From positions 1 to 64,000 of the IMG/VR virus record IMGVR_UViG_3300036826_000357: 64,000 bases of DNA; one strand, written 5' to 3'. Positions 1 through 64,000 of the stretch are shown piece by piece. Both the position numbers and the translations under genes were made by a program. This DNA is from a virus. The notes beneath the pieces were generated by a model. It was not told the origin of the DNA. It saw nothing but the letters and a program-made list of their open reading frames with translations, and made no database searches. Numbering within the stretch: position 1 is the first letter of the stretch; each line of letters begins with the position of its first letter.

Positions 1-405
1 GCGATTGGCCACGATGGTCTGTGTACCGGAAGTCCATGAGACAACGCGGACAATTTCCCACAGATCCGGGGATGTCGCATACCGACCCGCTAACAGCAGC
101 CCGGTGGGATCAAGTCCCGTCGCCTGAGTCTGTAGGACCGTAGACGAAAGCTTGATGTTCGTCTGCCCGGAACTGGATGATGTGGCTGTCGTGCCGCCTC
201 CATCATCCGGGTAGAAGCCCGACGCGGTGGACACCTGCGTCGCAATCTTCCGCGCAATCGACTGGTAGCCATGCGTAAAACCAGCCGGCGCTTTGGGTAA
301 GGCAGTGCCTGTCCAGCCCTCGACAGGCTCCGCATCATAAATTAGGGACGGGAGAAACTCCGAGCCGCCCCCCGGAATCGTCCGTTCATGCCGCGTTACT
401 GGCAT
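1..405 (-). CDS. Putative virion structural protein, N-terminal part (runs off left edge; absent from ORF track)
   Basis: ATG at 405 directly abuts HNH stop; open frame to position 1 (MPVTRHERTIPGGGSEFLPS...WEIVRVVSWTSGTQTIVANR), Thr/Ser/Gly-rich. Confidence 0.6.
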   Translation of the reverse strand, partial: MPVTRHERTIPGGGSEFLPSLIYDAEPVEGWTGTALPKAPAGFTHGYQSIARKIATQVSTASGFYPDDGGGTTATSSSSGQTNIKLSSTVLQTQATGLDPTGLLLAGRYATSPDLWEIVRVVSWTSGTQTIVANR

Positions 406-1065
406 CTATTCAGGACTCAATTTCGCCCGTAATAGAAGCAGTTCCGCCTGCATCGCCTTCAGATTCTCTTTCTGCCGCTGCCGATAGCGCGCTGTAGCTT
501 GCTGCCGCGCCTTATACCCTCTCTCACTCCTCTCATAGGCTTTTACACTTTCCGGATGCGCCTGCCTCCACCGAGCCTGTCTCAGCCGAGCATTTTCTCG
601 TCCCTGCTCACTATGGATGTATGTGTGTATACGATCTGGATGACGCTCCCGAAATAATTGCGTGCGCAATGCGCAACACAATTTGCATTGCCGGGCTCCG
701 ACATTATCGATGAATCCATACTGATCGAATCTGTGCCCGCGTTTACACTCCTCTTTCCTGGCATTGTTTGCCGCCGGTCCAGTCCCTCGAAGAATGTTCT
801 CTTTAATCGCTACATCTTCGAGATGGTCCGGATTGACACATGCGGTATTCCGACAGAGATGATCGATGGAACGGGACGGCCATATACCACGCGCGATGCG
901 GAAACTAACTCGGTGGGCATACATCGTAACCCCACCAGCCTTAAGCCTGCCGTATCCATTCGGAGTCAGCTTCCCCAGCCACAGTCGGCAACCCGTCGAA
1001 GTAGCCTCGCCCATCAGAGCCTGGAACCGTTGAACGACATCCGCCGTAATTTCTATTTCCTTCAT
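406..1065 (-). CDS. HNH homing endonuclease
   Basis: CRLWLG...GYG...AHRVSF...IDHLCRNTACVNPDHL...CKRGH motifs; ATG at 1065 preferred over 1101. Confidence 0.9.
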   Translation of the reverse strand: MKEIEITADVVQRFQALMGEATSTGCRLWLGKLTPNGYGRLKAGGVTMYAHRVSFRIARGIWPSRSIDHLCRNTACVNPDHLEDVAIKENILRGTGPAANNARKEECKRGHRFDQYGFIDNVGARQCKLCCALRTQLFRERHPDRIHTYIHSEQGRENARLRQARWRQAHPESVKAYERSERGYKARQQATARYRQRQKENLKAMQAELLLLRAKLSPE

Positions 1066-1107
1066 GCTGGCCCAGGTAGCAGACCAGCAGGCGAGAGTCA
1101 ATCCAAG

Positions 1108-1908
1108 TCAGGTAAATGAAAGGGTTACTGTGACGTTCAACGTATCGCCATTCAGAACCGCGCGAGAGCCGGCGGCGAAGTCTGCGGCAGAATAGAGCGT
1201 ACCGAGTGTGCCGGCCTTGACGCCAAGATCACACATGAATGCACCGTAGATCGTGGCTGTACCGTTGATATTGAATACGCACACAGTACCGCCCGAGCCG
1301 GTATCATTCGCAATGCCACGGCCGGAGCCAACAACCTTCAGCGATCCATGGAGGAACGGCGTCCGCGTCGCATTCGAGTACGCGGTCGATTCCGTCCAGC
1401 CCTTCGATGCCATCGTATCCGTGGTAGCAACCGCAGTGGCCGAGCCCTTGAGGCCGATGAACAGGCGATCCGCTGCCTGCCACGTCGCGGTGTTATCCGT
1501 GATGGTGTACGTGGTCGCCGCCGTGGCGCTGTACGCTGGGGTCGGCCAGGTCGGTTCGGTCGATGCATGGGATGTCCCAGCAATCGAACAGACCCAGTAC
1601 CGCGTGCCTGGAGAGGCTACCGGCTTGACATATTGACCGACTGAATACGCCGTACCAACAGCCCAGCCGTTAGGAAGCCGCCGCCCATCACCAGCATTCG
1701 TGCCCATGAATGTGCGGTTCGTCACGAAGTCCATCCCGACATCGGGATTGACGTTCCAGAAGCTCTCAGTCCACTTCAACTGACCGTGTGCATCGTAGCA
1801 CTCGATCAGGTAATGCCCGCGACTTTTCGACGGGACATCAATCAGCGACTTGGCTTGTAACGTCGCTCCGATCTGCAATTCCGCCTTGGCTTCCTGCCCG
1901 GTCTGCAT
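1108..1908 (-). CDS. Virion structural protein with carbohydrate-binding-like insert
   Basis: GGAGGGG RBS before ATG 1908; WAVGTAYSVGQYV...AGTS...EPTWP motif; ends GDTLNVTVTLSFT like tail proteins. Confidence 0.65.
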   Translation of the reverse strand: MQTGQEAKAELQIGATLQAKSLIDVPSKSRGHYLIECYDAHGQLKWTESFWNVNPDVGMDFVTNRTFMGTNAGDGRRLPNGWAVGTAYSVGQYVKPVASPGTRYWVCSIAGTSHASTEPTWPTPAYSATAATTYTITDNTATWQAADRLFIGLKGSATAVATTDTMASKGWTESTAYSNATRTPFLHGSLKVVGSGRGIANDTGSGGTVCVFNINGTATIYGAFMCDLGVKAGTLGTLYSAADFAAGSRAVLNGDTLNVTVTLSFT

Positions 1909-1995
1909 GCTGCCCCTCCACCTTCCGCCAATGCACGCAGATCGTCCGCGCGCCAAACCACCTGTACCGCAGTGATCGGAATGTCGTCAACGTTC

Positions 1996-3972
1996 TCAAC
2001 GCGGGATGCTTCGACGGATAACACTCACCCGCATGGCAGAGCGACGTTGGATCGGCGTATCCGCATGCGTAGCATTGGTCCATGTCTCCGACCGATGTGC
2101 CAGTACATGGATGACACCCGCTGTTGCGTCGGCTACATCCTTTGTCCCAGGAATACGGCGTCCATTCGCATCTACTGTCCATTCAGGGTGATCGATCTTG
2201 CCGGTCTTTTCGTCACGTTCCAGGGCTACAATCTCTTGCATCCATGGCACGTAACGATATGTCTTCAACCGCCGGTCGTAGATAGCCTGTTTCAGATCAC
2301 CGTAGGCAGTGTCTTTCTCCACGGAGACAATGCCCGTCTTAAAGCCGCGCAGCCGGAGGTTTTGGAGTGTAGCCACAGATTGAAACGAATCAGCGGAAAC
2401 CCACTGAATGGGAATCATGATTTCGTCGCGGAGCCGGATCACTAATTCGCCGACATCGGCGAGGATCACTTCGTCACCAGGGGGAGAGATAATACGGAGC
2501 ATGGCTTCGATGACGAATACCGGGAGCCGCTCAACATAGATACGACGGTCATCAATCTCGCGCACTTCGATGGGCCGGCGCTCCGCATCGGCAATCGCCA
2601 CATCCACTGCCGTCCGCTCAATCTCGACCACTCCGGCGGTGTAGCCCATGGCAAAGCCGGTGGCATCGGGACGGCCGAGCCCGAAGTCCAAATGGACGGC
2701 CCGGGGGGATTTGACCATGTGGTCAAAAAACTGCGGGAAGACTCGGAGGCCATCCCGGAGGGTTGTGACTTCGAGGGAGAAGGGATGGCTCCGGTCATCT
2801 TGAAAGCAGTGCTCGATGGCGTTGCGTCGGGCGATGTAGGGCCGGAGCGAGAGCGTCGATCGGCCGGCAATCTCTCGGAGGGCTTGATCGGTGTCCCGCT
2901 CGAAGTCCTTCCGGTACTCCACCGGCACTTCGACCACATCAGTGATGCCAACGTGGTCCGGAACCGGATCCTCGTCCTTAAGCACACGACTCGGCGAGGT
3001 ACCGTGCCCGACGACAACGCGGAACCGGGGGCCGAGCAGCCGATCCTCCTTCGTGCCCCACTGCGGCAGATCAGCCACATAGATCATAGAGACGCCGGTC
3101 TGCACGATATCGGCGTGAGCTTCGGCAATCTTGCGCTCCGTGAAGTCGTCCGGGTAGCGCTTAGACGAGACCATGATGAGCTTACCCGGGAGCCGGCCGA
3201 ATTGCATGAAGCGGGATTTCATGCGGCGGCTGAGACTCTCGTAGTTCGCGACGGCTACATCATGGACTTCGCCACCGTAGGGTCCACCGTAGGGTCGACG
3301 CTTTGAACGGGTCACCACCGGCATAAAGTTTGCCTCGTCCATGATGGCAAACATCACGTTCAAACCGATGGCTGCGGTATCGAGCCCGGAAATGGGACGC
3401 ATGACGATCGATCCGCGCCCCAGTAACAGTTCTGTCCGTCGTGGATCGAGTGGACATGCCTCCCTGAAGTACGGGCTTTTGGCGATGAGCCGGGCGATAT
3501 TGCCGAACAGGACGTTCTGAGCGTGCTCCTTGGATATCGATTGCATGATGAAAACAATCGATGACTCTTCCGCCAGCCCGTACTCCTTCTGCGGATTCAG
3601 CAGGCAACTCACTCGGTACAATTCGTAGGCAAAGAGTAGATCAGCCGTATACGATTTGCCCCAGCCGATTCCGCCCGTCAGCACTACTTCGGTGTAATCC
3701 CCGGTGACAATCTCATGCAGAATCTCAAGTACCTTGGGGAAAACCTGTGGATTACCGTTCACATCATCAGAGAGTCCGAGAAAGTACGGGTCTTTCACGA
3801 ACGTCTCGATGGGAACCGGCTTCCATTTCCACCGGCACAGGTCTTGGAGCGGCGCAGTGTCTCCCTGCAACGCCGCGTTGACGGCTGCGAGATACTCTTC
3901 GCGCTCTATCGAGTTGGGCAGTTGGGCAGCGACATCGATGAGACGCTGAATCGCCGGATCATGGTCCAGCAT
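1996..3972 (-). CDS. terL: Terminase large subunit
   Basis: Walker A GGIGWGKS, Walker B AIMDEANF, RNase H-like HLDFG...DATG, ADSFQS, IDHP...KDVADA. Confidence 0.92.
   Translation of the reverse strand: MLDHDPAIQRLIDVAAQLPNSIEREEYLAAVNAALQGDTAPLQDLCRWKWKPVPIETFVKDPYFLGLSDDVNGNPQVFPKVLEILHEIVTGDYTEVVLTGGIGWGKSYTADLLFAYELYRVSCLLNPQKEYGLAEESSIVFIMQSISKEHAQNVLFGNIARLIAKSPYFREACPLDPRRTELLLGRGSIVMRPISGLDTAAIGLNVMFAIMDEANFMPVVTRSKRRPYGGPYGGEVHDVAVANYESLSRRMKSRFMQFGRLPGKLIMVSSKRYPDDFTERKIAEAHADIVQTGVSMIYVADLPQWGTKEDRLLGPRFRVVVGHGTSPSRVLKDEDPVPDHVGITDVVEVPVEYRKDFERDTDQALREIAGRSTLSLRPYIARRNAIEHCFQDDRSHPFSLEVTTLRDGLRVFPQFFDHMVKSPRAVHLDFGLGRPDATGFAMGYTAGVVEIERTAVDVAIADAERRPIEVREIDDRRIYVERLPVFVIEAMLRIISPPGDEVILADVGELVIRLRDEIMIPIQWVSADSFQSVATLQNLRLRGFKTGIVSVEKDTAYGDLKQAIYDRRLKTYRYVPWMQEIVALERDEKTGKIDHPEWTVDANGRRIPGTKDVADATAGVIHVLAHRSETWTNATHADTPIQRRSAMRVSVIRRSIPR
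2710..2727. promoter_or_regulatory. One-mismatch copy of 18-bp palindrome inside terL
   Basis: TTTGACCATGTGGTCAAA. Confidence 0.6.
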
Positions 3973-4462
3973 GGATGGCTGCCATCACGGCAGTCGCCTC
4001 TGCCAGCACTGCCAGCATATCGAATGGATCGTCGGTATCCTCGGGATCCTCTTCCCAATTCACCAGGATGGTGGTCGACCAATCAGTCACCGGGCGGCTG
4101 AGGAGTCCAGGGCCAGGACGCGGGGGGAGCCGTTTCGCAATGGCCAGGAACAATGGGCGGAGCCGTTCGTGACTCCGGCCACAGACCGTCACCACCTGCT
4201 CAAATGAAAAAGGCCAGGACGTATTGTCACTGGCCCAATCGATGACTTCCCACGCCGCGTCGATTTCCCAATCGGTCATGGGATCGAGTCCACGCTCCAA
4301 TTCGCGCAATGCTTGCTGGAAGACCGCCCGCATCAGCTTTTGGAGCCACGGTGGGAAGGGAGATTCCGGCTCCGATTGCAGCGATGTCAGAATCCCGAGA
4401 CTCGACCAGATTCCCCGCTCATCGCAGCGTACTAAGCAGGGCGTACTATCCGGATTTGCCAT
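3959..4462 (-). CDS. Conserved hypothetical protein (paralog of 11119-11601)
   Basis: KLMRAVFQQA...W...SWPFSFEQVVTVCG...LR motif; overlaps terL start. Confidence 0.6.
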   Translation of the reverse strand: MANPDSTPCLVRCDERGIWSSLGILTSLQSEPESPFPPWLQKLMRAVFQQALRELERGLDPMTDWEIDAAWEVIDWASDNTSWPFSFEQVVTVCGRSHERLRPLFLAIAKRLPPRPGPGLLSRPVTDWSTTILVNWEEDPEDTDDPFDMLAVLAEATAVMAAIHAGP

Positions 4463-4623
4463 GGTTTCCGCTCCAGAGTGATCCCCCGCCCCGTTTTCTC
4501 AACCGCCGTCCGCTCCACAAACTCCGGTACGTACACCACCACACGCGTGGGCTTCCGTTCAATGATTCGGCAGGCAACCCATTTTCCGCCGACCAGCGTT
4601 TCGTACGTGCACTCGTCGGTCAC
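4432..4623 (-). CDS. Small hypothetical protein
   Basis: GTG at 4623 overlaps the stop of 4620-4934 (MTDECTYETLVGGKW...). Confidence 0.45.
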   Translation of the reverse strand: MTDECTYETLVGGKWVACRIIERKPTRVVVYVPEFVERTAVEKTGRGITLERKPWQIRIVRPA

Positions 4624-4934
4624 GGTTCCTTTTTCGGCGGGAACGGTTCCTTTTGTGGCAATGGCGGGAACACCGGGGCCTTTATCAGCGGCAGCAATTG
4701 CGAGGCAGTCACTCGCGCCTGCGGATCGAGTGGCGTACTCGGCAAGCCAAAGAAGACCGCCATCATCGCCAGCCCCGCCTTCCACGTTCCCGCCCCATGC
4801 TCCGACAGCCCCGGCGGTACCCAACCCATGGCAATGATCGCCCCGAGCAGCCCGCCGCCGTACTTAATCAGAGTGCGAATCAAGTTCTTGAACGCATCCT
4901 CATCATCCCGGACGCGGTGCCACCACGCGAGCAT
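4620..4934 (-). CDS. Putative holin / two-TM membrane protein
   Basis: 104 aa, two hydrophobic segments, Pro/Lys-rich C-terminus. Confidence 0.45.
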   Translation of the reverse strand: MLAWWHRVRDDEDAFKNLIRTLIKYGGGLLGAIIAMGWVPPGLSEHGAGTWKAGLAMMAVFFGLPSTPLDPQARVTASQLLPLIKAPVFPPLPQKEPFPPKKEP

Positions 4935-5131
4935 AACCCCTCCCCCCCTTTAACACGGCGGAATAGCACTATTCGGATAGCGAAACAAGCGGACAGGCAG
5001 TAACTGTGCTTTCTTCTTGGTCTTAATCACCAGCTTCTTTCAGATACTCGTCTTAGTCCTCCTTTGGATATTCCTACAGGCTTTCCGCATCTGCCTGTCG
5101 AACGGTCAGGCAACATGCTACGCAGCGCACC

Positions 5132-5506
5132 ATGGCGACGGAAGTCGATAGTGCGCTCGCGGAAATCACCGACGCACTCGCCACGATCGGCCCGGAAATC
5201 GAGGGGCTACTCGATTACGACCGGATGCTCGACAAGCCGGAAGAGAAGGACGCCAAGAACGCCGTGGCGGAACTGTACCAGCAGTACAAGCGGCGCAGCG
5301 ACAAGCTCACCATCGCGAAAGATGCGCTCAATGACTTGCTGTCAGACGGCTATCCGGCCGTCGAGTCCGGCCATGTGTCCAGCGAAGTCCTGGCCACGTT
5401 AACCGACAACCGCGACACCGTACTCGCCGCATTCGGACAATTCGTCGCCGATCAAGTCAGTGGTGGCGACATCACGTTGGGCGATCCCGTTCCGAAGGAC
5501 AAGTAA
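5132..5506 (+). CDS. Acidic helical hypothetical protein
   Basis: Coiled-coil-like; C-terminal QVSGGDITLGDPVPK. Confidence 0.7.
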   Translation: MATEVDSALAEITDALATIGPEIEGLLDYDRMLDKPEEKDAKNAVAELYQQYKRRSDKLTIAKDALNDLLSDGYPAVESGHVSSEVLATLTDNRDTVLAAFGQFVADQVSGGDITLGDPVPKDK

Positions 5507-5538
5507 CAGAGTGCGCTCCGTCCGAAAGGAGATACGCA

Positions 5539-5847
5539 ATGACCACGGAGGAGAAAATTCCATTTACGGTGCAATTCACCAAGCCCGATGGATCGCCGGG
5601 TGAAGTAGACGATATTCCGGTCTACTCTGTCGATCCGGCAGGCATCGCCGAAGTTATCAATATCGGCGCAGACGGACTGAGCGGAGAACTCTCCGCACTC
5701 GCAGTCGGGGCCGGTACACTCTCCTGCGATGGAGACGCCGACCTTGGCGATGGCGTGGTCCACGTCGTGTTGACGGCACAGTTCTCCGTCACCGATGTGC
5801 AGGTCACCGGGGGCACGATTTCACTCGGTGCTCCCGTTCCGAAGTAA
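5539..5847 (+). CDS. Ig-like beta-sandwich protein
   Basis: AAGGAG RBS; beta-strand pattern; C-terminal QVTGGTISLGAPVPK. Confidence 0.65.
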   Translation: MTTEEKIPFTVQFTKPDGSPGEVDDIPVYSVDPAGIAEVINIGADGLSGELSALAVGAGTLSCDGDADLGDGVVHVVLTAQFSVTDVQVTGGTISLGAPVPK

Positions 5848-5941
5848 ACGGCTTCCTCCAGGGGCAGCAATTCGGCCCACAAACTCCACCCAGAGCCCGC
5901 TGGGTTGCTGTCCCCTGCCCAATTCGGAGAGGTTCCCGGCA

Positions 5942-6088
5942 ATGATACGACGCCTACTCGCTGCGACTGCCCTGGCCCTACTCGCGGCCGGCTGTGCCTT
6001 GTGCAAGCCGGAGCCGCCTCCATGCCCAACCTGTCCCACCTGCCAGTCGTGTCCTCCGCCCGTGGTGACACAGCGTCGCGGCGGCTGA
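5942..6088 (+). CDS. Small Pro/Cys-rich lipoprotein (o-spanin-like?)
   Basis: MIRRLLAATALALLAAG-C lipobox followed by PEPPPCPTCPTC. Confidence 0.55.
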   Translation: MIRRLLAATALALLAAGCALCKPEPPPCPTCPTCQSCPPPVVTQRRGG

Positions 6089-6709
6089 GTGCTCGACCGC
6101 ATCGTTGAGCTAGCAGCGGGATCAGATTACGACTTCCGGGTCCATGCCAACCCGGACGATCCACTCACCGTCTGCTTCGATGCGTGGGTACCGTACTACC
6201 GGCTCAAATGGGCGATAGCTCGTGCCATCAAGCCGGAGCGCATCTTGGAAATCGGCATCCGGTACGGCTACGGAGCCCGATCATTCCTCGAAGGCTACCC
6301 AGACGCAGCGTACACCGGCATCGATAACGACTCGGCGGAGTACGGCGGCGTGGTCGGCGCGATCAAGTACGCCGGTTCAATGCTCGCCGGGTGTGGGCGG
6401 AGTGTGGCGATCCATCGAGCGGACTCCCAGCAACTCAACCCATTTCCCGGCGGCTACTACGATCTGATCCATGTGGACGGCCGACAGGACTTTCCCGGCT
6501 TCCTCAGTGACGGGCTGAAGGCACTGAAGCAGGGCCGGTACATCCTCATGGATGGCATCTACCATACCGAGACGAACCAGGAAGCTGCCCGTACCCTGGT
6601 ACAGGATCACCTGGCAGAAATTGCCTGGTACGGTGTTATCCCGCGTCCGTATGGCGATCTGCTGATTGCGACTCTGCCCATGCCTGGTGCCGATCAATCG
6701 TCCGCATAA
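6089..6709 (+). CDS. Class I SAM-dependent methyltransferase (Methyltransf_24-like)
   Basis: ILEIGIRYGYG, YTGID, DSQ, YDLIHVDG motifs. Confidence 0.85.
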   Translation: MLDRIVELAAGSDYDFRVHANPDDPLTVCFDAWVPYYRLKWAIARAIKPERILEIGIRYGYGARSFLEGYPDAAYTGIDNDSAEYGGVVGAIKYAGSMLAGCGRSVAIHRADSQQLNPFPGGYYDLIHVDGRQDFPGFLSDGLKALKQGRYILMDGIYHTETNQEAARTLVQDHLAEIAWYGVIPRPYGDLLIATLPMPGADQSSA

Positions 6710-6817
6710 TCCCGCAGCGTCGACACTGCTGCGGGATATGCCCAGCCGGTACCTTCATCCAGAGTCGTCCCGTGTAGTCATCCCAGCAATGCGTGTGATC
6801 GTGTTCTCTCATCCAGC

Positions 6818-8104
6818 TTAGTTTACCGTCACGGATGCGGGCACGCAATAGTCGTCCACGCTGTCGATCTTTTCCTGCGCCGTCAACCAATATGACCCGA
6901 CGAACACGGAATCAGGGAAGGGACGGCGAATGTCAGGGAAGTTGTTCGCACACAGATACGTGATGCTGGGCGGGGTCGAGCCGAGCAGACTCGCCGGCAG
7001 ACAGATGTTGCGAGTGCTGCGCGTCTTCCCGGTATTCGGGCCGAACTGATCTTCCCAACTGATCGCCTGCCGAACGGACTTCGAGAAGTTGTAGCACGCC
7101 CACACCGACGTGAGCGGCTGTGCCGGCGGCAGATTGTTCAAGTCCTTCACGGCATTAATGAGCACGAAAGACCGTCCACCGAGTTGGTCGGTAAACGTGC
7201 CGAGACCTGGTGCCGTCACGGTAAGTGTCGGACGCGGATTCGGCAGCGGCAAATCGAAGTCGGAGAAGCCCAAGATATGCGGCCCGAAGACATCATTCGG
7301 CAGCGCAGGAGTAAAGATCCGCCGTGCCGTCAGGCGCTCCGGGTCAGGAACAGACGCATCAACGATGCCCAGAATGGGAATGTCCATCAAGCCGCCGGTC
7401 TGCGCCACCACGCGCTGATTCTTGATCTGGTAGCCAACGATCGGACCCACTTCCGGGCAGACTTCGATCTTACTCGTCTGCTGACCACCAGAGACGAGGT
7501 TCCCGTTGTCACATTCGGCCACATCGTATCGAATCAACTGGAAGATGGAGTCGCCCGGATCGGCGATGACATTGAGTTGGAACGACAGCGAGCAGAAGCC
7601 AGGAGGGGTCGGACTGTTCTCCGGAATCACCAACGGAGCCGGCGAGACCGTCAACGTGATCGTGCCGGGACTCGGGAGCGGCGTATTGTTGGCCAGGCCC
7701 GTCGAGAACGTGACACCGCAGTCCGTCGTGATGGTCGAATCACCCACCCACTGAATGCGTGGCCCACCGGGACGCGGATTGCAGATCGGAGTAACGAACG
7801 GCTGACAATCCGAATCGAAACCCAACGCAGACAGATCAAGCTGCGTACCGAACAGGATCTCGCCGGCACCGAGACCAGCACTGACCGTGATCGGCTGTCC
7901 CGAATCGAGGCAGCAGTCGCAGTTACCCGTGGTCTGATCCGCCGTACAGTGCTGCGCCGGATCGGCCGAGACACACGCCGGGAAAGCAGGCTCAACAATA
8001 CTCGGGTAGTCCAGATTGATAAATCCGTTGCAGGTTCCGATGGTCTGTGCCGCCGCACTCCCCACCATTGCGACCAGTCCAAGCAGCAAACCTGTGGTTT
8101 TCAT
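6818..8104 (-). CDS. Secreted Cys-rich protein
   Basis: Signal peptide MKTTGLLLGLVAMVGSAAA-Q; ACY...EDQFG...ICLPAS...YLC motif; AGGAGGGAG RBS. Confidence 0.75.
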   Translation of the reverse strand: MKTTGLLLGLVAMVGSAAAQTIGTCNGFINLDYPSIVEPAFPACVSADPAQHCTADQTTGNCDCCLDSGQPITVSAGLGAGEILFGTQLDLSALGFDSDCQPFVTPICNPRPGGPRIQWVGDSTITTDCGVTFSTGLANNTPLPSPGTITLTVSPAPLVIPENSPTPPGFCSLSFQLNVIADPGDSIFQLIRYDVAECDNGNLVSGGQQTSKIEVCPEVGPIVGYQIKNQRVVAQTGGLMDIPILGIVDASVPDPERLTARRIFTPALPNDVFGPHILGFSDFDLPLPNPRPTLTVTAPGLGTFTDQLGGRSFVLINAVKDLNNLPPAQPLTSVWACYNFSKSVRQAISWEDQFGPNTGKTRSTRNICLPASLLGSTPPSITYLCANNFPDIRRPFPDSVFVGSYWLTAQEKIDSVDDYCVPASVTVN

Positions 8105-8135
8105 TGGGATTTACTCCCTCCTTGGTGAGAAGTTA

Positions 8136-8444
8136 TCACATATCCCGATGGTACTGTCTACAGAAACCGCAATACTGCTCTTTGATATCCACCGGGTGAT
8201 GACTCTCCCGATCACACTGCGGACAGATGATCGAGTTGGCGGTCCCGGGCGCAGTGCTTTTCATCCAGCGTTCGACCGCCCATGCGTAATCGTTAAACTG
8301 GCGGAGTAGTTCAGCAGCGGAGTAATGCCCATTGTCCTCCAGATACTGCGCCGCATTACGCATACGCTCAAAGTCCCGGTCTGTAGGACGAAAGTCCAGC
8401 GCACCGATCAGTTTTCCCAGCATCACTGCATCCCTACGAATCAC
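8136..8444 (-). CDS. Hypothetical Zn-finger protein
   Basis: CPQC...HHP...YCGFC. Confidence 0.6.
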   Translation of the reverse strand: MIRRDAVMLGKLIGALDFRPTDRDFERMRNAAQYLEDNGHYSAAELLRQFNDYAWAVERWMKSTAPGTANSIICPQCDRESHHPVDIKEQYCGFCRQYHRDM

Positions 8445-8794
8445 CAGGTCTTCTTATCATCAATCAGCGGGTCGTACTCATGTTCCTGACCCTTCTTCGG
8501 GGGCTTAAATCCAATCTCGTCGTACTTCCCATCCGTGCGGAGAATCCACGCGAGGGCACGGAAGTCAGTCAGACTGGTCTCAGCGCGATGTCTGTACTCA
8601 GAGCAGCGCGTGATCCTGTGCCGTATCAGCACATCGAGAAAGTTACACTTAATGTACTCGATGCCGTCGCCAACGACGACCGTCGAGTGGGCACATGTCG
8701 AGCACAGTTGCCCGTCGAAATTCGCCTGCACTTTGACGTTCATATGTAACTGTGTCGTCCTTTTTCGGTTTTTGATGTCGCTCCAGGTTTTCAT
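8441..8794 (-). CDS. Hypothetical Cys-containing protein
   Basis: CSTCAH...C...C; coupled to neighbour. Confidence 0.6.
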   Translation of the reverse strand: MKTWSDIKNRKRTTQLHMNVKVQANFDGQLCSTCAHSTVVVGDGIEYIKCNFLDVLIRHRITRCSEYRHRAETSLTDFRALAWILRTDGKYDEIGFKPPKKGQEHEYDPLIDDKKTW

Positions 8795-8879
8795 ACCTTC
8801 GCCTCAAGCGACATGTCAGCCGTCTCGGCTGGCGGGCTATTCGCGTTGTGAGACCATGTGGCATTGAAAAATTCCTCCT

Positions 8880-9227
8880 TTACAGTTGCGGTGAACGACG
8901 GGTCTTGTAGTGTGTGTCGCAGTACGTCTTGAGCCAGCCGGGGCCTCTCGGTCCAGGCGCAGGCGCTCCGCAGCGCTCGCAGATTGTTCCTGACCGCTGC
9001 TCTGCCTCATCAACCACCACTTCCATTGCCGTCCGGCGTTCCGGCTTGCTGGCGGTGAAGTAGTATCGCAGCTTGCCGTACTTCTCCTTCACCTGATCGA
9101 CGGTGTACTTCGGATCGATCCGAAGAAGTTGCGCATGAACCTCGGCAATAACCGGGTGCCAGCCTTCCTCCGTCCCAGACGGGATGCGTGGACGCGGGAA
9201 TCCTTCTGGTAGTCCGTCAGGCATCAC
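8880..9227 (-). CDS. Conserved phage hypothetical protein
   Basis: GW...QVKEKYGKLRYY...ICERCG...WLKTYC motif. Confidence 0.75.
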   Translation of the reverse strand: MMPDGLPEGFPRPRIPSGTEEGWHPVIAEVHAQLLRIDPKYTVDQVKEKYGKLRYYFTASKPERRTAMEVVVDEAEQRSGTICERCGAPAPGPRGPGWLKTYCDTHYKTRRSPQL

Positions 9228-9242
9228 GCTTATCCCTGGGTT

Positions 9243-9515
9243 TTAGGCATCGGGGATGGTCAGAATCTCGATGTTGAATGCAGTCAGTGGCCGATTCGGC
9301 TTCCCGTCCGACCGGCGCGGACGGCTCTTGGGGACCGACCGCCACAGTCCGAACGCCGCCGGGTGATCCGACAGCTTCAGCGCCTCGGTCAGATTCGGGG
9401 TCCACTCGAACGAGCCCATGCCGTCGAGTCCCTCCGGATCATACGCGCGCAGATACTCCCCGTTCCAGAGCGGACGGCCATCCGCAAGTCCGCGACTCAC
9501 AATGACAACTGCCAT
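9243..9515 (-). CDS. Hypothetical protein
   Basis: MAVVIVS... start downstream of a TTGACA motif near 9549; RSDGKPNRPLTAF. Confidence 0.55.
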   Translation of the reverse strand: MAVVIVSRGLADGRPLWNGEYLRAYDPEGLDGMGSFEWTPNLTEALKLSDHPAAFGLWRSVPKSRPRRSDGKPNRPLTAFNIEILTIPDA

Positions 9516-9649
9516 GTAGGGGTCGACCTGTAGCAGATAGGTGATCTTTGTCAAGTGGGCCTTCAAGCGGCCCTTCCCGCATGACTTCACACGGGCGCTT
9601 CCCCTGCCTGCTACCATGGTAGGCGACCCCACGGGGGCGGGAGGTTGAC

Positions 9650-11122
9650 ATGGGTCGGATGTGGATGGCGGTCCTCGGTAGTCTGATGATGGCGACGGTG
9701 GGATACGCCATGAATGCGAATCCCCGAGTCGGACCGGCCGGAACGACGGTCAATCTGGTCTCGCAGGCGCGCAATCTCACCAGCGGGGTCAAATGGGACT
9801 TCGGGGACGGCACAAAGATGGAAGGAGCAGGCATTCAGGACCACACCTGGAATGCGCCCGGGTCGTTCAAGGTCATCGCCAGCTGGATTGTCGGAACGAC
9901 CACACACACCGACACGGCCACAGTGACCGTCACTGGAGGCACACCGACTCCCACAACGACGGCTCCTTCGACGGTCCCTGGTGAAACGTCGACTACCACC
10001 ACCACCGAAGAGCCGGAACCAACCACGTCAACGACAGTGCCGTTGGCGTTCCCACTGATCGATCCGACCTACTGCACAGTCACCATCGCGATCCCGAACC
10101 AGACGCATTTTCTCTGGTGGTGCTCCGGGACACCTGCGAAACCGGAATGCCATACCGCCGATCAAGCCGAACGCGACGCGATGGAATCGTTCATGACCGA
10201 TGTCGCCTGGCCGGAACTCGACCGCTACGTGCGCGACGAGCCGGCGTGCAAGAGTCTGCTCTGGTACTCCGGCAGCAAATTGGGCGAGATTACGACGGGA
10301 CTCGGGACCGGACCATTCTACTTCGATCTGGCCTCAACCTCGCCGTGGTATGTGAAGGATGCCGGACGGAATTACGGCAATGATTGGTATTACGCCGATT
10401 CCGTACGGACGTGTGTCCTTGGTGGGACGGCGGCACAGCGCTGTGCAGCGAAAATGTCGTTGGGACTGCGCGAGTACCTGAACATCCGCGTCGAAGGTGG
10501 CGAATGCGTGGCTGGTGGCATTACCTGTCCGCTGCCCGTGAAGGGTGCCATCGACGGACCGACATCAAAAGCCGGCGTAGCGGATCGGAAGGCAAAGATC
10601 GTACCACCGACCGACTCGAAGGTGCTCGACCTGCTACACCGGACACACGTGGCCCACAAAGCAGTCTCCGATGTTCGCTGCGGACTCCCGGGCGATGTGA
10701 CTGCACCGAGTGTGAAGGCAGCACATCAAGCCTACGAGTCGAGTCCTTACTGCCAGCAGAACGCGACGTACCGGCACTTCTGCCGGATGAAGATCTTCTC
10801 CGGCTACGCCGATACCGTAGAGAACGGCAACCCGAACGGCTGGACACGGGAAGAGGAATGCAAGTGGGCGCGGAAGCAGGACGAAGCTCACATGCAGTGG
10901 ATGCAGGGAGAGGAACAGGGGAATTGGGTCATCGCCTGGCGAGCCGATAGCTGGCACCGCTGGCTACATGGCTTCATGAACCGGAAGCCTGCACCGGACG
11001 TGATAATTCCAGTCCGGTGGGCCTGCACCTTCGATCCCAACGTCGAAATGGGCGTCTGCCCGACACCGACCGCAGCCGAATACCTGGCTTCGATCCCGAC
11101 TCCGGAAATGGGACCGAACTAG
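9650..11122 (+). CDS. Secreted PKD-domain protein
   Basis: Signal peptide; WDFGDG...HTWNAPG PKD signature; Thr/Pro linker; Cys/His-rich C-domain. Confidence 0.8.
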   Translation: MGRMWMAVLGSLMMATVGYAMNANPRVGPAGTTVNLVSQARNLTSGVKWDFGDGTKMEGAGIQDHTWNAPGSFKVIASWIVGTTTHTDTATVTVTGGTPTPTTTAPSTVPGETSTTTTTEEPEPTTSTTVPLAFPLIDPTYCTVTIAIPNQTHFLWWCSGTPAKPECHTADQAERDAMESFMTDVAWPELDRYVRDEPACKSLLWYSGSKLGEITTGLGTGPFYFDLASTSPWYVKDAGRNYGNDWYYADSVRTCVLGGTAAQRCAAKMSLGLREYLNIRVEGGECVAGGITCPLPVKGAIDGPTSKAGVADRKAKIVPPTDSKVLDLLHRTHVAHKAVSDVRCGLPGDVTAPSVKAAHQAYESSPYCQQNATYRHFCRMKIFSGYADTVENGNPNGWTREEECKWARKQDEAHMQWMQGEEQGNWVIAWRADSWHRWLHGFMNRKPAPDVIIPVRWACTFDPNVEMGVCPTPTAAEYLASIPTPEMGPN

Positions 11123-11601
11123 CCGCCGATCAGTACGCCCCGCCGCAGCCCGCAATGGATGCGGCGGATGGGCGCATGGAGCCGGTGGGGACCGACAACA
11201 GTATTGTTGCGGATACCGAGCGAGGATCGTACGGCATCGGCATCGATGCTGAATCGGTCACAGATGGCTTCAAAAGCCATCGGCCAGACTGATTCCTTTT
11301 CGGTGAACCAGTCGAGTAACTCGTTCATGACCAATTCCCAATGCCGACGTGCCGCGATATGTGCCGTGGAGTAATACTCCTGAAATTTGGGGGATGAGAT
11401 TCGGTGCCATTCCAGTATCGCGTTCTCCAGCACCGCGAAGCACAGCTTTAACTCGCCAGAGAACTCGGAAACCGGACGCCGATTTCGATACTCATACTGC
11501 GATGGCAGCATAAGATCCACGTCCAGTTTGGGCTCATACATCGACCGATCCGATCGGATCATCGGCCGCACCCCTCCCCCGCCGTCGAGTGTTACGACCA
11601 C
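11119..11601 (-). CDS. Conserved hypothetical protein (paralog of 3959-4462)
   Basis: LPSQY...ELKLCFAVLENAI...WF...WPMAFEAICDRFSIDADAVR. Confidence 0.7.
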   Translation of the reverse strand: MVVTLDGGGGVRPMIRSDRSMYEPKLDVDLMLPSQYEYRNRRPVSEFSGELKLCFAVLENAILEWHRISSPKFQEYYSTAHIAARRHWELVMNELLDWFTEKESVWPMAFEAICDRFSIDADAVRSSLGIRNNTVVGPHRLHAPIRRIHCGLRRGVLIGG

Positions 11602-11822
11602 TTCGAGTGTGGCATGACGTGCCGGTGGACTTCAGCGCCCACTGGAAAGCGGACGATCCGAAGTGCCTTCCGACGGATCCGTGCCCGGGTAGACTGATAC
11701 CGCCGGCCGGCACGGAAGGCTAACCCACCGATCACCACAACAGAGAACGCACTACCAACCACGGCACCGAGACCGAACGTCCACCAATCAACCGCCCACA
11801 CCATCGTCACCAGCGTTGTCAT
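11592..11822 (-). CDS. Small single-TM protein
   Basis: Hydrophobic segment then basic tail. Confidence 0.5.
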   Translation of the reverse strand: MTTLVTMVWAVDWWTFGLGAVVGSAFSVVVIGGLAFRAGRRYQSTRARIRRKALRIVRFPVGAEVHRHVMPHSKWS

Positions 11823-12463
11823 TGGACTGTTTCTGGCTCGTCGTCCTCTGGTTCCTCTGGTTCGTCTGTGTTGCCTCGGATGCTTTCGATCAATCGGCTC
11901 GTTGCTTTCCGGAACCGATCCCGACGCTGCGCTTCGACCGCCAACAGCGTGCCGTAATCGAGTGACTTGATATCCACTTCATGTTTCACAGGCTCCCGGG
12001 CGATTAGTCCGGTCTGCAATTGGTACTCGGTAAACTCCTTGAGGGTACCACGTAGCTGTTCGATTGCCATGCCGATCGTGGGCAGCAACATGGGCATCTG
12101 CGTTTCGTTCTGCACTGCCCTGGCAACCCGCTCTGTCTGCACATTGACCAGCCAGACATAGCGCTCGAAGATGTCAACCTGTTCCTTGAGATGCGGCTCC
12201 ATCATCGCGCGCAGATTATTGGCTCTCGGATCGTCTGGACTGAGTACGATCCCAAGCACTTGGTGGCGGTATTCGCGCAATAGCCTGACGAGCGTCTCGG
12301 ACTTAATCTTCGTGCAATAGCCCATTTCCGACTGAATCACGCGCGCGACGTGCTCGATACTCTCACCACGCGCCAGGCGTGCGTTGATTTCCTCGAACTT
12401 TGGAAGATCGAGAATCTTACGGAACCGGCGATTGAATGCGTTCAGGTCGGTAACTTCGGCCAT
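11819..12463 (-). CDS. Putative terminase small subunit / HTH protein
   Basis: N-terminal HTH-like (LARGESIEHVARVI), helical oligomerisation-like middle, EPVKHEVDI, acidic tail. Confidence 0.4.
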   Translation of the reverse strand: MAEVTDLNAFNRRFRKILDLPKFEEINARLARGESIEHVARVIQSEMGYCTKIKSETLVRLLREYRHQVLGIVLSPDDPRANNLRAMMEPHLKEQVDIFERYVWLVNVQTERVARAVQNETQMPMLLPTIGMAIEQLRGTLKEFTEYQLQTGLIAREPVKHEVDIKSLDYGTLLAVEAQRRDRFRKATSRLIESIRGNTDEPEEPEDDEPETVQ

Positions 12464-12496
12464 AACCCACCTGGTAGCGAACTCAGAGTAGTCGAT

Positions 12497-12718
12497 TCAA
12501 CTCGGGGAACGACGGATCGGAATCAGACCGATTTCTCCCGGCCCTTTCGAGACATGCTCCATCGCCTCAGCCAGCCATTCAATCTGTCGCGGCATCGGAT
12601 CGTTCAGATACGCCGACCACGCTTTCTCGCCTTTCTGCAACACGACCGACTGCGAGAGCCGCACCTTGGGAAAGCCGAGTGAACGACCTTTTTCTAGTAA
12701 CTGCTCAGCCGTCTTCAT
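12497..12718 (-). CDS. Hypothetical protein
   Basis: MKTAEQLLEKG... internal start of ORF 12497-12862. Confidence 0.45.
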   Translation of the reverse strand: MKTAEQLLEKGRSLGFPKVRLSQSVVLQKGEKAWSAYLNDPMPRQIEWLAEAMEHVSKGPGEIGLIPIRRSPS

Positions 12719-13004
12719 CCGCTGCCACTTCCTCCGGCTGAAATCCAGCATCCCGAAGCGCGTCCGTAATCGGGTGCCGATTGCCCCGGTCCATGTTGCA
12801 GTGGGCATGCGCTGGCACCATGTTTCGGAAAGTATTCGGGCCTCCACGAGAACTCGGGACATAGTGATCCACCGTCATCGTCTCAAGAGTCAATGGTTCG
12901 CGACACCAAAAACACCGACCACGCGTCTTTGCCAGCAACTTTAACTTCCGCTGCCGGCGCTCGCGTTGACGTGGACTTAGCGGTCCCTTCTTTTTCTTCC
13001 GCAC
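12705..13004 (-). CDS. HNH endonuclease
   Basis: RCFWC...TVDHYVPSSRGG...N...HCNMDRG. Confidence 0.85.
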   Translation of the reverse strand: MRKKKKGPLSPRQRERRQRKLKLLAKTRGRCFWCREPLTLETMTVDHYVPSSRGGPNTFRNMVPAHAHCNMDRGNRHPITDALRDAGFQPEEVAADEDG

Positions 13005-13008
13005 CCGA

Positions 13009-13464
13009 TTACATCCCCCACAAACCCCAGCGGAGTCGGTCAGCAGCAGCCCGATTGAGAATCAGCCCGCCAACATCGCCAACATGATGAACCTCGGAAT
13101 CCGGAGCGACATCAACCTTCGGCACAAACCGAATCGCTGAACCAATCCGGCATTTCAGACTGACCGCGTGTTCGGCAAGTATGGTCACAGGCGAAATAAG
13201 AATCAATCCCTGCCCGGTGTGATCGACCACCGATAGATCAACCCAGGCAACGGCAACCTTCTTGGATTTCGTCCGGGGACGAGGAACCGATCGCTTCGGA
13301 GAAGGCAACCGCTCCAGGTTAGCAACCAGATCCATCAGGCCATCCCGGGACTGTTGGAGCAGCCGGAAGTCATCCGCCGAGCCTTTGGAATCCGGATGGT
13401 ACTTCGGTGCGAGCGCCCGATACCCCGCCTGCACAATCCGCCGCATCATATCGCTCGCGTGCAT
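13009..13464 (-). CDS. J-domain (DnaJ-like) protein
   Basis: YRALAPKYHPDSKGSADDFRLL. Confidence 0.7.
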   Translation of the reverse strand: MHASDMMRRIVQAGYRALAPKYHPDSKGSADDFRLLQQSRDGLMDLVANLERLPSPKRSVPRPRTKSKKVAVAWVDLSVVDHTGQGLILISPVTILAEHAVSLKCRIGSAIRFVPKVDVAPDSEVHHVGDVGGLILNRAAADRLRWGLWGM

Positions 13465-13468
13465 TAGC

Positions 13469-13825
13469 TCATTTGCGTTTTCCAGGCCGCTTCAGCGGCT
13501 TCGCGGAGAAGTGGTCAGGAAAAGTAAACTGCCGGATGCAGTTATCGCAGGGAGTCGGAGTCAGTCGAATGAACTGCCATTCCCGGAGTGGACCGAACAG
13601 CATAACGCAGCCGGCACGATGGATACTGCATGCGTAGTTCCCACACAGATGGCACCGCGATAACGTATCACCTTCCCGCTCGTTCTTGTCTCGCGTCAGG
13701 AGCGCCAGACTTTCCCATTCCTTGTCGCAGTTTGGAACGAAGCATTTCCGTTTGTGCTTCGGAATCTTCTTGAGTATTGGTTTCGCGGTTCCCCAGCCTC
13801 GTACTTCTGTCTCTTCCTTTTTCAC
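13469..13825 (-). CDS. Hypothetical Zn-binding protein
   Basis: Several CxxC motifs. Confidence 0.55.
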   Translation of the reverse strand: MKKEETEVRGWGTAKPILKKIPKHKRKCFVPNCDKEWESLALLTRDKNEREGDTLSRCHLCGNYACSIHRAGCVMLFGPLREWQFIRLTPTPCDNCIRQFTFPDHFSAKPLKRPGKRK

Positions 13826-14025
13826 TCCTTCTCCATGGTCATGGAAATACGCGGAATCCCATTGAGCACATCGAGCCCGATGTTGATAACCAGAGCGTCG
13901 TCGTCATCATCGAGTGGATCAACTCGGAGGGTCAGTGCGCCGTCGCCGAGCCGCTCGATGTGGAAATGGCCGAGCCCTTCGGAACAGACGGCTTCGCCAT
14001 CGGGATCGAAAATCTGGATGTTCAT
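13822..14025 (-). CDS. Hypothetical protein
   Basis: Coupled start/stop overlaps with neighbours. Confidence 0.55.
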   Translation of the reverse strand: MNIQIFDPDGEAVCSEGLGHFHIERLGDGALTLRVDPLDDDDDALVINIGLDVLNGIPRISMTMEKE

Positions 14026-14276
14026 TGTGTGCTGAACGATCGAGGCGTCAGAATCCGCTTCGCCTGCTGCGTGCCGAGTGCGAGGTTCCGGCGGATCTGT
14101 TGGCGAGCGTACTCATCCAAGAAGCAGGCCACACCCAGAATCTGGGCCGGCTCGACACCATTCTGAAATGTCACTTCGGCGACCGCCTGTCCGGTTGCCG
14201 CGAAAGTAATGAGAATCCGTGGTCTTGTATCGCGCCCCGACTCCTCTGCCTGCGCTGCCTCATCCCGTTCCGCCAT
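14022..14276 (-). CDS. Hypothetical protein
   Basis: GGGAGGT RBS; TTGACA at about 14316 upstream. Confidence 0.55.
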   Translation of the reverse strand: MAERDEAAQAEESGRDTRPRILITFAATGQAVAEVTFQNGVEPAQILGVACFLDEYARQQIRRNLALGTQQAKRILTPRSFSTQ

Positions 14277-14317
14277 CAGCTACCTCCCCTCACATAGGCC
14301 ACTTCCCTGAGCTTTTG

Positions 14318-15091
14318 TCAACCCTCGGGATCGACCATGGTCTCGTTGGTCGGCGCTTCCACCTTCGCCAGCTTGACTCCATAGGCCCGCTGGAGATTGG
14401 CCAGGTGCCACTCCAACGACTGCTCCGGGTCGACTGCATTCGCCCGGTAGTCCGTACAGATCAGATCGAGCGCATCCCCACGACTCAGCGGAGCGGTCTT
14501 CTGGTCGGCTCCGGCAACCTGCTCGATGCACGCTTCGACGTTTTCCCGCTGCTCTTCCGTCATCCGTACCTGTAACGTCACCATCAAATCGTCGGTGTCC
14601 TCATCCGTATCATCCGCCCGCCGCTTCGCCCGTTCCTTCGTCACTGCCTCGGTAATCTGCGCTGCCGTCATACTCTTTGCACGTTCCAGCCATTCCTCCA
14701 ACGTCTCCGATGTCGCCACCCGGAGCAATTCACGCGATTTCGCCCAGCCCGCTTCCTGCAATTTGGTCGGAGTCAACCCCAGACTCTTTGCTTTGAGGTA
14801 GACACGGATCAGATACATCGCCGGCCGGTAGCCGATTCCCAGCACCTTCGGACAGTAATCCCGGAACGGCAACTTCGAGTCTTGCTTCCAGCGGTCGTTC
14901 TCGTAGAGGTAGTTCAGGCAGCCCCCCTGCAAGTACCGCGAACAGTCGCCGGTATCGCGGAGCTTCCCGATTAACGCGGTGACTTGTGGTACCGAGACGA
15001 CAACAGCCGGAGATTTCTCCGGGTCACAGACATGCAACGCCTGCTCAAAGACACCAGTTTGTGCGGCAACACTTTGCTCAGCCATGACCAC
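14318..15091 (-). CDS. Putative DNA-binding protein (DUF3102-like)
   Basis: GG-L...F-DYC...LGIGYRPAMYLI...GWAK-RELL pattern. Confidence 0.55.
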   Translation of the reverse strand: MVMAEQSVAAQTGVFEQALHVCDPEKSPAVVVSVPQVTALIGKLRDTGDCSRYLQGGCLNYLYENDRWKQDSKLPFRDYCPKVLGIGYRPAMYLIRVYLKAKSLGLTPTKLQEAGWAKSRELLRVATSETLEEWLERAKSMTAAQITEAVTKERAKRRADDTDEDTDDLMVTLQVRMTEEQRENVEACIEQVAGADQKTAPLSRGDALDLICTDYRANAVDPEQSLEWHLANLQRAYGVKLAKVEAPTNETMVDPEG

Positions 15092-15100
15092 AACCTCCCA

Positions 15101-15439
15101 CTACTGATCCCGTTCATCATCATCCTCATATGGTCCCCGACGAGGAGAGAGACAGAACTCGATCCAGTCGCCGAATACTGATAATCCCTTATCGCTGTTC
15201 TGCACCAGACGACCATGAACAACAATGCGGCTGCCGGCTTCTAACCGATCCAGACAGCGTGCGGCACGCTTCCCGAAGACCACAATCGGGACGACCAATG
15301 CGCGATTCGACTGCTCTGCTGGGCCTCCATCATTCACTTCCAGAAGTAACTGCGCGATCGGTCCGACCCGCTGCGTCTTGTCTTCGATCGGATCCTCCCG
15401 CAATACACCACTCAACGTCAGAAAATTAAGGCTCCGCAC
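15101..15439 (-). CDS. ssb: Single-stranded DNA-binding protein
   Basis: LN...LSG...DP...VVFGKRA...GSRIVVHGRL; acidic tail. Confidence 0.8.
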   Translation of the reverse strand: MRSLNFLTLSGVLREDPIEDKTQRVGPIAQLLLEVNDGGPAEQSNRALVVPIVVFGKRAARCLDRLEAGSRIVVHGRLVQNSDKGLSVFGDWIEFCLSPRRGPYEDDDERDQ

Positions 15440-16025
15440 GACCTTTACCCTCCGCCACCCGGTCGAGAAGCCGCAACTTCAGTTCCAGAGCGCCGTGATC
15501 CCGCAACATGGCGGGACGCACGATAATCTCCACTCCGGTGCGTCGACCGTAGAATTTGACGATGTGCTCATCCACGATTTGCGCATCGTCCTTCCACACC
15601 ACACCCGTCAGACAGTCCTCGACTGCCCGGGTCAGCTTCAACACATCCGGCTTCTTCGTATGCCACGGGGGCGCATTGCGCCGGAGCGTACCACCCGGTG
15701 TCCAGTGACCTTTCACACGCGGCAATACAAAGAGCAGATTGAGAATGACCGGCCCCTCGAATGGGGAGAACTTCCATGCCTGCTGCGCGGCGAACTGGAC
15801 GGCGGCACGCCAGTGCTTCACCCGGTCGCCACTCGCATCGGAGACCGCGACATGCGTCTTCCCGTCCTTGCCGCGATAGGGGAACGCACGCTTCGAGCCA
15901 CCCGGGACCGGCAGACCGGCCACGAAGAAGCGGACGGTCAGTTCATCTTGTAAAGCATCGGTCGGCTGCGGGGCAGGAAATAGCTCGCGGGTCGGCTCGA
16001 CTGGCACACGCTCGTTCTCCACCAT
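15426..16025 (-). CDS. rusA: RusA-family Holliday junction resolvase
   Basis: GLPVPGGSKR...KPDVLKLTRAVEDCLTGVVWKDDAQIV. Confidence 0.85.
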   Translation of the reverse strand: MVENERVPVEPTRELFPAPQPTDALQDELTVRFFVAGLPVPGGSKRAFPYRGKDGKTHVAVSDASGDRVKHWRAAVQFAAQQAWKFSPFEGPVILNLLFVLPRVKGHWTPGGTLRRNAPPWHTKKPDVLKLTRAVEDCLTGVVWKDDAQIVDEHIVKFYGRRTGVEIIVRPAMLRDHGALELKLRLLDRVAEGKGRAEP

Positions 16026-16806
16026 GCTGGATTTCCTTCAGCTTCGCGGCAACGCGATTCCAGACCCGGGCATCGAAGCGGATCATGAACTCTCGGAACG
16101 GCGACTTCTTCTCCAATGCCATCGAGACATAGAGAATCCGCCCCCACGATAATCCGGCGAGCTTCATGTAGACGTGCAGACGGAATTCGTGCTCTGGCTG
16201 CGGAGCCTTCAACAGCTTGAACAGCGCACCATCGATCGTCTTGATTTCCAACACGCCGAGCCCATAGAGCGGATCCTTGTCCAGCCCGTCCAAGTGCCCA
16301 ACCAGCTTCAACTCCTCGTCCTTGTACTCCGGCTCGACGTAATCGAAACGGCGAGAACCACAGGCACAGTACGTGGGCATCTTGCCGGTAATGAGCCCGT
16401 TGCACCGGACACATTTCCATTGCCCGTAGAGCCGGCCCATCGGCCCGAGATACTGCTGCCGGACCAGATCATGCACCGTCGAGCCTACGTCGAACCGCAT
16501 CCGTAGGCCCGGCGGGATCACCTTCAGCGTCTCGTCGCCGAACTGCTTCGCATACTTCCGAAACAGGACGACCTGCTTCGTGCATAGCTCCCACAGACTC
16601 GACGCGTGCACGTACTCCCCCTGCTCACGCGGCGGCTCGATCTCCGTCAGAAACACATCGAGATTCTCGCGGAGCGTCGGTCGGGGAGACTGCGGCGGGA
16701 TGGGAATCGGGACTACGGCTGGGACGGGAGCGGATTGCGCACGTTCATCGTCACCAGCCAGCAAACGGCCCAATCCCACATCAACCTCCGCCGCCAACGA
16801 TACCAC
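15943..16806 (-). CDS. PD-(D/E)XK exonuclease (Cas4/RecB-like)
   Basis: HASSL..C, GSTVH, GHLDG...LEIKT, YM, terminal C...CP...C. Confidence 0.8.
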   Translation of the reverse strand: MVSLAAEVDVGLGRLLAGDDERAQSAPVPAVVPIPIPPQSPRPTLRENLDVFLTEIEPPREQGEYVHASSLWELCTKQVVLFRKYAKQFGDETLKVIPPGLRMRFDVGSTVHDLVRQQYLGPMGRLYGQWKCVRCNGLITGKMPTYCACGSRRFDYVEPEYKDEELKLVGHLDGLDKDPLYGLGVLEIKTIDGALFKLLKAPQPEHEFRLHVYMKLAGLSWGRILYVSMALEKKSPFREFMIRFDARVWNRVAAKLKEIQHGGERACASRADPRAISCPAADRCFTR

Positions 16807-16812
16807 GAGACG

Positions 16813-17175
16813 CTAGCCAAGCTCACAATCCTCAAGCAACGTCTCGAACACATACGCGGGAACCATGATCCACAGCGCACCGTTCTTCAGCACTCCATCG
16901 TGACGGAATTCGATCCCGAAATAGGGATACTTTCCGAGCGCCATTGCTTCTCGCTCGATCTTCGCGAGTGCGGCGTGTTTCAGACGGTATTCCGACGCTG
17001 CCGTCCATTTCAACTCAGCCAGGAAGTGCCGGCGCTCGACATCCCCCCGCGCCATCGACTGATTGCCACTACCCGGTTGCCGCTTTCCCCCAACGTCCCG
17101 AGCATGACGCCGTTCCTGCCGCTTCGCAATACGTGCCGGTACGATGTCTCGATGTAAGTAGGTGCGTGGCATCAA
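16813..17175 (-). CDS. Hjc-like resolvase/endonuclease
   Basis: QE...GG.RQPGSG....GDV...AELKWT. Confidence 0.7.
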   Translation of the reverse strand: MMPRTYLHRDIVPARIAKRQERRHARDVGGKRQPGSGNQSMARGDVERRHFLAELKWTAASEYRLKHAALAKIEREAMALGKYPYFGIEFRHDGVLKNGALWIMVPAYVFETLLEDCELG

Positions 17176-17270
17176 CCCTCACAGGACAGGTGGCCCAGCT
17201 TTGCGCAAGACCCTCTGCTTCCGCTCGCAGCATCCCCCAACTCACGTTGAGCCGGACCACCCTTCGGAAC

Positions 17271-17599
17271 TCAGGCAGCGTCTTCTTCCCCGCCAGTGCG
17301 GGTATCATCCTTGTCCAGCCAGCAATAGACTTCCCCTTGCGGTCCCTGCTGCGTCCGGACTCGATAGCCCTGGACACATTCCGGATGCCGCAACACGAAT
17401 CCGTTAATGGACGACATGACGCCACGCGGCGTCCGTCCACCCAGATTCGTCAGCCGTGCGCGCTTCCCCGTCCGGATGCACTGCTCGATCAACGCGCGCC
17501 ATTGCATCGAGATTGCCGTCATCCGTCGTGGCACTTCCGCCGCCTCCACCAGATCAAACTCCACCGGGGCCTTGCCCGAATGCTTCGCCATCCGCCTCA
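17271..17599 (-). CDS. Hypothetical protein
   Basis: Overlaps recA end; start uncertain. Confidence 0.45.
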
Positions 17600-18816
17600 T
17601 CCTCCTCAGAAAGAGTGTGCGGCACGCTTTGCGGAGCGTGCGCACGTTCAACAATCGCGAGTTGCGCCTTAGCAAAATCATCGCGGTTTTGCAACCAGGT
17701 TTCAGTTATTTCGGCTAACGTACGAAATTCCTTATCGCCGGCATACCAACCTGGCTTTTCGAGGCTCTTCCGAACGTACCCCGTCCGTTTGGCGAAGCCC
17801 ATCACGGCCCGAAAATCGTCTGATTCCCCCTTCCGCACCGCCTCGTAATCTTTCAGCGCCAACGTAAACTCGCCCTCCATCCCCGGTGGAGAGACCTTAC
17901 TGTACTGCACTTTAAAGCCCATGGTCACTGCTTGTGGCGGTCGGGATTTGTCGCTTCCCTCCCAATGAATCTCTTTCTGCCGCATGCGAATGACCACGCT
18001 GCTCCCGAAGAGTTGACCACGCCCTCCCGGCTCGACCATCGGAATACTATGACCGAAGCCTGTTACCTTCTCCCGAAGTTGATTAATCAGGAGCACAGTC
18101 GGCATGCGGCCTTGTCGGCGTCCTTCTTGTACTGCCGACACGACTTTCCGCATCATCTTGTTGACTAGTCTCGCCTGGAGCCCCTGCTGCCAATTCATCG
18201 CCGTATCTTCGATTTCGGTAGTCGGCGTCATCTGCGCGATCGAATCGAGAACAACAAACCCGACTTCGTTCGTACGCAAAACGGCATCGATGATGTCGAT
18301 TGCCTGCTCCGCAAATTCCGGGCGTCCCAAGTAGAAGCGATTCTCGTCTAAATCCACGCCCATCACTTCTGCCCATGCAGGATCGAACACCCCTTCGACA
18401 TCGATCCACACCACCATGGATTGCTCCGGCTGCGCACACTGGCACTGTTCCCGCCAGAGACAGCATCGAGAGCACAAGCGCTGATAGTTGGCACTCGCTT
18501 TGAGCGCCCCGGTCGATTTCCCACACCCCTTCTGCCCGGAGAGCAAGGAAATGCGCGCGGCAGGTAACCCACCGACCAGCGCGTAATCGAGTGGGAAGAT
18601 CCCGAACGGGATACGCGGAATCGCCAGCGACACCATCCCACGCGCCGGTACCAAGACGCCGGCCCCGTACTGCTTCTCCAGGTGCTGCCGAACCACCGCG
18701 AATGGAACAACCTCGGTGGGAGCGAGCTTCTTCTTCCCCTTCGGCTTCTTGTCCTCCGGAGGCGTGGGAAGTGGCGATTCGCCTATGAAGTCCGACGACG
18801 GCTCATCCGGCCACAT
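17554..18816 (-). CDS. recA: RecA-like recombinase
   Basis: LDYALVGGLP, Walker A GQKGCGKST, WIDVEG, VVLDSIA, GLQARLV, LINQLREKV, PGG. Confidence 0.92.
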   Translation of the reverse strand: MWPDEPSSDFIGESPLPTPPEDKKPKGKKKLAPTEVVPFAVVRQHLEKQYGAGVLVPARGMVSLAIPRIPFGIFPLDYALVGGLPAARISLLSGQKGCGKSTGALKASANYQRLCSRCCLWREQCQCAQPEQSMVVWIDVEGVFDPAWAEVMGVDLDENRFYLGRPEFAEQAIDIIDAVLRTNEVGFVVLDSIAQMTPTTEIEDTAMNWQQGLQARLVNKMMRKVVSAVQEGRRQGRMPTVLLINQLREKVTGFGHSIPMVEPGGRGQLFGSSVVIRMRQKEIHWEGSDKSRPPQAVTMGFKVQYSKVSPPGMEGEFTLALKDYEAVRKGESDDFRAVMGFAKRTGYVRKSLEKPGWYAGDKEFRTLAEITETWLQNRDDFAKAQLAIVERAHAPQSVPHTLSEEDEADGEAFGQGPGGV

Positions 18817-19186
18817 GCTCCCTCCGCCGCTTCGCTTCCTCCGCCAACTCCGCTTGTTCCTTGATACAGCGATCCCCAACCCAGCGAGCGACGGCTTCGG
18901 CCGTCTGATCTACCTCAGCAACGTAACACGGCATCGAGAGAGAGACTTCGACCCGCGCCGAGTTGTAGTCACCCATGTTGATGGTGACTCCGTATTGATA
19001 CTTCACATAGGCAGGAGAGCCAATGAACGGGCGAATGGGAATCTTCCCAGACTCCGATTCCGGCTCTCGGTACGTAAACGATCGTTCGACATACCAGCGA
19101 CCGTCACGTTGCTCGACTCCCGCCGCCGTCATGAGATCCACGACGAGCACGGCCGATACCTGTGCCTCGCTCCCATCCATTCCCAT
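18803..19186 (-). CDS. Conserved phage hypothetical protein
   Basis: GVTINMGDYNSARVEVSLSMPC motif; start uncertain. Confidence 0.6.
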   Translation of the reverse strand: MGMDGSEAQVSAVLVVDLMTAAGVEQRDGRWYVERSFTYREPESESGKIPIRPFIGSPAYVKYQYGVTINMGDYNSARVEVSLSMPCYVAEVDQTAEAVARWVGDRCIKEQAELAEEAKRRREHVAG

Positions 19187-19586
19187 TCTCCCGCCGCTCC
19201 TCAACCAACTCACCCCAGAACTTGATCTGCTGCTGATCGAGGAGCCGCCCCAAGGCATCCAATTGCAGCACCATGTCCTTCACCGTATCGAGATTGGAAA
19301 AACCGTATGTCAGCAACGCCAGACGGACGTTGCCGAGTCCGTCGAGCGCATCACGATGCACCCGCTCGCGATACTGCTCGACGGTTAAATGGCCCTTGCG
19401 CTGGTTACAGCTTCGACACGCCGCCACCAGGTTTTTGTATACCGACCGGCCATTGGCGACACGAGGCGTCAGGTGATCGAGGGTCAGAATCCGCCGGTCA
19501 TACTCCCGGAGACCACAATACCAACACCTACCGTCACTCTTGCCCCGAACCAGCCGACTCAGCCGCCTCCGCCCCCGGTGACTCAT
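19104..19586 (-). CDS. HNH endonuclease
   Basis: CWYCG...TLDHLTP...NLVAACRSCNQRKG. Confidence 0.85.
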   Translation of the reverse strand: MSHRGRRRLSRLVRGKSDGRCWYCGLREYDRRILTLDHLTPRVANGRSVYKNLVAACRSCNQRKGHLTVEQYRERVHRDALDGLGNVRLALLTYGFSNLDTVKDMVLQLDALGRLLDQQQIKFWGELVEERRENGNGWERGTGIGRARRGSHDGGGSRAT

Positions 19587-20106
19587 GGCTCAAACCCTTC
19601 GGCATCTGCTTCCAGCGGAAATGTATCAGCCGCTGAAATACGATGAGTCGCGGATTCGCCTTCACAGCGGACTGGAGCCGGGCCAAACGAAAGCATTCGA
19701 TAATGGCCTTCGCCTGGTCCTCGGTGTAGAGCCTCCACTTCGCTGCTGTATGGTACGTTGGCTTCGGGAGAATCCCCTTCGCCTCCCACAGACAGAGCGT
19801 TTTTGTGGTTCGCCCCAGTGCAGCGGCTACTTCATTGATAAGGTACACGCGCACAGTCCGCACGACGCCCGTTGCATCATCATAAATCCCGAGCATGCGT
19901 GGCTGTCCCGGTTTCAAACGGATTATTGCAGCTTGCTCCTGCTTCCGTTCATTGTACCAGCGCATCGCACGTCGTTTGACAGCATTACGATACTCCGGAT
20001 CATTCGCGTATTTTTCCTTCCGATACTGGAGGAGATACGGCCGATTGTTCTGGTAATACTGCTTCTGATACCGCTGCTGGTCGGTAAGCTGCGTGGCAAT
20101 CTCCAT
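19534..20106 (-). CDS. MerR-family HTH DNA-binding protein
   Basis: INEVAAALGRTTKTLCLWEAKGILPKP...RLYTEDQ. Confidence 0.75.
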   Translation of the reverse strand: MEIATQLTDQQRYQKQYYQNNRPYLLQYRKEKYANDPEYRNAVKRRAMRWYNERKQEQAAIIRLKPGQPRMLGIYDDATGVVRTVRVYLINEVAAALGRTTKTLCLWEAKGILPKPTYHTAAKWRLYTEDQAKAIIECFRLARLQSAVKANPRLIVFQRLIHFRWKQMPKGLSHESPGAEAAESAGSGQE

Positions 20107-20211
20107 CTAGTTCTCCCTGTATTAGCCCTCCCTTCAGCATCACTTTTCATGTCTCAACCCTTGCACGAGACTCTATCAACACGATCCCAATGGGCTTGTA
20201 GTGGTTTGGAC

Positions 20212-20400
20212 TCAACAATCATTCCGTTGCAGCCATCGCTGCCGACATTCCACACAGTCCAAATGACTGTGCACCAGATCATATAACGGACACTTCTCCG
20301 AGCCAATACAGCGAAATGCCTGAAATTGCGAGACTTGCGCCGGCCCCCGACACTTCGGACACGGCTGATCGAGGATGCTGAATCCCAACTGCTCCATCAC
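20212..20400 (-). CDS. Small Zn-finger protein
   Basis: CPKC...C...C...H.DCVEC. Confidence 0.55.
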   Translation of the reverse strand: MMEQLGFSILDQPCPKCRGPAQVSQFQAFRCIGSEKCPLYDLVHSHLDCVECRQRWLQRNDC

Positions 20401-21146
20401 TCGTCATCGGGCCACGGGGCATCATCCGGCGGGGGCTCCGGCTGCTCCGATCCATTCACCGGCTCCGGCTGCGGAGGAGGAGGAGCGACCGATCCGCGCG
20501 ACATCCGCCGGACCAGGCGATGCATGTCTCCCTGCGGTAAGGGCGCGAGGACGGTCTTGTAGTCGTACGCCTTCAGGTAGTCGGCCGGCTTCATGTCGCG
20601 GAGAAACGCTAGATACTCCTTGGCACCGGCTGGACTACCAAATTTCGCCAGGATGTCGACCTTCTCCTCGAAGTCAAACTGCGAGCCGGTCGAGAGATCC
20701 TTATCGGTCCCGCGCGTTATCTCGTAGATCGCGCCGGTCAATCCATCACGTTTGATCGCCTGCGACCCCAGGATTGGCATCGCCTTCTTCCGAATGGGAA
20801 ACAATTCCCGGCCGAACCGATGCTTGACTCCCTTCCCATCTGTCCACTCCCGCAGATTCCCAATCGTGATGTAGGAGACAAACTCGGGATCGCTCCCATA
20901 GTCGCAGAACGCGCAGTCATACCCAAACTCGGTCGAGCAGGTAAACCAGTTCCGCCAACTGCCATCCAGGTAAAAGTGATGCTCATTGACACCGAAGGGC
21001 GCGATTACCCAATCGGTATCGAGAATGACGAGTCGCCCACTCGTACCGGGTCTGAGCCAGAAGCGGCGAATCATGCGGCGCTTATGCCCGCTCTTCGCTG
21101 CCGCTTCCTGATTCGCTGACCAACCTGACTTGTACCAGCCCATCAC
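20397..21146 (-). CDS. gp32-like phage ssDNA-binding protein
   Basis: RRFWLRPG...EHHF...WFTC...CAFC; acidic DDAPWPDDE tail. Confidence 0.7.
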   Translation of the reverse strand: MMGWYKSGWSANQEAAAKSGHKRRMIRRFWLRPGTSGRLVILDTDWVIAPFGVNEHHFYLDGSWRNWFTCSTEFGYDCAFCDYGSDPEFVSYITIGNLREWTDGKGVKHRFGRELFPIRKKAMPILGSQAIKRDGLTGAIYEITRGTDKDLSTGSQFDFEEKVDILAKFGSPAGAKEYLAFLRDMKPADYLKAYDYKTVLAPLPQGDMHRLVRRMSRGSVAPPPPQPEPVNGSEQPEPPPDDAPWPDDE

Positions 21147-21155
21147 CGCCTCTTT

Positions 21156-21605
21156 TCAGGCGACCGCTGGCTTTTGCTCCGTCGTCTCCGCGAGTGTCTT
21201 TTTCCGGTCGCCGATCTTCAGCGTTGTATCGCGTTTCGTGTGCTCTTGACAGTGCCGATCGTACAACGTCTTCGTCAGCACCGCTTTGGCACGGCCGAGT
21301 GGCACTTCGGCAATGGAAAAGAACACTGCCGAATCGCACGCCTCGTCCTTGTAGAGCGCTTCCGCATCAATGGCATGGAAATGCTCATGTTCAAGGATCG
21401 CGGTATGCTTCTCGCCGAGCACCAGGACATCGGCTCCCTTCTCGGCAAAGAGCAACGGCTCCAACTGCGCTCGCGCCTCGTCGTAGGCTTTCTTCGCGGT
21501 AGACGCCGCAATGCGCAGTGCGCCAGCCCGATCAATCAGGGTGGCAAGCAGCTTGTCGGTGTTTACTCTGGCACGCTTCTTCGATGGTGTATCCTTCCGG
21601 CTCAT
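21156..21605 (-). CDS. Hypothetical protein
   Basis: GGGAGGT RBS before ATG 21605. Confidence 0.6.
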   Translation of the reverse strand: MSRKDTPSKKRARVNTDKLLATLIDRAGALRIAASTAKKAYDEARAQLEPLLFAEKGADVLVLGEKHTAILEHEHFHAIDAEALYKDEACDSAVFFSIAEVPLGRAKAVLTKTLYDRHCQEHTKRDTTLKIGDRKKTLAETTEQKPAVA

Positions 21606-22075
21606 GTTACCTCCCAGCACTCCAACGGCACGCCCCAGCGTTTGCCGATTCCGGCATCGTACCAATGCCCCGCATCGCGTGCCGTCTGGAACGATGTGCG
21701 GTAGACCCGATTCGCTACTCGGTCGACCATTTCGAGGTACTGAATGTGACGACCCAACGGGCCGCACAACTGCTCCCACAGATCGGCTTGGAAGGTAACC
21801 AGCCGCTCCTTCCAGTAGATGAAATCCTCGGCTTCGCCGCCCCCCTGATAGAGATGAGCACTCGAATCGATGTACCCACATTGCGCCATATGTCGGCTCC
21901 TTGGCTTCCGCGCCTGCACTGGTATCGTGTACCGATGGTCGAGCACCGTGCCGGCTCGTTGTGCGCCCGGGACAGGAACACGGATCGGCGGGATCGGTGC
22001 AGCCGGCGGGATCGGTGCCGGCAGCATCCCCGGGAACACGCCCTGCTCATCGTCGCGCTTCATAAATTTGACCAC
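21602..22075 (-). CDS. Hypothetical protein
   Basis: Coupled to next gene; start overlaps 20-bp palindrome. Confidence 0.6.
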   Translation of the reverse strand: MVKFMKRDDEQGVFPGMLPAPIPPAAPIPPIRVPVPGAQRAGTVLDHRYTIPVQARKPRSRHMAQCGYIDSSAHLYQGGGEAEDFIYWKERLVTFQADLWEQLCGPLGRHIQYLEMVDRVANRVYRTSFQTARDAGHWYDAGIGKRWGVPLECWEVT

Positions 22076-22085
22076 GTGGTCAAAT
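22066..22085. promoter_or_regulatory. Perfect 20-bp palindrome ATTTGACCACGTGGTCAAAT
   Basis: Identical core at 38302 and 48160. Confidence 0.8.
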
Positions 22086-22180
22086 CAGCCATGACGGCTC
22101 AGACTCCCTTTCCTGATCGGCAGACGGCAAAGCCCCCGACCAGGAATCCAAGGGTTAGGAGTCAAAACCGTCATGGCTGA
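22085..22180 (-). other. Long imperfect hairpin (about 96 nt)
   Basis: TCAGCCATGACGG/CCGTCATGGCTGA, GACTCC/GGAGTC and TTCCTGGTCGG/CCGATCAGGAA nested stems. Confidence 0.6.
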
Positions 22181-22185
22181 CTCGA

Positions 22186-22228
22186 CCAAAGAAGAAGGCC
22201 CCCACGGGGGATCCATGGGAGCCTTCTC
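22186..22228 (-). terminator. Intrinsic terminator
   Basis: GAAGGCTCCCATGG...CCGTGGGGGCCTTC then TTCTTT. Confidence 0.7.
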
Positions 22229-22337
22229 CGGGTGCGCCCGGTCTCGCGCGAACACTGGACGCGGTTTACCTGTAGGACAGGATCGGCCATCTGAGAGGGG
22301 GATCTCATTGGCAGACAGCCAGCACCACCCCACATCA
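22186..22337 (-). ncRNA. Putative small regulatory (c4/CI-like antisense) RNA
   Basis: Promoter TTGACA-17-TATACC upstream, several internal hairpins, intrinsic terminator, complementarity to 23610-23636. Confidence 0.6.
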
Positions 22338-22343
22338 CCGCTG

Positions 22344-22372
22344 GGTATAGCCGGTCATTCCCTCTTTGTCAA
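22344..22372 (-). promoter_or_regulatory. Sigma70-like promoter
   Basis: TTGACA-17-TATACC. Confidence 0.7.
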
Positions 22373-22375
22373 CGG

Positions 22376-23218
22376 TTAGATGCGGGGCGTCATTGGCTCG
22401 AAGTCGAACTTCTCGCCGCTCCGGCAGGGCCAGAAGACGTGCTCGAACAGATCCTTCGAGACGGTGTAAACCTCGTCGTAGTCGTCGCCGGGATTGATCT
22501 TCGTGTAGCAGGCAGCGACGCGCTGCGGCAGTCCGTCGTGCAGATTCAGATCGATCATGGTCGAGCAGACATCGCACGCCACCCACGCGCCCTTCGGCAT
22601 GAACGGCCGGCGCGACTTCGACGCAGCCGGCGTGTACGGCTCCGTCTGATTCACCGGATACCGCCACCGTGGTGCCGTGCTGTGACAGAAGTCACAGGAT
22701 GGACCGGACGGACGGACTTGACCGACCACTCTGGCGCTGCCACCGGCCGCTTCCACTTCGGCAACCATGCCGGCGCACTCCGAGCCATGTACCAGCCGAA
22801 GCTCGATCTGAAACGGCGCGAGATTCGTGTCGGGTACGGCGACTTCGTAGCGTCCCTGATCGTCATCGAGGAGCGAGACCGTCACTTTCCCGCGTGTCAC
22901 CGCCAGTGCCAGTGCGGTCACGAAATGACCGGTTGCCTTCGCTTCCTTCCGACCTTCGGCAGCAGGAAGATGCTCCGATGCCTGGAGCAGAACGGAACTG
23001 ACGGCAAGTAGTTGCACGACGAACTTGCAGACATCCATGTCGAGCTTGTCGACTTCCACCCGCAAGGCATCCATATCGATGGTTCCCGGGGGCCGGATGG
23101 TGGCAAAGAGCCAGGCCCGCCAGAAATTGAAGTTCTCCGGCGAGCATTGTGCGATCTTGAATACGAGTCCCTGATTCTCATCTGAGACTATCTCAGCAGC
23201 CACTACTTCTTCAGCCAT
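22376..23218 (-). CDS. Hypothetical protein with C-terminal Zn-finger
   Basis: CDFC...WRYP...WVACDVC. Confidence 0.7.
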   Translation of the reverse strand: MAEEVVAAEIVSDENQGLVFKIAQCSPENFNFWRAWLFATIRPPGTIDMDALRVEVDKLDMDVCKFVVQLLAVSSVLLQASEHLPAAEGRKEAKATGHFVTALALAVTRGKVTVSLLDDDQGRYEVAVPDTNLAPFQIELRLVHGSECAGMVAEVEAAGGSARVVGQVRPSGPSCDFCHSTAPRWRYPVNQTEPYTPAASKSRRPFMPKGAWVACDVCSTMIDLNLHDGLPQRVAACYTKINPGDDYDEVYTVSKDLFEHVFWPCRSGEKFDFEPMTPRI

Positions 23219-23258
23219 AAATCATACGATTCCTCGACTTTCTTTTGGGTTAGGAGAA

Positions 23259-23341
23259 GGGGCCGGGAGCACCGCCGCGCACTGTGGTGACGCCAGATCG
23301 TCGGCGGCAAGTGGACTGGCGGATACTTACGCTCCCGGCCC
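23259..23341 (-). ncRNA. Putative structured RNA / 5' leader
   Basis: Begins at predicted TSS; GGGCCGGGAGC pairs with GCTCCCGGCCC; inner CGCCAG/CTGGCG stem. Confidence 0.45.
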
Positions 23342-23536
23342 GGAGGTAGGATAGCGACGCGGTGATTCTTTGTCAAGCCTGGTGTGGTTGAACGGAGCCC
23401 GTACCCGGAGCCAGCGCTCCAGCCGGCGCGGCTCGCGCGTCTCGGCATGGGCAGCGACGCGGACCCGGCGGGCGATGTACTTCAGCCCAGCCGGCGTACC
23501 GAGCCAGGCACGAAACTGCTGCACGATCGGCTCCAT
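23327..23536 (-). CDS. Small basic hypothetical protein
   Basis: Downstream of TTGACA at 23568-23573. Confidence 0.4.
   Translation of the reverse strand: MEPIVQQFRAWLGTPAGLKYIARRVRVAAHAETREPRRLERWLRVRAPFNHTRLDKESPRRYPTSGPGA
23348..23376 (-). promoter_or_regulatory. Sigma70-like promoter
   Basis: TTGACA-17-TATCCT. Confidence 0.7.
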
Positions 23537-23582
23537 GATGGAGCTAATCAGCGCCTGGATAGCCCTTTGTCAAGGTCCGCGC

Positions 23583-23636
23583 AAAAGAAAAAGCCCGGTC
23601 CGGCTGGAAGTTCGCACCTTCCAGCGAGACCGGGCG
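23583..23636 (-). terminator. Intrinsic terminator with GTGCGAA loop (putative antisense target)
   Basis: GCCCGGTCTCGCTGGAAG-gtgcgaa-CTTCCAGCCGGACCGGGC then TTTTTCTTTT. Confidence 0.75.
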
Positions 23637-23668
23637 GGTAGGGGGACCACGTGGCCGAGTGGGGCCGT

Positions 23669-23905
23669 CTACGACGGTTCAAGCCTGACGCGACCAGGAT
23701 CGGCTGTCAAGCGCGCATGTTTCACGCCGGGCTCTTTCAACTCCGGCACACCGTCCCGGGCGATCTTCTCGCGTAACGCATCAATGATAAACTGCTGGAT
23801 GGTCGTCTCGTTTTCTGCCGCCATCACCCGCACCTGTTGATAGAGCACCCGGGGAATGTGCGCACTGGTGGGTTGCGTCGGGCCATTACGCCGCTGTCTC
23901 ACCAT
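23669..23905 (-). CDS. Ribbon-helix-helix DNA-binding protein
   Basis: TSAHIPRVLYQQVRVMAAENETTIQQFIIDALREK. Confidence 0.65.
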   Translation of the reverse strand: MVRQRRNGPTQPTSAHIPRVLYQQVRVMAAENETTIQQFIIDALREKIARDGVPELKEPGVKHARLTADPGRVRLEPS

Positions 23906-24443
23906 TGCGCTTCTCCAGCATCCGTTCGAGCACTTCGCGCAGACCACGATTGGGAATCGCAGACACCGATGCCCGGACTTCCTCCGTGGTCGGAGCCGGC
24001 TTCTCCTCGATCACCACAGGCGTACTCTTCTGCTTCCGGCGCTGCACACTGAACTCCGCTGCAATCCGGTCCCGGATCGCATGGAAGCTGCGCAGGGTCG
24101 GAATCGGCGGCAACCACTCCATCCCGCGTGTGGCCCGGAGATACTTCCAATGCCGGATGCCGAAGTCGAGCAGCTTGAGCACATCGGCCACCGGCACACG
24201 CGTCACCATCAAGCCGATCAAGCCGTAGTCCGCAGTAGACCACGGCAACACCATCGTGCCCGGGTAGACGTCTTCGAGCAGTTGCCGCCACTGAATCTCG
24301 ACGGCGCGGAGTGTACGCGGCTGCTCGACGGCGCAGAGCGCGCGACGCGCAGCCACCTTCGCCGCTAAATCGACTGCCTCGAATGGCGTCTTCATCGCGC
24401 CATTCCCATCGACGGTGATCGTTTGTGCAATGTGCCGATCCAT
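23886..24443 (-). CDS. Hypothetical protein (possibly replication-associated)
   Basis: Open frame with phage-like composition; start uncertain. Confidence 0.55.
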   Translation of the reverse strand: MDRHIAQTITVDGNGAMKTPFEAVDLAAKVAARRALCAVEQPRTLRAVEIQWRQLLEDVYPGTMVLPWSTADYGLIGLMVTRVPVADVLKLLDFGIRHWKYLRATRGMEWLPPIPTLRSFHAIRDRIAAEFSVQRRKQKSTPVVIEEKPAPTTEEVRASVSAIPNRGLREVLERMLEKRNGETAA

Positions 24444-24456
24444 GCCAATCGCCAGT

Positions 24457-24810
24457 TCATCGTGTACTCCTATCCTGACACCAGTTTTGATGCAGGACAA
24501 GCCACTCTTGATGCAGGACAAGCCACTCCGCCATCGGGACGAAGCAAGGCCCGTCGCCGTCCACCCAGCGAAACCACCCCCCGGTTTGGACTGCAAGCCA
24601 CCGAAGGGATTCACTGACGGCATCCGACCCAAGCGTACTCCATAACCCATGCTCCCAACCGTCTTGCCATGTAGCGCACCATTGCTCCTCTGACAGCGCA
24701 GACATGACGAAGAGCAGCAAGAACCGAGCCGGATCTAAGCCTTGCAGCCGGCTGTCGTCGCTGGAAAACGCCATCTGATTCAGCGTGAGGACCTGCGCGA
24801 TCACGATCAA
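24457..24810 (-). CDS. Hypothetical Trp-rich protein
   Basis: MSALSEEQWCATWQDGWEHGLW...GGWFRW. Confidence 0.6.
   Translation of the reverse strand: MIVIAQVLTLNQMAFSSDDSRLQGLDPARFLLLFVMSALSEEQWCATWQDGWEHGLWSTLGSDAVSESLRWLAVQTGGWFRWVDGDGPCFVPMAEWLVLHQEWLVLHQNWCQDRSTR
24487..24528. repeat. Tandem 21-bp duplication
   Basis: TTGATGCAGGACAAGCCACTC x2 (EWLVLHQ x2). Confidence 0.85.
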
Positions 24811-24834
24811 CCGGGCGTCATCGCTATCCTCCGA

Positions 24835-25308
24835 TCATTCAAAACGCTGACCGTGATACAGGGGGAGACCCCCCTGACAGCATGTGCATTGGAGTGTCCC
24901 CGATATGAATGCCGTTTTCCCTCCATCCGGAAGATTGGTGATATTCAGACCGATGGGTCCGGTACACACACCATCCATGTGTATCACTTCCGGAAGACCG
25001 GGAGCAGATTCGCCATGCAGTGTATACCCGGAACAACTTCCCTCCATCGCCCAATACGCATCGATGATGCTCTTGCGCACAGAGATGTCGTCTGGGTGTT
25101 CGAGCCGAGTGACCAGGAACGGAGTCGGACAGGTCGTAAACGTTGTGTACGGTCCCGGGCTCGTGGTTGTCGTGGTATCCGCCGCCGCGCAATCCGCATT
25201 CTTTAGTTGCTTCTCCAGTCGAGCACAGCGACGCGCGGAGAAGGCATCCGATGCGAAGGTCGGAGTTACGAAGAGAATCAGAACACAAATCCGAATTAGG
25301 TGCTTCAT
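24835..25308 (-). CDS. Secreted Cys-rich protein
   Basis: AAAGGAGG RBS; signal peptide MKHLIRICVLILFVTPTFA; Thr linker. Confidence 0.7.
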   Translation of the reverse strand: MKHLIRICVLILFVTPTFASDAFSARRCARLEKQLKNADCAAADTTTTTSPGPYTTFTTCPTPFLVTRLEHPDDISVRKSIIDAYWAMEGSCSGYTLHGESAPGLPEVIHMDGVCTGPIGLNITNLPDGGKTAFISGTLQCTCCQGGLPLYHGQRFE

Positions 25309-25317
25309 TTTCCTCCT

Positions 25318-26043
25318 TTACTGCCGATAGCGACCGGGTATCCAAGGACACAAATCATCCCCACGCGCGTTCGTACAACTCTTTTCAGCGTCCCAGGCCA
25401 GGAAATCCCACGCGATAAAACACCCCGTTGAGACATCCGTGACCATGAAGGAGTTATGGATATACCGTGGGCCACCTGGATAATCGTTGATGTACGCGAG
25501 CGTGTAGTACATGTATACATTCGGCATCGTGTACGGATCAGGTCTGATCTGGGCATACCAGTTCCAGATCACGTAATGGAACTTCTGCGGAGGGTTTCCA
25601 AATTCCTCATCCGCTTCGTCGTAGTCGACGTACGAGTATGGCACAGGACTCGCCGTCGCTCCGATATCGGGATAGTCCGCAGACTTGGACCATCCCCACG
25701 GCGTCGCCGGAATCAAGAACAGCACCGGCAGGTTCACGCGGAGAGGGCCTCCCTCATACGCTCGCTTGGCAGCGTGCGCGACCGGATTCCCGTCCTTATC
25801 CAGGTACCACGCCGGCCACGTAAAGGATATCTCCATCCCGTCCATGACTCCCGGATTCGCCAGAAAGCGTAAGTTCCCCGGAAGGGATTCCGAACAGTAC
25901 GTTCGAGTCGGATCGCCCCCGCCTGTGCGAATACCTTCGTTCTCTGCCCAGAACAAAGGTGGGATCACAGGACATCCAGGCACGACATTTGCCATGAGAA
26001 ACAGCGGAGAGGTTAACACGATATACCGTAAATACCGCTTCAT
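25318..26043 (-). CDS. Secreted/lipoprotein-like protein
   Basis: MKRYLRYIVLTSPLFLMANVVPG-C. Confidence 0.65.
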   Translation of the reverse strand: MKRYLRYIVLTSPLFLMANVVPGCPVIPPLFWAENEGIRTGGGDPTRTYCSESLPGNLRFLANPGVMDGMEISFTWPAWYLDKDGNPVAHAAKRAYEGGPLRVNLPVLFLIPATPWGWSKSADYPDIGATASPVPYSYVDYDEADEEFGNPPQKFHYVIWNWYAQIRPDPYTMPNVYMYYTLAYINDYPGGPRYIHNSFMVTDVSTGCFIAWDFLAWDAEKSCTNARGDDLCPWIPGRYRQ

Positions 26044-26122
26044 GGACTGAACCTGCTTCTCGTCCCGGATGCGGCCCCCCACATCCTGAGACGTGTTGGA
26101 GTATCTCCCCGGATACTGCTTC

Positions 26123-26344
26123 TTATGGTCTATTCATCAGTACCAAGTTCACCGTCAGGACCAGTTGCACTAAATCGCCGAGTAATTCCTGTTCCTCCTC
26201 CCGGCTCACAGACGCCAGTTCGTGTGCCACCGCGCGATGCAGGGAATCGTCGGCTGCGTCGGAGTCACCAACCTGGTGCCGTGCCCCAACTCGCGCGATG
26301 AACTCGTAGACCGTCATGCAGCGCGCGTTGCCTTCATTCACCAT
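26123..26344 (-). CDS. Hypothetical protein
   Basis: TGATG coupling. Confidence 0.5.
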   Translation of the reverse strand: MVNEGNARCMTVYEFIARVGARHQVGDSDAADDSLHRAVAHELASVSREEEQELLGDLVQLVLTVNLVLMNRP

Positions 26345-26775
26345 CAGTCGTACCCGAGAATCGCATTTAATGCGGCCACCGCTTCCGCCGCCTTCCAGCC
26401 ACAGTCGAGCTTGTGCTTCACAGCGACGAGTTGGGCGATGTCACACGCCTTCTCGTAGGTGTCGTTCTCCATGGCAATCTCGCTTCCAGCCACGAGCGCG
26501 TCCTGCATGTCGCACACGTCCCATCGCCAGGAGCCTTCCACGGGTCGGCCGACCTTCACGGCATGATCGCGCATCCGCGCCCATTCGAGAATCTCGTACC
26601 GGGTCCGTTCGAGCACGTTCCGCTCAAGCTCCCGGTAGACAACGGTCTCCCGCCAGATCCGATCGATCGTCAGGAACAACGACCGTTCGAGCCAGGAACA
26701 CTCATCCCACCAGCGCAGCCGCGCTTCCGCTAACTGCGTATCGGTCAATTCCCGGGGCGGATCGTGAGTGTCCAT
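26344..26775 (-). CDS. Hypothetical protein
   Basis: TGATG coupling (MDTHDPP...). Confidence 0.6.
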   Translation of the reverse strand: MDTHDPPRELTDTQLAEARLRWWDECSWLERSLFLTIDRIWRETVVYRELERNVLERTRYEILEWARMRDHAVKVGRPVEGSWRWDVCDMQDALVAGSEIAMENDTYEKACDIAQLVAVKHKLDCGWKAAEAVAALNAILGYD

Positions 26776-27059
26776 CAGACTTCGTAGCCATGGAGCCGGC
26801 AATACGCACGCCAGACTTCCTGCTGCTCCACGGTGGACGGGGCCTCGAACTGCTGCTCACACGCGTTGTACCCGGCAACGAACCAGGGATGCCACCACCC
26901 ACAGGGATAGAAGCCGGGATCGGCTGCCTGCGCGTAGGATTCCCCGAGCGCCCGGATGAGATACGGCTCGACGTGACTCACATACGGCGGTTCCCACTCA
27001 CCCATCGACTCGTCCGGCATCGAGTCGCATAGCTCCGGCGGTGTCCATTCAGGACTCAT
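26775..27059 (-). CDS. Hypothetical protein with DPGFYPCGWWHPWFVAG motif
   Basis: Motif shared with 27123-27338. Confidence 0.65.
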   Translation of the reverse strand: MSPEWTPPELCDSMPDESMGEWEPPYVSHVEPYLIRALGESYAQAADPGFYPCGWWHPWFVAGYNACEQQFEAPSTVEQQEVWRAYCRLHGYEV

Positions 27060-27083
27060 CGGTTCCCTTCCTCTTTGTCAACT

Positions 27084-27101
27084 TTTGACCACGGGGTCAA
27101 C
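27084..27101. promoter_or_regulatory. Degenerate copy of 18-bp palindrome next to TTGACA
   Basis: TTTGACCACGGGGTCAAC (2 mismatches). Confidence 0.55.
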
Positions 27102-27122
27102 TGCCCACCCTGACGCAAAGCG

Positions 27123-27338
27123 TTACAGTTCATGGACCAACTCCTCCACCCTCTCCCAAGCAGTTGCCCAGCCGGCCACGAACCACGGATGCCACCAGCC
27201 GCACGGATAAAAACCGGGATCGTCGGCTATCCAATCGACTGTCCACCCAAATCTGTCTCCGGACTCCGGGTCTTCTACCGTAAAAGCCTCCGGGTCCGGT
27301 CTGTTCCGTTCCGGCTCCGGATGGTCCTTCGCTCTCAT
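27123..27338 (-). CDS. Hypothetical protein with DPGFYPCGWWHPWFVAG motif
   Basis: Motif shared with 26775-27059. Confidence 0.65.
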   Translation of the reverse strand: MRAKDHPEPERNRPDPEAFTVEDPESGDRFGWTVDWIADDPGFYPCGWWHPWFVAGWATAWERVEELVHEL

Positions 27339-27413
27339 TTCCGGTCTCCCTCACATGGATATTAAGATCTTCTCCTCGGACGGAAGGGATCCGGAACGGA
27401 TCCCGGAGTCCAC

Positions 27414-28130
27414 TTAGTATGACATGGCAGAATTGCCATGTGTAGGCTTCGGCTTCGTTGTCAAGCCAGGAACTCGGTACGCTTCCCACGCTGGTTGGTC
27501 AGGATGAGCCGCCTGCCAGGCTTTGATGGCGTCCCGATAGGCCGGATCGGTTTCCTCCGGCGGCGGCTCTGGAGGCGGGATGTACTTCGGGACAGTCGGT
27601 TTCCGCCGGCCCATGAAACATTGCCCGAGCTTTTCCTGCACGAACTGCTCGAACTTTTTCACACGATCCCGCACACGAACGAAGCGCTCTTTGTTTCGCA
27701 TGGCGTAATGCACACCCAAGAGCTTCGTGAGCAGCAGCGGATTCAGCCGTATCTCCGAGCATCGGTGGAAGCGTCGTTTCACTTCAAAGATGCCGGCGGC
27801 AACAAACTCGGCAACTCCACGACATACCCAGCTTTCGCTTCTGCTCAGTTTCTCCGCCATGGTTTGCCGGCGCATCCGGAACGCTCGATGCTTAAATCCG
27901 CCGTCAGAAAACGTATGCGCGACGACCAAGTTGAAGATCGTCATGAAGCGACCGATTCTCCCACGCATCAGTTCCGGATTCAGTGTCACCCCGTAGCAGT
28001 TGGAGCCACAGAGATTCTCCACATCCGATCCGAGACTGCCATCTGGGACGGCGAAGGCTTCAGCCAGAACTGGCTGAAGGGCATCCGCTACGTCGACCAG
28101 GGTTTCCTGCCATCCACTCCACTTCCCCAT
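27414..28130 (-). CDS. Putative replication initiator (winged HTH)
   Basis: GAGGAGG RBS; RQTMAEKLSRSESWVCRGVAEFVAAGIFEVKRR resembles phage/plasmid initiator HTH. Confidence 0.55.
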   Translation of the reverse strand: MGKWSGWQETLVDVADALQPVLAEAFAVPDGSLGSDVENLCGSNCYGVTLNPELMRGRIGRFMTIFNLVVAHTFSDGGFKHRAFRMRRQTMAEKLSRSESWVCRGVAEFVAAGIFEVKRRFHRCSEIRLNPLLLTKLLGVHYAMRNKERFVRVRDRVKKFEQFVQEKLGQCFMGRRKPTVPKYIPPPEPPPEETDPAYRDAIKAWQAAHPDQPAWEAYRVPGLTTKPKPTHGNSAMSY

Positions 28131-28423
28131 CGCATCCTCCTCACCTGCTGGACACGAGGCTGCGGGCGTGGTAGACGGGGCCTTAAGACACTGCCACGTC
28201 GCGACCCGCAGCCGCGACGAACCATCGCATAGCATAGAGCCTCGGTCTTGAAAAGGATCGGGGCTCTATGTGTTTCAGGGGTCGCTCGCTCAGCGGCAGA
28301 TCAGGTACTCCGTCAGGTACCGGCCCGCGACCATGCCAAGGTAGAAGAACACCCCGGCGATCTTCCACCACTCCGGCACTTCGCGTCGTGGTCGCGATTG
28401 CACCGTCCGGAGTCGACCGTTGT

Positions 28424-28618
28424 TCATCGGCGTCGGACGCTATCGGCAAGGATCAGCGTGAAGCCCATCGCCATCAGGATCGCACCAGCGATCAAGCGGC
28501 GCGTGGGTTCGGGCACCGCATCCATCGGAACGCTCCAGTTCAGCAGGATGCCGACAAGCATCGCCCCGACGCCGCAGGCAACTATCATAGACGATTTTTG
28601 GGCTAGGTTACTTGGCAT
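28424..28618 (-). CDS. Small membrane protein
   Basis: Two hydrophobic segments. Confidence 0.5.
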   Translation of the reverse strand: MPSNLAQKSSMIVACGVGAMLVGILLNWSVPMDAVPEPTRRLIAGAILMAMGFTLILADSVRRR

Positions 28619-28758
28619 CGGGCCGCGCGCCCCGCGTCGAGGGCGGTCTTAGCCATGGACGTACCATCCCAACGGCGTGGCAATCAGCCAGGCGACGCCC
28701 AGGATCAGGGCGCAGAAGATCACGAGGATCAGGATGCGGGCTCCGTCCAAGCCGTCCA

Positions 28759-29121
28759 TCACGTCTCCGCGCGCCCCGCATCGAGGGCAGCAATCAAGCC
28801 CTGCTCCCAGTCCTGGTATGGCGGGTCAGGGAAGTTCTCTCGCACTTCCTGCGCCGCTTTCGCCACACGTTCCAGCCACTCCCGCTCGCGTACCAGCGCG
28901 GCGATGTCGGGGGCGTCGAGCAGTGCGTCGAGTGAGTCGAGTACCTGAGCAGACCCACCGACCCGCGCGATCATGAACACGCGACGGATATACTCACGCG
29001 CATCGGATGCCACTTTCACCAACGCCGCGACGTGGGCTTCCAGCGCCGCGATGCGCTCTTGCTGCTCTTTCGTGCCGGGCGTGCGCCGATACTTTCCTGA
29101 CTGCATGCCTTCTGCCATCAC
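28759..29121 (-). CDS. Modular hypothetical protein 1
   Basis: LEAHVAAL...LDAPDIAALVR...ALDAGRAE. Confidence 0.7.
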   Translation of the reverse strand: MMAEGMQSGKYRRTPGTKEQQERIAALEAHVAALVKVASDAREYIRRVFMIARVGGSAQVLDSLDALLDAPDIAALVREREWLERVAKAAQEVRENFPDPPYQDWEQGLIAALDAGRAET

Positions 29122-29696
29122 TTCTCCGCGCGCCCCGCGTCGAGGGCTCGAAGGGCGTCAACCGCGTCGTCCAGCACGAAGTACCATTCTTGCGCTTCAG
29201 CCTCGCCTTTGGCGCGGTCAAATCCCGACTCGGCGCGGTCCTGAATCCGCTCCAGGGCCGCGATCACCCGCTGCTGTCGATGTATCAGCGCGGCGATGTC
29301 GGGAGCGTTGAGGAGGGCCTTGATTCGCAGACACCTGGGCCTCCGGTGACAGACCCCCTCGTTTCCGTCGTCGGTACACCAGCACAGACCAGTCGTCTGG
29401 AATTCTTGTGGGGCACAATCCTGGAGCGCCTGCGCCAACGCCGCCACGTGGGCCTCCAGTTGGTTGCACCGCTCTCGAAGCTGCTCTGCATCGGCTAGGG
29501 CACAACCCTCGATGTACTCGGCCCCCCTGTGCGCTTCCTGCGCCGCCGCAAGCTGCGTGCGGAGCGTGGCGCGCTCCTGCAGACCCCGCTGGAGATTCAG
29601 GCCCAACGCATACGAGCCACACGCAGGGCACGGCTCCACATCGGGTGGCGGGCTTCCGGTGTTCATCTCATCCAGCGGGCGCGGCATATCAGCCAT
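29118..29696 (-). CDS. Modular hypothetical protein 2
   Basis: LEAHVAAL...LNAPDIAALI...ALDAGRAEK. Confidence 0.7.
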   Translation of the reverse strand: MADMPRPLDEMNTGSPPPDVEPCPACGSYALGLNLQRGLQERATLRTQLAAAQEAHRGAEYIEGCALADAEQLRERCNQLEAHVAALAQALQDCAPQEFQTTGLCWCTDDGNEGVCHRRPRCLRIKALLNAPDIAALIHRQQRVIAALERIQDRAESGFDRAKGEAEAQEWYFVLDDAVDALRALDAGRAEK

Positions 29697-30247
29697 CACT
29701 TCTCCGCGCGCGGGAAATGCACCCAGCTTCCACCGTCTACGCCGCTGGGCGCTCGTGGACCGCCACATGCCGGACAGACTGGCCCGTCCGGCAATTGAGC
29801 ATCCGCACAACGCGGCTGCTCCGCGCGCCCCTTCGCGCGCTTGATGTAGGCGTCTCCCGTCGCGCGAATCTGTTCGGCGGTCGCGTGACTCTCGCAGCTT
29901 GGCTCCGAGCGCCCCGCGTCGAGGGCGGCAAGCTCTGTCAACGCCTCACGCAAGTACTTCATGTGGGCACGCGGGTTGCGCTGGTAGTGGTCGTGGTCTG
30001 CCCACTCCACATTGCGCGCCGCTCCCTCCACCTTCTCGACCGCTTCCTGCCGCCGCACCAGCGCGGCGATGTCGGGGGATTCGAGCAGAGCCTTAATACG
30101 CTCAAACGCGACCGTGCCGATGATTGCCCAGATGCGATGCTGCTCGTCCTCGCGATTGACCAATGCGCGCAGTTCCTGCGCCAACGCGGCGACGTGGGCC
30201 TCTAAGCTGGCTATGTACTGGTGTTCAGCGCGATAACTAGCCATCAC
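29696..30247 (-). CDS. Modular hypothetical protein 3
   Basis: LEAHVAAL...LESPDIAALVR...ALDAGRSE, CPAC. Confidence 0.7.
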   Translation of the reverse strand: MMASYRAEHQYIASLEAHVAALAQELRALVNREDEQHRIWAIIGTVAFERIKALLESPDIAALVRRQEAVEKVEGAARNVEWADHDHYQRNPRAHMKYLREALTELAALDAGRSEPSCESHATAEQIRATGDAYIKRAKGRAEQPRCADAQLPDGPVCPACGGPRAPSGVDGGSWVHFPRAEK

Positions 30248-30666
30248 TTCTCCGGAATGAACGGCAGACGCGGTGGGGCCAACTTCAACTGTGCTGCCTC
30301 CAGCCGCTTGATTTCGGCCTGCGCCTCCGCAAGCTGCGCCTGGCTTTCCAGATAAAGCCGCGTGCGGAGCGTGACATCCTTCTCCGTCTCCGCAAGCTGC
30401 GTGCGGAGGGTCTCAATTGTTTCCCCCGCCGCTGCCTCCCACTTCACGTTATGGCCTATATCGAGTCGAAGCTGCTCGTTCTCCCGCTGCGCCGCCGCAA
30501 GCTCAGCCTTCACCTTCACGAACAGATCGGCCAGTTCATTGTCGGCCTCGATCCGTTCTCCAAGCTCCCGTTGGGTATTCGTCAGCTGTGTGCGCAGGGC
30601 GCGATACTCATCGAGCAGCCCTGCCCGGGAAAGCAGCCCTGCCTGGTCATCGCTCAGGAGACTCAT
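30244..30666 (-). CDS. Coiled-coil hypothetical protein
   Basis: LRTQLA repeats shared with 29118-29696. Confidence 0.6.
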   Translation of the reverse strand: MSLLSDDQAGLLSRAGLLDEYRALRTQLTNTQRELGERIEADNELADLFVKVKAELAAAQRENEQLRLDIGHNVKWEAAAGETIETLRTQLAETEKDVTLRTRLYLESQAQLAEAQAEIKRLEAAQLKLAPPRLPFIPEK

Positions 30667-30873
30667 CGGCTCCTCCATTTCGGCGCGACCGCGCGCAGCA
30701 GCTTCCACCACCACGGCTCCGGTTCCGGCGTCCGTCCGAACGCACGCCGGGTGATAATCTCCTCGATGGCCTCGCAGAGCGGACAGCCTGCTACCGGCTT
30801 GTACGGATCAGGGTCCAGCCGGGGATGATTGTGCTCCAGCGGTTCGAGAACAATGGTCGGATCGGTCATAGCT

Positions 30874-31095
30874 TCACCCCGCGCTTCCTCCGGATACCGG
30901 TGATGGTCCCTTCGGGGCATGTCCCAGATGCCAAAAGCCGCAGAAGCCGCACCGATACGCATGCAGCCGCGTCTTCCCACGTTCCGTTAAGCCGTACTGC
31001 TGGCGCTGCTGCCGCGCACGATCCTTTGCTTCCCGCCCACTCGTGAACACGCGCTTGCCATCACAGCCGGATTCCCGTGTGCCGATCTTCCGCAC
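30874..31095 (-). CDS. Small phage Zn-finger protein
   Basis: CDGK.F...AYRCGFCGFWHLGH. Confidence 0.7.
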   Translation of the reverse strand: MRKIGTRESGCDGKRVFTSGREAKDRARQQRQQYGLTERGKTRLHAYRCGFCGFWHLGHAPKGPSPVSGGSAG

Positions 31096-31268
31096 TCACC
31101 CTCGTTTCTCCAGCCGCTTCGCGAGCCGGGTCCGTTCCTCCACTGCCGCGCAGCCGAGCAGATCGAGTCGCCGGAGTTGTCCCAGATCGCCGCGTTGCCG
31201 GCGCAGATCTGTCCGATGCCTCGCCTCTGCCTGCCGCTGCTGCCGGCGGCGCTCGAAGTTGGCCCGCT

Positions 31269-31652
31269 TCATGCGGCCGTCTTCTGCGCTTGCTTCACCA
31301 GTGCGAGCACCTGCCGGTGTGTGCGACCCGGTGCATCGTTGTAGTGCACCGCATCGCCAATTTCTGCCGGCTTGTCGGGGGAGACCGCATCGAGTGCATC
31401 GAGCAGCCCGAAGTGGATCCGCGACGACAGATCCAGTTCGCAGGCCACACGCCCCACGGCACCGACCACGCAAAAGCAGACGGCATCTGGGACACACGGA
31501 TCCGGAAGGGCCGTCCCATCGGCCAACCGTGCGGATGCCCTCTGCGTCCACCGATCCTTCGGCCTCAACAAGTCCAGCAACGCCTGGAATGCTCCAGCCA
31601 GCGTCTTCGGATACTTCTTCGTCAGCAACCGATCCTTCTTCAACAGTTTCAT
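31269..31652 (-). CDS. DUF6197-like protein
   Basis: WTQ...CFCVVGAV...YNDAPGRTHRQVLAL. Confidence 0.65.
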   Translation of the reverse strand: MKLLKKDRLLTKKYPKTLAGAFQALLDLLRPKDRWTQRASARLADGTALPDPCVPDAVCFCVVGAVGRVACELDLSSRIHFGLLDALDAVSPDKPAEIGDAVHYNDAPGRTHRQVLALVKQAQKTAA

Positions 31653-32070
31653 ATGCGTCGATATCGACTGAGCCGGAATTGCTCTGTCGGATTTCCTTTC
31701 TGCATCGCGTCTAAGAGTGTCGATGCGGTGGTGTCGTCATCGTGATAGATCATCAGATGCGGCATCCACGACCCGTCTCGTTCTTGGATTTCGATGACGG
31801 GTATTTCCACGATGGTCTGTTCGCAGAGTGGGCAGCGTTTCGGATGTGGGAACGGGACGAGCTTCCCCATCACAGCACCGGCTCCTTCGTGCAGGCATCG
31901 TCGGTACAACCGGCCAATCGACACGGCAGACACCGATCCCCTTCCCAGAGGTAGCGGGTATTCGTACATCGCGCGCAGGGACAGCCGACCACATCGCGGA
32001 GCTTCGATGGTACCCAATAGCCGCGAAGCCGCAGATATCCGATCCGCTGCTCCTCGTCGGACATGAGCAT

Positions 32071-32506
32071 TTATGTGCCCACCTTCGGGTTGTCGCAGTC
32101 TTCCGGCGGCAGTAACGGCTCAATGGGAATCCTGAATCGCATCGTTTGCCCGGGATACAACGTCATCCCCTCATGATACGGCACGTAGGCTGGGTAATCG
32201 CCGTAGATCGGATGATGAATGATCCCATCGGCGTCTGGTTGCAGATCGGGGAGCAGGATATGCAGAAATCCCCAGACCAGCGTTCCCGCCAGCAGGAGCA
32301 CCGCGATGCCACGGAGCACCCAAGCGCGATGGATCGGCCGCGAGCGCGTGTACTGCCACCAGCCATGAACAAACCCGAAGAGGTTACAGGCGAGCGCGCC
32401 AAGTTGGACGGCGAGTCCCCACGGCGAGTCCACCTGGTACATGAGCCAGGCGAGATACACGAACACCGGGACCAACACGCCATTGACGATCCAGGGATAC
32501 GCCATC
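32071..32506 (-). CDS. Membrane protein (3 TM)
   Basis: Hydrophobic segments; start uncertain. Confidence 0.55.
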
Positions 32507-32742
32507 ACTCCGCTCTCCACTCGATGCGCTCGCTGGTACCGTCCGCGCAGAGCGTCTCGTAGATCGTCTTCCCGTTCGTGTGTGCCGACATTCGCCATGA
32601 GCACCCATCCGGTAGCTCGCCGCAGTAGTTCCGATGGTCGGCAATCGGCGGCAGGCCGGTCAGGTGCTGCACGTCCACGTCCGCGCGGTCGCCACAGCTC
32701 ACCAGCACGCAGAGCACCGCGATCACCACGCGGTGTGCACGG

Positions 32743-33015
32743 TCACTCAGTGTCCTCATCAGCCTTTCGCAGCCGCTCCACGGCCCGTGCGGCCCGCCCA
32801 CGGCGTCGATGCCCCGCCCAGAGCGATTCGCTGACCATGAGTGACGCGGCGATGCCGACCGGGAGCCAGATCTTAAACAGCAGTCCAGCCCACCACAGCA
32901 TGAAAAAGATGCCGGCTAAGATGACAGCATTGAATGCGTAGAGCAGAATCGCGCCGGAGAATGTCTTCCCGTACACACCCTGTTCGAGCAGATCGGCCAG
33001 CAACTTTCGCCTCAT
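32743..33015 (-). CDS. Membrane protein (2 TM)
   Basis: Hydrophobic segments; follows tRNA. Confidence 0.55.
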   Translation of the reverse strand: MRRKLLADLLEQGVYGKTFSGAILLYAFNAVILAGIFFMLWWAGLLFKIWLPVGIAASLMVSESLWAGHRRRGRAARAVERLRKADEDTE

Positions 33016-33040
33016 CGAGTCATTACTTCCTTGTGTTGAG

Positions 33041-33113
33041 AGCCGGCTGGCGGAATCGAACCGCCGACTTGCTGATTACGAATCAGCTACTCTGCCGTCT
33101 GAGTTAAGCCGGC
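33041..33113 (-). tRNA. tRNA-Thr (CGT)
   Basis: GCCGGCT acceptor, AACTCAG D-arm, CTGATT-CGT-AATCAG anticodon arm, GGCGG-TTCGATT-CCGCC T-arm; no encoded CCA. Confidence 0.93.
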
Positions 33114-33601
33114 GCATCAGACTTCACGATCAATGGGAATCCCTCGAATTCGGCCGGATCATGTACGCCGTTCGCGTAGGTCGGACTGACAATCAGCACC
33201 AGCGTCGCCTGTCCTTCGTGGATGGTCACGCCGGACATCCTGAACCACGGCTCCAAATGATACCGCTGATACAGCCGCGCATGTGCCATCATGATCTTCA
33301 AATCCGTCATCATGCTTTCCGCTCCGTGGAGAAACGCTGCCATGTTCTCGATCCCCGTCTGTGCCTTCTGCACGTCTGCATCGCGCTCGCGGACCAGTGC
33401 CCGTAACGCGCGATTGTCGATTTCCAGATCGTCCAGCCGCTGCCGGGTCATGTCGGCTGCCAGTGCTTCCCCGAGAATCTGGCGGAGGTAGAAACTGGCC
33501 TCGTCCTTTTTCCGGCCATGCGGGATGGCGTTCTCCAGGTAGGACTGAATCTCGTCATGCATCCGGAGCAGACGATCGGCCTCAGTCGGAACTGGCATCA
33601 T
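33104..33601 (-). CDS. Hypothetical protein
   Basis: Coupled to PadR gene; stop overlaps tRNA 5' end. Confidence 0.65.
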   Translation of the reverse strand: MMPVPTEADRLLRMHDEIQSYLENAIPHGRKKDEASFYLRQILGEALAADMTRQRLDDLEIDNRALRALVRERDADVQKAQTGIENMAAFLHGAESMMTDLKIMMAHARLYQRYHLEPWFRMSGVTIHEGQATLVLIVSPTYANGVHDPAEFEGFPLIVKSDAPA

Positions 33602-34200
33602 CAGCGCTTGTCCTCCGGCGGCGGATAGGGAAATGGCCAGGAATACAAGTCCTCGTCCGGCCGGTGATTCGACGGCTCAGCCTCTGCCGATGCGATCACG
33701 CCGTAGTCTTTGATCGGCTCGTCGTCGTCTTCCTCGTCGCCCATGGTATTCGGCGCTCGCGATACGATCGTCCGGAGAATGGTCGGTGTCGCTTTCGGAC
33801 GCGGTAAGACCACCACACTCTCCTGCACCACGCCCTGCCACATTAGGTCGAAGTACCCTTTGGTCTCCTCCAGCGCTGCCGTGCCAGACGGTGTGATCCG
33901 ATACAGGGAGAGCTTATCCCCGCGTCCCTGGACTCGCTCCTCCGGCTGCACGCGCCGCGAGCCGATGCGCACGAAGCCTTCCTCAGCAAGCGAGCGCAGT
34001 ACCTTGTAGACTGACACGACGACACACCCATGGAGCCGCCGCGTATTGACTTCTCGCGTTACCTCCTCGGCCGTTCCTTTCTGCAACCTGGACAGGGCAC
34101 ACAGCACATCCAGGCGCAGAAAGTGACGGGACGGAACCAGCCGGCCCGCCAGGGAATCATCGGCATCAACAGTCACAGCCGCTGCTCCTTTCCACCCCAT
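33601..34200 (-). CDS. PadR-family winged-helix regulator
   Basis: SVYKVLRSLAEEGFV...YRITPSGTAALEE. Confidence 0.7.
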   Translation of the reverse strand: MGWKGAAAVTVDADDSLAGRLVPSRHFLRLDVLCALSRLQKGTAEEVTREVNTRRLHGCVVVSVYKVLRSLAEEGFVRIGSRRVQPEERVQGRGDKLSLYRITPSGTAALEETKGYFDLMWQGVVQESVVVLPRPKATPTILRTIVSRAPNTMGDEEDDDEPIKDYGVIASAEAEPSNHRPDEDLYSWPFPYPPPEDKR

Positions 34201-34201
34201 C

Positions 34202-35107
34202 TTACTCCGTCAGCGTGATGCCTGCCTTCCCCGCCTTCACACTGGCCTCGAACCGAGCCTGCCAGTCGAGAGTCGACCGCTCGACTCGCTTGAGTGCCCG
34301 CAGCGCTTCCTCGAACAGGAGCCGCCCGATGCCCTCATTCAGTTCTCCGTCCTCCACCGCTTCGATCACCTTCTTGAAGCGCTGGACGTTCTTCTGCGTC
34401 AGGACGCGGCACTGCATCGCCGTATCCTTCTTCCAGAACGTGAACTTCGTTTCGGCAGACTTGTCTGTCTTCTTGCCACGAAGCTCGTCACGGAGTGTCT
34501 GCTCCTTGACGGTGAACTCCCGCGCCGCGCGCGGCACGGTGTACTTGTGATCCGTCACCGCCAGGACGGCCTTGCGGAGCCGAACCTTTGCCTCCTTCGA
34601 GGCGATGTCGTTCAGGTACCGGCGCACGATCGGACGCGCCAGAATCATCGATCCGAACAGATCCTTCTGATCGAGCAGGTCCATGATGCGCTTCGGGGTC
34701 AGCCCCTGCGCCTGGAGGAGCCGGATAGTGTGCTCGAAATCGTCGCTGGTGGGCGGCAGTGCCCCACCCGTGTTGGCGCGGAGCGCGTACACGATCATGT
34801 CTTCGGTGGAATCGAATTCCTTGACGATGCACTCGGTCTCGATGTACTGCCCCTTGTGCAGATCGGCGAGCACTTCCAGCCCGCCCTTGCGGTGCCGGCC
34901 ATCCACGGTCTCGAAGTGAATTCCGTCCTCGTCCTCGACTTCTGCAACTTCGATCGGCGGGACGGGGATCCCGTTCTCGTACAGTTCTGCGAACATCTGC
35001 ATGCGGTCGTCGTCAGGCTTCACCCGCACGTAGAATGTCGTACGCAGATCAGCGACCTTGACGGTAACATGCCGATCCGCAGACCGCTTCTTGGCTGCTT
35101 CGGCCAT
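34202..35107 (-). CDS. ParB/Srx-like N-domain protein with HTH
   Basis: R...PPIEV...VDGRHR...ALRAN; C-terminal VPRAAREFTVKEQTLRD HTH; GAGGA RBS; TTGACA-16-TACTCT upstream. Confidence 0.75.
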   Translation of the reverse strand: MAEAAKKRSADRHVTVKVADLRTTFYVRVKPDDDRMQMFAELYENGIPVPPIEVAEVEDEDGIHFETVDGRHRKGGLEVLADLHKGQYIETECIVKEFDSTEDMIVYALRANTGGALPPTSDDFEHTIRLLQAQGLTPKRIMDLLDQKDLFGSMILARPIVRRYLNDIASKEAKVRLRKAVLAVTDHKYTVPRAAREFTVKEQTLRDELRGKKTDKSAETKFTFWKKDTAMQCRVLTQKNVQRFKKVIEAVEDGELNEGIGRLLFEEALRALKRVERSTLDWQARFEASVKAGKAGITLTE

Positions 35108-35169
35108 AAATCTATCCTCTACTTTCTGTCCCATTTGGTTTTTGGTTTTTGGGGACGGGTCCAGAGTAG

Positions 35170-35388
35170 TCACCCTTTCCCTTTTGTCAATCCCCCTGGG
35201 ATGGACACTCCGGTGGGATCGAGCATCGGACTGTAGCCGTTGTCGATGCGAATGCTCATTCCACCCATGACAAGCGCATGGTTCTTGCCCATCACCTGAG
35301 CAAGATACTGCTGAGACCATCCACGGGCCTCAAGCTCCTCCCGAATCAACTGACCCGGCGGGTACGCTTCAACTTCGAGAATCCCCAT
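35170..35388 (-). CDS. HigA-like XRE HTH protein, short/truncated
   Basis: PPGQLIREELEARGWSQQYLAQVMG. Confidence 0.6.
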   Translation of the reverse strand: MGILEVEAYPPGQLIREELEARGWSQQYLAQVMGKNHALVMGGMSIRIDNGYSPMLDPTGVSIPGGLTKGKG

Positions 35389-35393
35389 GTCAG

Positions 35394-35816
35394 TTACTGC
35401 GGGATCGTGACCCAGCCAGCCGGGGTCCGCGTGAACAGCTTCGGACGCCAGGTCAGGGTGTTGGCCACGATCGTCGTGGTCAGATTGCACTGCCCGGCAA
35501 TCACACTCGGCCACGCCGGCTCGATGTCCTTGAGCGTGTCGTAGACAAGTTGCGCTCGCGCGATACTCTGCGTCTTGGTGATCGGGACGCCACGCTTCCC
35601 CTGCCAGCACTCGGTCTCCGTCTGCTTGGCCCGCTTCGCCCGCTCGAACTCCACATCGAGCACCGGCAGAAGCTCGTCCCGACACTGCGGACAGAGATAG
35701 GCCGTCGCGGGCTCGCTATGCCCGTTCTGGCCAAGCTCGCGGAGTGTCACCGCGTAGCGCACCAGCCGCCGATGCTTCTGGCATCGCAGCGGGATCAGTT
35801 GTTGGTTCACATTCAT
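35394..35816 (-). CDS. Hypothetical Zn-finger protein
   Basis: CQKH...LCPQC. Confidence 0.55.
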   Translation of the reverse strand: MNVNQQLIPLRCQKHRRLVRYAVTLRELGQNGHSEPATAYLCPQCRDELLPVLDVEFERAKRAKQTETECWQGKRGVPITKTQSIARAQLVYDTLKDIEPAWPSVIAGQCNLTTTIVANTLTWRPKLFTRTPAGWVTIPQ

Positions 35817-36049
35817 TCTCCTTCTGTTTCTTCGAGTTGCCGAATCGTCACTTCGATGCGGTCAACATGTCTCCCCCACCATCTGCGCACGTACAGGCTC
35901 CCAAGCAACCCTTTCATGGTGGAGTCGACTTCGCGGTAGACCACGGATTGCTTCGTGCCGTGGCTTCTGACCAGCACGCGGACGGCCAGCGCACCGGGGA
36001 CTTCTCGGGATCGCGCCACAAGACCAAGCCCCCTTTCCGAATGGGAAAA

Positions 36050-36646
36050 TCACTTCGGAGCGAGTTTCTTCGCCACCTTCCTGGCCACCGACTCCGGAAC
36101 GGCCTGCGCCGGCAGCTTGAGCGGTTTGAGCTTCGGCTTGTACCGCATCCAGGGACCAATCCCCTGCGTCTGCACCTGTCCATGGGACCGCAGCCAGGCG
36201 AGGACACGCTGCGACGTATGCGTCCGCGTCTTCGAGACTTCCTGAATCTGTGACCGGGTCACCCACCGATCGCCAAGCTTCTCCAAGGCAGCCAGAATCT
36301 TTGCCTCGATCGGCGCGTAATGCGCCTGGTTGTAGCGGTGCAGATCGTAGCCGCGACTCCGGGGCAGACTCACTGCCACCGGAGCCATCGCCAGCAACCG
36401 CGCCGGCCGGCGCATCTTGAGCAGATGCTCATCATCGCCGAATGCCGGGACGCCTTTGAGCCCGTTCTCCCGCGTCAGCCCAAACAGCCGGTCGGCACGG
36501 TCAAGACACTTCCGACACAGATCACGAACCAGGGGTTTCCCGTTCGCGTCGATTACCGGCTTCCCGTGTTCATCGAACACCGCTCGCTGCCCAACTGCCG
36601 GCACTGCGCCGACATGCCAATCACACGCAATAATATCAACTTTCAC
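36050..36646 (-). CDS. Lsr2-like Zn motif plus wHTH hypothetical protein
   Basis: ACD...DLCRKC; C-terminal HTH-like. Confidence 0.45.
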   Translation of the reverse strand: MKVDIIACDWHVGAVPAVGQRAVFDEHGKPVIDANGKPLVRDLCRKCLDRADRLFGLTRENGLKGVPAFGDDEHLLKMRRPARLLAMAPVAVSLPRSRGYDLHRYNQAHYAPIEAKILAALEKLGDRWVTRSQIQEVSKTRTHTSQRVLAWLRSHGQVQTQGIGPWMRYKPKLKPLKLPAQAVPESVARKVAKKLAPK

Positions 36647-36655
36647 TGGTAACGA

Positions 36656-36973
36656 TTACCCTCCAGCCGCCCGCTTCAAGCGGACGACGCCTTTCTCTTT
36701 TGCTTTCACTTTCACAGGTTTCCGCGCCGCCAGGATACTCATCCGCGCGTCGGCACGGGAATCAGTCGCGGCGAGATACGCGCGGTAGCCCTCGGAGCGC
36801 CGGTAGGTACGCGGGCGTAATCGCCGGCCGGTGCCGGACCAATACAGCCACGCGTCGCCGTCACAGACGGGACAGTGCACCGCGACCCGAAACTGATTCG
36901 GGCCAATTTCCTCGGTCGCGCCTTCCTTCGCCCACGCGTGATTCGCACCAAAACACCACTCGTAATTCGGCAT
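36656..36973 (-). CDS. Hypothetical protein
   Basis: C...H...HCPVC. Confidence 0.6.
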   Translation of the reverse strand: MPNYEWCFGANHAWAKEGATEEIGPNQFRVAVHCPVCDGDAWLYWSGTGRRLRPRTYRRSEGYRAYLAATDSRADARMSILAARKPVKVKAKEKGVVRLKRAAGG

Positions 36974-36997
36974 CAGTTCTGGTCGACTCCCTTTCTC

Positions 36998-37381
36998 CTA
37001 GGGACTGTACTCACAGGCGATATCAAGAAACTCGTCTTCATCCGTTTCAAGTAAGAGCTTCAGCGCCAGCATGTTGTCTCCAGCGGGTGGATGTCGCCGC
37101 ACGGCGATCCCGTAATACTGATCGGGTACCCGCGTGTGCGGATGCAACCGTGCAACGACTCCACTCCACCAGATGTTGTAGAGATTCCCGTGTTGCGATC
37201 GGATGGTGACGTACATGACACGCTCGTACTGTCGTGCTTGCCGTGGCGTCAGATAGCTCAGGAGCAATCGCTCCGCGCGAGCTTCGGCTTCGGATCGAGG
37301 CATCAGTGCGATACGCTTCTCGATGGCGGAATCCGGGAAGAGCCACTGTCGGAGCCAGCGTCGAAGCCGCCACAGCACCAT
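36998..37381 (-). CDS. Conserved hypothetical protein, partner paralog B
   Basis: LLLSYLTPRQ...PAGDNMLALKLLLETDEDEFLDIA. Confidence 0.75.
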   Translation of the reverse strand: MVLWRLRRWLRQWLFPDSAIEKRIALMPRSEAEARAERLLLSYLTPRQARQYERVMYVTIRSQHGNLYNIWWSGVVARLHPHTRVPDQYYGIAVRRHPPAGDNMLALKLLLETDEDEFLDIACEYSP

Positions 37382-37383
37382 GG

Positions 37384-37854
37384 TCAGATCTTCACCCCCA
37401 TATATCGTGCCGTCGCGAAAAACGCGGGCTCGTTCGTCTCCAGCAGTAACTTCACTGCCAGCATGCGATCCCCGTACGGGGGCGCTCCATCAGGATGGAT
37501 ACAGTACCGCACGCGCTGCGGCTGTTTCCCCTTGACCGGCTTCAGATGCTCCGTCCACGTATGCCGGACGCGGAACTTCCCACCCCGCGAGCCGGTGACT
37601 GCGAATTCCCCGTGCGCTTTGAGTGACCGCTTCTGTGCCGGCGTCAGATAGGACACCAGTAGCTGCCATGCGCGATCCGACTCCGCCGACAGTTTGGCCT
37701 GGTACTCTTGCCACCACGCTTCATTGACCGGTTGATAATAGGTGCGTGGCGCGGCGATCAGCCGGTCCTGCTCGACGGTGATGGTGAAGTCAATGAACGG
37801 ATCCCGGTCGAATCGGAACTCCAGCACACCGTCACCAGTTCGGATTCGCGCCAT
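37384..37854 (-). CDS. Conserved hypothetical protein, partner paralog A
   Basis: LLVSYLTPAQ...YCIHP...PYGDRMLAVKLLLETNEPAFFATA. Confidence 0.75.
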   Translation of the reverse strand: MARIRTGDGVLEFRFDRDPFIDFTITVEQDRLIAAPRTYYQPVNEAWWQEYQAKLSAESDRAWQLLVSYLTPAQKRSLKAHGEFAVTGSRGGKFRVRHTWTEHLKPVKGKQPQRVRYCIHPDGAPPYGDRMLAVKLLLETNEPAFFATARYMGVKI

Positions 37855-38133
37855 TCACCCGCCAACGAACGGCCGCGAGAACAGAATCCGCTTCGCCGTG
37901 GGATCGAACTCGCGGATCTGATCCGGATGCTGACCCTGCTCGTCCGTCTCGAACGCCAGATGCTGCGCCTTCAGCATCGCGTCGAATAACTCGCCGGCCA
38001 CCCGGACACTCTCGGCGTCACCTTCCTGCCAGGACAGGCGCGCGTCCCCGCCGATCCACTCGACTTCGGGAAACTGCGCCACGACGGTGCGAGGGAAGCT
38101 CTGTGCCGTCCCGATAATATTGAACTGTCCCAT
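37855..38133 (-). CDS. Small protein with C-terminal Gly-Gly
   Basis: GAAGGAG RBS; GD...W...IREFDP...ILFSRPFVGG-stop. Confidence 0.75.
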   Translation of the reverse strand: MGQFNIIGTAQSFPRTVVAQFPEVEWIGGDARLSWQEGDAESVRVAGELFDAMLKAQHLAFETDEQGQHPDQIREFDPTAKRILFSRPFVGG

Positions 38134-38301
38134 CAGATCGACTCCTTCACCATGCGGTTCGATGTGATTGACGGAATCCCCTTCCCCCGGCCCGTTTCGG
38201 GGATCCCGTCACTGCTTCGTACACTGAGTGCCAGTTCCAATTGCACGACGCCGTGTGCGGCGCACGAACGCCGGCCGGTCCCCGGGGGTGCACCCATTCC
38301 G

Positions 38302-38321
38302 ATTTGACCACGTGGTCAAAT
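38302..38321. promoter_or_regulatory. Perfect 20-bp palindrome ATTTGACCACGTGGTCAAAT
   Basis: Identical to 22066-22085. Confidence 0.8.
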
Positions 38322-38546
38322 GCCTGTCGCGATCCCTGCCGCGCGCAGAAAGCCTGCCGCTAGCTGCCGGCAATGCTCCTTGGACAACGGACTCGTTGCC
38401 AGCCGCCGCGTCGGTAAGCCGGCTCCGCGTTGCACGATCACCAGCCGCGCCGGGAACACGCCATCCGGGGCGATGATTTCCACCTGCCGGCCATCCAGAT
38501 CGGTCAAGATCGTGATGTAGGTGTCGCCCGTCAGTGGATCGTTCAA
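38316..38546 (-). CDS. Hypothetical protein
   Basis: AAGGAGG RBS; TTGACA-17-TATCTG upstream. Confidence 0.55.
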   Translation of the reverse strand: MNDPLTGDTYITILTDLDGRQVEIIAPDGVFPARLVIVQRGAGLPTRRLATSPLSKEHCRQLAAGFLRAAGIATGI

Positions 38547-39292
38547 CGCTGCCTCCTTCCATACGAGTCCAGGTACAGATAATGCCGACTCTGCCTTTTG
38601 TCAACACCCGGGATGGTGGCTCTGTAAGTGCAGAGCAATCACCAGCCAATCCGCCCCCGCCGCCTGTTCCGCCTCGGTTCCAATCTCGCCGGCACTGAGC
38701 TTCCCGAGTGTGGCGACCGGGATCATCCGCGTGACGAGACGTTGCCAGCACAGCCGGCAGTACACCGTCGCATGCGGCGGCTCGTCGGTGACGATGATTT
38801 GGATCGGCAGCAGATCGTCGTTCTCAGCCATCTTCGGGCTTCTCCACCAGATCGAGGACTTCGCAGACAAGCTTGTAGGCTTTCCGCAGCCGCTCCAACA
38901 CGGCCTTGTTCCCAGCCTTCGCTGCCAGTCCCCGCGCCAGGACAATATCCGTTCCGGCGTGCGAGACGTAGCGCTCGATCGATTCCTCCTTCAGTACGTT
39001 CTTCATCGGTCCTGCTGCCGTTCCCATTCCATCCACGCCTCTGCTTCGCCGAGCTTCACGCCCCCGCACGTCTTGCAGGTATGCGGATTCTCACTCAGCG
39101 TCTTCGCCATGGACGGCGGGGAGCCGCATGTCGGGCAGTCGTCGCGATCGTCCCGGTACACAAAGCGGGGCTGCGGGCTGTGACCGAGTTTGGTCTCGAT
39201 CTTCACGAGCGTCCGCTCGATGCGATCGAAGGTCTCGTTGAGTCGCCGAATGCTCTGCTGGATTTGCTCCATGAGCCTGAATTCTTGTGGGG

Positions 39293-39532
39293 TCACTTGT
39301 TCTCCTCCTTCCCTGGTATCTGGCAGGCACACACCGTCCCGCCAGCCACCTGTCCGCGTGCATACTCCCGCTCGATGTCGCCATCGGCGTAGAGCGTCAC
39401 GTTCTCGCCGGCTGCACGTCCCTGGTTGCGATGCGACTGCCAGACGTACTCCCAGAAGCATCGCACAGCCGCATCGTGATCGGTCCCGGTGTGTACGGTC
39501 CCGATGTTGCCAACGACCACTTCGTAGGTCAT
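39293..39532 (-). CDS. Conserved phage hypothetical protein
   Basis: YEVVVGNIGTV...GRAAGENVTL..DGDI. Confidence 0.65.
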   Translation of the reverse strand: MTYEVVVGNIGTVHTGTDHDAAVRCFWEYVWQSHRNQGRAAGENVTLYADGDIEREYARGQVAGGTVCACQIPGKEENK

Positions 39533-39634
39533 CCGCCAAGCCCTCTCATCGCGGGTTCAGGTCGTCGCGATCCGCGAGTGCGACCAGTCCAACCACCGCG
39601 AGCGTACCGCCCACGGCAATCATGCCAAGTATCG

Positions 39635-39904
39635 TCAAGGCTTGTCCTCCTTTCGTTGCTCAGTGTTCCGCCGCAACGCGAGTGCCAGGTTCCGGAACAC
39701 GGCGTGTGCCTCGGAATGGAAATCCCGCTGCGCTTGCCTCGCCAGATTCAGCAATGCGATCGGAAGTCCCGGCCCCTCGTACTCTCCGGAGACAACGCCC
39801 CGGAGATACTGAATCAGGCTCCAGCGCGATGCCTGGTCGAGCTTGCCCGCAGCTTCGAGCAAGCCGGCAAACTGCGCTGGAGTCATGGATGGAATCAGTG
39901 TCAT
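39635..39904 (-). CDS. Hypothetical protein
   Basis: Follows hairpin 39927-39956. Confidence 0.55.
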   Translation of the reverse strand: MTLIPSMTPAQFAGLLEAAGKLDQASRWSLIQYLRGVVSGEYEGPGLPIALLNLARQAQRDFHSEAHAVFRNLALALRRNTEQRKEDKP

Positions 39905-39970
39905 AGGTTGGTGATCGGTCCTTTCTGCCCCCGGAGGGGGAATCCCCCGGGGGCGGTTATGGGTTGGTGG

Positions 39971-41077
39971 TTAGTCAACGAGTTCCCCGTCGACATCCTC
40001 GGCCTTGCCGAGCGTGCCGTCCACGATCTGACCGGCCATCCGCTCAAGCTCCAGCCGGCGAACCGGCGTGACCGTCTTCGCCTGCGCGATCCAACTCAGC
40101 GCGTTACTCGCGCGCCATGTCGTCTCGCCTTCAGGCAGGTTCACGATGTCCGGCCCGTTGAAGGCATCCTCTGCCTGCCGGTACTCCTCCTTCGAGAGCA
40201 GCGTCTTCAGATGCGCCAGGCCCTTGAACGTGATCCCGGAGTCTGCCGCCTTCTTGATGCGCGCGACGATGCTGTCTCGCCGCTCCTGACTGAAGACCGC
40301 CTTGACGGCATCGAACGTGGCCGACTTGGTGGTCTCATGGTCCAGCCGGTAGGTCTCCGCCGAGAACACGATGTCCTCGGTGAGCTTCCGGCCCAGATGC
40401 ACCTGGCCGAACACGTCCTCGGTGGTCATGCCGTTCAGACACACCAACCGCTCGAAGAACGCGCGGATGCTGTTCTTCCCGTCGCCGAATTCGCTGTTGC
40501 TCCACTCGGCTCCGAACACGCCCCACTCGCCAGGGAGTAGCTCGATCACGTCACTGCCGATGGCGCGCAGCGACACGCGGGTCTCGGTCACGAGCCCACC
40601 GTAGGGCTGGGCACCGACCGCCTGCATCGCGTTGACCACCGCGTCGAGCAGTGGCCGCGAGTCGATGCGGCGGAACTTGTCGGACAGCACGCCGAGCGCC
40701 TGCCCGTTCACGCGCCGAACCAGGTAGCTCGACGGTGAGTGATGATAGGTCTCGTTGAGGATGTGGATGAGGAGTTCACGCTGCCATGCGGCACCGTCGA
40801 AGAGCTTGCCGGCATACCGGCCGTCCACGCCACCCTTCTGGAACACCTGTGTCCGCGCGTGCGGATGCAGCGGCGCAAGGAAATCCTGCGGGCCGCGTAG
40901 CACCAACTCGCGCGTCGTCTCGTCTGCCGTGCCGTACTGCATGGCGCGACCGGCGATGAGGGAGTCCTGAATCATGCGCTGCCCCGTGGCCTCGATCACA
41001 GCCTGCGAATTCCGGAGGCGCTGATCGATGGTCGCACGAAGCTTCGCTTCTGCTTCCCTTCCATTGGTAATGTTCAT
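39971..41077 (-). CDS. DUF932-family protein
   Basis: GVLSDKFRRID...NSEFGDG...ERLVCLNGM...HLG...WRASNALS. Confidence 0.8.
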   Translation of the reverse strand: MNITNGREAEAKLRATIDQRLRNSQAVIEATGQRMIQDSLIAGRAMQYGTADETTRELVLRGPQDFLAPLHPHARTQVFQKGGVDGRYAGKLFDGAAWQRELLIHILNETYHHSPSSYLVRRVNGQALGVLSDKFRRIDSRPLLDAVVNAMQAVGAQPYGGLVTETRVSLRAIGSDVIELLPGEWGVFGAEWSNSEFGDGKNSIRAFFERLVCLNGMTTEDVFGQVHLGRKLTEDIVFSAETYRLDHETTKSATFDAVKAVFSQERRDSIVARIKKAADSGITFKGLAHLKTLLSKEEYRQAEDAFNGPDIVNLPEGETTWRASNALSWIAQAKTVTPVRRLELERMAGQIVDGTLGKAEDVDGELVD

Positions 41078-41369
41078 TGCTTGTCTCTTTCTCTTCTTTC
41101 CGCCCACTCGGGGGCCTGTTTGATGATGTGAATCTGGGTCCGGTTGTGGTCTTTGTCAAGGGTCTGGTCTCGTCTCACTTTCCGCTCCGGGGAGGGTCGC
41201 TCCCCGGAGCTTTCGGTTGTCCGTTACCCGAACAGGAGCCAGTCGATGGCGGGGATCAGTGTCGGGGCCATGCAGGCCATTGCCGCGACGAGCGCGAGCC
41301 CAGCGGCCATCGTGTCACTGAACGCCTTCCCATCCTTCTCCCATGCGGGAGTCTTCGTTGGACGTGCCA

Positions 41370-41576
41370 TTAGCTGACTACCTCCGTAGTAGTAACCTCG
41401 GTCGGGTGATGCTCGAACACTGCATTGAGCACCGGCACCTTCGCGATCAGCGTCCCGGCCAGGATCACCGGCAGAACGCGCATCGTCGCTTCGGCAGCGA
41501 CCAGGATGAGAAACTCCGCGAACCGATCACGGGCTTTCTCATGCTTCTTCGGAACGTGATGCCGCACCTTACTCAT
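41370..41576 (-). CDS. Small membrane-associated hypothetical protein
   Basis: MSKVRHHV...; downstream of TTGACA-16-TACAAT. Confidence 0.5.
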   Translation of the reverse strand: MSKVRHHVPKKHEKARDRFAEFLILVAAEATMRVLPVILAGTLIAKVPVLNAVFEHHPTEVTTTEVVS

Positions 41577-41738
41577 TGAACCTACTGTACCTTTCTTTTT
41601 GGCATGCGATTGGAGCCGCATGCGGGGGTTGGATTTCGGTCGGTTCCAGCCTCTCGGTTGTTGTCCCTGTCTCGTCCTCCTTTCCTTTCTCTCTGACCCC
41701 ATTGTAAGGCGGGTCGATTCTTTGTCAAGGCCACCGAA

Positions 41739-41925
41739 CTATCGAACGTTGCTGGCCTTTTGCGGCTCACACGCCGCGCGGAAGCGTACCTCATCGAAAC
41801 GTGGTCCGAACTTCCCGGAAGAGCGCACAGTACGCCTCCATGGCCAGGTCCGCGTGCGTGCGGTCAGTAACGGTGTGGTACCAGCGGACTTGCTCCGCCG
41901 CCCACTCGAAGTGTTGCTTTGTCAT
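41739..41925 (-). pseudogene. Frameshifted small phage gene (MTKQHFE...PRFDEVRFRAAC)
   Basis: In-frame stop at 41791; removing one G at about 41815 gives a 61-aa ORF. Confidence 0.45.
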
Positions 41926-42049
41926 ACCCCTAATCTAGTCACCTTCTGTCCTTTGTCAAGGACGCTGTTTTTCCCCTGACTTTCCGCCAGGTTGACCCGA
42001 AGTTAAGGCCCCCTTGACGAAAGTCAACCCCGCCTTACCATGGGGAGCC

Positions 42050-42238
42050 ATGACAAAGAATCAACGGAGCACCGCGATCGAGGTACTCGGAGAAGCCGAG
42101 CGATTACGGGTACTTGTGGCCAAGCTCCTGGCCGCGCCAACCGTCGTCACGCCCACCGCACTAGCCTGTGCGCGCGGGATCGTGGCCCGGCTCGAAGCCC
42201 TGGACCAGGCCAATTCCTCAACGAAGTCGCGAGCTTAA
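42050..42238 (+). CDS. Small early protein
   Basis: ATG just after the -10 box. Confidence 0.55.
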   Translation: MTKNQRSTAIEVLGEAERLRVLVAKLLAAPTVVTPTALACARGIVARLEALDQANSSTKSRA

Positions 42239-42435
42239 AGTGGGTATTGACAAAGGACGATGGGTGCTTACATTAAGGCCATGACAAAGAGTGACCCAGA
42301 AGGAGGCTGTGCGATGTTCGACTTTGGCGCGGCGGGCTACATCGTGATGGAAGCTCTCGAAGCCTACTTGATACGTTTCCGCGCTGGGACCGAGACAATC
42401 GTGTTCATGGACCCATGGATGGAAGGTGCACACCG

Positions 42436-42873
42436 ATGAAGAAGGAGGCTGCGATGACGCTGTGCAGAATTTGCCAAGAGCATCCCGCATTCGACAACAC
42501 GGGCGTATGCCGGTGGGAATCGTGCGAGCGTGAAGCTCAGAAGGTAGCCATAAAGCTCGATGACGCGATCAAGAGCTTCAGGAAGGCGCAGCACGACTAC
42601 GCCGACTACGGCGCGGGCGATACTGAGCCCGACACCGAATTCGAGCACAGTCTCATGCGCGCGTACCACGGGACGGAAGATGTCCCGACAACGGCGGATG
42701 CCTGGCAACTCTACCACGAGATGAAGTGCGGCCGGGCCGCGAAGGCACTGAGTAGTGCCACACGTCGCTGCGTGCGACTCATCCTGAAGGCTCCGATGAA
42801 GGACCGCGCCGCGATCCGGAAGACTCTCGAAGCGAACTTGTGGCGACTCACCGACAGCCTGAGGGACCGATGA
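42436..42873 (+). CDS. Hypothetical protein
   Basis: CRIC...C...C; DYGAGDTEPD. Confidence 0.65.
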   Translation: MKKEAAMTLCRICQEHPAFDNTGVCRWESCEREAQKVAIKLDDAIKSFRKAQHDYADYGAGDTEPDTEFEHSLMRAYHGTEDVPTTADAWQLYHEMKCGRAAKALSSATRRCVRLILKAPMKDRAAIRKTLEANLWRLTDSLRDR

Positions 42874-43249
42874 CCGAACGATTCGAGGACTGGTTCGAGC
42901 GTATCTCGAAGCTCTCGCCGACACGCGAGTTCCATTGCGTGATCTGCAAGACGCGACTGCTCGCCAAGCAGACCTGCTTCGATGAGAAGGCGCGACCATT
43001 CTGCAACGACCACATCGGGCTGCTGCCCGGAAAGGAAAATCGATGACCTACGAGGACGGCCGCATCCGCGTAATCCGCCCGTCTGACCGCTCCGTGTACT
43101 TCGCGAAGCGTGTCACGGCTCGCGCTCCACATCGGTGTTCGTTCCTGTCACCGCGTGATTCCGACACGGGAGACCTACGGACGGACCCGACACTTCCACT
43201 CGTCGCGCACCGCCGACTACCGCGTGTGCCGCGACCATTGGGTGACTGA

Positions 43250-43543
43250 ATGAAAACCCGCATCGCCGCTCGCATCAACTGGCTGGTCGATGCGGAGACC
43301 CGCGAAGTCTACGCCACCACCAGCACCGCGCCGGCTGAGAACGCGCCGACCATGTGCTGGCGCTGCGGCGGGAACGGCTTCGCGGACCATGGCAACCGCC
43401 GCGCCGTGTACTTCTCCGTTCGAGACCGCAACTCGAAATGGAAAAACCTGTCGACACACGTCATACATCTTGGCTGCGTGCCGACGCGTGATTATACTAC
43501 CAAAGGAATCCCCGCACGAAAGGCGGGGGGAAGGAGAATTTGA
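43250..43543 (+). CDS. Hypothetical Zn-binding protein
   Basis: CWRCG...HLGC. Confidence 0.55.
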   Translation: MKTRIAARINWLVDAETREVYATTSTAPAENAPTMCWRCGGNGFADHGNRRAVYFSVRDRNSKWKNLSTHVIHLGCVPTRDYTTKGIPARKAGGRRI

Positions 43544-43547
43544 ATTC

Positions 43548-44078
43548 ATGTCCAACGACAACGACTACAATTACCCGGAGCTTCGACAAGTGTTCCGGGA
43601 GGAAGCCTGGAAGCTCGCGCAACTACTGCACGAGTACACTGCCAGCTTTGACGAGGGATCGACCGACTCGACTCTGCGCCTGAACAATCGCCTGCGCTAC
43701 TACCGCATCGAAGCCCGCTGGATCCGTCACCCGGGTCTGGTCAAGCTCATCGGAGCCGGCCGTCCGAAGACCCTCACCTACAAGCTCGCGAACTTCGCGG
43801 AGAAGATCGCCAAGCGCATCACCGTGATTGCGCTGAAGCGCCGGCAGGAAGACCTGGCTCGCGCGGCACAGCATGCCGAGTACGAGGCACTCGAACGGAC
43901 CTGGAAGGATGCCTTCGGACCACTGCTCCGCGTCGTAGACGAGGATGAGCGCCTGTACCTCGGCTCCGAAGCGAAGGATGGCGATGTGTTCCTCAGCCTG
44001 CGCAACCTGACCTACGAGGAGGCGAAGAGCGTCATCACCATGATCCACAAACCAAAGGAGGATACACATGGAGCGTAA
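43548..44078 (+). CDS. Hypothetical protein
   Basis: AAGGAG RBS; MSNDNDY... Confidence 0.65.
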   Translation: MSNDNDYNYPELRQVFREEAWKLAQLLHEYTASFDEGSTDSTLRLNNRLRYYRIEARWIRHPGLVKLIGAGRPKTLTYKLANFAEKIAKRITVIALKRRQEDLARAAQHAEYEALERTWKDAFGPLLRVVDEDERLYLGSEAKDGDVFLSLRNLTYEEAKSVITMIHKPKEDTHGA

Positions 44079-44331
44079 ACGGCCCGAACAGATCGTCGGC
44101 GAGCGGCTCGCGAAGATCATCTTCGACCGGCGCAGCCGCAAGCAGCGCAACGTCGAGATTCACATCACCGAGCGCGACCTGGCTGCAATCCTGGCCGAAG
44201 CATTCGCCATGGGACTGGTCCAGGCAGAGCCGCCAACTCGACCGGAGCCGACCGATCATCCGACCTGCTGCGACTTCCATGCCGGGGGCGGCGCGCTGTC
44301 TCATCCGCATGGGTCGGGACTGAACGTATGA
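44068..44331 (+). CDS. Hypothetical protein
   Basis: AAGGAGG RBS. Confidence 0.6.
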   Translation: MERKRPEQIVGERLAKIIFDRRSRKQRNVEIHITERDLAAILAEAFAMGLVQAEPPTRPEPTDHPTCCDFHAGGGALSHPHGSGLNV

Positions 44332-44440
44332 CACGACGACTCAACCTGAAGACACTGCTCCGCGACCCTGTGTTGCGCGCAGACATCATCGCCGCCGCCG
44401 TCGCGTTCATCGTCGCGGTCGAAGCCGGGGAGCGTGCTCG

Positions 44441-44650
44441 ATGACCCGCTTCTCGAAAGCCGTCCTGAAAGACGGCAAGCTCGTGGAAACGGACGTGCGC
44501 GAAATCGCACAGTCCGATCTACTCGCCTGCCCACACACGATCCTCATGGCCGAGCACTACCGACCGGACGGCTCGTGCCGTTGCAACGACCCGGAGCACA
44601 CCATCATGCGCGAGTGGGGATACCGCTGGAAGGATGGAGCCTGGTCTTGA
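44441..44650 (+). CDS. Small Cys/His protein
   Basis: CPH.I...HYRPDGSCRC. Confidence 0.6.
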   Translation: MTRFSKAVLKDGKLVETDVREIAQSDLLACPHTILMAEHYRPDGSCRCNDPEHTIMREWGYRWKDGAWS

Positions 44651-44814
44651 CAAAAACACATCCACTCCTTACCTTACCCGACATGAACACTCCGAATGGA
44701 TACACCAAGTTCCCGCTGGGGAAGGTGGTCATCTGCGAAAGGCTGATGAGGACACCGCGCAGCAGTCCGGGTACATGACGCGCTGGCAAAGCTGACCCTC
44801 AGGAGGACCACGCG

Positions 44815-45138
44815 ATGGCACAGCACTATAGCGACCCGAAACGCGAAAGCGATCCACACGCATTGCCGGATATTGAAGTCTGGCACCATTCTTGTGGATT
44901 CGATGCCAGCATGCCAGCGGGAATGGATGAAGCGGACTGTGAGTATCGGTCAGGCTGGTACTGGTGGTCCTGCTTCCCTGGATGCCTGCCCGATGGCGAG
45001 CCTAGCGGGCCGTTCGAGACAGAGGCAGATGCATTGGCGGATGCGCGGGACGGATTATGCGATGACCTGCACTGCCGGGCTTGTTGCCCCATTTGTAAGA
45101 GTGGTGAATTGTACGAAGAAGAAGGAGAGACGCGATGA
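44815..45138 (+). CDS. Conserved phage hypothetical protein
   Basis: GWYWWSCFPGCLPDGEPSGPFETEADA. Confidence 0.7.
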   Translation: MAQHYSDPKRESDPHALPDIEVWHHSCGFDASMPAGMDEADCEYRSGWYWWSCFPGCLPDGEPSGPFETEADALADARDGLCDDLHCRACCPICKSGELYEEEGETR

Positions 45139-45182
45139 CCACGGCGAATGCCGAAAGAAAACTCACCGAGTGGAGGATCTAA

Positions 45183-45443
45183 ATGGACGAGCACACCATC
45201 ACTGTCGACGTAACGGTCGCCGGCATCTTGGACCGCGAACTCGACTACCTTGTGGGAGCGCTGACGCCCCGGCACGCCGCCATCAGTATCGGGCCTGTCC
45301 GGGGCATCGAGCGCGACCTGAACATCCGCATGACCATCGAGGGACAGCATGCACTGGTCTACGCGGTTCGCGAAGTCGATGCGATCCTGCGCGACATGGG
45401 CGTCTGGCACCAGTTCACGCGCGCGGAAGAATTGGTCGAATAA
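45183..45443 (+). CDS. Hypothetical protein
   Basis: GGAGGA RBS; TAATG coupling. Confidence 0.6.
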   Translation: MDEHTITVDVTVAGILDRELDYLVGALTPRHAAISIGPVRGIERDLNIRMTIEGQHALVYAVREVDAILRDMGVWHQFTRAEELVE

Positions 45444-45853
45444 TGTTCCCATCCCTCACCAACTGCCGCATCCGCATCTACTGGAACATCCGGAAGAAGT
45501 GCTACTCGATGCTCAACCCGGAGACCGGCCGCGTCATCGGACACGCGTCCAACGTCTACCTGCGTGACGCACGCTTCATCGTCAATGCCGCCGGCCGGGA
45601 TCGCGTCCGCAGCGAGCGCCGGAAGAATGTCCACGCTTTCGTAGACGGCCGGCTCACCGAGCCGCCTCTCACCGCCCTGGAACGATTCATGCCGATCCGC
45701 GTGAACTACAATCCATACCGTGACGACGGCTTCGTAGCCAACCCGGTCGATGCACCATGGTTCCCCAACCACACCGTCACCGACGCATGGCACGTCGCCG
45801 GCATCACCGACCGACGCGGCCGACCCGTGATTCGAGCGGGAGGCATCATATGA
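45443..45853 (+). CDS. Conserved phage hypothetical protein
   Basis: IYWN..KKCYS...GRVIGH...F.V..AGR.RV..E.RKNVHAFVDG...YNPY. Confidence 0.75.
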   Translation: MFPSLTNCRIRIYWNIRKKCYSMLNPETGRVIGHASNVYLRDARFIVNAAGRDRVRSERRKNVHAFVDGRLTEPPLTALERFMPIRVNYNPYRDDGFVANPVDAPWFPNHTVTDAWHVAGITDRRGRPVIRAGGII

Positions 45854-46095
45854 AGGAGGAAACTGAAACCATGTCTGACAACGTTTGGACTACACCACCC
45901 GAGTCGGAGACTGGACCGCCGGTCTACCCGACAGACGGCTTCATGTTCCGCCCGCTGAGTGACGACGAGGCAGAAACCTTCGCCGCACATGCGCGCGAGC
46001 ATGGCCCCGAGAAACCCGACTGGCGTCTGTACCATCCGGTCTGCCGCCGCGAACGCGGGTATCGTCCCGCAGAAAGTGAGAAGAATCATGCCTGA
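45850..46095 (+). CDS. Hypothetical protein
   Basis: MFRPLSDDEAETF...YHPVC. Confidence 0.55.
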   Translation: MKEETETMSDNVWTTPPESETGPPVYPTDGFMFRPLSDDEAETFAAHAREHGPEKPDWRLYHPVCRRERGYRPAESEKNHA

Positions 46096-46248
46096 GAAAG
46101 GAACACACCTGGAGAAAGCACCGACCATCCGCCCGTGCGGCTGCACACATCCCGCACAGGACAAGTGGTATGGAGCCGGCAAGCGCGTCCACAATCCGAC
46201 TGCGGAAGGATGGCGTTGTACGGTCTGCGCCACGGAGAAGAAGGTCAC

Positions 46249-46500
46249 ATGACCAAAGGACCAATCGCAAAAAAGTCCATGGCGGAATTCCGCCGCGAGC
46301 TTCAGGAAGAGGAGGACAAGAAACAGCGACGCATCCGTGCACTCAATGAAATGATCGAGCACGAAGCGAACAAGCTCAAGAGTATCTGCGAGAACATCGC
46401 GGCGTGTCCACCGGGACTCTGGTGCCGCGACGACTTCCGCAACACCGCTCGCCGGCTCAACGCGCAACTCCTGCTTCGAGACAGCGAGGGACTAGAATGA
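46249..46500 (+). CDS. Hypothetical protein
   Basis: ATGA coupling. Confidence 0.5.
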   Translation: MTKGPIAKKSMAEFRRELQEEEDKKQRRIRALNEMIEHEANKLKSICENIAACPPGLWCRDDFRNTARRLNAQLLLRDSEGLE

Positions 46501-46910
46501 CCGACACCGAATACATCGCGCAACTCGAAGTCATTATCGATGATGCCCTCGAACTCGCAGCCGGCTACACCGATGTCGATTGCGTCGGCGATCCGCCCCG
46601 GTTCGTTCCCAACAAATGGATGCAGTGGTCAATCAACGCGCGTGCGACGCTGGGAACACCCGCACTGGAGCCGTCTCTGCTCGAACACACCACCGAGATA
46701 CTCGAAGCGCATCGAGCCGGTGACTGCAAAGGCCCCCGCTGCCCGCTGCACAAGCGGACCGACCATCACATGCGTGACTGGCCACAACACTGGCGCGGGG
46801 ATCGCCACATCATGGAGCGCATCTGTCCACACGGCTGCGGTCACCCCGATCCAGACGATATCCTGGCCCCAGATACCGTTCATGGCTGTGATGGATGCTG
46901 CAAGACATGA
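46497..46910 (+). CDS. Cys/His-rich metal-binding protein
   Basis: CPLH...HHM..WP...MERICPHGCGHPDPDD...HGCDGCC. Confidence 0.7.
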   Translation: MTDTEYIAQLEVIIDDALELAAGYTDVDCVGDPPRFVPNKWMQWSINARATLGTPALEPSLLEHTTEILEAHRAGDCKGPRCPLHKRTDHHMRDWPQHWRGDRHIMERICPHGCGHPDPDDILAPDTVHGCDGCCKT

Positions 46911-47149
46911 TCGCGTTCTGGATTGCCGGCTGGTTTACGCCGTTCTGGATTGCCGGCTGGTTGTTTACGCTTGGCATTGTCGAGGCACACGAACCCCCAG
47001 AGGACAAGATAGCGAAGGGAAGATGGGGCTTCTGGGTATTCACAGCGCTATTCTTGTTTTCGCTCTGGCCGTTTGTGCTTGGACAAGGGTTCGGCGAAGC
47101 GAAGTTCAGCCGGACACGGAAGGAGCGCGATGAAATCCTGCCTGGTTAA
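46907..47149 (+). CDS. Small membrane protein with 27-bp internal duplication
   Basis: FWIAGWFTP FWIAGWLFT. Confidence 0.55.
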   Translation: MIAFWIAGWFTPFWIAGWLFTLGIVEAHEPPEDKIAKGRWGFWVFTALFLFSLWPFVLGQGFGEAKFSRTRKERDEILPG

Positions 47150-47495
47150 TGCCGTCGTGCTCTGCCTGCTGACTGCCGCACTGCTACTCGCCGGCTGTAG
47201 CCCACACCGGATCCCCCTGCAACCACTCGATGGACAATCCGTCGAGCAAATGCACCGGGATGCCGACTACTGCACCGATGTCGCTTCGGTCTATCCACCC
47301 GGCTGGGCAAAGAGCGCTGCCGATGTCATCACCCTTGGGACACTCGGGACCAGCGTGGGACTCGGCGCGGCCGGCGATGCACGCGCTCTCGGAGTCGGCG
47401 TGGCCGGACTTGGCATGGAGTTGACCAGCGACTCCACACCCGCGAATCGCGAAAGCGTCTACCTCCACTGTATGCATGAAAAGGGCTACGAATGA
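47130..47495 (+). CDS. Lipoprotein (glycine-zipper-like)
   Basis: LLAG-C lipobox; D...C ... Y..CM..KGY. Confidence 0.7.
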   Translation: MKSCLVNAVVLCLLTAALLLAGCSPHRIPLQPLDGQSVEQMHRDADYCTDVASVYPPGWAKSAADVITLGTLGTSVGLGAAGDARALGVGVAGLGMELTSDSTPANRESVYLHCMHEKGYE

Positions 47496-47667
47496 GGCTG
47501 AACGATGATGCGAGACCTGTACGACATCTGGGTAGAGCTTGCGCTGAATGAACGCATCCGCCGCGAGTGGCTGGTGAGCGTGTTTCAGTCTGAGGAATCG
47601 GCACCGCGCATCCGGCGCTGTCTCGGATGCGGGAAGCCCCTCGCCGAAGATCCAACGGAGCACGGCG

Positions 47668-47874
47668 ATGGCTGACCCGCGCAATTGGGAACCAGACGGC
47701 TTCTACCGCGTCATCGGTCAGCACTTCGTCGCCGGCATCGAAGTCCGCTACGGCATCGTCGTCCGCACCGCCCCGATCCTCGACTGGCTCGTCGCCTGGA
47801 AACGGGAGTGGCCACTCCATCGGCTCCAAGTGTACGCCCTGCGACGAGGCTGGAAGGTGGAGCACCTGATATGA
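47668..47874 (+). CDS. Hypothetical protein
   Basis: HFVAG...V.RTAPIL.W...RRGWK. Confidence 0.6.
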   Translation: MADPRNWEPDGFYRVIGQHFVAGIEVRYGIVVRTAPILDWLVAWKREWPLHRLQVYALRRGWKVEHLI

Positions 47875-48119
47875 AGCACGTCACCGCCGAAGAGTACCGA
47901 CAGATCGAAGAGGCAGATCGCGAGTACCGCCGCACGCACAAGCGCTGCCCGTGGTGTTTCGGCGGTATCGACGTTCGCCGCAGATGGTTCCTGCTTCCAG
48001 GCTGGTGTCGGTATTGCGGCGGTACAGGACAACTGATTGTCAGATCAGACTCGCCCGAAACGTCTACCTGATAGAGGCAGTTCTCTCCCCGGCTTCGTGC
48101 CCAAGGAGTCTTTCGACGC

Positions 48120-48163
48120 GGGCGGGTCAGCCACCAAGTGTGGCCCCGCCCAGCCTCTTTTTG
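48120..48163 (+). terminator. Terminator at convergence of early and tail arms
   Basis: GGGCGGG..GCCAC/GTGGC..CCCGCCC then T-run. Confidence 0.6.
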
Positions 48164-48177
48164 ACCACGTGGTCAAA
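48160..48177. promoter_or_regulatory. Perfect 18-bp palindrome TTTGACCACGTGGTCAAA
   Basis: Third perfect copy. Confidence 0.8.
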
Positions 48178-48967
48178 TCGCGCAGCGCACGATCGCGATC
48201 AGCGTCGCTTGACTGACCTGCGCCGTCGCCGTCACTTCGCTCGTCCAGCCAGTCGCGCCATCCGGTGCCGAGTTACTCAGCAGCAGCTTTTTCTCGTCCT
48301 GCGGTTTCGCCGTGACAACCATGAAGCCGCCACTGACGACCTGCTCGCCTGCGAGACAGACCGCCGTCGCTGTCAGGGACTCGCCACCCTTGATCGATGT
48401 CCCCTCTGCACTCGCCGTCCGCGTCACCAGAGTGAGACTGCCGCCACCACTCCCGGTCGGTCCGGTCGCACCTGTTGCGCCGGTCGCCCCGGTCGGACCC
48501 CTGGCCCCGGTCGGCCCCATCACTCCCGCCGGCCCGGTCGGTCCCAGAGCCCCGGTTGCCCCGGCCGTCCCGGGCAGTCCCATTGGTCCGGCCGGTCCCG
48601 GCGATCCTTGAGCACCCGGCGTTCCTGGCAGTCCCGGAGCACCTGTCGGTCCCGGCATCCCCGCCGCACCGTCTACCCCGGTCGCCCCGGTCGCTCCGGT
48701 TAGCCCAGTCGGCCCGGTCGGTCCCGGCAGACCATCCCAGCCCATGGTTCCCGGTGGCCCGGGTGGCCCAGTCGGTCCAGGTGATCCCGGTGGTCCCGGT
48801 GGTCCAGTCGGTCCCGGTGGTCCAGGCTCGTTGAGACCGCCAGCCGACTTCTCCCCCTTGCGACATTCCTCCGCCCGGAGAGTCACCAGGCCATTTTTCT
48901 TCTGGCAGAAAACTGCCGCATCAGCCTGAGTCAGCGCGAGCAGCACCAGAAACGCAATCACCGCCAT
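48173..48967 (-). CDS. Secreted collagen-like protein
   Basis: Signal peptide [17 protein letters not shown]; long Gly-X-Y tract; C-terminal C..GE.VVSGG domain. Confidence 0.85.
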
Positions 48968-49431
48968 TTGAGCGCCGCCGGATAACTCGTTGTTGTCCAC
49001 CGCGACCGACTCGGTTTTCCCGGTCGCCACCGACGCAAATACTGCCGCCAGGCTTCCTCTTCATCCCCAATCTCCGGCAACGGCTTCTTCTCCAACCACA
49101 GCACCGAGCGCGCCATGATGCAGGCTAGCGTATCGGCACCCTGCCCAATGGCAATCGCCGTCCGCGCACGACTGATCGGGAAATTCAGTGCCTGTGCCGC
49201 CTTCCGGAACGGCGCTAGCTCTGGCCGCATCTCGAATTCCGCGCAGCCACCAGCTACCTCGAACTGCCACAGACCCCGTGCCGGCCCACCCGATTGTGTT
49301 CGATGCGAGAAATGCGATTCCTGCATCCCAATCGCAATTAACATCACCACCGCTTCGAGGGAGTCATAGGGTTCCCCGAGCCATTTCAGCGGCGGCTTGA
49401 TAATCAGGTCCGAGGCAATCTCAGGAGTCAC
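48958..49431 (-). CDS. Putative endolysin (lysozyme-like fold)
   Basis: AIGMQES...[12 protein letters not shown]...W..YLR.WRPGKP. Confidence 0.7.
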
Positions 49432-49575
49432 GACGGCTTATACACTCCCAGCAAATCCAGTCCGGGTAAGGATCCGGGGGATCGCGTAAGTCAATCACCA
49501 CGAGCTTGACGGTGCACTTCGCACAGCGGACTTCGTGGGTCCGTAGCTCATATTCTTCCGGAATGTCGTCCCGAC

Positions 49576-50343
49576 TCACACGTACTCCTCGATCGCGATG
49601 CTGGCATCGAAGGTAACGAGCCCACGCGCGACAGATACATCATCCGTATCGCGTTGCCCGATCACGAACTGCGACGTATCCCCGAGATTGTCGTACCAGA
49701 CCACCGGGGATCCCTTGCCGACATTCACCAGGGTAAACACATCAGTTCTCACCGTGGCATTCTGATAGAGAAACTCCGGGTTACCTGGAGCGCCACGCAA
49801 ATATGGCGGGCCATCCTGATTAATCTCGCCGCCGCCACCCTCGTACGTGATCTTCGTCGCCGCCTGCTGAATGATCCATGTCAGCGGTGCCCCGATCGGA
49901 TCGGTCCACGTCCGCACCGTCACCAGAATCAGAATCGTCCCGATTTCCACGAACGTTGTCGCCCCTAAGCTCTCCGCAGAAATACGCACGTACCGAGCGG
50001 AGAATGCGGTATCCTGCCAGAGCTTTTTGACGTTCGTGCGCTGATCGGTCGGAATGGTAATCAAGCCGAGATTCGTCGGCCAGGTACTATTATCGTTCCC
50101 AGCCTCGATTCGTAACTGCGTCGGTCCAGTCACATCCTGAATCACCACGGCAGCAACTGCCTGTGTCGTCCCCAGATCAAACGTCAGACGCTCCGTATGT
50201 GTGCCGCCGGCAGTGGTGGAACGCCAGACACGTGCCGGCCGCGTTATCAACCCCACATTTGACGCGGGAAACCCTGGCTGTGCCGTCGTTGCCGTAATGA
50301 GCGGGGTCGGAAACGTGGTGGCGACCTTCGGTCCAATGGCCAT
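49576..50343 (-). CDS. Tail protein (discoidin-like)
   Basis: WRS...LTFDLG...ARYVRI; tail module position. Confidence 0.7.
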   Translation of the reverse strand: MAIGPKVATTFPTPLITATTAQPGFPASNVGLITRPARVWRSTTAGGTHTERLTFDLGTTQAVAAVVIQDVTGPTQLRIEAGNDNSTWPTNLGLITIPTDQRTNVKKLWQDTAFSARYVRISAESLGATTFVEIGTILILVTVRTWTDPIGAPLTWIIQQAATKITYEGGGGEINQDGPPYLRGAPGNPEFLYQNATVRTDVFTLVNVGKGSPVVWYDNLGDTSQFVIGQRDTDDVSVARGLVTFDASIAIEEYV

Positions 50344-50345
50344 GG

Positions 50346-53300
50346 CTACGTCACCAGTACCGGGTACGGTCCAAAGGTTCCAATTAGCCGATCTTGAATG
50401 TCGTACATGCGGAATGTGTAGTAGTACGGATTCGGGTCAGTCGCCGGAACCACATCCACCATTGTAAGCAGCGGCAGCGTGTAATCGGAGGGCGTAGTCT
50501 CGGCCAGTAATGCCGGCGTACTCGTGGCTGGTCCCTGCCGCCATATCCGCATCGTTCTGAAGTACCGTGGCAACGGCTCGCGTTGCGTAATCGTCACCTT
50601 CATCTGGGTAATCATCGCAGCGCCGATGGCATCCTGCGTTTTCGGCACCACACCCCAGAACATGTTGCCGACATCATTCACCTGCCACGGACGATTGATG
50701 TACGGATTCTGCGGATAGCTCCAGATGAGGTTGGAATATGTCGCCCCAACTAAGAAAGAGGTTGCATCGATTCCTGAACCTCCACCGACAAGACTGCCGT
50801 ACTGCGCGGCATATCGCTCCGTTCCGGAGCCCGCATTAACCCGCATCCGTGTCAGGAAATCGACATTGGAAATCTCCGCTCCTGAAGCGAGCCCTGCACC
50901 AGCAAATCGCATCTTCACAGCCGCATTCGCATCACCCGCGATGTACGTTGCATCAGCATCGGGCGGATCTTCATCGATACACTCAGGATTCGTGGCTGGT
51001 GGCGGAGGCGTACCACCCGGAATGAACCCATGGTTAAAGACTGGATTCGGTGGCGGATCGATTTCCTGTACCGGATACCAATTCGTGACACGGCCAGGAA
51101 TTATCGTCACTGTGACAGTCAGACCATCCACCCGACTTGTCGCTGCCATATTCCCGAATGCCGTTGCTGGCCCCGGAGGCGCGGACGGATCCGCCGGCAG
51201 TGGCAACGGATCGTACACATAATCCGCTGCCGTGTAGGGTGTGACCGTGACCTGATTCGCCGCCGACACTCGATTCGACCGCCGGACCCGGGCATCGAAT
51301 GCCGTCCCAGACCGGAGTGTTACCTCGATCACTCTCCCCGGGACGATATTCCTTGCCTCGTGTCCCAGCGCTAACTCGATGGTTGCATCATCAGTCTTCC
51401 GGCGCTTCGCCCGATAGCTCCGAATGATATCCGCTGTGACGGGATCGTAGACTAACTGTGTCTGTACTTCCTCGATCTGCTGTCCGACTCCATTGACATC
51501 CCCATCGGCAGAACTGAGCAGGAAGTTGATGACGCGTCCTGTCTCATCCCGCACAGGTTGAAATCTGACCCGTGTCTTGCCGATCGTCTCAGCCAACGAT
51601 GCGCGAGCTATCCCACCGACCTGCGCGATATTCCGCCACGGATCACCAATGGAGAAGGCAGCGTCTGCAATGGAAACTGCCTGGTCGACAGCAGCCGTGA
51701 CCAGTCCCGCCGATGTCAACGAATAGCGCAACCCGCGAAATGTACGGAAGTTGTCCATGACTCCATCGGAGCCATCGATGGTTGCAGCATCGGTAAATGC
51801 TCCGTCACAGCGGAGCCCGTGATTTTCAATGCCGGCCGCATCATCTTCTGCGGTATCCCAACTCGTCGGATCGAGTGCCATCCCGGATACGTCGAGTGCT
51901 TCCCGCAGACACGTCACGAAATTCCGCCGTCCGAGATAGTGTGCACGGCGGTAATACGCGAGGCCGCGTGCCCCACTACTGAATCGGACTGGCCCAAGAT
52001 CACCTTGCGCACCCGCCCCGATGGTCGAACTACCACCAAGAATCATCGGATCGGTCGCTTCTGGATCGATCGAGTCTCGCCCGTACTTCACATATCCCCG
52101 CCCCGATCGAGGCGTAGACTGAATCAAGACGCCATTGATGTAGAGGTCGACAGTCGTTGCACCGACATCGACCCCAATGTGCATCCACGTATTCAAGGTA
52201 ACGTTGGCAGTTTGGAGTGTAAGTGTCAGTGGACTTGCCCACGTCGCTGGATTTGTCGTGATATCGATGGTGAATTTGATCTTGTTCAGATCGTGGAATA
52301 ACTGCCAGCCATCCCGGGGTCCATCGACAATCGCCCCGGTCTCATCCGTCCGCAGCAGGAACCAGACTTCGAGCGAGAACTGATGCAGCGCATACGCATC
52401 CCGCGCTGCTACCGACTCTGCCATCATCGCTCGCAACGCATTGCAGCGGATGGCTCCATTCCCGTACCGAGATATGCCTGCTACCAGATGACTGGTATTC
52501 GCCGTATTCCCAGCCATCGCGATGGCATGATGACCGCCGATGTCATCGTAGAGCCCGCGTTGCCAGTCCCATTCACTGACTACCCGCGCATCCACATCCG
52601 CCATGAGCCGCTGCCCATCGACTACCAACGAACTGACTCCGGCATCCTGCCCGCGAGGATCACGTCCCAGCCGAATAGCCGTCTGATATCTGCCCCCCTG
52701 CAAATACGTTCGCTTGATGACCTGATAATCCCCTGCTCCGAGTGGTAATCCACCTTGCCGAACTGCCTGCACATGCAGGTTCCCATGTAACACCACAAAG
52801 TCGTACAGATCGGCGATATTCGACGGTAACCCGCCGAAGATGATTAACTGCCCACTCCCATCGGTCGAAATGGTAATCGGCGCATTCGTGAATGCTTCAG
52901 ACTCCTTCGCTGCCAACTGAAACGTATCGTCATCCAGCACAATCACCCAATAATCCTTGTCAACCACCAATCCTGTGGGCAGCGTCCCATTCACTGCCAT
53001 CACATGGTACGGTCCATTCCCGGTTTGGAAGCCATGTGCGCGCGAACTGAACGAGTCATTCGTGGCCAGGCCGGTGAATCCAATCCGGATTTCCTTGTTC
53101 TCGTCGTTCCGCGCCCGCGCGTATCTGCCCGGGAGTCCCCGATTCACGCCCCACCCATGCGGTACGACGGAGCCGAGACCACCACTCGGCGATCCGTCAG
53201 CCGGCGCATACGGATGCTCCAGCGAATTAATCACGTAGGCAGGGAATACCTCGTTGACTTTGGCAGGATCGAGTGCCGCACAGAGTAACTGAATGGTCTG

Positions 53301-53792
53301 ATCGTCATGTGCCACAGCCGCAATGCGGCCCACGGCGATGTTCAGTACCGTCGTATCCGTCAGCACATCGTAGGAATGCACGTTGACCAACCAGCCCCGG
53401 ACTTCCGTCGATCCGATCCAGTTCGTGATGTCCGGCGTGGCAGTCTCGATTGCCCGTAGCCGCAGCCGCACCGTGAACTGCTGCTGCTGAAGATTCCCAC
53501 CGAAGGAATCCGGCTCCTCAAGCGTAATGGAAATCGACTCGACTACACGTTTCTCGAAGAGTGCCGGCCCGAATGCCGTGGGATATACGTCCCGCGATGC
53601 AAACCGCAGTGGCGGTAAGGACAAATCCACCGGGAGATTGAGTGTGGTCGAATCCTGGTAGTGAATCTCAACGAGAAAACAGAGACTCGGAGCCGTCAGT
53701 AACGGATTCGCTGCGACGGGAAGTAATCCACCACCGTCCGCAATACCCCAATCGAATTCTCCCCAGCCCGGACCCTCACCCCATCCAGCCAT
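50346..53792 (-). CDS. Tail tip / host-specificity protein with LamG domain
   Basis: 1148 aa; HGFQTG...LPTGL...YWV; FSLEVWF...WMHI...LYING. Confidence 0.8.
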   Translation of the reverse strand: MAGWGEGPGWGEFDWGIADGGGLLPVAANPLLTAPSLCFLVEIHYQDSTTLNLPVDLSLPPLRFASRDVYPTAFGPALFEKRVVESISITLEEPDSFGGNLQQQQFTVRLRLRAIETATPDITNWIGSTEVRGWLVNVHSYDVLTDTTVLNIAVGRIAAVAHDDQTIQLLCAALDPAKVNEVFPAYVINSLEHPYAPADGSPSGGLGSVVPHGWGVNRGLPGRYARARNDENKEIRIGFTGLATNDSFSSRAHGFQTGNGPYHVMAVNGTLPTGLVVDKDYWVIVLDDDTFQLAAKESEAFTNAPITISTDGSGQLIIFGGLPSNIADLYDFVVLHGNLHVQAVRQGGLPLGAGDYQVIKRTYLQGGRYQTAIRLGRDPRGQDAGVSSLVVDGQRLMADVDARVVSEWDWQRGLYDDIGGHHAIAMAGNTANTSHLVAGISRYGNGAIRCNALRAMMAESVAARDAYALHQFSLEVWFLLRTDETGAIVDGPRDGWQLFHDLNKIKFTIDITTNPATWASPLTLTLQTANVTLNTWMHIGVDVGATTVDLYINGVLIQSTPRSGRGYVKYGRDSIDPEATDPMILGGSSTIGAGAQGDLGPVRFSSGARGLAYYRRAHYLGRRNFVTCLREALDVSGMALDPTSWDTAEDDAAGIENHGLRCDGAFTDAATIDGSDGVMDNFRTFRGLRYSLTSAGLVTAAVDQAVSIADAAFSIGDPWRNIAQVGGIARASLAETIGKTRVRFQPVRDETGRVINFLLSSADGDVNGVGQQIEEVQTQLVYDPVTADIIRSYRAKRRKTDDATIELALGHEARNIVPGRVIEVTLRSGTAFDARVRRSNRVSAANQVTVTPYTAADYVYDPLPLPADPSAPPGPATAFGNMAATSRVDGLTVTVTIIPGRVTNWYPVQEIDPPPNPVFNHGFIPGGTPPPPATNPECIDEDPPDADATYIAGDANAAVKMRFAGAGLASGAEISNVDFLTRMRVNAGSGTERYAAQYGSLVGGGSGIDATSFLVGATYSNLIWSYPQNPYINRPWQVNDVGNMFWGVVPKTQDAIGAAMITQMKVTITQREPLPRYFRTMRIWRQGPATSTPALLAETTPSDYTLPLLTMVDVVPATDPNPYYYTFRMYDIQDRLIGTFGPYPVLVT

Positions 53793-53795
53793 AGA

Positions 53796-54122
53796 TCACG
53801 GATTCTTCGGTGGGCATTGCGATAGCAGGATTTTACACGATCCCAGATCGATCTGCGGATCACGCGGACGTAACTTCTTCCGTTTCTCGGTAAGCTCATT
53901 CAGCTTTGTGTTACAGGGGTCGAGGAGCGTACAGGGTCCGGGACGCCCGGCACACATCTGAAGCGCCGCTTGGACACACTCGTCAACACGAATCTGCTCC
54001 AGAAGGATCTGCTCCTCCAATTCCAGACCCCAGACCTGCGCACCACAGACATCGTAGACACGCTGGCACACACCCTCATTAAACGTCGCGGCCAGGAGAA
54101 TCCCTGCGAGAATCATCATCAC
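53796..54122 (-). CDS. Small secreted Cys-rich protein
   Basis: Hydrophobic N-terminus, multiple Cys. Confidence 0.55.
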   Translation of the reverse strand: MMMILAGILLAATFNEGVCQRVYDVCGAQVWGLELEEQILLEQIRVDECVQAALQMCAGRPGPCTLLDPCNTKLNELTEKRKKLRPRDPQIDLGSCKILLSQCPPKNP

Positions 54123-57100
54123 ATCACCGTGTCAAAGCTAACATAGAGAGCACACGAAGCAGCAGTAGCAGCCAACGATGTACCGACCACGGAGACCTGT
54201 TTCATGGTAAAGCGATCCCCAAGTGCAAATGCAATCGGTGCACTCGCTGAACCCGCTGCTGGTGTACACTGCTGAACACCCGCAGTCATCTGACAGAGCA
54301 TGGTTGTATCAGAACTGCCACCTGCACTGCCTCCAGTACCCTTCCGCACAGTAAACGTGCGCGTGGACGTACCACCGGGAGTATCACTCGCGGTGCAGGT
54401 CATCTTCCAAATAGTTCCTGCTCCAACAATCACACTCCGGAAGTTGTTCTCCGTCGCATTGTTGTCGTTTCCCCACAACGAGCTAAACAACGTCTGCGCC
54501 GTGGTCAGCAGAATCGGGAAGTCAGTCCGCGCGATCGAGCCATTCCGCAACGAGATCGATCCGAACGATCCCTGGTAGTTGGCAATCGAGCCCACAGATG
54601 CTGGTGTCGGCCACCGATAAAAGCCATTGTCTGCGACATCAACGTTAACGACATTCGCTGTACCCGCAGTCGGGAACTTGATTGCCGTTGAATTCGTGCT
54701 GTTCGATCCATCGAAAATATTGCTGACGATCTGGCTGCCAGTAATCACCATATTGCCAAGAGATTGTGGCCCAACCATGTCAACTCCAATGATACTGTCT
54801 ACAGTACCACCAGGAAACACGGTATTCAGCGCAATATTCAGATTCGTGTGCGGGCTGGTAGCGCCGTAGTCAGACAAGCGGAAAAACGCAGTCGGCGTCC
54901 GAGCCAAGCAGCTACCAGCAGTACAGCAATATTTGCCCGCCTCAGATCCAGTCTGACAACAGGTGATAGCACCACCAGGGCAACCACCTAATGTGCCGGT
55001 ACTACACGTCGCACCACCATTACACGTAGACGTGGCCGTCTCACATAATTGTCCCGCCGGGGTCGTACCACACTGCTTCACAGGCTGCTGCGACGGCATG
55101 AACACCACATTCTTTGCGTACGTGTTATGCGTCGTCCCACAACCACCACCAGTACATCCCGCATGACCAATCCACGCGAATGCCGGCTCTGGTACACACT
55201 TGAAGGTCACCGAGCAGGTACCACAATCCGCGTCGCTATTGCACTGATTCCCACGGTTTGGAACAGCGCAGGATGGATCACATGTCGTCGTCGGCCGCAC
55301 GGAATTACTTGAGTTACAATAGTTCCCATCTACGAAGACACCTGCACCACCGAGATTGAAGCAGGCTCCTGCCTGCGACACAATACGATTCGCAACGTAC
55401 TGTGTATTATTCAATGATCCACTCGGCGCGTTTTCAGCCGTGATGCCACGCCACCCACCTTGAATATGATTCAGCCCAACACGATTCTGCGATCCCGCTG
55501 AGCCCAGCTTTATACCGATCCCATGAGCAGCCGGTAATTGAGTCCCCTGCGAAAACCCTATCCTATTATTGGAAATCAACGCATTCGCCGTATCATGATT
55601 GCTGATTCCGATCTGGTTACCAATCACACCATTATCCTTGATCGTGTTATCAGCGATGAGAACATCAGTTCCGGTGCTCTCGATGCCTATTCCATTCCCA
55701 CCAAGCTCTTTGATCGTGTTACTGACAATGTGCGAATTCACGGCGGTCGAATCGATCCCCTTCGCATAAGACTGCAAGCTATTACTCCCCAGCTTATTGG
55801 CAATCACTCCTGCATCGTCACCAGTCAGCGAAATCCCCGTGCATCCAGTCCCAAGATTCAGCGCCTGCGATTTAGCGACCTGTCCGTATGTACTGATAAC
55901 GAAGCCACAGGCAGCCGTCCCAGGCCCATTGAGAGATGGAGGCCACACCGTCGACTCATCAATACGTGTCTGCGCAGCAGCATTGAATGAGAACGACTTC
56001 CCACGAGCGTACGTACGAATCAGCTGAGAGTCAGACCCGACCTTCATACCGTAAAACACATTCGTGGTCGGCTGCGTGTTGTTCTTGTTGGCTGCTGCGA
56101 ACGCATTGTTCGCAGCACCGTAACAGCACGTTCCACCATTCAACCCTGCCGACAGACACCGAGAATCTGTCGGTGTCGCGAATGGTGACGTACAGTCCGT
56201 CAGTTCCCGCGCTGCATTCACATTGACTAGTGTCGACTGATTTCCCACACTAAGTGAGAAGCCCGAAGAACTGTTCGGCGTGACGAAATGATCGTAGATG
56301 CTGACATTCGTCAGCTTCGCATTCGTGGTTGATGTCAAATCCAGCGGGATGATATTCCCCGGTCCCGATGGCGAGAGCGGAGCACCAGTACACGATCCAC
56401 CACCCGTCGTGCAATTCATCTTCGACAGATCGCAGGTACCCGATATACAGTCACCATTCACATCACATCGTGCTCCTGGCAATGTCGACCCCGTAGAACA
56501 TTCCTGCCGGCACGGCTTCCCAGGATTCGAGCCACCCACACAGCGCTGGAACGGATCGGCCTGAGCCGCCCAGATCGAGCAGTTCTCAATGAAAATGTCG
56601 CTCGATGCTCCTCCACTATCCTTCAGCATCGTGTAGGTCTGTCCCGCAGTCGGTGCGAAACACGTTGTTGCCGTACACGCAGCACCTGCTCCTGCTCCGA
56701 AACTGCTCACACACGTTCCAGAGCCAGGGCAATCTGCGTTCGTATTACATGTCGCACCACCGAACGGAGCGAAGGCACTCGCACTCGCCCCGAATGTACC
56801 CGTCGAACAATACTGCTGCTGCGCGAAGAAGCCGGCACTCTGATCTGCACACACAATGTGCACGTTGTTCGGGATGAGAATGGACGCTGCTCCTGCACCA
56901 GGAGACTTCAACCCAAGCTTGCAGCCACCCGGTATGTAGATAGTCGCTCCAGTCGACCCCAGCGCGTTCAGGGCTGCCTGCACTCCAGCCGTGGAATCTG
57001 TCAGGCCGGAACAATCAACTCCAGGCGTTGCCGTGATACTGGTCGTAGAAATGGTATCCCACTGCAATACATCGCCGGTATGCCAGACAAGTACATCACC

Positions 57101-58360
57101 ATTGATCGGGACATCGGATGGCAACTGATACGTCCGATTGGCTGTGAGACTGGCAGTCGCCGGAGCCTTCAACCCGACAAAGTTCGAGTTATCGGTATCC
57201 CGCCAGCGAAACTCCCCACCACCCTGAACAGTCGGTGTGGAGCCACTTGAAAAGGTCACTCCACCACTGCCACCAACAGCAATAGCATCCGTCGTCCCAG
57301 TGCTATCACGGATGACCACGTTGTCCCCGACGAGAAACCGAGCAATACCACCCTCATCATGGATCGAACAGGTCGAACTGACACTGCCATCACCATTGCA
57401 CCGGAACCGCGTTGCGCCGTCGTTATCACGGATAACGGTATCGCCACTGTTGTTCACTGAAAACCGCGTTGCAGCTCCTCCATTAGTAATCACGCGGAAC
57501 TGTCCAGTACCGGGTGCTAACTGAACGTCGAAGAGACCGTTGGTAGCAGAATTAATGCGGATCGACGCCAAGGCGAAATTCAATCCCGTGCTCTGCGAGA
57601 CGGTAAATTCATCGTTGTTGTTCGTATCGTTGCCAACTGACCATACGTTGTCACCGGCAAAACGAATCTCTGCATTCACCGTTGCCGGCGTTGCCGATGT
57701 CACTATCAGCGGATTGGAGACTCCACCACCAGTTCCACACGGCTGCCAGGCAAACGTCGTCCCGGTCGCCTCATACGTTAGACAGTAGCCATCGACCTGT
57801 CCCGCCGACTTGATCGCATTCGGCGTCACGAGGTCGTTGGCCAGACTGCATGTACCGCCGATCACACCCAGATCGGAAATCGTGCACGTCGCATTGTCGA
57901 TAACGTTCCCCGTCGTCCCGTTGAACCTCGCAATCTGATTGTCAACATACGTCCCCGCTAGACTCTGCACATCAGCAGCAGAATTCCCGAAACAGCCAAC
58001 TGTCGTCCAAACCTGGCTGTCATTGATGTACGTCAAACACGTTGTTCCCGGCGTTCCCGTCCCTGCCGTGCACGCAGTCGTCGTGCAGTCAGTGACAATG
58101 TAGACCTTCGACAGCGTCACACTCGATGCAGTCGGCCGGTTCACAAACAGACCTGCTTGGAACCGACGCGACTCGTCCTGATTCGCCCAGTTCCAGTAAT
58201 ACTGCGGATACGATGCTGCCGGTACGCCAACACCGACCTTCGGAATGCGTAGAATGTCGGTAAACGACACCGTGCCAGGACTGGGATCCGGGTCCGCTCG
58301 CGCGTACCCAACCACCAGCACCATCACCAGCAGGATAAGCCCCCTAAATCGGGTCCACAT
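54119..58360 (-). CDS. Tail spike/fibre-like protein, pectin-lyase-like beta-helix, Cys-rich, with signal peptide
   Basis: MWTRFRGLILLVMVLVVGYARA-D; DSTAGVQAALN...IYIPGG; I.xN repeats; C..G..C...DC repeats. Confidence 0.75.
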   Translation of the reverse strand: MWTRFRGLILLVMVLVVGYARADPDPSPGTVSFTDILRIPKVGVGVPAASYPQYYWNWANQDESRRFQAGLFVNRPTASSVTLSKVYIVTDCTTTACTAGTGTPGTTCLTYINDSQVWTTVGCFGNSAADVQSLAGTYVDNQIARFNGTTGNVIDNATCTISDLGVIGGTCSLANDLVTPNAIKSAGQVDGYCLTYEATGTTFAWQPCGTGGGVSNPLIVTSATPATVNAEIRFAGDNVWSVGNDTNNNDEFTVSQSTGLNFALASIRINSATNGLFDVQLAPGTGQFRVITNGGAATRFSVNNSGDTVIRDNDGATRFRCNGDGSVSSTCSIHDEGGIARFLVGDNVVIRDSTGTTDAIAVGGSGGVTFSSGSTPTVQGGGEFRWRDTDNSNFVGLKAPATASLTANRTYQLPSDVPINGDVLVWHTGDVLQWDTISTTSITATPGVDCSGLTDSTAGVQAALNALGSTGATIYIPGGCKLGLKSPGAGAASILIPNNVHIVCADQSAGFFAQQQYCSTGTFGASASAFAPFGGATCNTNADCPGSGTCVSSFGAGAGAACTATTCFAPTAGQTYTMLKDSGGASSDIFIENCSIWAAQADPFQRCVGGSNPGKPCRQECSTGSTLPGARCDVNGDCISGTCDLSKMNCTTGGGSCTGAPLSPSGPGNIIPLDLTSTTNAKLTNVSIYDHFVTPNSSSGFSLSVGNQSTLVNVNAARELTDCTSPFATPTDSRCLSAGLNGGTCCYGAANNAFAAANKNNTQPTTNVFYGMKVGSDSQLIRTYARGKSFSFNAAAQTRIDESTVWPPSLNGPGTAACGFVISTYGQVAKSQALNLGTGCTGISLTGDDAGVIANKLGSNSLQSYAKGIDSTAVNSHIVSNTIKELGGNGIGIESTGTDVLIADNTIKDNGVIGNQIGISNHDTANALISNNRIGFSQGTQLPAAHGIGIKLGSAGSQNRVGLNHIQGGWRGITAENAPSGSLNNTQYVANRIVSQAGACFNLGGAGVFVDGNYCNSSNSVRPTTTCDPSCAVPNRGNQCNSDADCGTCSVTFKCVPEPAFAWIGHAGCTGGGCGTTHNTYAKNVVFMPSQQPVKQCGTTPAGQLCETATSTCNGGATCSTGTLGGCPGGAITCCQTGSEAGKYCCTAGSCLARTPTAFFRLSDYGATSPHTNLNIALNTVFPGGTVDSIIGVDMVGPQSLGNMVITGSQIVSNIFDGSNSTNSTAIKFPTAGTANVVNVDVADNGFYRWPTPASVGSIANYQGSFGSISLRNGSIARTDFPILLTTAQTLFSSLWGNDNNATENNFRSVIVGAGTIWKMTCTASDTPGGTSTRTFTVRKGTGGSAGGSSDTTMLCQMTAGVQQCTPAAGSASAPIAFALGDRFTMKQVSVVGTSLAATAASCALYVSFDTVM

Positions 58361-59294
58361 AACCCCTCGCATACAATGCCACAGTGTTTCCACCGCCCGT
58401 CCCGTTCCACTGCGCCCGAAATATCTGTGTTGAATCCACTTCTATATCGATTACATACGACACCAATATGGGCGAGTTTGTGTGGATCATCCCCCAGGTA
58501 CCAGTACCAGCCGTTCCATTCAGTACGTTACACTGCTGGCCAGCATTCGCATTCGCAATCGGCACCACAAAAATCGTGGCTATGCGCGATGTCGGCGGAA
58601 TGTACTTCTTGACGTCGACATTTTGCACCGTCGAGACAGTATTCGTTACATTAACGCTGTAGCTTGAATTCGCATCTGTACCGTCCATTCGATAATACAC
58701 ATGGTCATCTTCCTGAATGAACTGAAGGAAGTTGCTCGACGCATTGTTCCGAACGGCTCCAACTCGGACCCATTTCGTGTACCCCGTCACTGTCGCATGC
58801 GTGAGTACCAACCCCGCCCGTGTGTTCTGCTTCGAGAGTAGGAAGCCGATGTTCCCGGCCGCATTCACACCGACCCAGACATAGTACCAAAAATTGGCAT
58901 CCTCTGGATCGGCACCGAGATTATCAAACCCATTCAATCCATTGACCGTAATATCAACTGATCCACTAACAGCCTGTACGATCGTACCTTCGATCCCGAG
59001 TAGGTCTGCCGTAATGTCGAGCTTACTGTTCGGCGCAGCATTGTTATTGACAATCCGCAGTGCCCGGCGTCCCACACGAGAATTCAGTATCAACGCACTC
59101 TGTGCCGCCTGAATCCGTGCACCGACATCGGCATACACAGTTCCATCCACCGACGAAATGTGCGGATTCGCCCCCAACGTGGCGAGTGCTGCGAACAACT
59201 CCTCGACAACCTGTAGCCAATCTGCCGGCGTCACCTGCGCATCCTTCAATGCCGCAGAAGCAGTCGGAACAATCGGTGGATATTGCGCCGCCAC
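58344..59294 (-). CDS. Tail fibre / minor tail protein
   Basis: NGLNGFD...ANFWYYVW...GYTK..RVGAVRNN...FLQFIQ. Confidence 0.7.
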   Translation of the reverse strand: MAAQYPPIVPTASAALKDAQVTPADWLQVVEELFAALATLGANPHISSVDGTVYADVGARIQAAQSALILNSRVGRRALRIVNNNAAPNSKLDITADLLGIEGTIVQAVSGSVDITVNGLNGFDNLGADPEDANFWYYVWVGVNAAGNIGFLLSKQNTRAGLVLTHATVTGYTKWVRVGAVRNNASSNFLQFIQEDDHVYYRMDGTDANSSYSVNVTNTVSTVQNVDVKKYIPPTSRIATIFVVPIANANAGQQCNVLNGTAGTGTWGMIHTNSPILVSYVIDIEVDSTQIFRAQWNGTGGGNTVALYARGYVDPI

Positions 59295-62200
59295 TTACCC
59301 CCTCCCCCCCGCGCGCCGCGTGATTCCCGGCAACGCCTGCTTCACCTGTGCACTGAACCCACTACTCGCCGACCGACCATACAGCTTCGCCTCTGCCATC
59401 GACTTCGGCTGCGGCATGACAATCGTCGGCTGGAAAATAAACGTGGGCTCATGCGCTCCCCCATTACGCGGTACCGGCCGATCCAATCCCAACAATCGCC
59501 GACCCCGTGGACTCTCTAGCGGAATGATAACTTCAGGCTTGTTCCCCTCTCCTGCACGAATGATCGAATCCCGCAGAATAATCCCACCTTCCGCCGCTGC
59601 TGCCGTCGTCCGATGCCGTTTTCCCGGCCTCGGCGGGATGTTCAGACTCTTCGAGAAACCCTCCAGGTAATCCTCGATCGACTGCAACGTCTCCAACTGC
59701 GCCTGTGCCAAGAAGGCTTGTAACGAGGACGGATCGTTAATCAGCGCATCGATATCGGTTCCCGGCGGAACGATTGCCTTCAACTGCTCGCGAAGATTGC
59801 CGATTTGCGCCTGCATCAACGGCACCGCCTTATCAGACCAAATCTTCAACTGTGCGGCCAATTTCTGGTTCACTTCATCGATCTTTTCGGCTTGCGCTTT
59901 GGCAATCGCCCGGTCGGCATCATCAAGTGGCTTCCGCTTGTCATCGATAATCTGCTGCGCATCAGCCAAATCACGGAGCCGCTTCGTATGCCCCTCGATC
60001 TTCTCGTTGTCTTCCTTGATCTTCTTCTGATAGCCCTTGATTTCCTCCTGAATTCCCTTGGCTTCCTCATCGATGCTCTTAATATCGGCAAGTATTTTCG
60101 TGCGCTCGTCCTCTGCTGCCTGCGCCGTTTCGAGCACCCCTTCGATGGCTGCAAGCGATTGCTGCCGGAGCCGGGTCAAATCCCGGGAGCCTACGGAGTA
60201 GAGTTTCTGGCCTTGCTCGACTGCCAATCCAGCCAGCCGCTGCACTTCCGCCCCAGCAGTTGCTTTCTTTTGCAGATCGGTCTCGCCCTGGAACTGCGCG
60301 ACGGCTTCCCCGAGCTTCTGCCGGGTCTGTGCCAGTTCCGCGAAGCCGCCTCCCTTGATTGTGCCGGTGAGCGACTCCTTCATCTGCTTCAGACCATCAG
60401 TCAGGTCTGCCAGCGGACTAATGTCACTCAGCCGATCCTGTAGCTTCGATCGCCGATCAGCTAGCTCATCGAGCTTATCCTGCCGTGTCTCGATTTCCTT
60501 CTGATTCTTATCGATATCATCCTGTAGATCGCGAATGGCACGCTGCTCAATCCGAGATTCCCGCTCGATAGCTTCGGTATACGCATCCAACACATCCCGT
60601 TGCCGCTGAATGGCATCGTGATATGCCTGCGCCTGCTCATTGATGTCCTGAATCGTTGCCTGCGCCTGTGCCTGCAACAACTGCAATTGCCGATTCACCA
60701 ACTCCAACTGCGCGCCGGCACTCGATCCAGCCGTGACCAGATCGTTGTATTTCTTCTCGTTGTCGTCCAAGAACGACTGGTATTTCTGCCCGGTATCCGT
60801 CGCACCAGTCAGTCCATCAATCGTCTCGAACATCTGAATCTGGAAGTCTTGGAGCCCGCGCTCTGCCTGCCGAATCTGATCCACCAGATCACTGACGGTC
60901 TTCGCCCATGCTTCCGTGGCCTGCTTGAGCGCCTCCATCTGGTCTTTCGCTTCATCAAGTGCCTCCTGCTTCCTCTTCGTCTTCTTCAGCTTTGGCACTT
61001 CCTCCTGAAGCTGATCCAGCCGCTTGCGAGCACGCGCCGCGTCTTCCGTGGCCTGCTTCGCCTGCACAACTGATGTCGTCCCGGTCAATTGACCGACAAT
61101 CATTTCCCGCGTCCGCACGACATCGCGCTCCTGATCGAGCAGTGTCGTGGCCAATGCCGTTCGCCGCTCCCGCCGTGCCCGCGCCTTCTTCCCGCCACCA
61201 CGCTTCGTCTGGACTCGATCCACGTAGTCTTCGAGATTCGTCAAGAAGTCTGCGGGAAGCTCCGTAACGTCAAGCCCACGCGCTTCCACCAGCGTCTTCA
61301 CCGTCATGGCTTTCCGGACTTCTTTCGATATCTCCTTCACGGTAATATTCGGGTCGTTTTTCCGTAGCTGATCCACCAATGCGGCGACAGCCTTCGGATC
61401 ACCCGTTGCCTTCCCAAAAGCGGCCACAATTTTGAGTACCCGATCACCGAGTCGATTCGCCTCCTTCGTGGTAAACTCGGCACCATCCTCGATCGCCTGG
61501 AGCACCGCATCGCGGGTCTGCTTGCGAACTTCGGGCATATTCACGCCGCCCCGTTTGTTCACATTCGCAGCAAAGATGGCTCCCAGATCCACGCCGGCAA
61601 TATCGAATGCTGCCCCGAACTGTTGATACCCTATACGTCGCTTGGCGAGCACTGCTTCCGGCCGGTCTTTATCGCCCTTCCCCTTCATCTTGGCGACGGC
61701 AGCCTCGTAGGCATTCGCCTGGTTCAGCACGTTATAGATGGTACCGAACTGCAACCTCGTGAGATTCCGAATCGCTTTATTAACCGCTTCCTGATCTGCT
61801 CCACGGCGCGCGAGGACATTGAAAATCATGTTCTCGAAATTGCCCGCTAAATCCGGTCTGCGGAGTGCCACCGGCCCCATCGATGCAACTGTCGCACGCC
61901 CGAACAGCCCAATGGCTCCCCCACCCGCCATATCGACCCGTGCCTTCGCTTCCCGGCCGGTGATGTATTGCCCCTTATCCACCCCCGTCTTAATCCGTAC
62001 CCGAGTCGGCACGCCTGCGCCTTTGTAATCGCCCATGGATGGCGTGACATTGGCACCCATAATGGTGCTGAGCCGTTCAGCGAACTGCTCCTTCAATAGT
62101 TCCCGAATATCCGGCTTCGGTGCAGTCGCACTGATGATCGCGCCAATAATCGCCAGCACCGCCGCGATGACCCAGCCAATAACCGGCACAATCCAAATCG

Positions 62201-64000
62201 CCGCCGCGACCGCGAACAATCCCGCTGCTGCACCAATTGCCGCCCCGGCTTTGCCTTGTGACGTTTTTGCCTCGATGGCCCCCTTGATCCCCAGCCCCAA
62301 CCCAGCGAGACCGCCAACAACACCCACCGCTCCCAGAGCAGACCCAGCCGCCGACCCCCCTGCCGCTCCCGCAGCAGCAGCACCGCCCTGCGCCGCTGCT
62401 TGCCCAGCCGCCGCAGCTGTCGGTGCCGCAATCACGCCCACCGCTTGCCCAATTGCCTGCGCAGCTGCTTTGACGGCGACCACTAAAGAATCGAGCACCG
62501 GCCCAATCACCGGAATCTTGCCGAAAATACCGGCTGCGCCCGCTATTCCCCCTCCCTGACCTGAGAAACCCAACGCATTCAGAAGCAGGTTGGCCCCTAA
62601 GTTCCCTGGCGTCGCAGACAACCCCGAGATACCCGGACCGACCTGCGACAGCACACCAAGCTCGGACAGGAAATTGCCAAGACCTTGCACACCACCGAGT
62701 ATGCCGAGTGCAGCACCGCCGGTATCGAGAAGTCCACCCTTCCCTTTCATCAGGGTGAAGACTCCCCCGACGATACTCAGCAATGGCCCGGCGATCTTGA
62801 TAACGGTCTGGATTCCACTGAAAAGCTTATCTAATCCAAGACCCTTGAATCCGTTCTGAATCCCCTCCGAAACAGCACTCCCGAACAGCTTTTCATCAAC
62901 GAAACTGGCCGTCCCGAGAACACCCGGTACCCTTGCCGCCCCCGCGAGAACTCCGCCACCACCAGTCCGCTGAGCAACGGCTGCCGCACCACCACCACCA
63001 CCACCGAACAGACTCGACACCAACGTCGCGACCCCACCGAGTGCACCGACAATCGATCCCCCACCCGATCCACTGAGTAGCTTCAGGAATCCCGCTGCGA
63101 AGCCGATCAGCTTCTCGAACACCGACTTCCCCGTCGAAATAAGAAAGTCGAAGAAGCTGCCCCAGCCACCCTGCGCTTCCGTACCGGCATCACTGACTGC
63201 CTGCGCCGCCTTCTCGGCAGTCGGTCCGACCGTCTCCAATGCCTCCGCAGCTTGCTTCACTGCCGGCTCGACCGTCAGAATAGTCTTGCCGGCCGCGTCG
63301 GTACTCGACTTTACGACCCCAACAATGTTCGTGAAGGTCTCTTTCGTATCTTCTTGGATGAGACCCAACGCAACGCCGAACTGATGGACGAGACCTTTCT
63401 GGTCGGTGAAGAGGTTTTTGGAAATAATCCCTTCAAAATCGAGCTTGTTCTTGATCGTGGTGGAGAAAATGCTCTTCAGGATACCGATCCCGGAGTCGGC
63501 AAACTTCTTCAGCGTGTCCTTCGACTTCCCGAAATCGAACAATCCCTCGGTAATCAGATCACCAAATGCATCCTCGATCTGCCGGCCAACCTCCGCCGTC
63601 TCCTTCCCCAACTCCTTCACATGGTCGAGTTGGGCATCGAGCACCGGAATCCCAGCCTGAAGAATCGCCAGCCGCTTCTGATCCTGCTCGACGGCAAACT
63701 TCGTCTGCTCCACCAGTGCCGGAGCAATAGTCCCCGCCCTGAGATCCTCTTGCGTGCGCGCAATCGAATTCTGCAACGCCTGGATATCGATCTGTAACGC
63801 CGCCTTCTTCAACTCGATGATGCGCCGCTGAATATCTTGCCGCTGCGTGATCGAATGCTCTTCCTCCAGCCCAAGCTGAAGAATCTCAACGGCATTCCCA
63901 ATCTGCGTCTTCGTGAGATCGGCGGTTTGCTGCTCCGCTTGCGCTGCCTGTGTCCGGACCCGAGCAGCCTCCTGATACCGGCTCTGAAGGATGGCATTCT
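59295..64000 (-). CDS. Tail tape measure protein (5' end beyond window)
   Basis: Frame stays open from 63812 to the edge; Ala/Gly-rich hydrophobic and coiled-coil tracts; AEGGI...AGE..PEVIIPL C-terminal motif. Confidence 0.88.
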   Translation of the reverse strand, partial: NAILQSRYQEAARVRTQAAQAEQQTADLTKTQIGNAVEILQLGLEEEHSITQRQDIQRRIIELKKAALQIDIQALQNSIARTQEDLRAGTIAPALVEQTKFAVEQDQKRLAILQAGIPVLDAQLDHVKELGKETAEVGRQIEDAFGDLITEGLFDFGKSKDTLKKFADSGIGILKSIFSTTIKNKLDFEGIISKNLFTDQKGLVHQFGVALGLIQEDTKETFTNIVGVVKSSTDAAGKTILTVEPAVKQAAEALETVGPTAEKAAQAVSDAGTEAQGGWGSFFDFLISTGKSVFEKLIGFAAGFLKLLSGSGGGSIVGALGGVATLVSSLFGGGGGGAAAVAQRTGGGGVLAGAARVPGVLGTASFVDEKLFGSAVSEGIQNGFKGLGLDKLFSGIQTVIKIAGPLLSIVGGVFTLMKGKGGLLDTGGAALGILGGVQGLGNFLSELGVLSQVGPGISGLSATPGNLGANLLLNALGFSGQGGGIAGAAGIFGKIPVIGPVLDSLVVAVKAAAQAIGQAVGVIAAPTAAAAGQAAAQGGAAAAGAAGGSAAGSALGAVGVVGGLAGLGLGIKGAIEAKTSQGKAGAAIGAAAGLFAVAAAIWIVPVIGWVIAAVLAIIGAIISATAPKPDIRELLKEQFAERLSTIMGANVTPSMGDYKGAGVPTRVRIKTGVDKGQYITGREAKARVDMAGGGAIGLFGRATVASMGPVALRRPDLAGNFENMIFNVLARRGADQEAVNKAIRNLTRLQFGTIYNVLNQANAYEAAVAKMKGKGDKDRPEAVLAKRRIGYQQFGAAFDIAGVDLGAIFAANVNKRGGVNMPEVRKQTRDAVLQAIEDGAEFTTKEANRLGDRVLKIVAAFGKATGDPKAVAALVDQLRKNDPNITVKEISKEVRKAMTVKTLVEARGLDVTELPADFLTNLEDYVDRVQTKRGGGKKARARRERRTALATTLLDQERDVVRTREMIVGQLTGTTSVVQAKQATEDAARARKRLDQLQEEVPKLKKTKRKQEALDEAKDQMEALKQATEAWAKTVSDLVDQIRQAERGLQDFQIQMFETIDGLTGATDTGQKYQSFLDDNEKKYNDLVTAGSSAGAQLELVNRQLQLLQAQAQATIQDINEQAQAYHDAIQRQRDVLDAYTEAIERESRIEQRAIRDLQDDIDKNQKEIETRQDKLDELADRRSKLQDRLSDISPLADLTDGLKQMKESLTGTIKGGGFAELAQTRQKLGEAVAQFQGETDLQKKATAGAEVQRLAGLAVEQGQKLYSVGSRDLTRLRQQSLAAIEGVLETAQAAEDERTKILADIKSIDEEAKGIQEEIKGYQKKIKEDNEKIEGHTKRLRDLADAQQIIDDKRKPLDDADRAIAKAQAEKIDEVNQKLAAQLKIWSDKAVPLMQAQIGNLREQLKAIVPPGTDIDALINDPSSLQAFLAQAQLETLQSIEDYLEGFSKSLNIPPRPGKRHRTTAAAAEGGIILRDSIIRAGEGNKPEVIIPLESPRGRRLLGLDRPVPRNGGAHEPTFIFQPTIVMPQPKSMAEAKLYGRSASSGFSAQVKQALPGITRRAGGRG

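What the first reader, a model, noticed from the sequence alone, without database searches (positions are those of the whole stretch)
22186..23636. Small RNA with bipartite complementarity to a terminator 1.4 kb away (antisense switch)
Seen: a minus-strand promoter (TTGACA-17-TATACC, 22344-22372) and an intrinsic terminator (22186-22228) bound a roughly 150-nt multi-hairpin transcript with no credible ORF. Its segment GUUCGC-GCGAGACCGGGCG (22253-22235) is complementary to the minus-strand terminator at 23583-23636. Thirteen nt pair with the 5' arm CGCCCGGUCUCGC (23636-23624), 6 nt pair with the loop region GCGAAC (23615-23610), and 8 target nt loop out. Known: P1 c4, P4 CI and N15 CA RNAs act on bipartite sites to control termination or translation. 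Inference: loop-kissing then strand invasion could open this terminator, giving an RNA-controlled antitermination or immunity switch in front of the recombination genes.
Basis: partly seen in the sequence, partly recalled or inferred. Interest (0 to 1): 0.8.

Follow-up and report, generated by a model that had tools for sequence, protein, structure and literature searches.

The report
Short terminated leader RNA in phage
A soil phage has a promoter followed about 150 bases later by a strong terminator in front of its recombination genes, and the match between this short RNA and another terminator 1.4 kb away is real but cannot be told from coincidence.

Summary
The promoter belongs to a CTTGACAAAG family: 13 sites against 2.3 expected. 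T2 (22186-22228) and T1 (23583-23636) are the two strongest terminator hairpins in the 85-kb phage record. The 13+6-nt complementarity is exact.

The antisense-switch reading has no support beyond that match.
- Rfam finds no c4-type or other family.
- The 13-nt segment is mostly paired inside its own RNA, and the duplex cannot pay for opening folded T1: net about +2.6 kcal/mol. Only the nascent 5' arm is a possible target.
- 8 of 4216 natural genome windows bind T1 as well. T1 ranks 41st of 28,296 target windows.
- The flanking genes are ORFans, so covariation cannot be tested.

My best reading is a promoter-proximal terminated leader, like lambda 6S/StxS or IsrK, gating a roughly 12-kb recombination operon. 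A 112-nt RNA rod specific to the minus strand and a 20-bp palindrome lie just behind T2. The RNA body itself is not unusually structured (z -1.1). Interest is modest.

The parts
22344..22373 (-). Promoter P4: extended -35 GTTGACAAAG (22373-22364), 17-nt spacer, -10 TATACC (22349-22344)
   Evidence: Sequence read. It belongs to the CTTGACAAAG family, with 13 sites at up to 1 mismatch against 2.31 expected and 0 of 100 shuffles reaching 13. The -10 lacks the final T, so the generic scan did not list it.
22229..22337 (-). Leader or small-RNA body, about 109 nt, from the predicted start to the terminator
   Evidence: Fold -41.0 kcal/mol, z -1.12, with 29 of 200 shuffles folding as well. No Rfam family. 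It holds one of the two GAUCCCCC hairpin loops.
22235..22253 (-). Segment GUUCGC-GCGAGACCGGGCG, complementary to T1
   Evidence: (pair I8). Opening cost inside its own RNA is 12.1 kcal/mol for the 19 nt, 10.9 for the 13 nt and 2.2 for the 6 nt.
22186..22228 (-). Intrinsic terminator T2: GC-rich hairpin with stem 22194-22226, loop AUCCC, and an interrupted U tract
   Evidence: -26.3 kcal/mol, second strongest in the record. Weak terminator-type Rfam matches only: ctRNA_p42d 25.2 bits against a cut-off of 50.
22077..22188 (-). 112-nt RNA rod (31-nt inverted arms plus an inner hairpin) starting at the T2 tail
   Evidence: pair I1. Minus strand -76.4 kcal/mol, z -10.0. Plus strand -55.3 kcal/mol, z -6.2.
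22066..22085 (.). 20-bp perfect palindrome ATTTGACCACGTGGTCAAAT abutting the start of the next gene
   Evidence: 7 copies in the 85-kb record: 3 exact, 2 with 1 mismatch, 1 with 2 and 1 with 3.
21602..22063 (-). First gene behind T2 (153 aa), a conserved phage family of unknown function
   Evidence: 18 distant loci were found.
22376..23218 (-). 280-aa ORFan gene between T1 and P4, with a C-terminal zinc-ribbon-like domain
   Evidence: Only itself among 5.77 billion proteins. Residues 171-277 resemble roughly 100-aa phage proteins in the Atlas model (TM 0.83-0.85 by row).
23348..23377 (-). Promoter P3 (CTTGACAAAG, -10 TATCCT), followed by a long leader hairpin
   Evidence: The leader 23200-23345 folds at -57.4 kcal/mol, z -3.09.
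23565..23574 (-). Promoter P2 -35 block (CTTGACAAAG), 10 nt behind the T1 tail
23583..23636 (-). Intrinsic terminator T1: 9+8-bp stem with one C-C mismatch, 7-nt loop, tail UUUUUCUUUU. It holds the two target patches 23636-23624 and 23615-23610.
   Evidence: -33.5 kcal/mol, strongest in the record; z -5.5.
23669..23947 (-). Arc/ribbon-helix-helix-like gene that T1 terminates
   Evidence: PF20605 at E 0.0039, below its cut-off. phrog_582 Arc-like repressor at E 0.0011. An identical contig covering 23665-23854 is present in an RNA library.

Best explanation
The flagged unit is a promoter-proximal terminated leader. P4 starts a transcript that mostly stops about 150 nt later at terminator T2, releasing a short RNA as a by-product. 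The fraction that reads through continues into a 112-nt RNA rod, passes a 20-bp palindromic protein-binding site, and enters the roughly 12-kb block that holds the RecA/UvsX-like recombinase, HNH and exonuclease genes. T2 therefore acts as a gate in front of the recombination genes. This resembles lambda PR'-tR' (6S RNA/StxS) or Gifsy-1 IsrK. The complementarity to T1 is most likely coincidence between two GC-rich non-coding elements.

Shown: the promoter motif family, both terminators, the strand-specific rod, the repeated palindrome, and the absence of another family promoter downstream.

Inferred: that P4 fires, that T2 terminates only partly, and that read-through is regulated.
For: - P4 carries the 10-nt block shared by the phage's promoter family, and all sites are co-oriented with genes.
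- T2 and T1 are the two strongest terminator hairpins found in 85 kb.
- On the minus strand there is no further family promoter between T2 and 9546. The generic scan finds only one weak site there (20306-20278, 9 of 12 matches) at chance frequency: 6 found against 6.6 expected over 9000-28000.
- The rod directly behind T2 is 21 kcal/mol more stable as minus-strand RNA than as plus-strand RNA (-76.4 against -55.3, z -10.0). It therefore appears selected as RNA, which requires transcription through T2.
- The T2 tail is interrupted by C (UUCUUUGG), which is consistent with partial termination.
- The downstream genes are a recombination module: RecA PF00154 at 3.1e-36, exonuclease phrog_2506 at 2e-33, HNH.
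- Published precedents: a terminated PR' leader becomes the StxS sRNA (PMC7547250, abstract read). IsrK exists as a short terminated form and a read-through form (PMC4825925, abstract read).
Against: - No transcript data. The one RNA library that holds phage sequence has contigs only at 23665-23854 and 24006-24223.
- The -10 of P4 lacks the conserved final T.
- No Q-, N- or other antiterminator was recognised among the 40 proteins scanned against PHROGs or the 20 scanned against Pfam.
- Other promoter types, for example phage-specific ones, could drive the downstream block.
- The unit is not conserved. In 17 distant loci, the homologue of the first downstream gene sits in tight operons in the loci I cite.
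- The complementarity to T1 is statistically unusual, and this reading leaves it unexplained.
Confidence: 0.45

Rival explanations
1. First reader's model. The short RNA acts in trans on the nascent upstream transcript. It pairs with the 5' arm (13 nt) and loop (6 nt) of T1 before the 3' arm is made, prevents hairpin formation, and lets upstream transcription run into the 280-aa gene and beyond.
For: - Exact 13+6-nt complement in the correct RNA-RNA sense.
- It is the longest complement of this RNA in the record.
- 0 of 2000 shuffled bodies reach its duplex energy, and 0 of 300 shuffles reach the alignment score.
- Both arms lie in non-coding DNA, whereas 4 of the 6 pairs of 13 nt or more lie in ORFs.
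- The pairing is perfect across T1's C-C mismatch. It is the minimum-energy dimer with the nascent 5' half (ddG -14.9 kcal/mol).
- The 6-nt patch sits partly in a small loop.
Against: - It cannot open folded T1: -35.5 hybridisation against +12.1 and +26.0 opening costs. The full-length cofold keeps T1 intact.
- The time window is only the roughly 25-40 nt between the two arms (inference).
- The 13-nt seed is mostly paired in its own RNA.
- 8 of 4216 natural windows do as well, and T1 ranks 41st of 28,296 targets.
- P2, P3 and P4 sit downstream of T1, so the regulatory need is unclear.
- No c4-type Rfam match.
- No relatives are available for covariation.
- The scan tool's description puts the scan at some 250,000 windows. 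By my estimate, coincidences at the 1e-3 level are expected many times at that scale (inference).
Confidence: 0.1
2. A stand-alone trans-acting sRNA whose working parts are two hairpin loops carrying the same C-rich motif (GAUCCCCC). The loops would pair with G-rich or Shine-Dalgarno-like sequences of phage or host mRNAs, in the manner of 6C or RsaE-type RNAs.
For: - GATCCCCC occurs 6 times on the two strands of the 85-kb record, and 2 of those lie within this 152-nt RNA.
- Both copies sit in loops with unpaired probability of 0.9 or more.
- The only non-terminator Rfam hint is 6C, at 21.9 bits.
- The single genome hit for the neighbouring gene is an Acidimicrobiales MAG (Actinomycetota). From recall, that is the phylum in which 6C RNAs are known.
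Against: - The 6C score is far below its cut-off of 47, and the first 6C hairpin is not matched.
- One of the two loops is simply the terminator loop.
- Only a few phage start regions carry GGGGGA (for example 77577-77584 and 73006-73013), with no clear enrichment.
- The host is unknown.
- A repeated 8-mer within 150 nt is not very rare by chance (my rough estimate is 0.15-0.3 before requiring loops).
Confidence: 0.15
3. There is no separate RNA. P4 is inactive, and 22375-22190 is the 3' untranslated region of the 280-aa gene, a promoter-gene-terminator 'moron' driven by P3, with T2 as its terminator.
For: - The -10 TATACC lacks the final T.
- The RNA body is not unusually structured (z -1.12).
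- The 280-aa gene is an ORFan with its own promoter and leader.
Against: - P4 has 9 of the 10 positions of the family's conserved block, placed right after the stop codon.
- Other family members also have weak -10 boxes, for example TACAGG at 9546.
- The strand-specific rod behind T2 still needs a transcript source.
Confidence: 0.2
4. The 13-bp inverted repeat works at the DNA level, for example as the ends of an invertible or mobile 1.4-kb segment. Alternatively, the region encodes a leaderless small protein (the 55-aa ORF 22338-22171).
For: - Inverted 13-bp arms bracket P2, P3 and the 280-aa gene.
- GTG/ATG lie 6-9 nt after the -10.
Against: - No joints or inversions in contigs of 3 DNA runs, although contigs drop rare variants.
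- No recombinase was recognised nearby.
- The ORFs run through T2, so the terminated RNA would have no stop codon.
Confidence: 0.04

Closest known systems
Lambda-type PR'-tR' short transcript (6S RNA) and its Stx-phage form StxS (PMC7547250, abstract read)
   Same: A promoter is followed within about 150-200 nt by an intrinsic terminator, in front of a long operon. The terminated leader is a discrete small RNA that can acquire trans functions.
   Different: No Q-like antiterminator or qut-type site was recognised here. The operon behind the terminator holds recombination genes, not late or lysis genes. No sequence or Rfam relation.
Gifsy-1 prophage IsrK (PMC4825925, abstract read)
   Same: A short terminated RNA and a read-through mRNA come from the same promoter. 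The read-through form carries a structure that limits expression of the first downstream ORF.
   Different: I found no complement of 10 nt or more between the short RNA and the rod or start region behind T2. There is no sequence relation.
P1/P7 c4, P4 CI and N15 CA antisense RNAs (recalled from memory; Rfam holds a C4 family)
   Same: A phage-encoded small RNA with two short complementary patches to a site in a nearby transcript of the same strand.
   Different: No Rfam match at E of 10 or below. As I recall, those RNAs block translation or cause premature termination, and they are cut from a longer transcript. Here the proposed effect is the opposite, preventing termination, and the RNA has its own promoter and terminator.
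Antisense-RNA transcriptional attenuation of plasmids pT181 and pIP501 (recalled)
   Same: A trans RNA must catch a nascent leader within a few tens of nucleotides to decide a terminator's fate.
   Different: There the countertranscript is fully complementary, comes from the opposite strand, and favours termination. Here the RNA is encoded 1.4 kb away, has 13+6 nt of complementarity, and would prevent termination.
6C RNA, Rfam RF01066
   Same: Two hairpins expose C-rich loops, and the second hairpin doubles as the terminator.
   Different: 21.9 bits against a gathering score of 47. The first hairpin is not aligned. Not a member.

Membership tests
c4-type phage antisense RNAs (P1 c4, P4 CI, N15 CA) | Match to the curated covariance model (sequence plus structure) | tested here: not met
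   cmscan of the whole window at gathering scores found only a tRNA. cmscan of 21500-24500 at E of 10 or below gave 7 weak matches, none to a c4 family.
c4-type phage antisense RNAs (P1 c4, P4 CI, N15 CA) | Two short patches complementary to a target in a transcript of the same strand | tested here: met
   Patches of 13 nt and 6 nt with 8 target nt between them. Bipartite duplex -35.5 kcal/mol.
c4-type phage antisense RNAs (P1 c4, P4 CI, N15 CA) | Pairing blocks translation or causes premature termination of the immunity operon; the RNA is processed from a longer transcript (features recalled) | tested here: not met
   The target is the 5' arm of a terminator, so pairing would prevent termination. 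The RNA has its own promoter and terminator. Processing itself cannot be tested here.
Promoter-proximal terminated leader (lambda 6S / StxS type) | Promoter followed within about 200 nt by an intrinsic terminator | tested here: met
   P4 at 22373-22344 and T2 at 22228-22186.
Promoter-proximal terminated leader (lambda 6S / StxS type) | The downstream operon depends on read-through, with no promoter of its own | tested here: inconclusive
   No family promoter on the minus strand between 22190 and 9546, and only one chance-level generic site. The strand-specific rod behind T2 argues for read-through. Unknown promoter types cannot be excluded.
Promoter-proximal terminated leader (lambda 6S / StxS type) | A phage antiterminator (Q-like) that loads at the promoter | tested here: inconclusive
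   None recognised among 40 proteins scanned against PHROGs or 20 scanned against Pfam. Most of the proteins are ORFans, and the last 21 kb of the record was not scanned.
6C RNA (RF01066) | Score at or above Rfam's gathering threshold | tested here: not met
   21.9 bits against 47, E 7.5.

The most novel reading that the evidence does not exclude
A phage small RNA, the terminated leader made from P4, base-pairs with the nascent 5' arm and loop of an intrinsic terminator 1.4 kb upstream and suppresses termination in trans. This would couple the upstream Arc-like operon to the genes that follow. I know of no natural case of a trans RNA preventing intrinsic termination by occupying a terminator arm. 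My two paper searches listed none, but they were not exhaustive.
Probability: 0.1. Interest if true: 0.7.

Novelty: new member of a known kind. Interest (0 to 1): 0.3.

Why it matters
If the gate reading is right, this orphan soil phage controls entry into its recombination genes with four stacked elements: a promoter-proximal terminator, a long RNA rod, a repeated palindromic operator and a family of near-identical promoters. That would make it a compact, testable regulatory hub in a phage whose proteins are almost all unknown. If the antisense reading were right, it would be a new way of controlling an intrinsic terminator in trans, and simple enough to reuse as a synthetic switch. On present evidence the second is a long shot.

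Tried and rejected
- Rfam. The whole window at gathering scores and 3 kb at E of 10 or below gave nothing beyond terminator-like hits.

- Search for relatives to test covariation.
  - The 280-aa gene, the exact 19-mer in viral contigs, the RecA-like gene, the 254-aa gene and the RHH gene gave no relatives.
  - The phrog_17226 gene gave one locus at 40% identity, with lower GC and dense genes.
  - The 153-aa downstream gene gave 2 viral, 15 metagenome and 1 MAG locus at 33-41% identity.
  - blastn gave 41 weak rows, none touching the small RNA, T2 or T1. nhmmer gave nothing.
  - In the loci I cite, the homologue is directly preceded by a same-strand ORF. Examples: L008 3024-3284 against a match at 3278, L011 4747-5007 against 5001, L014 4771-5001 against 5001, L020 2518-2781 against 2778.
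  - Phage GenBank records gave no match to 21000-25000.

- Sequencing runs.
  - 5 runs from 5 studies were listed, and 2 may be the source of this DNA.
  - Four runs were laid, all as contigs. There were no other letters and no joints.
  - The RNA run has no contig on the small RNA, which says nothing about absence.

- RNAduplex of the whole RNA against 60-nt windows gave unrealistic, heavily bulged duplexes and was dropped.

- A same-sense similarity between the RNA and the end of the RHH gene scored 21, within the shuffle range (mean 17.2, maximum 25), and was dropped.

- An IsrK-like pairing of the short RNA with the rod: no complement of 10 nt or more.

- The Atlas look-up of the 280-aa protein gave only unnamed phage clusters.

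- Supplementary files of papers were not consulted.
Full report
CONTEXT
- The window is bases 1-64000 of an 85,016-bp IMG/VR virus record, classed as linear with an estimated completeness of 69%.
- It is found in soil metagenome runs. GC content is about 0.53-0.65.
- Nearly all genes are on the minus strand.
- On the minus strand, downstream of the flagged region, lie these genes:
  - a conserved 153-aa gene
  - a phrog_17226 gene
  - a MerR-like gene
  - an HNH endonuclease
  - a RecA/UvsX-like recombinase (PF00154, 3.1e-36)
  - an exonuclease (phrog_2506, 2e-33)
- Upstream lie an Arc/ribbon-helix-helix-like gene (weak matches) and ORFans.

THE OBSERVATION
Every element is at the stated place on the minus strand.
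- The promoter is TTGACA-17-TATACC. It belongs to a family sharing the 10-nt block CTTGACAAAG.
  - There are 13 sites with up to one mismatch in the window, against 2.31 expected. 0 of 100 shuffles reach 13. One more site lies at 70206.
  - The sites lie before genes and point the same way. Three of them (P2, P3, P4) lie within 22364-23574.
  - The -10 of P4 lacks the final T, so the generic scan did not list it.
- A scan of my own for hairpin-plus-T-tract sites gave 26 rows, several of them overlapping.
  - T1 (-33.5 kcal/mol) and T2 (-26.3) are the strongest. The next is at 48118-48154 (-23.9).
- The complementary patches are exact: 13 nt plus 6 nt, with 8 target nucleotides between them.

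IS IT MORE THAN CHANCE?
- Across the genome a 13-mer complement is unremarkable. 59% of 2234 random 152-nt segments have one somewhere in the record. The 13-mer with up to 2 mismatches occurs 4 times against 6.05 expected.
- Locally it is unusual.
  - It is the longest complement of this RNA; the next three are 11 nt.
  - Inverted pairs 60-3000 nt apart number 72 of 11 nt, 21 of 12 nt and 6 of 13 nt. None is longer.
  - Four of the six 13-nt pairs lie inside ORFs. The other two, this pair and the rod next to it, lie in the roughly 8.4% of the record that my rough ORF map leaves non-coding.
  - Local alignment of the two regions scores 26. 300 mononucleotide shuffles give a mean of 17.2 and a maximum of 25.
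  - RNAduplex of the 109-nt body against the T1 5' half gives -39.7 kcal/mol. 2000 dinucleotide shuffles give a mean of -27.7, sd 3.2 and minimum -39.5, and none reaches the observed value.
- Natural sequence is a harder control. 8 of 4216 genome windows, from about five places, bind the T1 5' half as well. The T1 window ranks 41st of 28,296 candidate target windows for this RNA.
- By my estimate the coincidence level is about 1e-2 for the 13-mer alone and about 1e-3 with the 6-mer. The scan tool's description puts the scan at some 250,000 windows, so many such cases are expected by chance (inference).

PHYSICAL PLAUSIBILITY
- The bipartite duplex is worth -35.5 kcal/mol. Opening the 19 nt in the RNA costs +12.1, and opening the 27 nt in folded T1 costs +26.0, so the net is about +2.6.
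- In a cofold with full-length T1, the terminator stays intact and the RNA pairs with the tail behind it (ddG -9.3 kcal/mol).
- With only the nascent 5' arm and loop, the proposed pairing is the minimum-energy structure (ddG -14.9 kcal/mol).
- The model can therefore work only co-transcriptionally, within the few tens of nucleotides between the two arms.
- The 13-nt segment is mostly paired in its own RNA. Only the UUCG part of the 6-nt patch is exposed.

WHAT THE RNA LOOKS LIKE
- The 152-nt RNA folds with z -4.1, but this comes from the terminator. The 109-nt body alone has z -1.12, with 29 of 200 shuffles folding as well.
- No Rfam family matches. There are only terminator-like hits and 6C at 21.9 bits against a cut-off of 47.
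- One feature stands out. The motif GAUCCCCC occurs in two hairpin loops of the RNA, one of which is the terminator loop. That is two of only six copies on both strands of the record.

WHAT LIES BEHIND T2
- Starting within the T2 tail is a 112-nt rod with 31-nt arms.
  - As minus-strand RNA it folds at -76.4 kcal/mol (z -10.0). As plus-strand RNA it folds at -55.3.
  - Such a structure needs transcripts that pass T2.
- The rod's 3' arm runs into a 20-bp perfect palindrome (22066-22085) that abuts the ATG of the 153-aa gene.
  - The palindrome has 7 copies in the record.
  - One copy lies directly upstream of the -35 of the promoter at 27073, and one lies directly behind the terminator at 48118-48154.
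- No further family promoter lies on the minus strand until 9546. The generic scan adds only one chance-level site.

BEST READING
- P4, the leader and T2 form a promoter-proximal terminated leader that gates the recombination block. The short RNA is the terminated product.
- Published parallels are StxS, made by termination at tR' (PMC7547250, abstract), and IsrK, with a short form and a read-through form (PMC4825925, abstract).
- Weak points:
  - There are no transcript data. The RNA run holds identical contigs only at 23665-23854 and 24006-24223.
  - The -10 is weak.
  - No antiterminator was recognised.
  - The module is not conserved.

COMPARATIVE EVIDENCE
- None can be had.
- The 280-aa and RHH genes next to the two sites have no relatives among 5.77 billion proteins.
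- The viral-contig and phage searches found nothing close.
- The 18 distant loci of the downstream gene show no similar non-coding module.
- One of those loci is an Acidimicrobiales MAG, a faint hint about the host.

VERDICT
- The antisense switch can be neither shown nor excluded, and it leans towards coincidence.
- The locus is better described as a terminator gate with an associated short RNA. It is a new member of a known kind, in a phage with no close relatives.

Noticed in passing
22066-22085; also 2709-2728, 27083-27102, 38302-38321, 48159-48178 in the window, and 74978-74997, 78478-78497 in the record beyond the window: A 20-bp perfect palindrome (core TTTGACCACGTGGTCAAA) occurs 7 times in the 85-kb record: 3 exact, 2 with 1 mismatch, 1 with 2 and 1 with 3. 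Most copies sit at gene boundaries, next to a promoter or behind a terminator. It looks like the operator set of one dimeric DNA-binding protein. The CACGTG centre recalls parS and KorB-type sites (from recall), and the phage has a ParB-like gene at 34202-35320.
   Followed up: partly
22077-22188 (-): A 112-nt RNA rod directly behind terminator T2. Minus strand -76.4 kcal/mol (z -10.0) against plus strand -55.3. It is a candidate RNase III site or translation block for the next gene.
   Followed up: partly
9546, 22364, 23368, 23565, 27073, 41151, 41720, 41951 (-); 42246, 44646 (+); 70206 in the record: A promoter family with a conserved 10-nt block CTTGACAAAG, followed after 13-14 further nt by a TAnnnT-like -10 box. 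A divergent cluster lies around 41.1-42.3 kb.
   Followed up: partly
23260-23341 (-): The leader of the 280-aa gene, transcribed from P3, forms a long GC-rich hairpin without a U tract. The stretch 23200-23345 folds at -57.4 kcal/mol, z -3.09.
   Followed up: no
23527-23545 (-): A 7-1-7 palindrome (GCTCCAT-C-ATGGAGC) sits at the predicted start of the P2 transcript. The ATG of a 69-aa ORF (23536-23327) lies in it. It may be an operator, a leaderless start, or both.
   Followed up: no
22376-23218 (-): A 280-aa ORFan. In the Atlas model, residues 171-277 carry two Cys pairs and resemble roughly 100-aa phage proteins of unknown function (TM 0.83-0.85 by row).
   Followed up: partly
21602-22063 (-): The 153-aa protein has a conserved core (RAGTVLDH...YQGGGE...YDAGIG). 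Relatives at 33-41% identity occur in 2 viral contigs, 15 metagenome contigs and one Acidimicrobiales MAG. Its function is unknown.
   Followed up: partly
23665-23854 and 24006-24223: A soil metatranscriptome run holds contigs identical to the Arc-like gene and to the 254-aa gene upstream of T1. This may reflect expression or DNA carry-over.
   Followed up: no
22297-22304 and 22206-22213 (-): The same 8-mer, GAUCCCCC, sits in two hairpin loops of the short RNA. These are 2 of 6 copies in the whole record on both strands.
   Followed up: partly

Follow-up and report, generated by a model that had tools for sequence, protein, structure and literature searches.

A link between immunity and the ubiquitin-type conjugation of bacteria and phages is a recent finding, made for the Bil and type II CBASS systems. 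To our knowledge, the well-studied ubiquitin-type forms all require an E1 enzyme, with the exception of E2-only CBASS. In molybdopterin synthase, the gene of a Gly-Gly protein, MoaD, lies directly upstream of the gene of a partner of approximately 150 residues, MoaE, and the MoaD tail is inserted into that partner. The stand-alone E2 of E2-only CBASS reportedly acts unaided on the CD-NTase, whose C-terminal Gly it processes and binds; to cleave after, and to link to, that Gly, the E2 requires its Cys together with a nearby His (bioRxiv 10.1101/2022.05.25.493364). In bacterial Ubl/E1/E2/JAB operons (type 6d, Iyer, Burroughs and Aravind 2006, PMC1779556; Bil, Bub), the gene of a small protein that ends in Gly adjoins that of a Cys-bearing E2-type protein. 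The 2006 article also describes E2-like proteins in which a conserved His follows the Cys on its C-terminal side, as well as RWD-like E2 domains that lack the Cys and are proposed to bind Ubl proteins (PMC1779556).

Here, we analyzed a window of 64,000 nucleotides from a virus (IMG/VR record IMGVR_UViG_3300036826_000357, positions 1 to 64,000), in which the gene of a small protein ending in Gly-Gly is followed by the genes of two paralogous partners, A and B. Our preferred but tentative reading is that the small protein and its partner make up a ubiquitin-like/E2-like pair that works without an E1. Its nearest known counterpart would be E2-only CBASS, and paralog B would be a binder that lacks the Cys.

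Compared with what is reported for CdnG/cGAS in E2-only (short type II) CBASS (10.1101/2022.05.25.493364; PMC12948482), the locus likewise has a candidate E2-type protein without an E1 or JAB, and the Gly-ending C-terminal tail of the other protein likewise inserts, here by prediction, in the E2 pocket beside the Cys. In contrast to E2-only CBASS, the Gly-ending protein is a stand-alone protein of approximately 70 residues (73–124 aa in the family) rather than a CD-NTase, the pair lacks a conserved effector or other third gene beside it, and most copies are found in phages. The partner domain is also smaller, at approximately 100 residues, its Cys is placed two residues before His-Pro, and it has no profile similarity to Prok-E2_A or Prok-E2_B. 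Paralogs A and B are paralleled by the His-bearing E2-like and the Cys-less RWD-like domains, respectively, described in PMC1779556; however, unlike the Ubl/E1/E2/JAB operons, the module is a two-gene cassette only, with E1 and JAB absent from the record and the neighborhood and with no Pfam Prok-E2 or ThiS matches. The gene order and the predicted tail insertion resemble MoaD–MoaE, but the proteins match neither the ThiS/MoaD nor the MoaE family and no molybdopterin genes lie nearby. A MoaD/MoaE identity was rejected on the absence of a family match, and MoaE was not among the fold matches listed.

Gene organization

The three coupled genes lie on the minus strand. Gene 1 (37855..38133) encodes the Gly-Gly protein of 92 aa, a predicted small alpha/beta protein; gene 2 (37384..37854) encodes paralog A of 156 aa, the canonical partner; and gene 3 (36998..37381) encodes paralog B of 127 aa, all three being delimited as open reading frames. 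The 92-aa start of gene 1 is supported because a Shine-Dalgarno sequence, AAGGAG (38142..38147, minus strand), read directly from the sequence, sits 8 nt 5′ of the ATG. The TGA stop of gene 1 (37855–37857) abuts the ATG of paralog A with a gap of 0 nt, and 2 nt separate the stop of paralog A (37384–37386) from the ATG of paralog B (37379–37381). Paralogs A and B are 36% identical over 97 aa (BLASTP, E 3e-11) and have two motifs in common, as a first-pass annotation of this DNA had given them. That annotation had also named the genes, the Gly-Gly end, the 0- and 2-nt gaps, the paralogy and the Cys-bearing stretch that is present in A and altered in B, and all of these were confirmed.

As part of the preferred reading, and with the same reserve, we regard the three genes as one cassette, coupled in translation, that represents a widespread two-gene module complete in itself, the second gene of which is duplicated here.

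Within the phage, the cassette is situated in an early-type leftward gene block.

The Gly-Gly protein

The gene 1 protein comprises an N-terminal extension of approximately 24 residues and a conserved core of approximately 68 residues. Its family has 172 relatives, 120 of them listed, and the C-terminal ends were counted among these 120: the end was exactly Gly-Gly in 109, Ala-Gly or Gln-Gly in 5, and Gly-Gly followed by 1–10 extra residues, resembling ubiquitin-type precursors, in 6. The terminal Gly was invariant in an alignment of 15 sequences. Because 109 of the 120 listed relatives end exactly so, the Gly-Gly end is far from chance; a lack of such conservation would have spoken against the candidate conjugation system proposed in the first-pass annotation.

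In the AF2 model (pLDDT 78), the elements follow the order strand-strand-helix-strand-strand-strand-tail, which is compatible with a beta-grasp (two strands, helix, three strands, tail). Foldseek against the PDB found nothing at E ≤ 0.001 (best E 0.29), and SAMP1, MoaD and PB1 were matched weakly (TM 0.3–0.4). In the VIA fold search, the best matches (Z 5.8–5.9) were to non-Ubl chains, the top matches at Z 5–6 being a chain from a pre-60S ribosome, a designed protein and pre-60S particles containing Nmd3, while Ras-binding and ubiquitin-like domains reached Z values of 3.4–4.2. On these matches, a beta-grasp fold is no more than a candidate assignment for the small protein. The protein had no match at E ≤ 1 to ThiS, ubiquitin or any other Pfam family, no Pfam domain was present in the precomputed annotation of the 120 listed relatives, and a PDB profile search with the family returned nothing relevant.

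The partner family

The partner-domain family comprises 5241 relatives at E ≤ 0.001. In paralog A, the C-terminal domain (approximately residues 45–153) carries Cys118-x-His120-Pro121 and the invariant Asp129. The model of paralog A (pLDDT 83, >90 over most of the domain) consists of helices 45–68 and 72–81, four strands and helix 127–148, giving a predicted domain of approximately 100 residues in which two helices and a four-strand meander are followed by the Cys-x-His-Pro loop, the invariant Asp and a long helix. The Cys closes the fourth strand and precedes His-Pro by two residues. Asp is retained in all of the 150 family members compared (150/150), Cys in 148/150 and His in 113/150, being absent in 37/150. 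In E2-only CBASS, both the Cys and a nearby His are reported to be required, and the reported chemistry is E1-free.

The predicted domain weakly resembles the UBC/RWD/UEV (E2) superfold. In an exhaustive VIA search with the partner model, the best match was Ubc9 (4y1l_C; Z 5.2, rmsd 2.9, 84 aligned), and the best after Ubc9 were to the RWD/UEV group of Cys-less E2-superfold members, with RWD domains at Z 5.1 (2daw), 4.9 (2yz0) and 4.7 (7e2k). At least 16 of the 50 VIA matches listed were titled E2, RWD or UEV, and the CBASS CdnG–E2 complex 8hsb_B also appeared among the matches (Z 3.2). Models without a clear match typically reach a best Z of 7 to 8 in this search, and the 5.2 of the partner falls below that level, as do all of its other Z values below what counts as trustworthy in this search; Foldseek against the PDB gave no match at E ≤ 0.001. 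The His-Pro-x-x-x-Pro-Pro of paralog A presumably resembles the Tyr-Pro-x-x-x-Pro motif of RWD domains, and paralog B, like those domains, is without the Cys. In contrast to RWD/UEV proteins, the family as a whole keeps the Cys (148/150), no sequence-profile link to them was found, and the Z values are low.

Membership of Prok-E2_A or Prok-E2_B was rejected, as hhalign gave the partner family a probability of 0.2 against Prok-E2_A (6 sequences) and 0.7 against Prok-E2_B (7 sequences), whereas the control comparison of Prok-E2_A with Prok-E2_B gave 75.8. Such thin profiles are noisy, as is evident from the intended negative control, the Gly-Gly family against Prok-E2_B, which reached a probability of 24.5.

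In canonical E2s, the catalytic Cys lies approximately ten residues past the His-Pro of the His-Pro-Asn motif, and the placement of the partner Cys two residues before His-Pro is an objection to the E2-type reading; we take the invariant Asp129 to fall near the canonical Cys position. The weak fold matches (best Z 5.2), the absence of a profile link to Prok-E2 and the missing His in 37/150 members are further objections. The first-pass annotation had recognized no E1, E2 or JAB gene here, which holds in Pfam and PHROGs but not entirely at the level of structure, where the predicted fold of the paralogs is weakly E2/RWD-like.

Predicted complex and candidate mechanism

The model of the complex between the gene 1 protein and paralog A scored 0.93 in three runs, while the best of three controls scored 0.00. 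Among solved complexes, 58 of 80 had attained the mark applied to this score, against 2 of 110 mismatched pairs, counts that are approximate here and serve as a rough calibration only, because the alignments were our own. At least 97% of the contacts agreed between runs, and the partner pLDDT was at least 93. On the partner side, the predicted interface comprises residues 118–126, 128–129 and 132–150; on the side of the small protein, it includes the tail residues 86–92. The model places the Gly-Gly tail on the Cys-x-His-Pro loop of paralog A, so that the docking of the tail at the Cys, His and Asp of this paralog, which the first-pass annotation had offered as a check, is predicted.

We propose the following sequence of events. 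The gene 1 product, which would be a small alpha/beta protein with the free C-terminal Gly-Gly as its most conserved feature, may form a tight 1:1 complex with its partner, whose Cys-x-His-Pro loop, Asp and long helix would line the tail. A thioester would then form between the partner Cys and the terminal Gly, and transfer from it to a Lys may follow. No dedicated E1 would take part, a situation for which the stand-alone E2 of E2-only CBASS is the likely parallel. An objection to such E1-less tagging is that the terminal Gly-Gly is free in most members of the family and offers no leaving group, so that a protease-type loading would be left without an obvious energy source.

A different and rather doubtful explanation is that the two proteins form a purely non-covalent heterodimer, in which the Gly-Gly tail would occupy the pocket of the Cys-containing partner as a plug or pseudo-substrate and the small protein would be an inhibitor, an antitoxin or an obligate subunit, as in type II toxin–antitoxin pairs or as the MoaD tail in MoaE. 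The tight predicted interface, the absence of an E1 and the coupling of a small upstream gene to a larger downstream gene all agree with a heterodimer. Inactive RWD-like E2 domains have also been proposed to bind Ubl moieties (PMC1779556). Type II toxin–antitoxin systems share with the pair the two coupled genes with the small one first and multiple copies in chromosomes and mobile elements; the pair occurs as a stand-alone two-gene cassette, in 1–3 copies in 5/401 Pseudomonadota genomes with ordinary, unrelated flanks and in many phages. Unlike those systems, however, neither protein shows a toxin fold or a DNA-binding antitoxin domain above chance in Pfam, NCBIfam, PHROGs or PADLOC: Pfam yielded neither a DNA-binding domain nor any known toxin fold, and 10 proteins of both families were without a PADLOC match. 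A near-invariant single Cys (148/150) beside a strictly terminal Gly-Gly is predicted by thioester chemistry, not by plugging, and the variants with residues after Gly-Gly, together with an in-frame fusion, imply cleavage after Gly-Gly. Even if the pair were merely a tight heterodimer, it would still be among the larger uncharacterized phage gene pairs.

If instead the covalent chemistry of the E1-less ubiquitin-like/E2-like pair is true, it would illustrate how small an apparatus suffices to tag proteins, would represent a new class of phage protein modifiers and would bear on the origin of E2 enzymes. In its strongest form, which we consider unlikely, the module would be the smallest known ubiquitin-type system, with a tag of approximately 70 residues, an E2-like domain of approximately 100 residues and no E1 or ATP activation, by which phages mark host or rival proteins. 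The carriers of such a system would include some bacteria and number in the thousands among environmental phages, and the Cys-less paralog of the present locus would be its built-in regulator, as UEV is for E2s.

Gene linkage and distribution

The first-pass annotation had mentioned similar gene pairs in other phages, and had made linkage in other genomes a test of its proposal. Both points were borne out by IMG/VR loci, 24 of which came from a scan with a domain-only alignment, and by loci from a genome collection. The small gene was directly upstream of, or fused to, the partner gene in 21 of the 24 viral loci, 2 of these as in-frame fusions (L019 and L020) that read straight through Gly-Gly into the partner, and it was directly upstream in 11/11 bacterial loci. 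The pair was found at many phage loci and in 5/401 sampled Pseudomonadota genomes, where it stands alone in 1–3 copies each, flanked by ordinary, unrelated chromosomal genes such as those for FliM, an SLT transglycosylase and flavin oxidoreductases. No third conserved gene accompanied the pair in the viral and bacterial loci examined. The module probably has a role in phage–host conflict, given that bacterial chromosomes, too, carry the pair on its own and in more than one copy.

One such role, which we consider improbable, is that of a counter-defense decoy: the Gly-Gly protein, held by its partner, would mimic the tag of a host Bil or type II CBASS Cap2/Cap3 system and soak up or misdirect the host E1/E2. 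This explanation concerns the role of the module and could coexist with a covalent or a non-covalent mechanism. A phage-borne module in an early-type leftward block without its own E1 would suit a decoy, and host Ubl systems acting on phage proteins are known (10.1101/2023.09.04.556158; PMC10097602). Nevertheless, the same pair occurs alone in bacterial chromosomes without phage context, it has no sequence similarity to PADLOC defense components, and nothing connects the module to hosts carrying Bil or CBASS.

ThiF-type E1 (PF00899) and Prok-JAB were absent from the record to which the window belongs (85 kb, 69% complete). A ThiF match was found in only one of five related viral records, a jumbo phage in which a ThiF-like ORF lies approximately 7 kb from the module, and a ThiF-type enzyme was present in every control genome. 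These observations bear on a further explanation, to which we give very little credence, namely that the pair is a sulfur carrier system in which a MoeB/ThiF-type enzyme of the host would thiocarboxylate the Gly-Gly and the Cys of the partner would act in sulfur transfer, for instance for the thio-modification of nucleic acid or of a cofactor. The conserved free Gly-Gly end, the enzymes of the control genomes, which would be able to serve, and the ThiF-like ORF of the jumbo phage are consistent with such a carrier, while the absence of ThiS/MoaD, MoaE and sulfurtransferase family matches, the absence of conserved thio-modification genes beside the pair and the occurrence of ThiF in just 1/5 related records argue against it.

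The pair belongs to a large family that no Pfam, NCBIfam, PHROG or PADLOC model covers. In Pfam, the three window proteins had no match at E ≤ 1 and 60 partner relatives gave nothing above chance at E ≤ 0.01; NCBIfam and PHROGs gave no match above chance, and the 10 proteins compared with PADLOC, 3 of them from the window, matched nothing. Word-index homologue searches with single proteins returned only the queries themselves, no relative could be confirmed by IMG/VR pattern scans that used an alignment of the two paralogs or the Gly-Gly protein alone, sequence and profile searches of the PDB gave no meaningful match, and the ESM Atlas held only unnamed clusters. Our full-text search of the literature listed no article on a Gly-Gly protein of phages that has a partner of this kind. 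In tblastn searches of 50,697 phage records, three partner proteins found nothing, and two Gly-Gly proteins matched only the uncultured KX853510.1 and LR756511.1, so that no cultured phage with the pair was found. Foldseek against BFVD returned two viral proteins of 268 and 245 aa, the lengths of two annotated coding sequences of Virus Rctr197k, and our profiles match open reading frames of this virus. Agrobacterium phage Atu_ph07, a weak BFVD match, was dropped, as it had no profile match for either family.

Paralog B

Paralog B is one of the 2 members among 150 without the Cys: its Cys, His and Pro are replaced by Gly, Ala and Val, while the Asp is retained. Of the 35 positions in the predicted interface, 19 are identical between the two paralogs, against 14 of 69 in the rest of the domain. 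The loss of the Cys and the better retention of interface residues fit the idea, raised in the first-pass annotation, of an active and an inactive paralog. Paralog B is probably a non-catalytic binder; having lost the Cys, His and Pro and kept the binding surface, it may serve as a binder or regulator in the manner in which UEV/RWD proteins relate to E2s. None of the 24 IMG/VR viral loci carried a tandem second partner copy (0/24), and one further case of such a copy was found, in Virus Rctr197k.

Gene cassette and its genomic setting

The cassette consists of three minus-strand ORFs: gene 1 (38133..37855) encodes a 92-residue protein with Gly-Gly before the stop codon, and paralog A (37854..37384) and paralog B (37381..36998) encode 156 and 127 residues, respectively. 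On the sequence, the gene 1 TGA directly abuts the paralog A ATG, and 2 nt separate the TGA of paralog A from the ATG of paralog B; an AAGGAG motif lies 8 nt 5' of the gene 1 ATG. The paralogs share 36% identity over 97 residues (E 3e-11), and the Cys-x-His-Pro of paralog A is Gly-x-Ala-Val in paralog B. The first-pass annotation had described the three genes, their junctions, the paralogy, the shared motifs and the Cys difference; the ORFs, sequence and alignment bore out every detail.

The IMG/VR record (85,016 bases; G+C approximately 60%; CheckV completeness 69%) extends beyond the window, which covers its first 64 kb. The cassette belongs to a long series of small leftward genes and sits between a ParB-like gene (34202-35320, minus; phrog_1033) and a gene of unknown function matching phrog_1362 (39971-41107, minus), with two promoter-like sites upstream at about 41.7-41.96 kb. 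The window also contains a minus-strand gene (17554-18879) that is RecA-like (Pfam RecA, E 3e-36). Several very large genes in succession on the minus strand (49576-63998; 1148, 1424 and more than 1500 aa) probably encode tail or fibre proteins. One large gene carries a Laminin_G_3 domain and a neighbouring gene an F5/8 type C domain.

Conservation and linkage of the pair

None of the three proteins matched Pfam at E <= 1 or PHROGs at E <= 0.1, and word-index homologue searches returned the proteins themselves alone. When 1.84 billion representatives were scanned in full by HMMER, a profile of both paralogs retrieved 5241 proteins at E <= 0.001, 610 of them at E <= 1e-10. All relatives share a C-terminal domain of about 100 residues, while their N-termini are variable and in many cases Thr-, Ser- and Trp-rich; in 60 relatives checked, no Pfam, NCBIfam or PHROG family rose above chance. 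In an alignment of the best 150 of the 5241, the Asp is invariant (150/150), and the first-helix Gln (149), the Cys (148) and the His (113) are conserved to differing degrees. The Cys-less members among these 150 are paralog B of the window and one further relative, P0016. Many partners (alignments A2/A6, P0004-P0151) carry a Thr/Ser-rich N-terminal region in which Trp recurs at regular intervals; between this region and the domain lies a Glu/Arg-rich helix.

A profile search of 5.8 billion proteins found 172 relatives of the small protein. Gly-Gly is the exact C-terminus in 109 of the 120 listed; others end in Ala-Gly (3) or Gln-Gly (2), and six carry 1 to 10 extra residues after Gly-Gly. An IMG/VR pattern scan based on the domain-only partner alignment yielded 24 viral loci with one partner gene each, including near-duplicates (L004/5/6, L007/8, L011/12, L013/15, L019/20 and L023/24). 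The small-protein profile matches at 21 of the 24, and at 19 a separate small-protein ORF lies directly upstream on the same strand. At L019 and L020 the two proteins are fused in frame, reading through Gly-Gly. At L006 the contig end cuts the locus, and at L022 and L026 the profile found no relative. When all neighbouring ORFs were clustered across loci, only the small-protein/partner pair was common to them. The two proteins form a large, unnamed family pair.

The fused ORF (L019:1487-4288, with a near-identical copy at L020) occurs on IMG/VR contigs that measure 435 kb and 231 kb; Leu-Met-Val-Met comes immediately after Gly-Gly, and a Thr/Ser/Val-rich linker then leads to the partner domain. 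The ~560 residues at the start of the listed ORF seem to be a spurious extension of the frame through upstream G+C-rich DNA. Among deposited phage records, the pair was found in two, both uncultured. In one of them, Virus Rctr197k (KX853510.1 113646-121846), the small protein ends in Pro-Gly; after it come two partner paralogs, separated by about 1.2 kb, which makes this the second case of partner duplication. The upstream 1.5-3 kb region contains an annotated CRISPR repeat region and a transposase-like gene.

Predicted complex

The first-pass annotation had proposed a protein-conjugation system and suggested modelling the complex. Residues 40-156 of paralog A were modelled with the small protein in three runs, alongside three controls. 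The prediction followed that proposal, the Gly-Gly tail being placed at the Cys loop and Asp with a score of 0.93 in all three runs; the best control scored 0.00. In the tool's calibration, 58 of 80 solved complexes attain this mark, against 2 of 110 mismatched pairs, counts that are rough here, where our own alignments were used; the score expresses model confidence and is not a measurement. At least 97% of contacts agreed between runs, with a partner pLDDT of at least 93. The predicted interface comprises the first helix (54-71), 118-126 (Cys-x-His-Pro loop), 128-129 (Gly-Asp) and the long helix (132-150) of the partner, and residues 5-12, 27-30, 61-72, 84 and the entire tail (86-92) of the small protein. 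Paralog B is identical to paralog A at 19 of 35 predicted interface positions versus 14 of 69 elsewhere in the domain. Paralog B probably still binds the small protein, though it lacks the Cys, His and Pro.

Predicted folds

In the small-protein model (AF2, 120 sequences; pLDDT 78), two strands precede a helix, three more strands come after it, and the last six residues form a tail; this phage has an added strand in front. This predicted order would fit a beta-grasp; the fold searches did not establish such a match. The best Foldseek E was 0.29, with SAMP1, MoaD, PB1 and FERM at TM 0.3-0.46. In the structure search VIA, the best rows (Z 5-6) were a pre-60S ribosome chain, a designed protein and Nmd3-containing pre-60S particles, while Ras-binding and ubiquitin-like domains reached just Z 3.4-4.2.

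In the paralog A model (150 sequences; pLDDT 83, mostly above 90 in the domain), two helices lead into a meander of four strands, after which come the Cys-x-His-Pro loop and a long helix. Foldseek gave no match. In the exhaustive VIA search the top match was Ubc9 (Z 5.2, rmsd 2.9, 84 residues) and the next were four RWD domains (Z 4.2-5.1); at least 16 of 50 rows were E2, RWD or UEV by title, including UBE2F, UBE2O, UBE2E1, Ubc13-Mms2, Tsg101, Vps23 and the CBASS CdnG-E2 complex. RWD-type domains are also part of the proteins in other rows (FANCL, kinetochore and RQC components). These Z values fall below the tool's own trust level, and the enrichment among matches to the predicted fold is therefore treated as a lead, not a demonstration.

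Profile comparison counted against E2 membership: hhalign gave the partner family probabilities of 0.7 against Prok-E2_B and 0.2 against Prok-E2_A (profiles from 7 and 6 genomic sequences), whereas the two E2 families scored 75.8 against each other. An intended negative control, the small-protein family against Prok-E2_B, gave 24.5 (P 0.0008) and so exceeded both partner-family values; this result is probably noise from the 7-sequence profile.

Proposed mechanism and comparison with known systems

The Gly-Gly end (109/120 listed), the Cys (148/150) and the predicted tail-on-Cys-loop complex point to chemistry that would take place at the small protein's terminal carboxyl group, as in ubiquitin-type systems. 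The main obstacle to this reading is the missing E1. Neither a ThiF-type E1 nor Prok-JAB was found in the 85-kb record, and a ThiF-like ORF occurred in one of five related viral records (75-200 kb). This sole E1-like gene (L027, G003:C1:127243-127656) is a 215-aa ThiF-domain ORF (E 5.7e-21) about 7 kb from the module of the same phage, in a 200-kb record that also holds locus L014. PADLOC gave no match for the module proteins.

By its working logic, E2-only CBASS comes nearest among known systems. According to the reports on it (bioRxiv 10.1101/2022.05.25.493364; PMC12948482), a stand-alone E2 cleaves after the conserved C-terminal Gly of the CD-NTase and links it to its own Cys and then to Lys, using the Cys and a nearby His. 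By analogy, loading could be protease-type and E1-free, in that the partner Cys would cleave after, then link to, the Gly. Such loading would suit the six relatives that carry residues beyond Gly-Gly, and also the natural fusion, but most small proteins end in free Gly-Gly. We therefore consider that an E1-less, Ubl-like/E2-like pair whose action includes a covalent step has somewhat less than an even chance. Less likely is a plug or heterodimer that involves no covalent step, a reading that gains from the toxin-antitoxin-like spread in bacterial chromosomes; a decoy role or a sulfur-carrier pair carries smaller weight.

In gene content, the pair comes nearest to the Ubl/E1/E2/JAB operons of Iyer, Burroughs and Aravind 2006 (PMC1779556); that paper also describes E2-like proteins in which a His follows the Cys, and RWD-like domains that lack the Cys and were proposed as Ubl binders. 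Sequence tests placed the pair in the families of neither system, and it is therefore filed in none of them. Full-text literature searches turned up no description of such a module. The pair is of interest as a large, unnamed and cheaply testable family, with weak fold evidence.

Copies in bacterial chromosomes

The pair also occurs outside phages, in 5 of 401 sampled Pseudomonadota genomes with 1-3 copies each, and a Gly-Gly-ending small gene lies upstream in 11 of 11 bacterial loci. The flanks are ordinary chromosomal genes (FliM, SLT transglycosylase, flavin oxidoreductases). These genomes (G329, G302, G178, G062 and G006; loci L037-L050) measure 6-8.8 Mb and hold up to three copies at unrelated sites, a distribution that recalls toxin-antitoxin cassettes. 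The bacterial partner copies (140-147 aa) are devoid of the Thr/Ser/Trp-rich N-terminal region.
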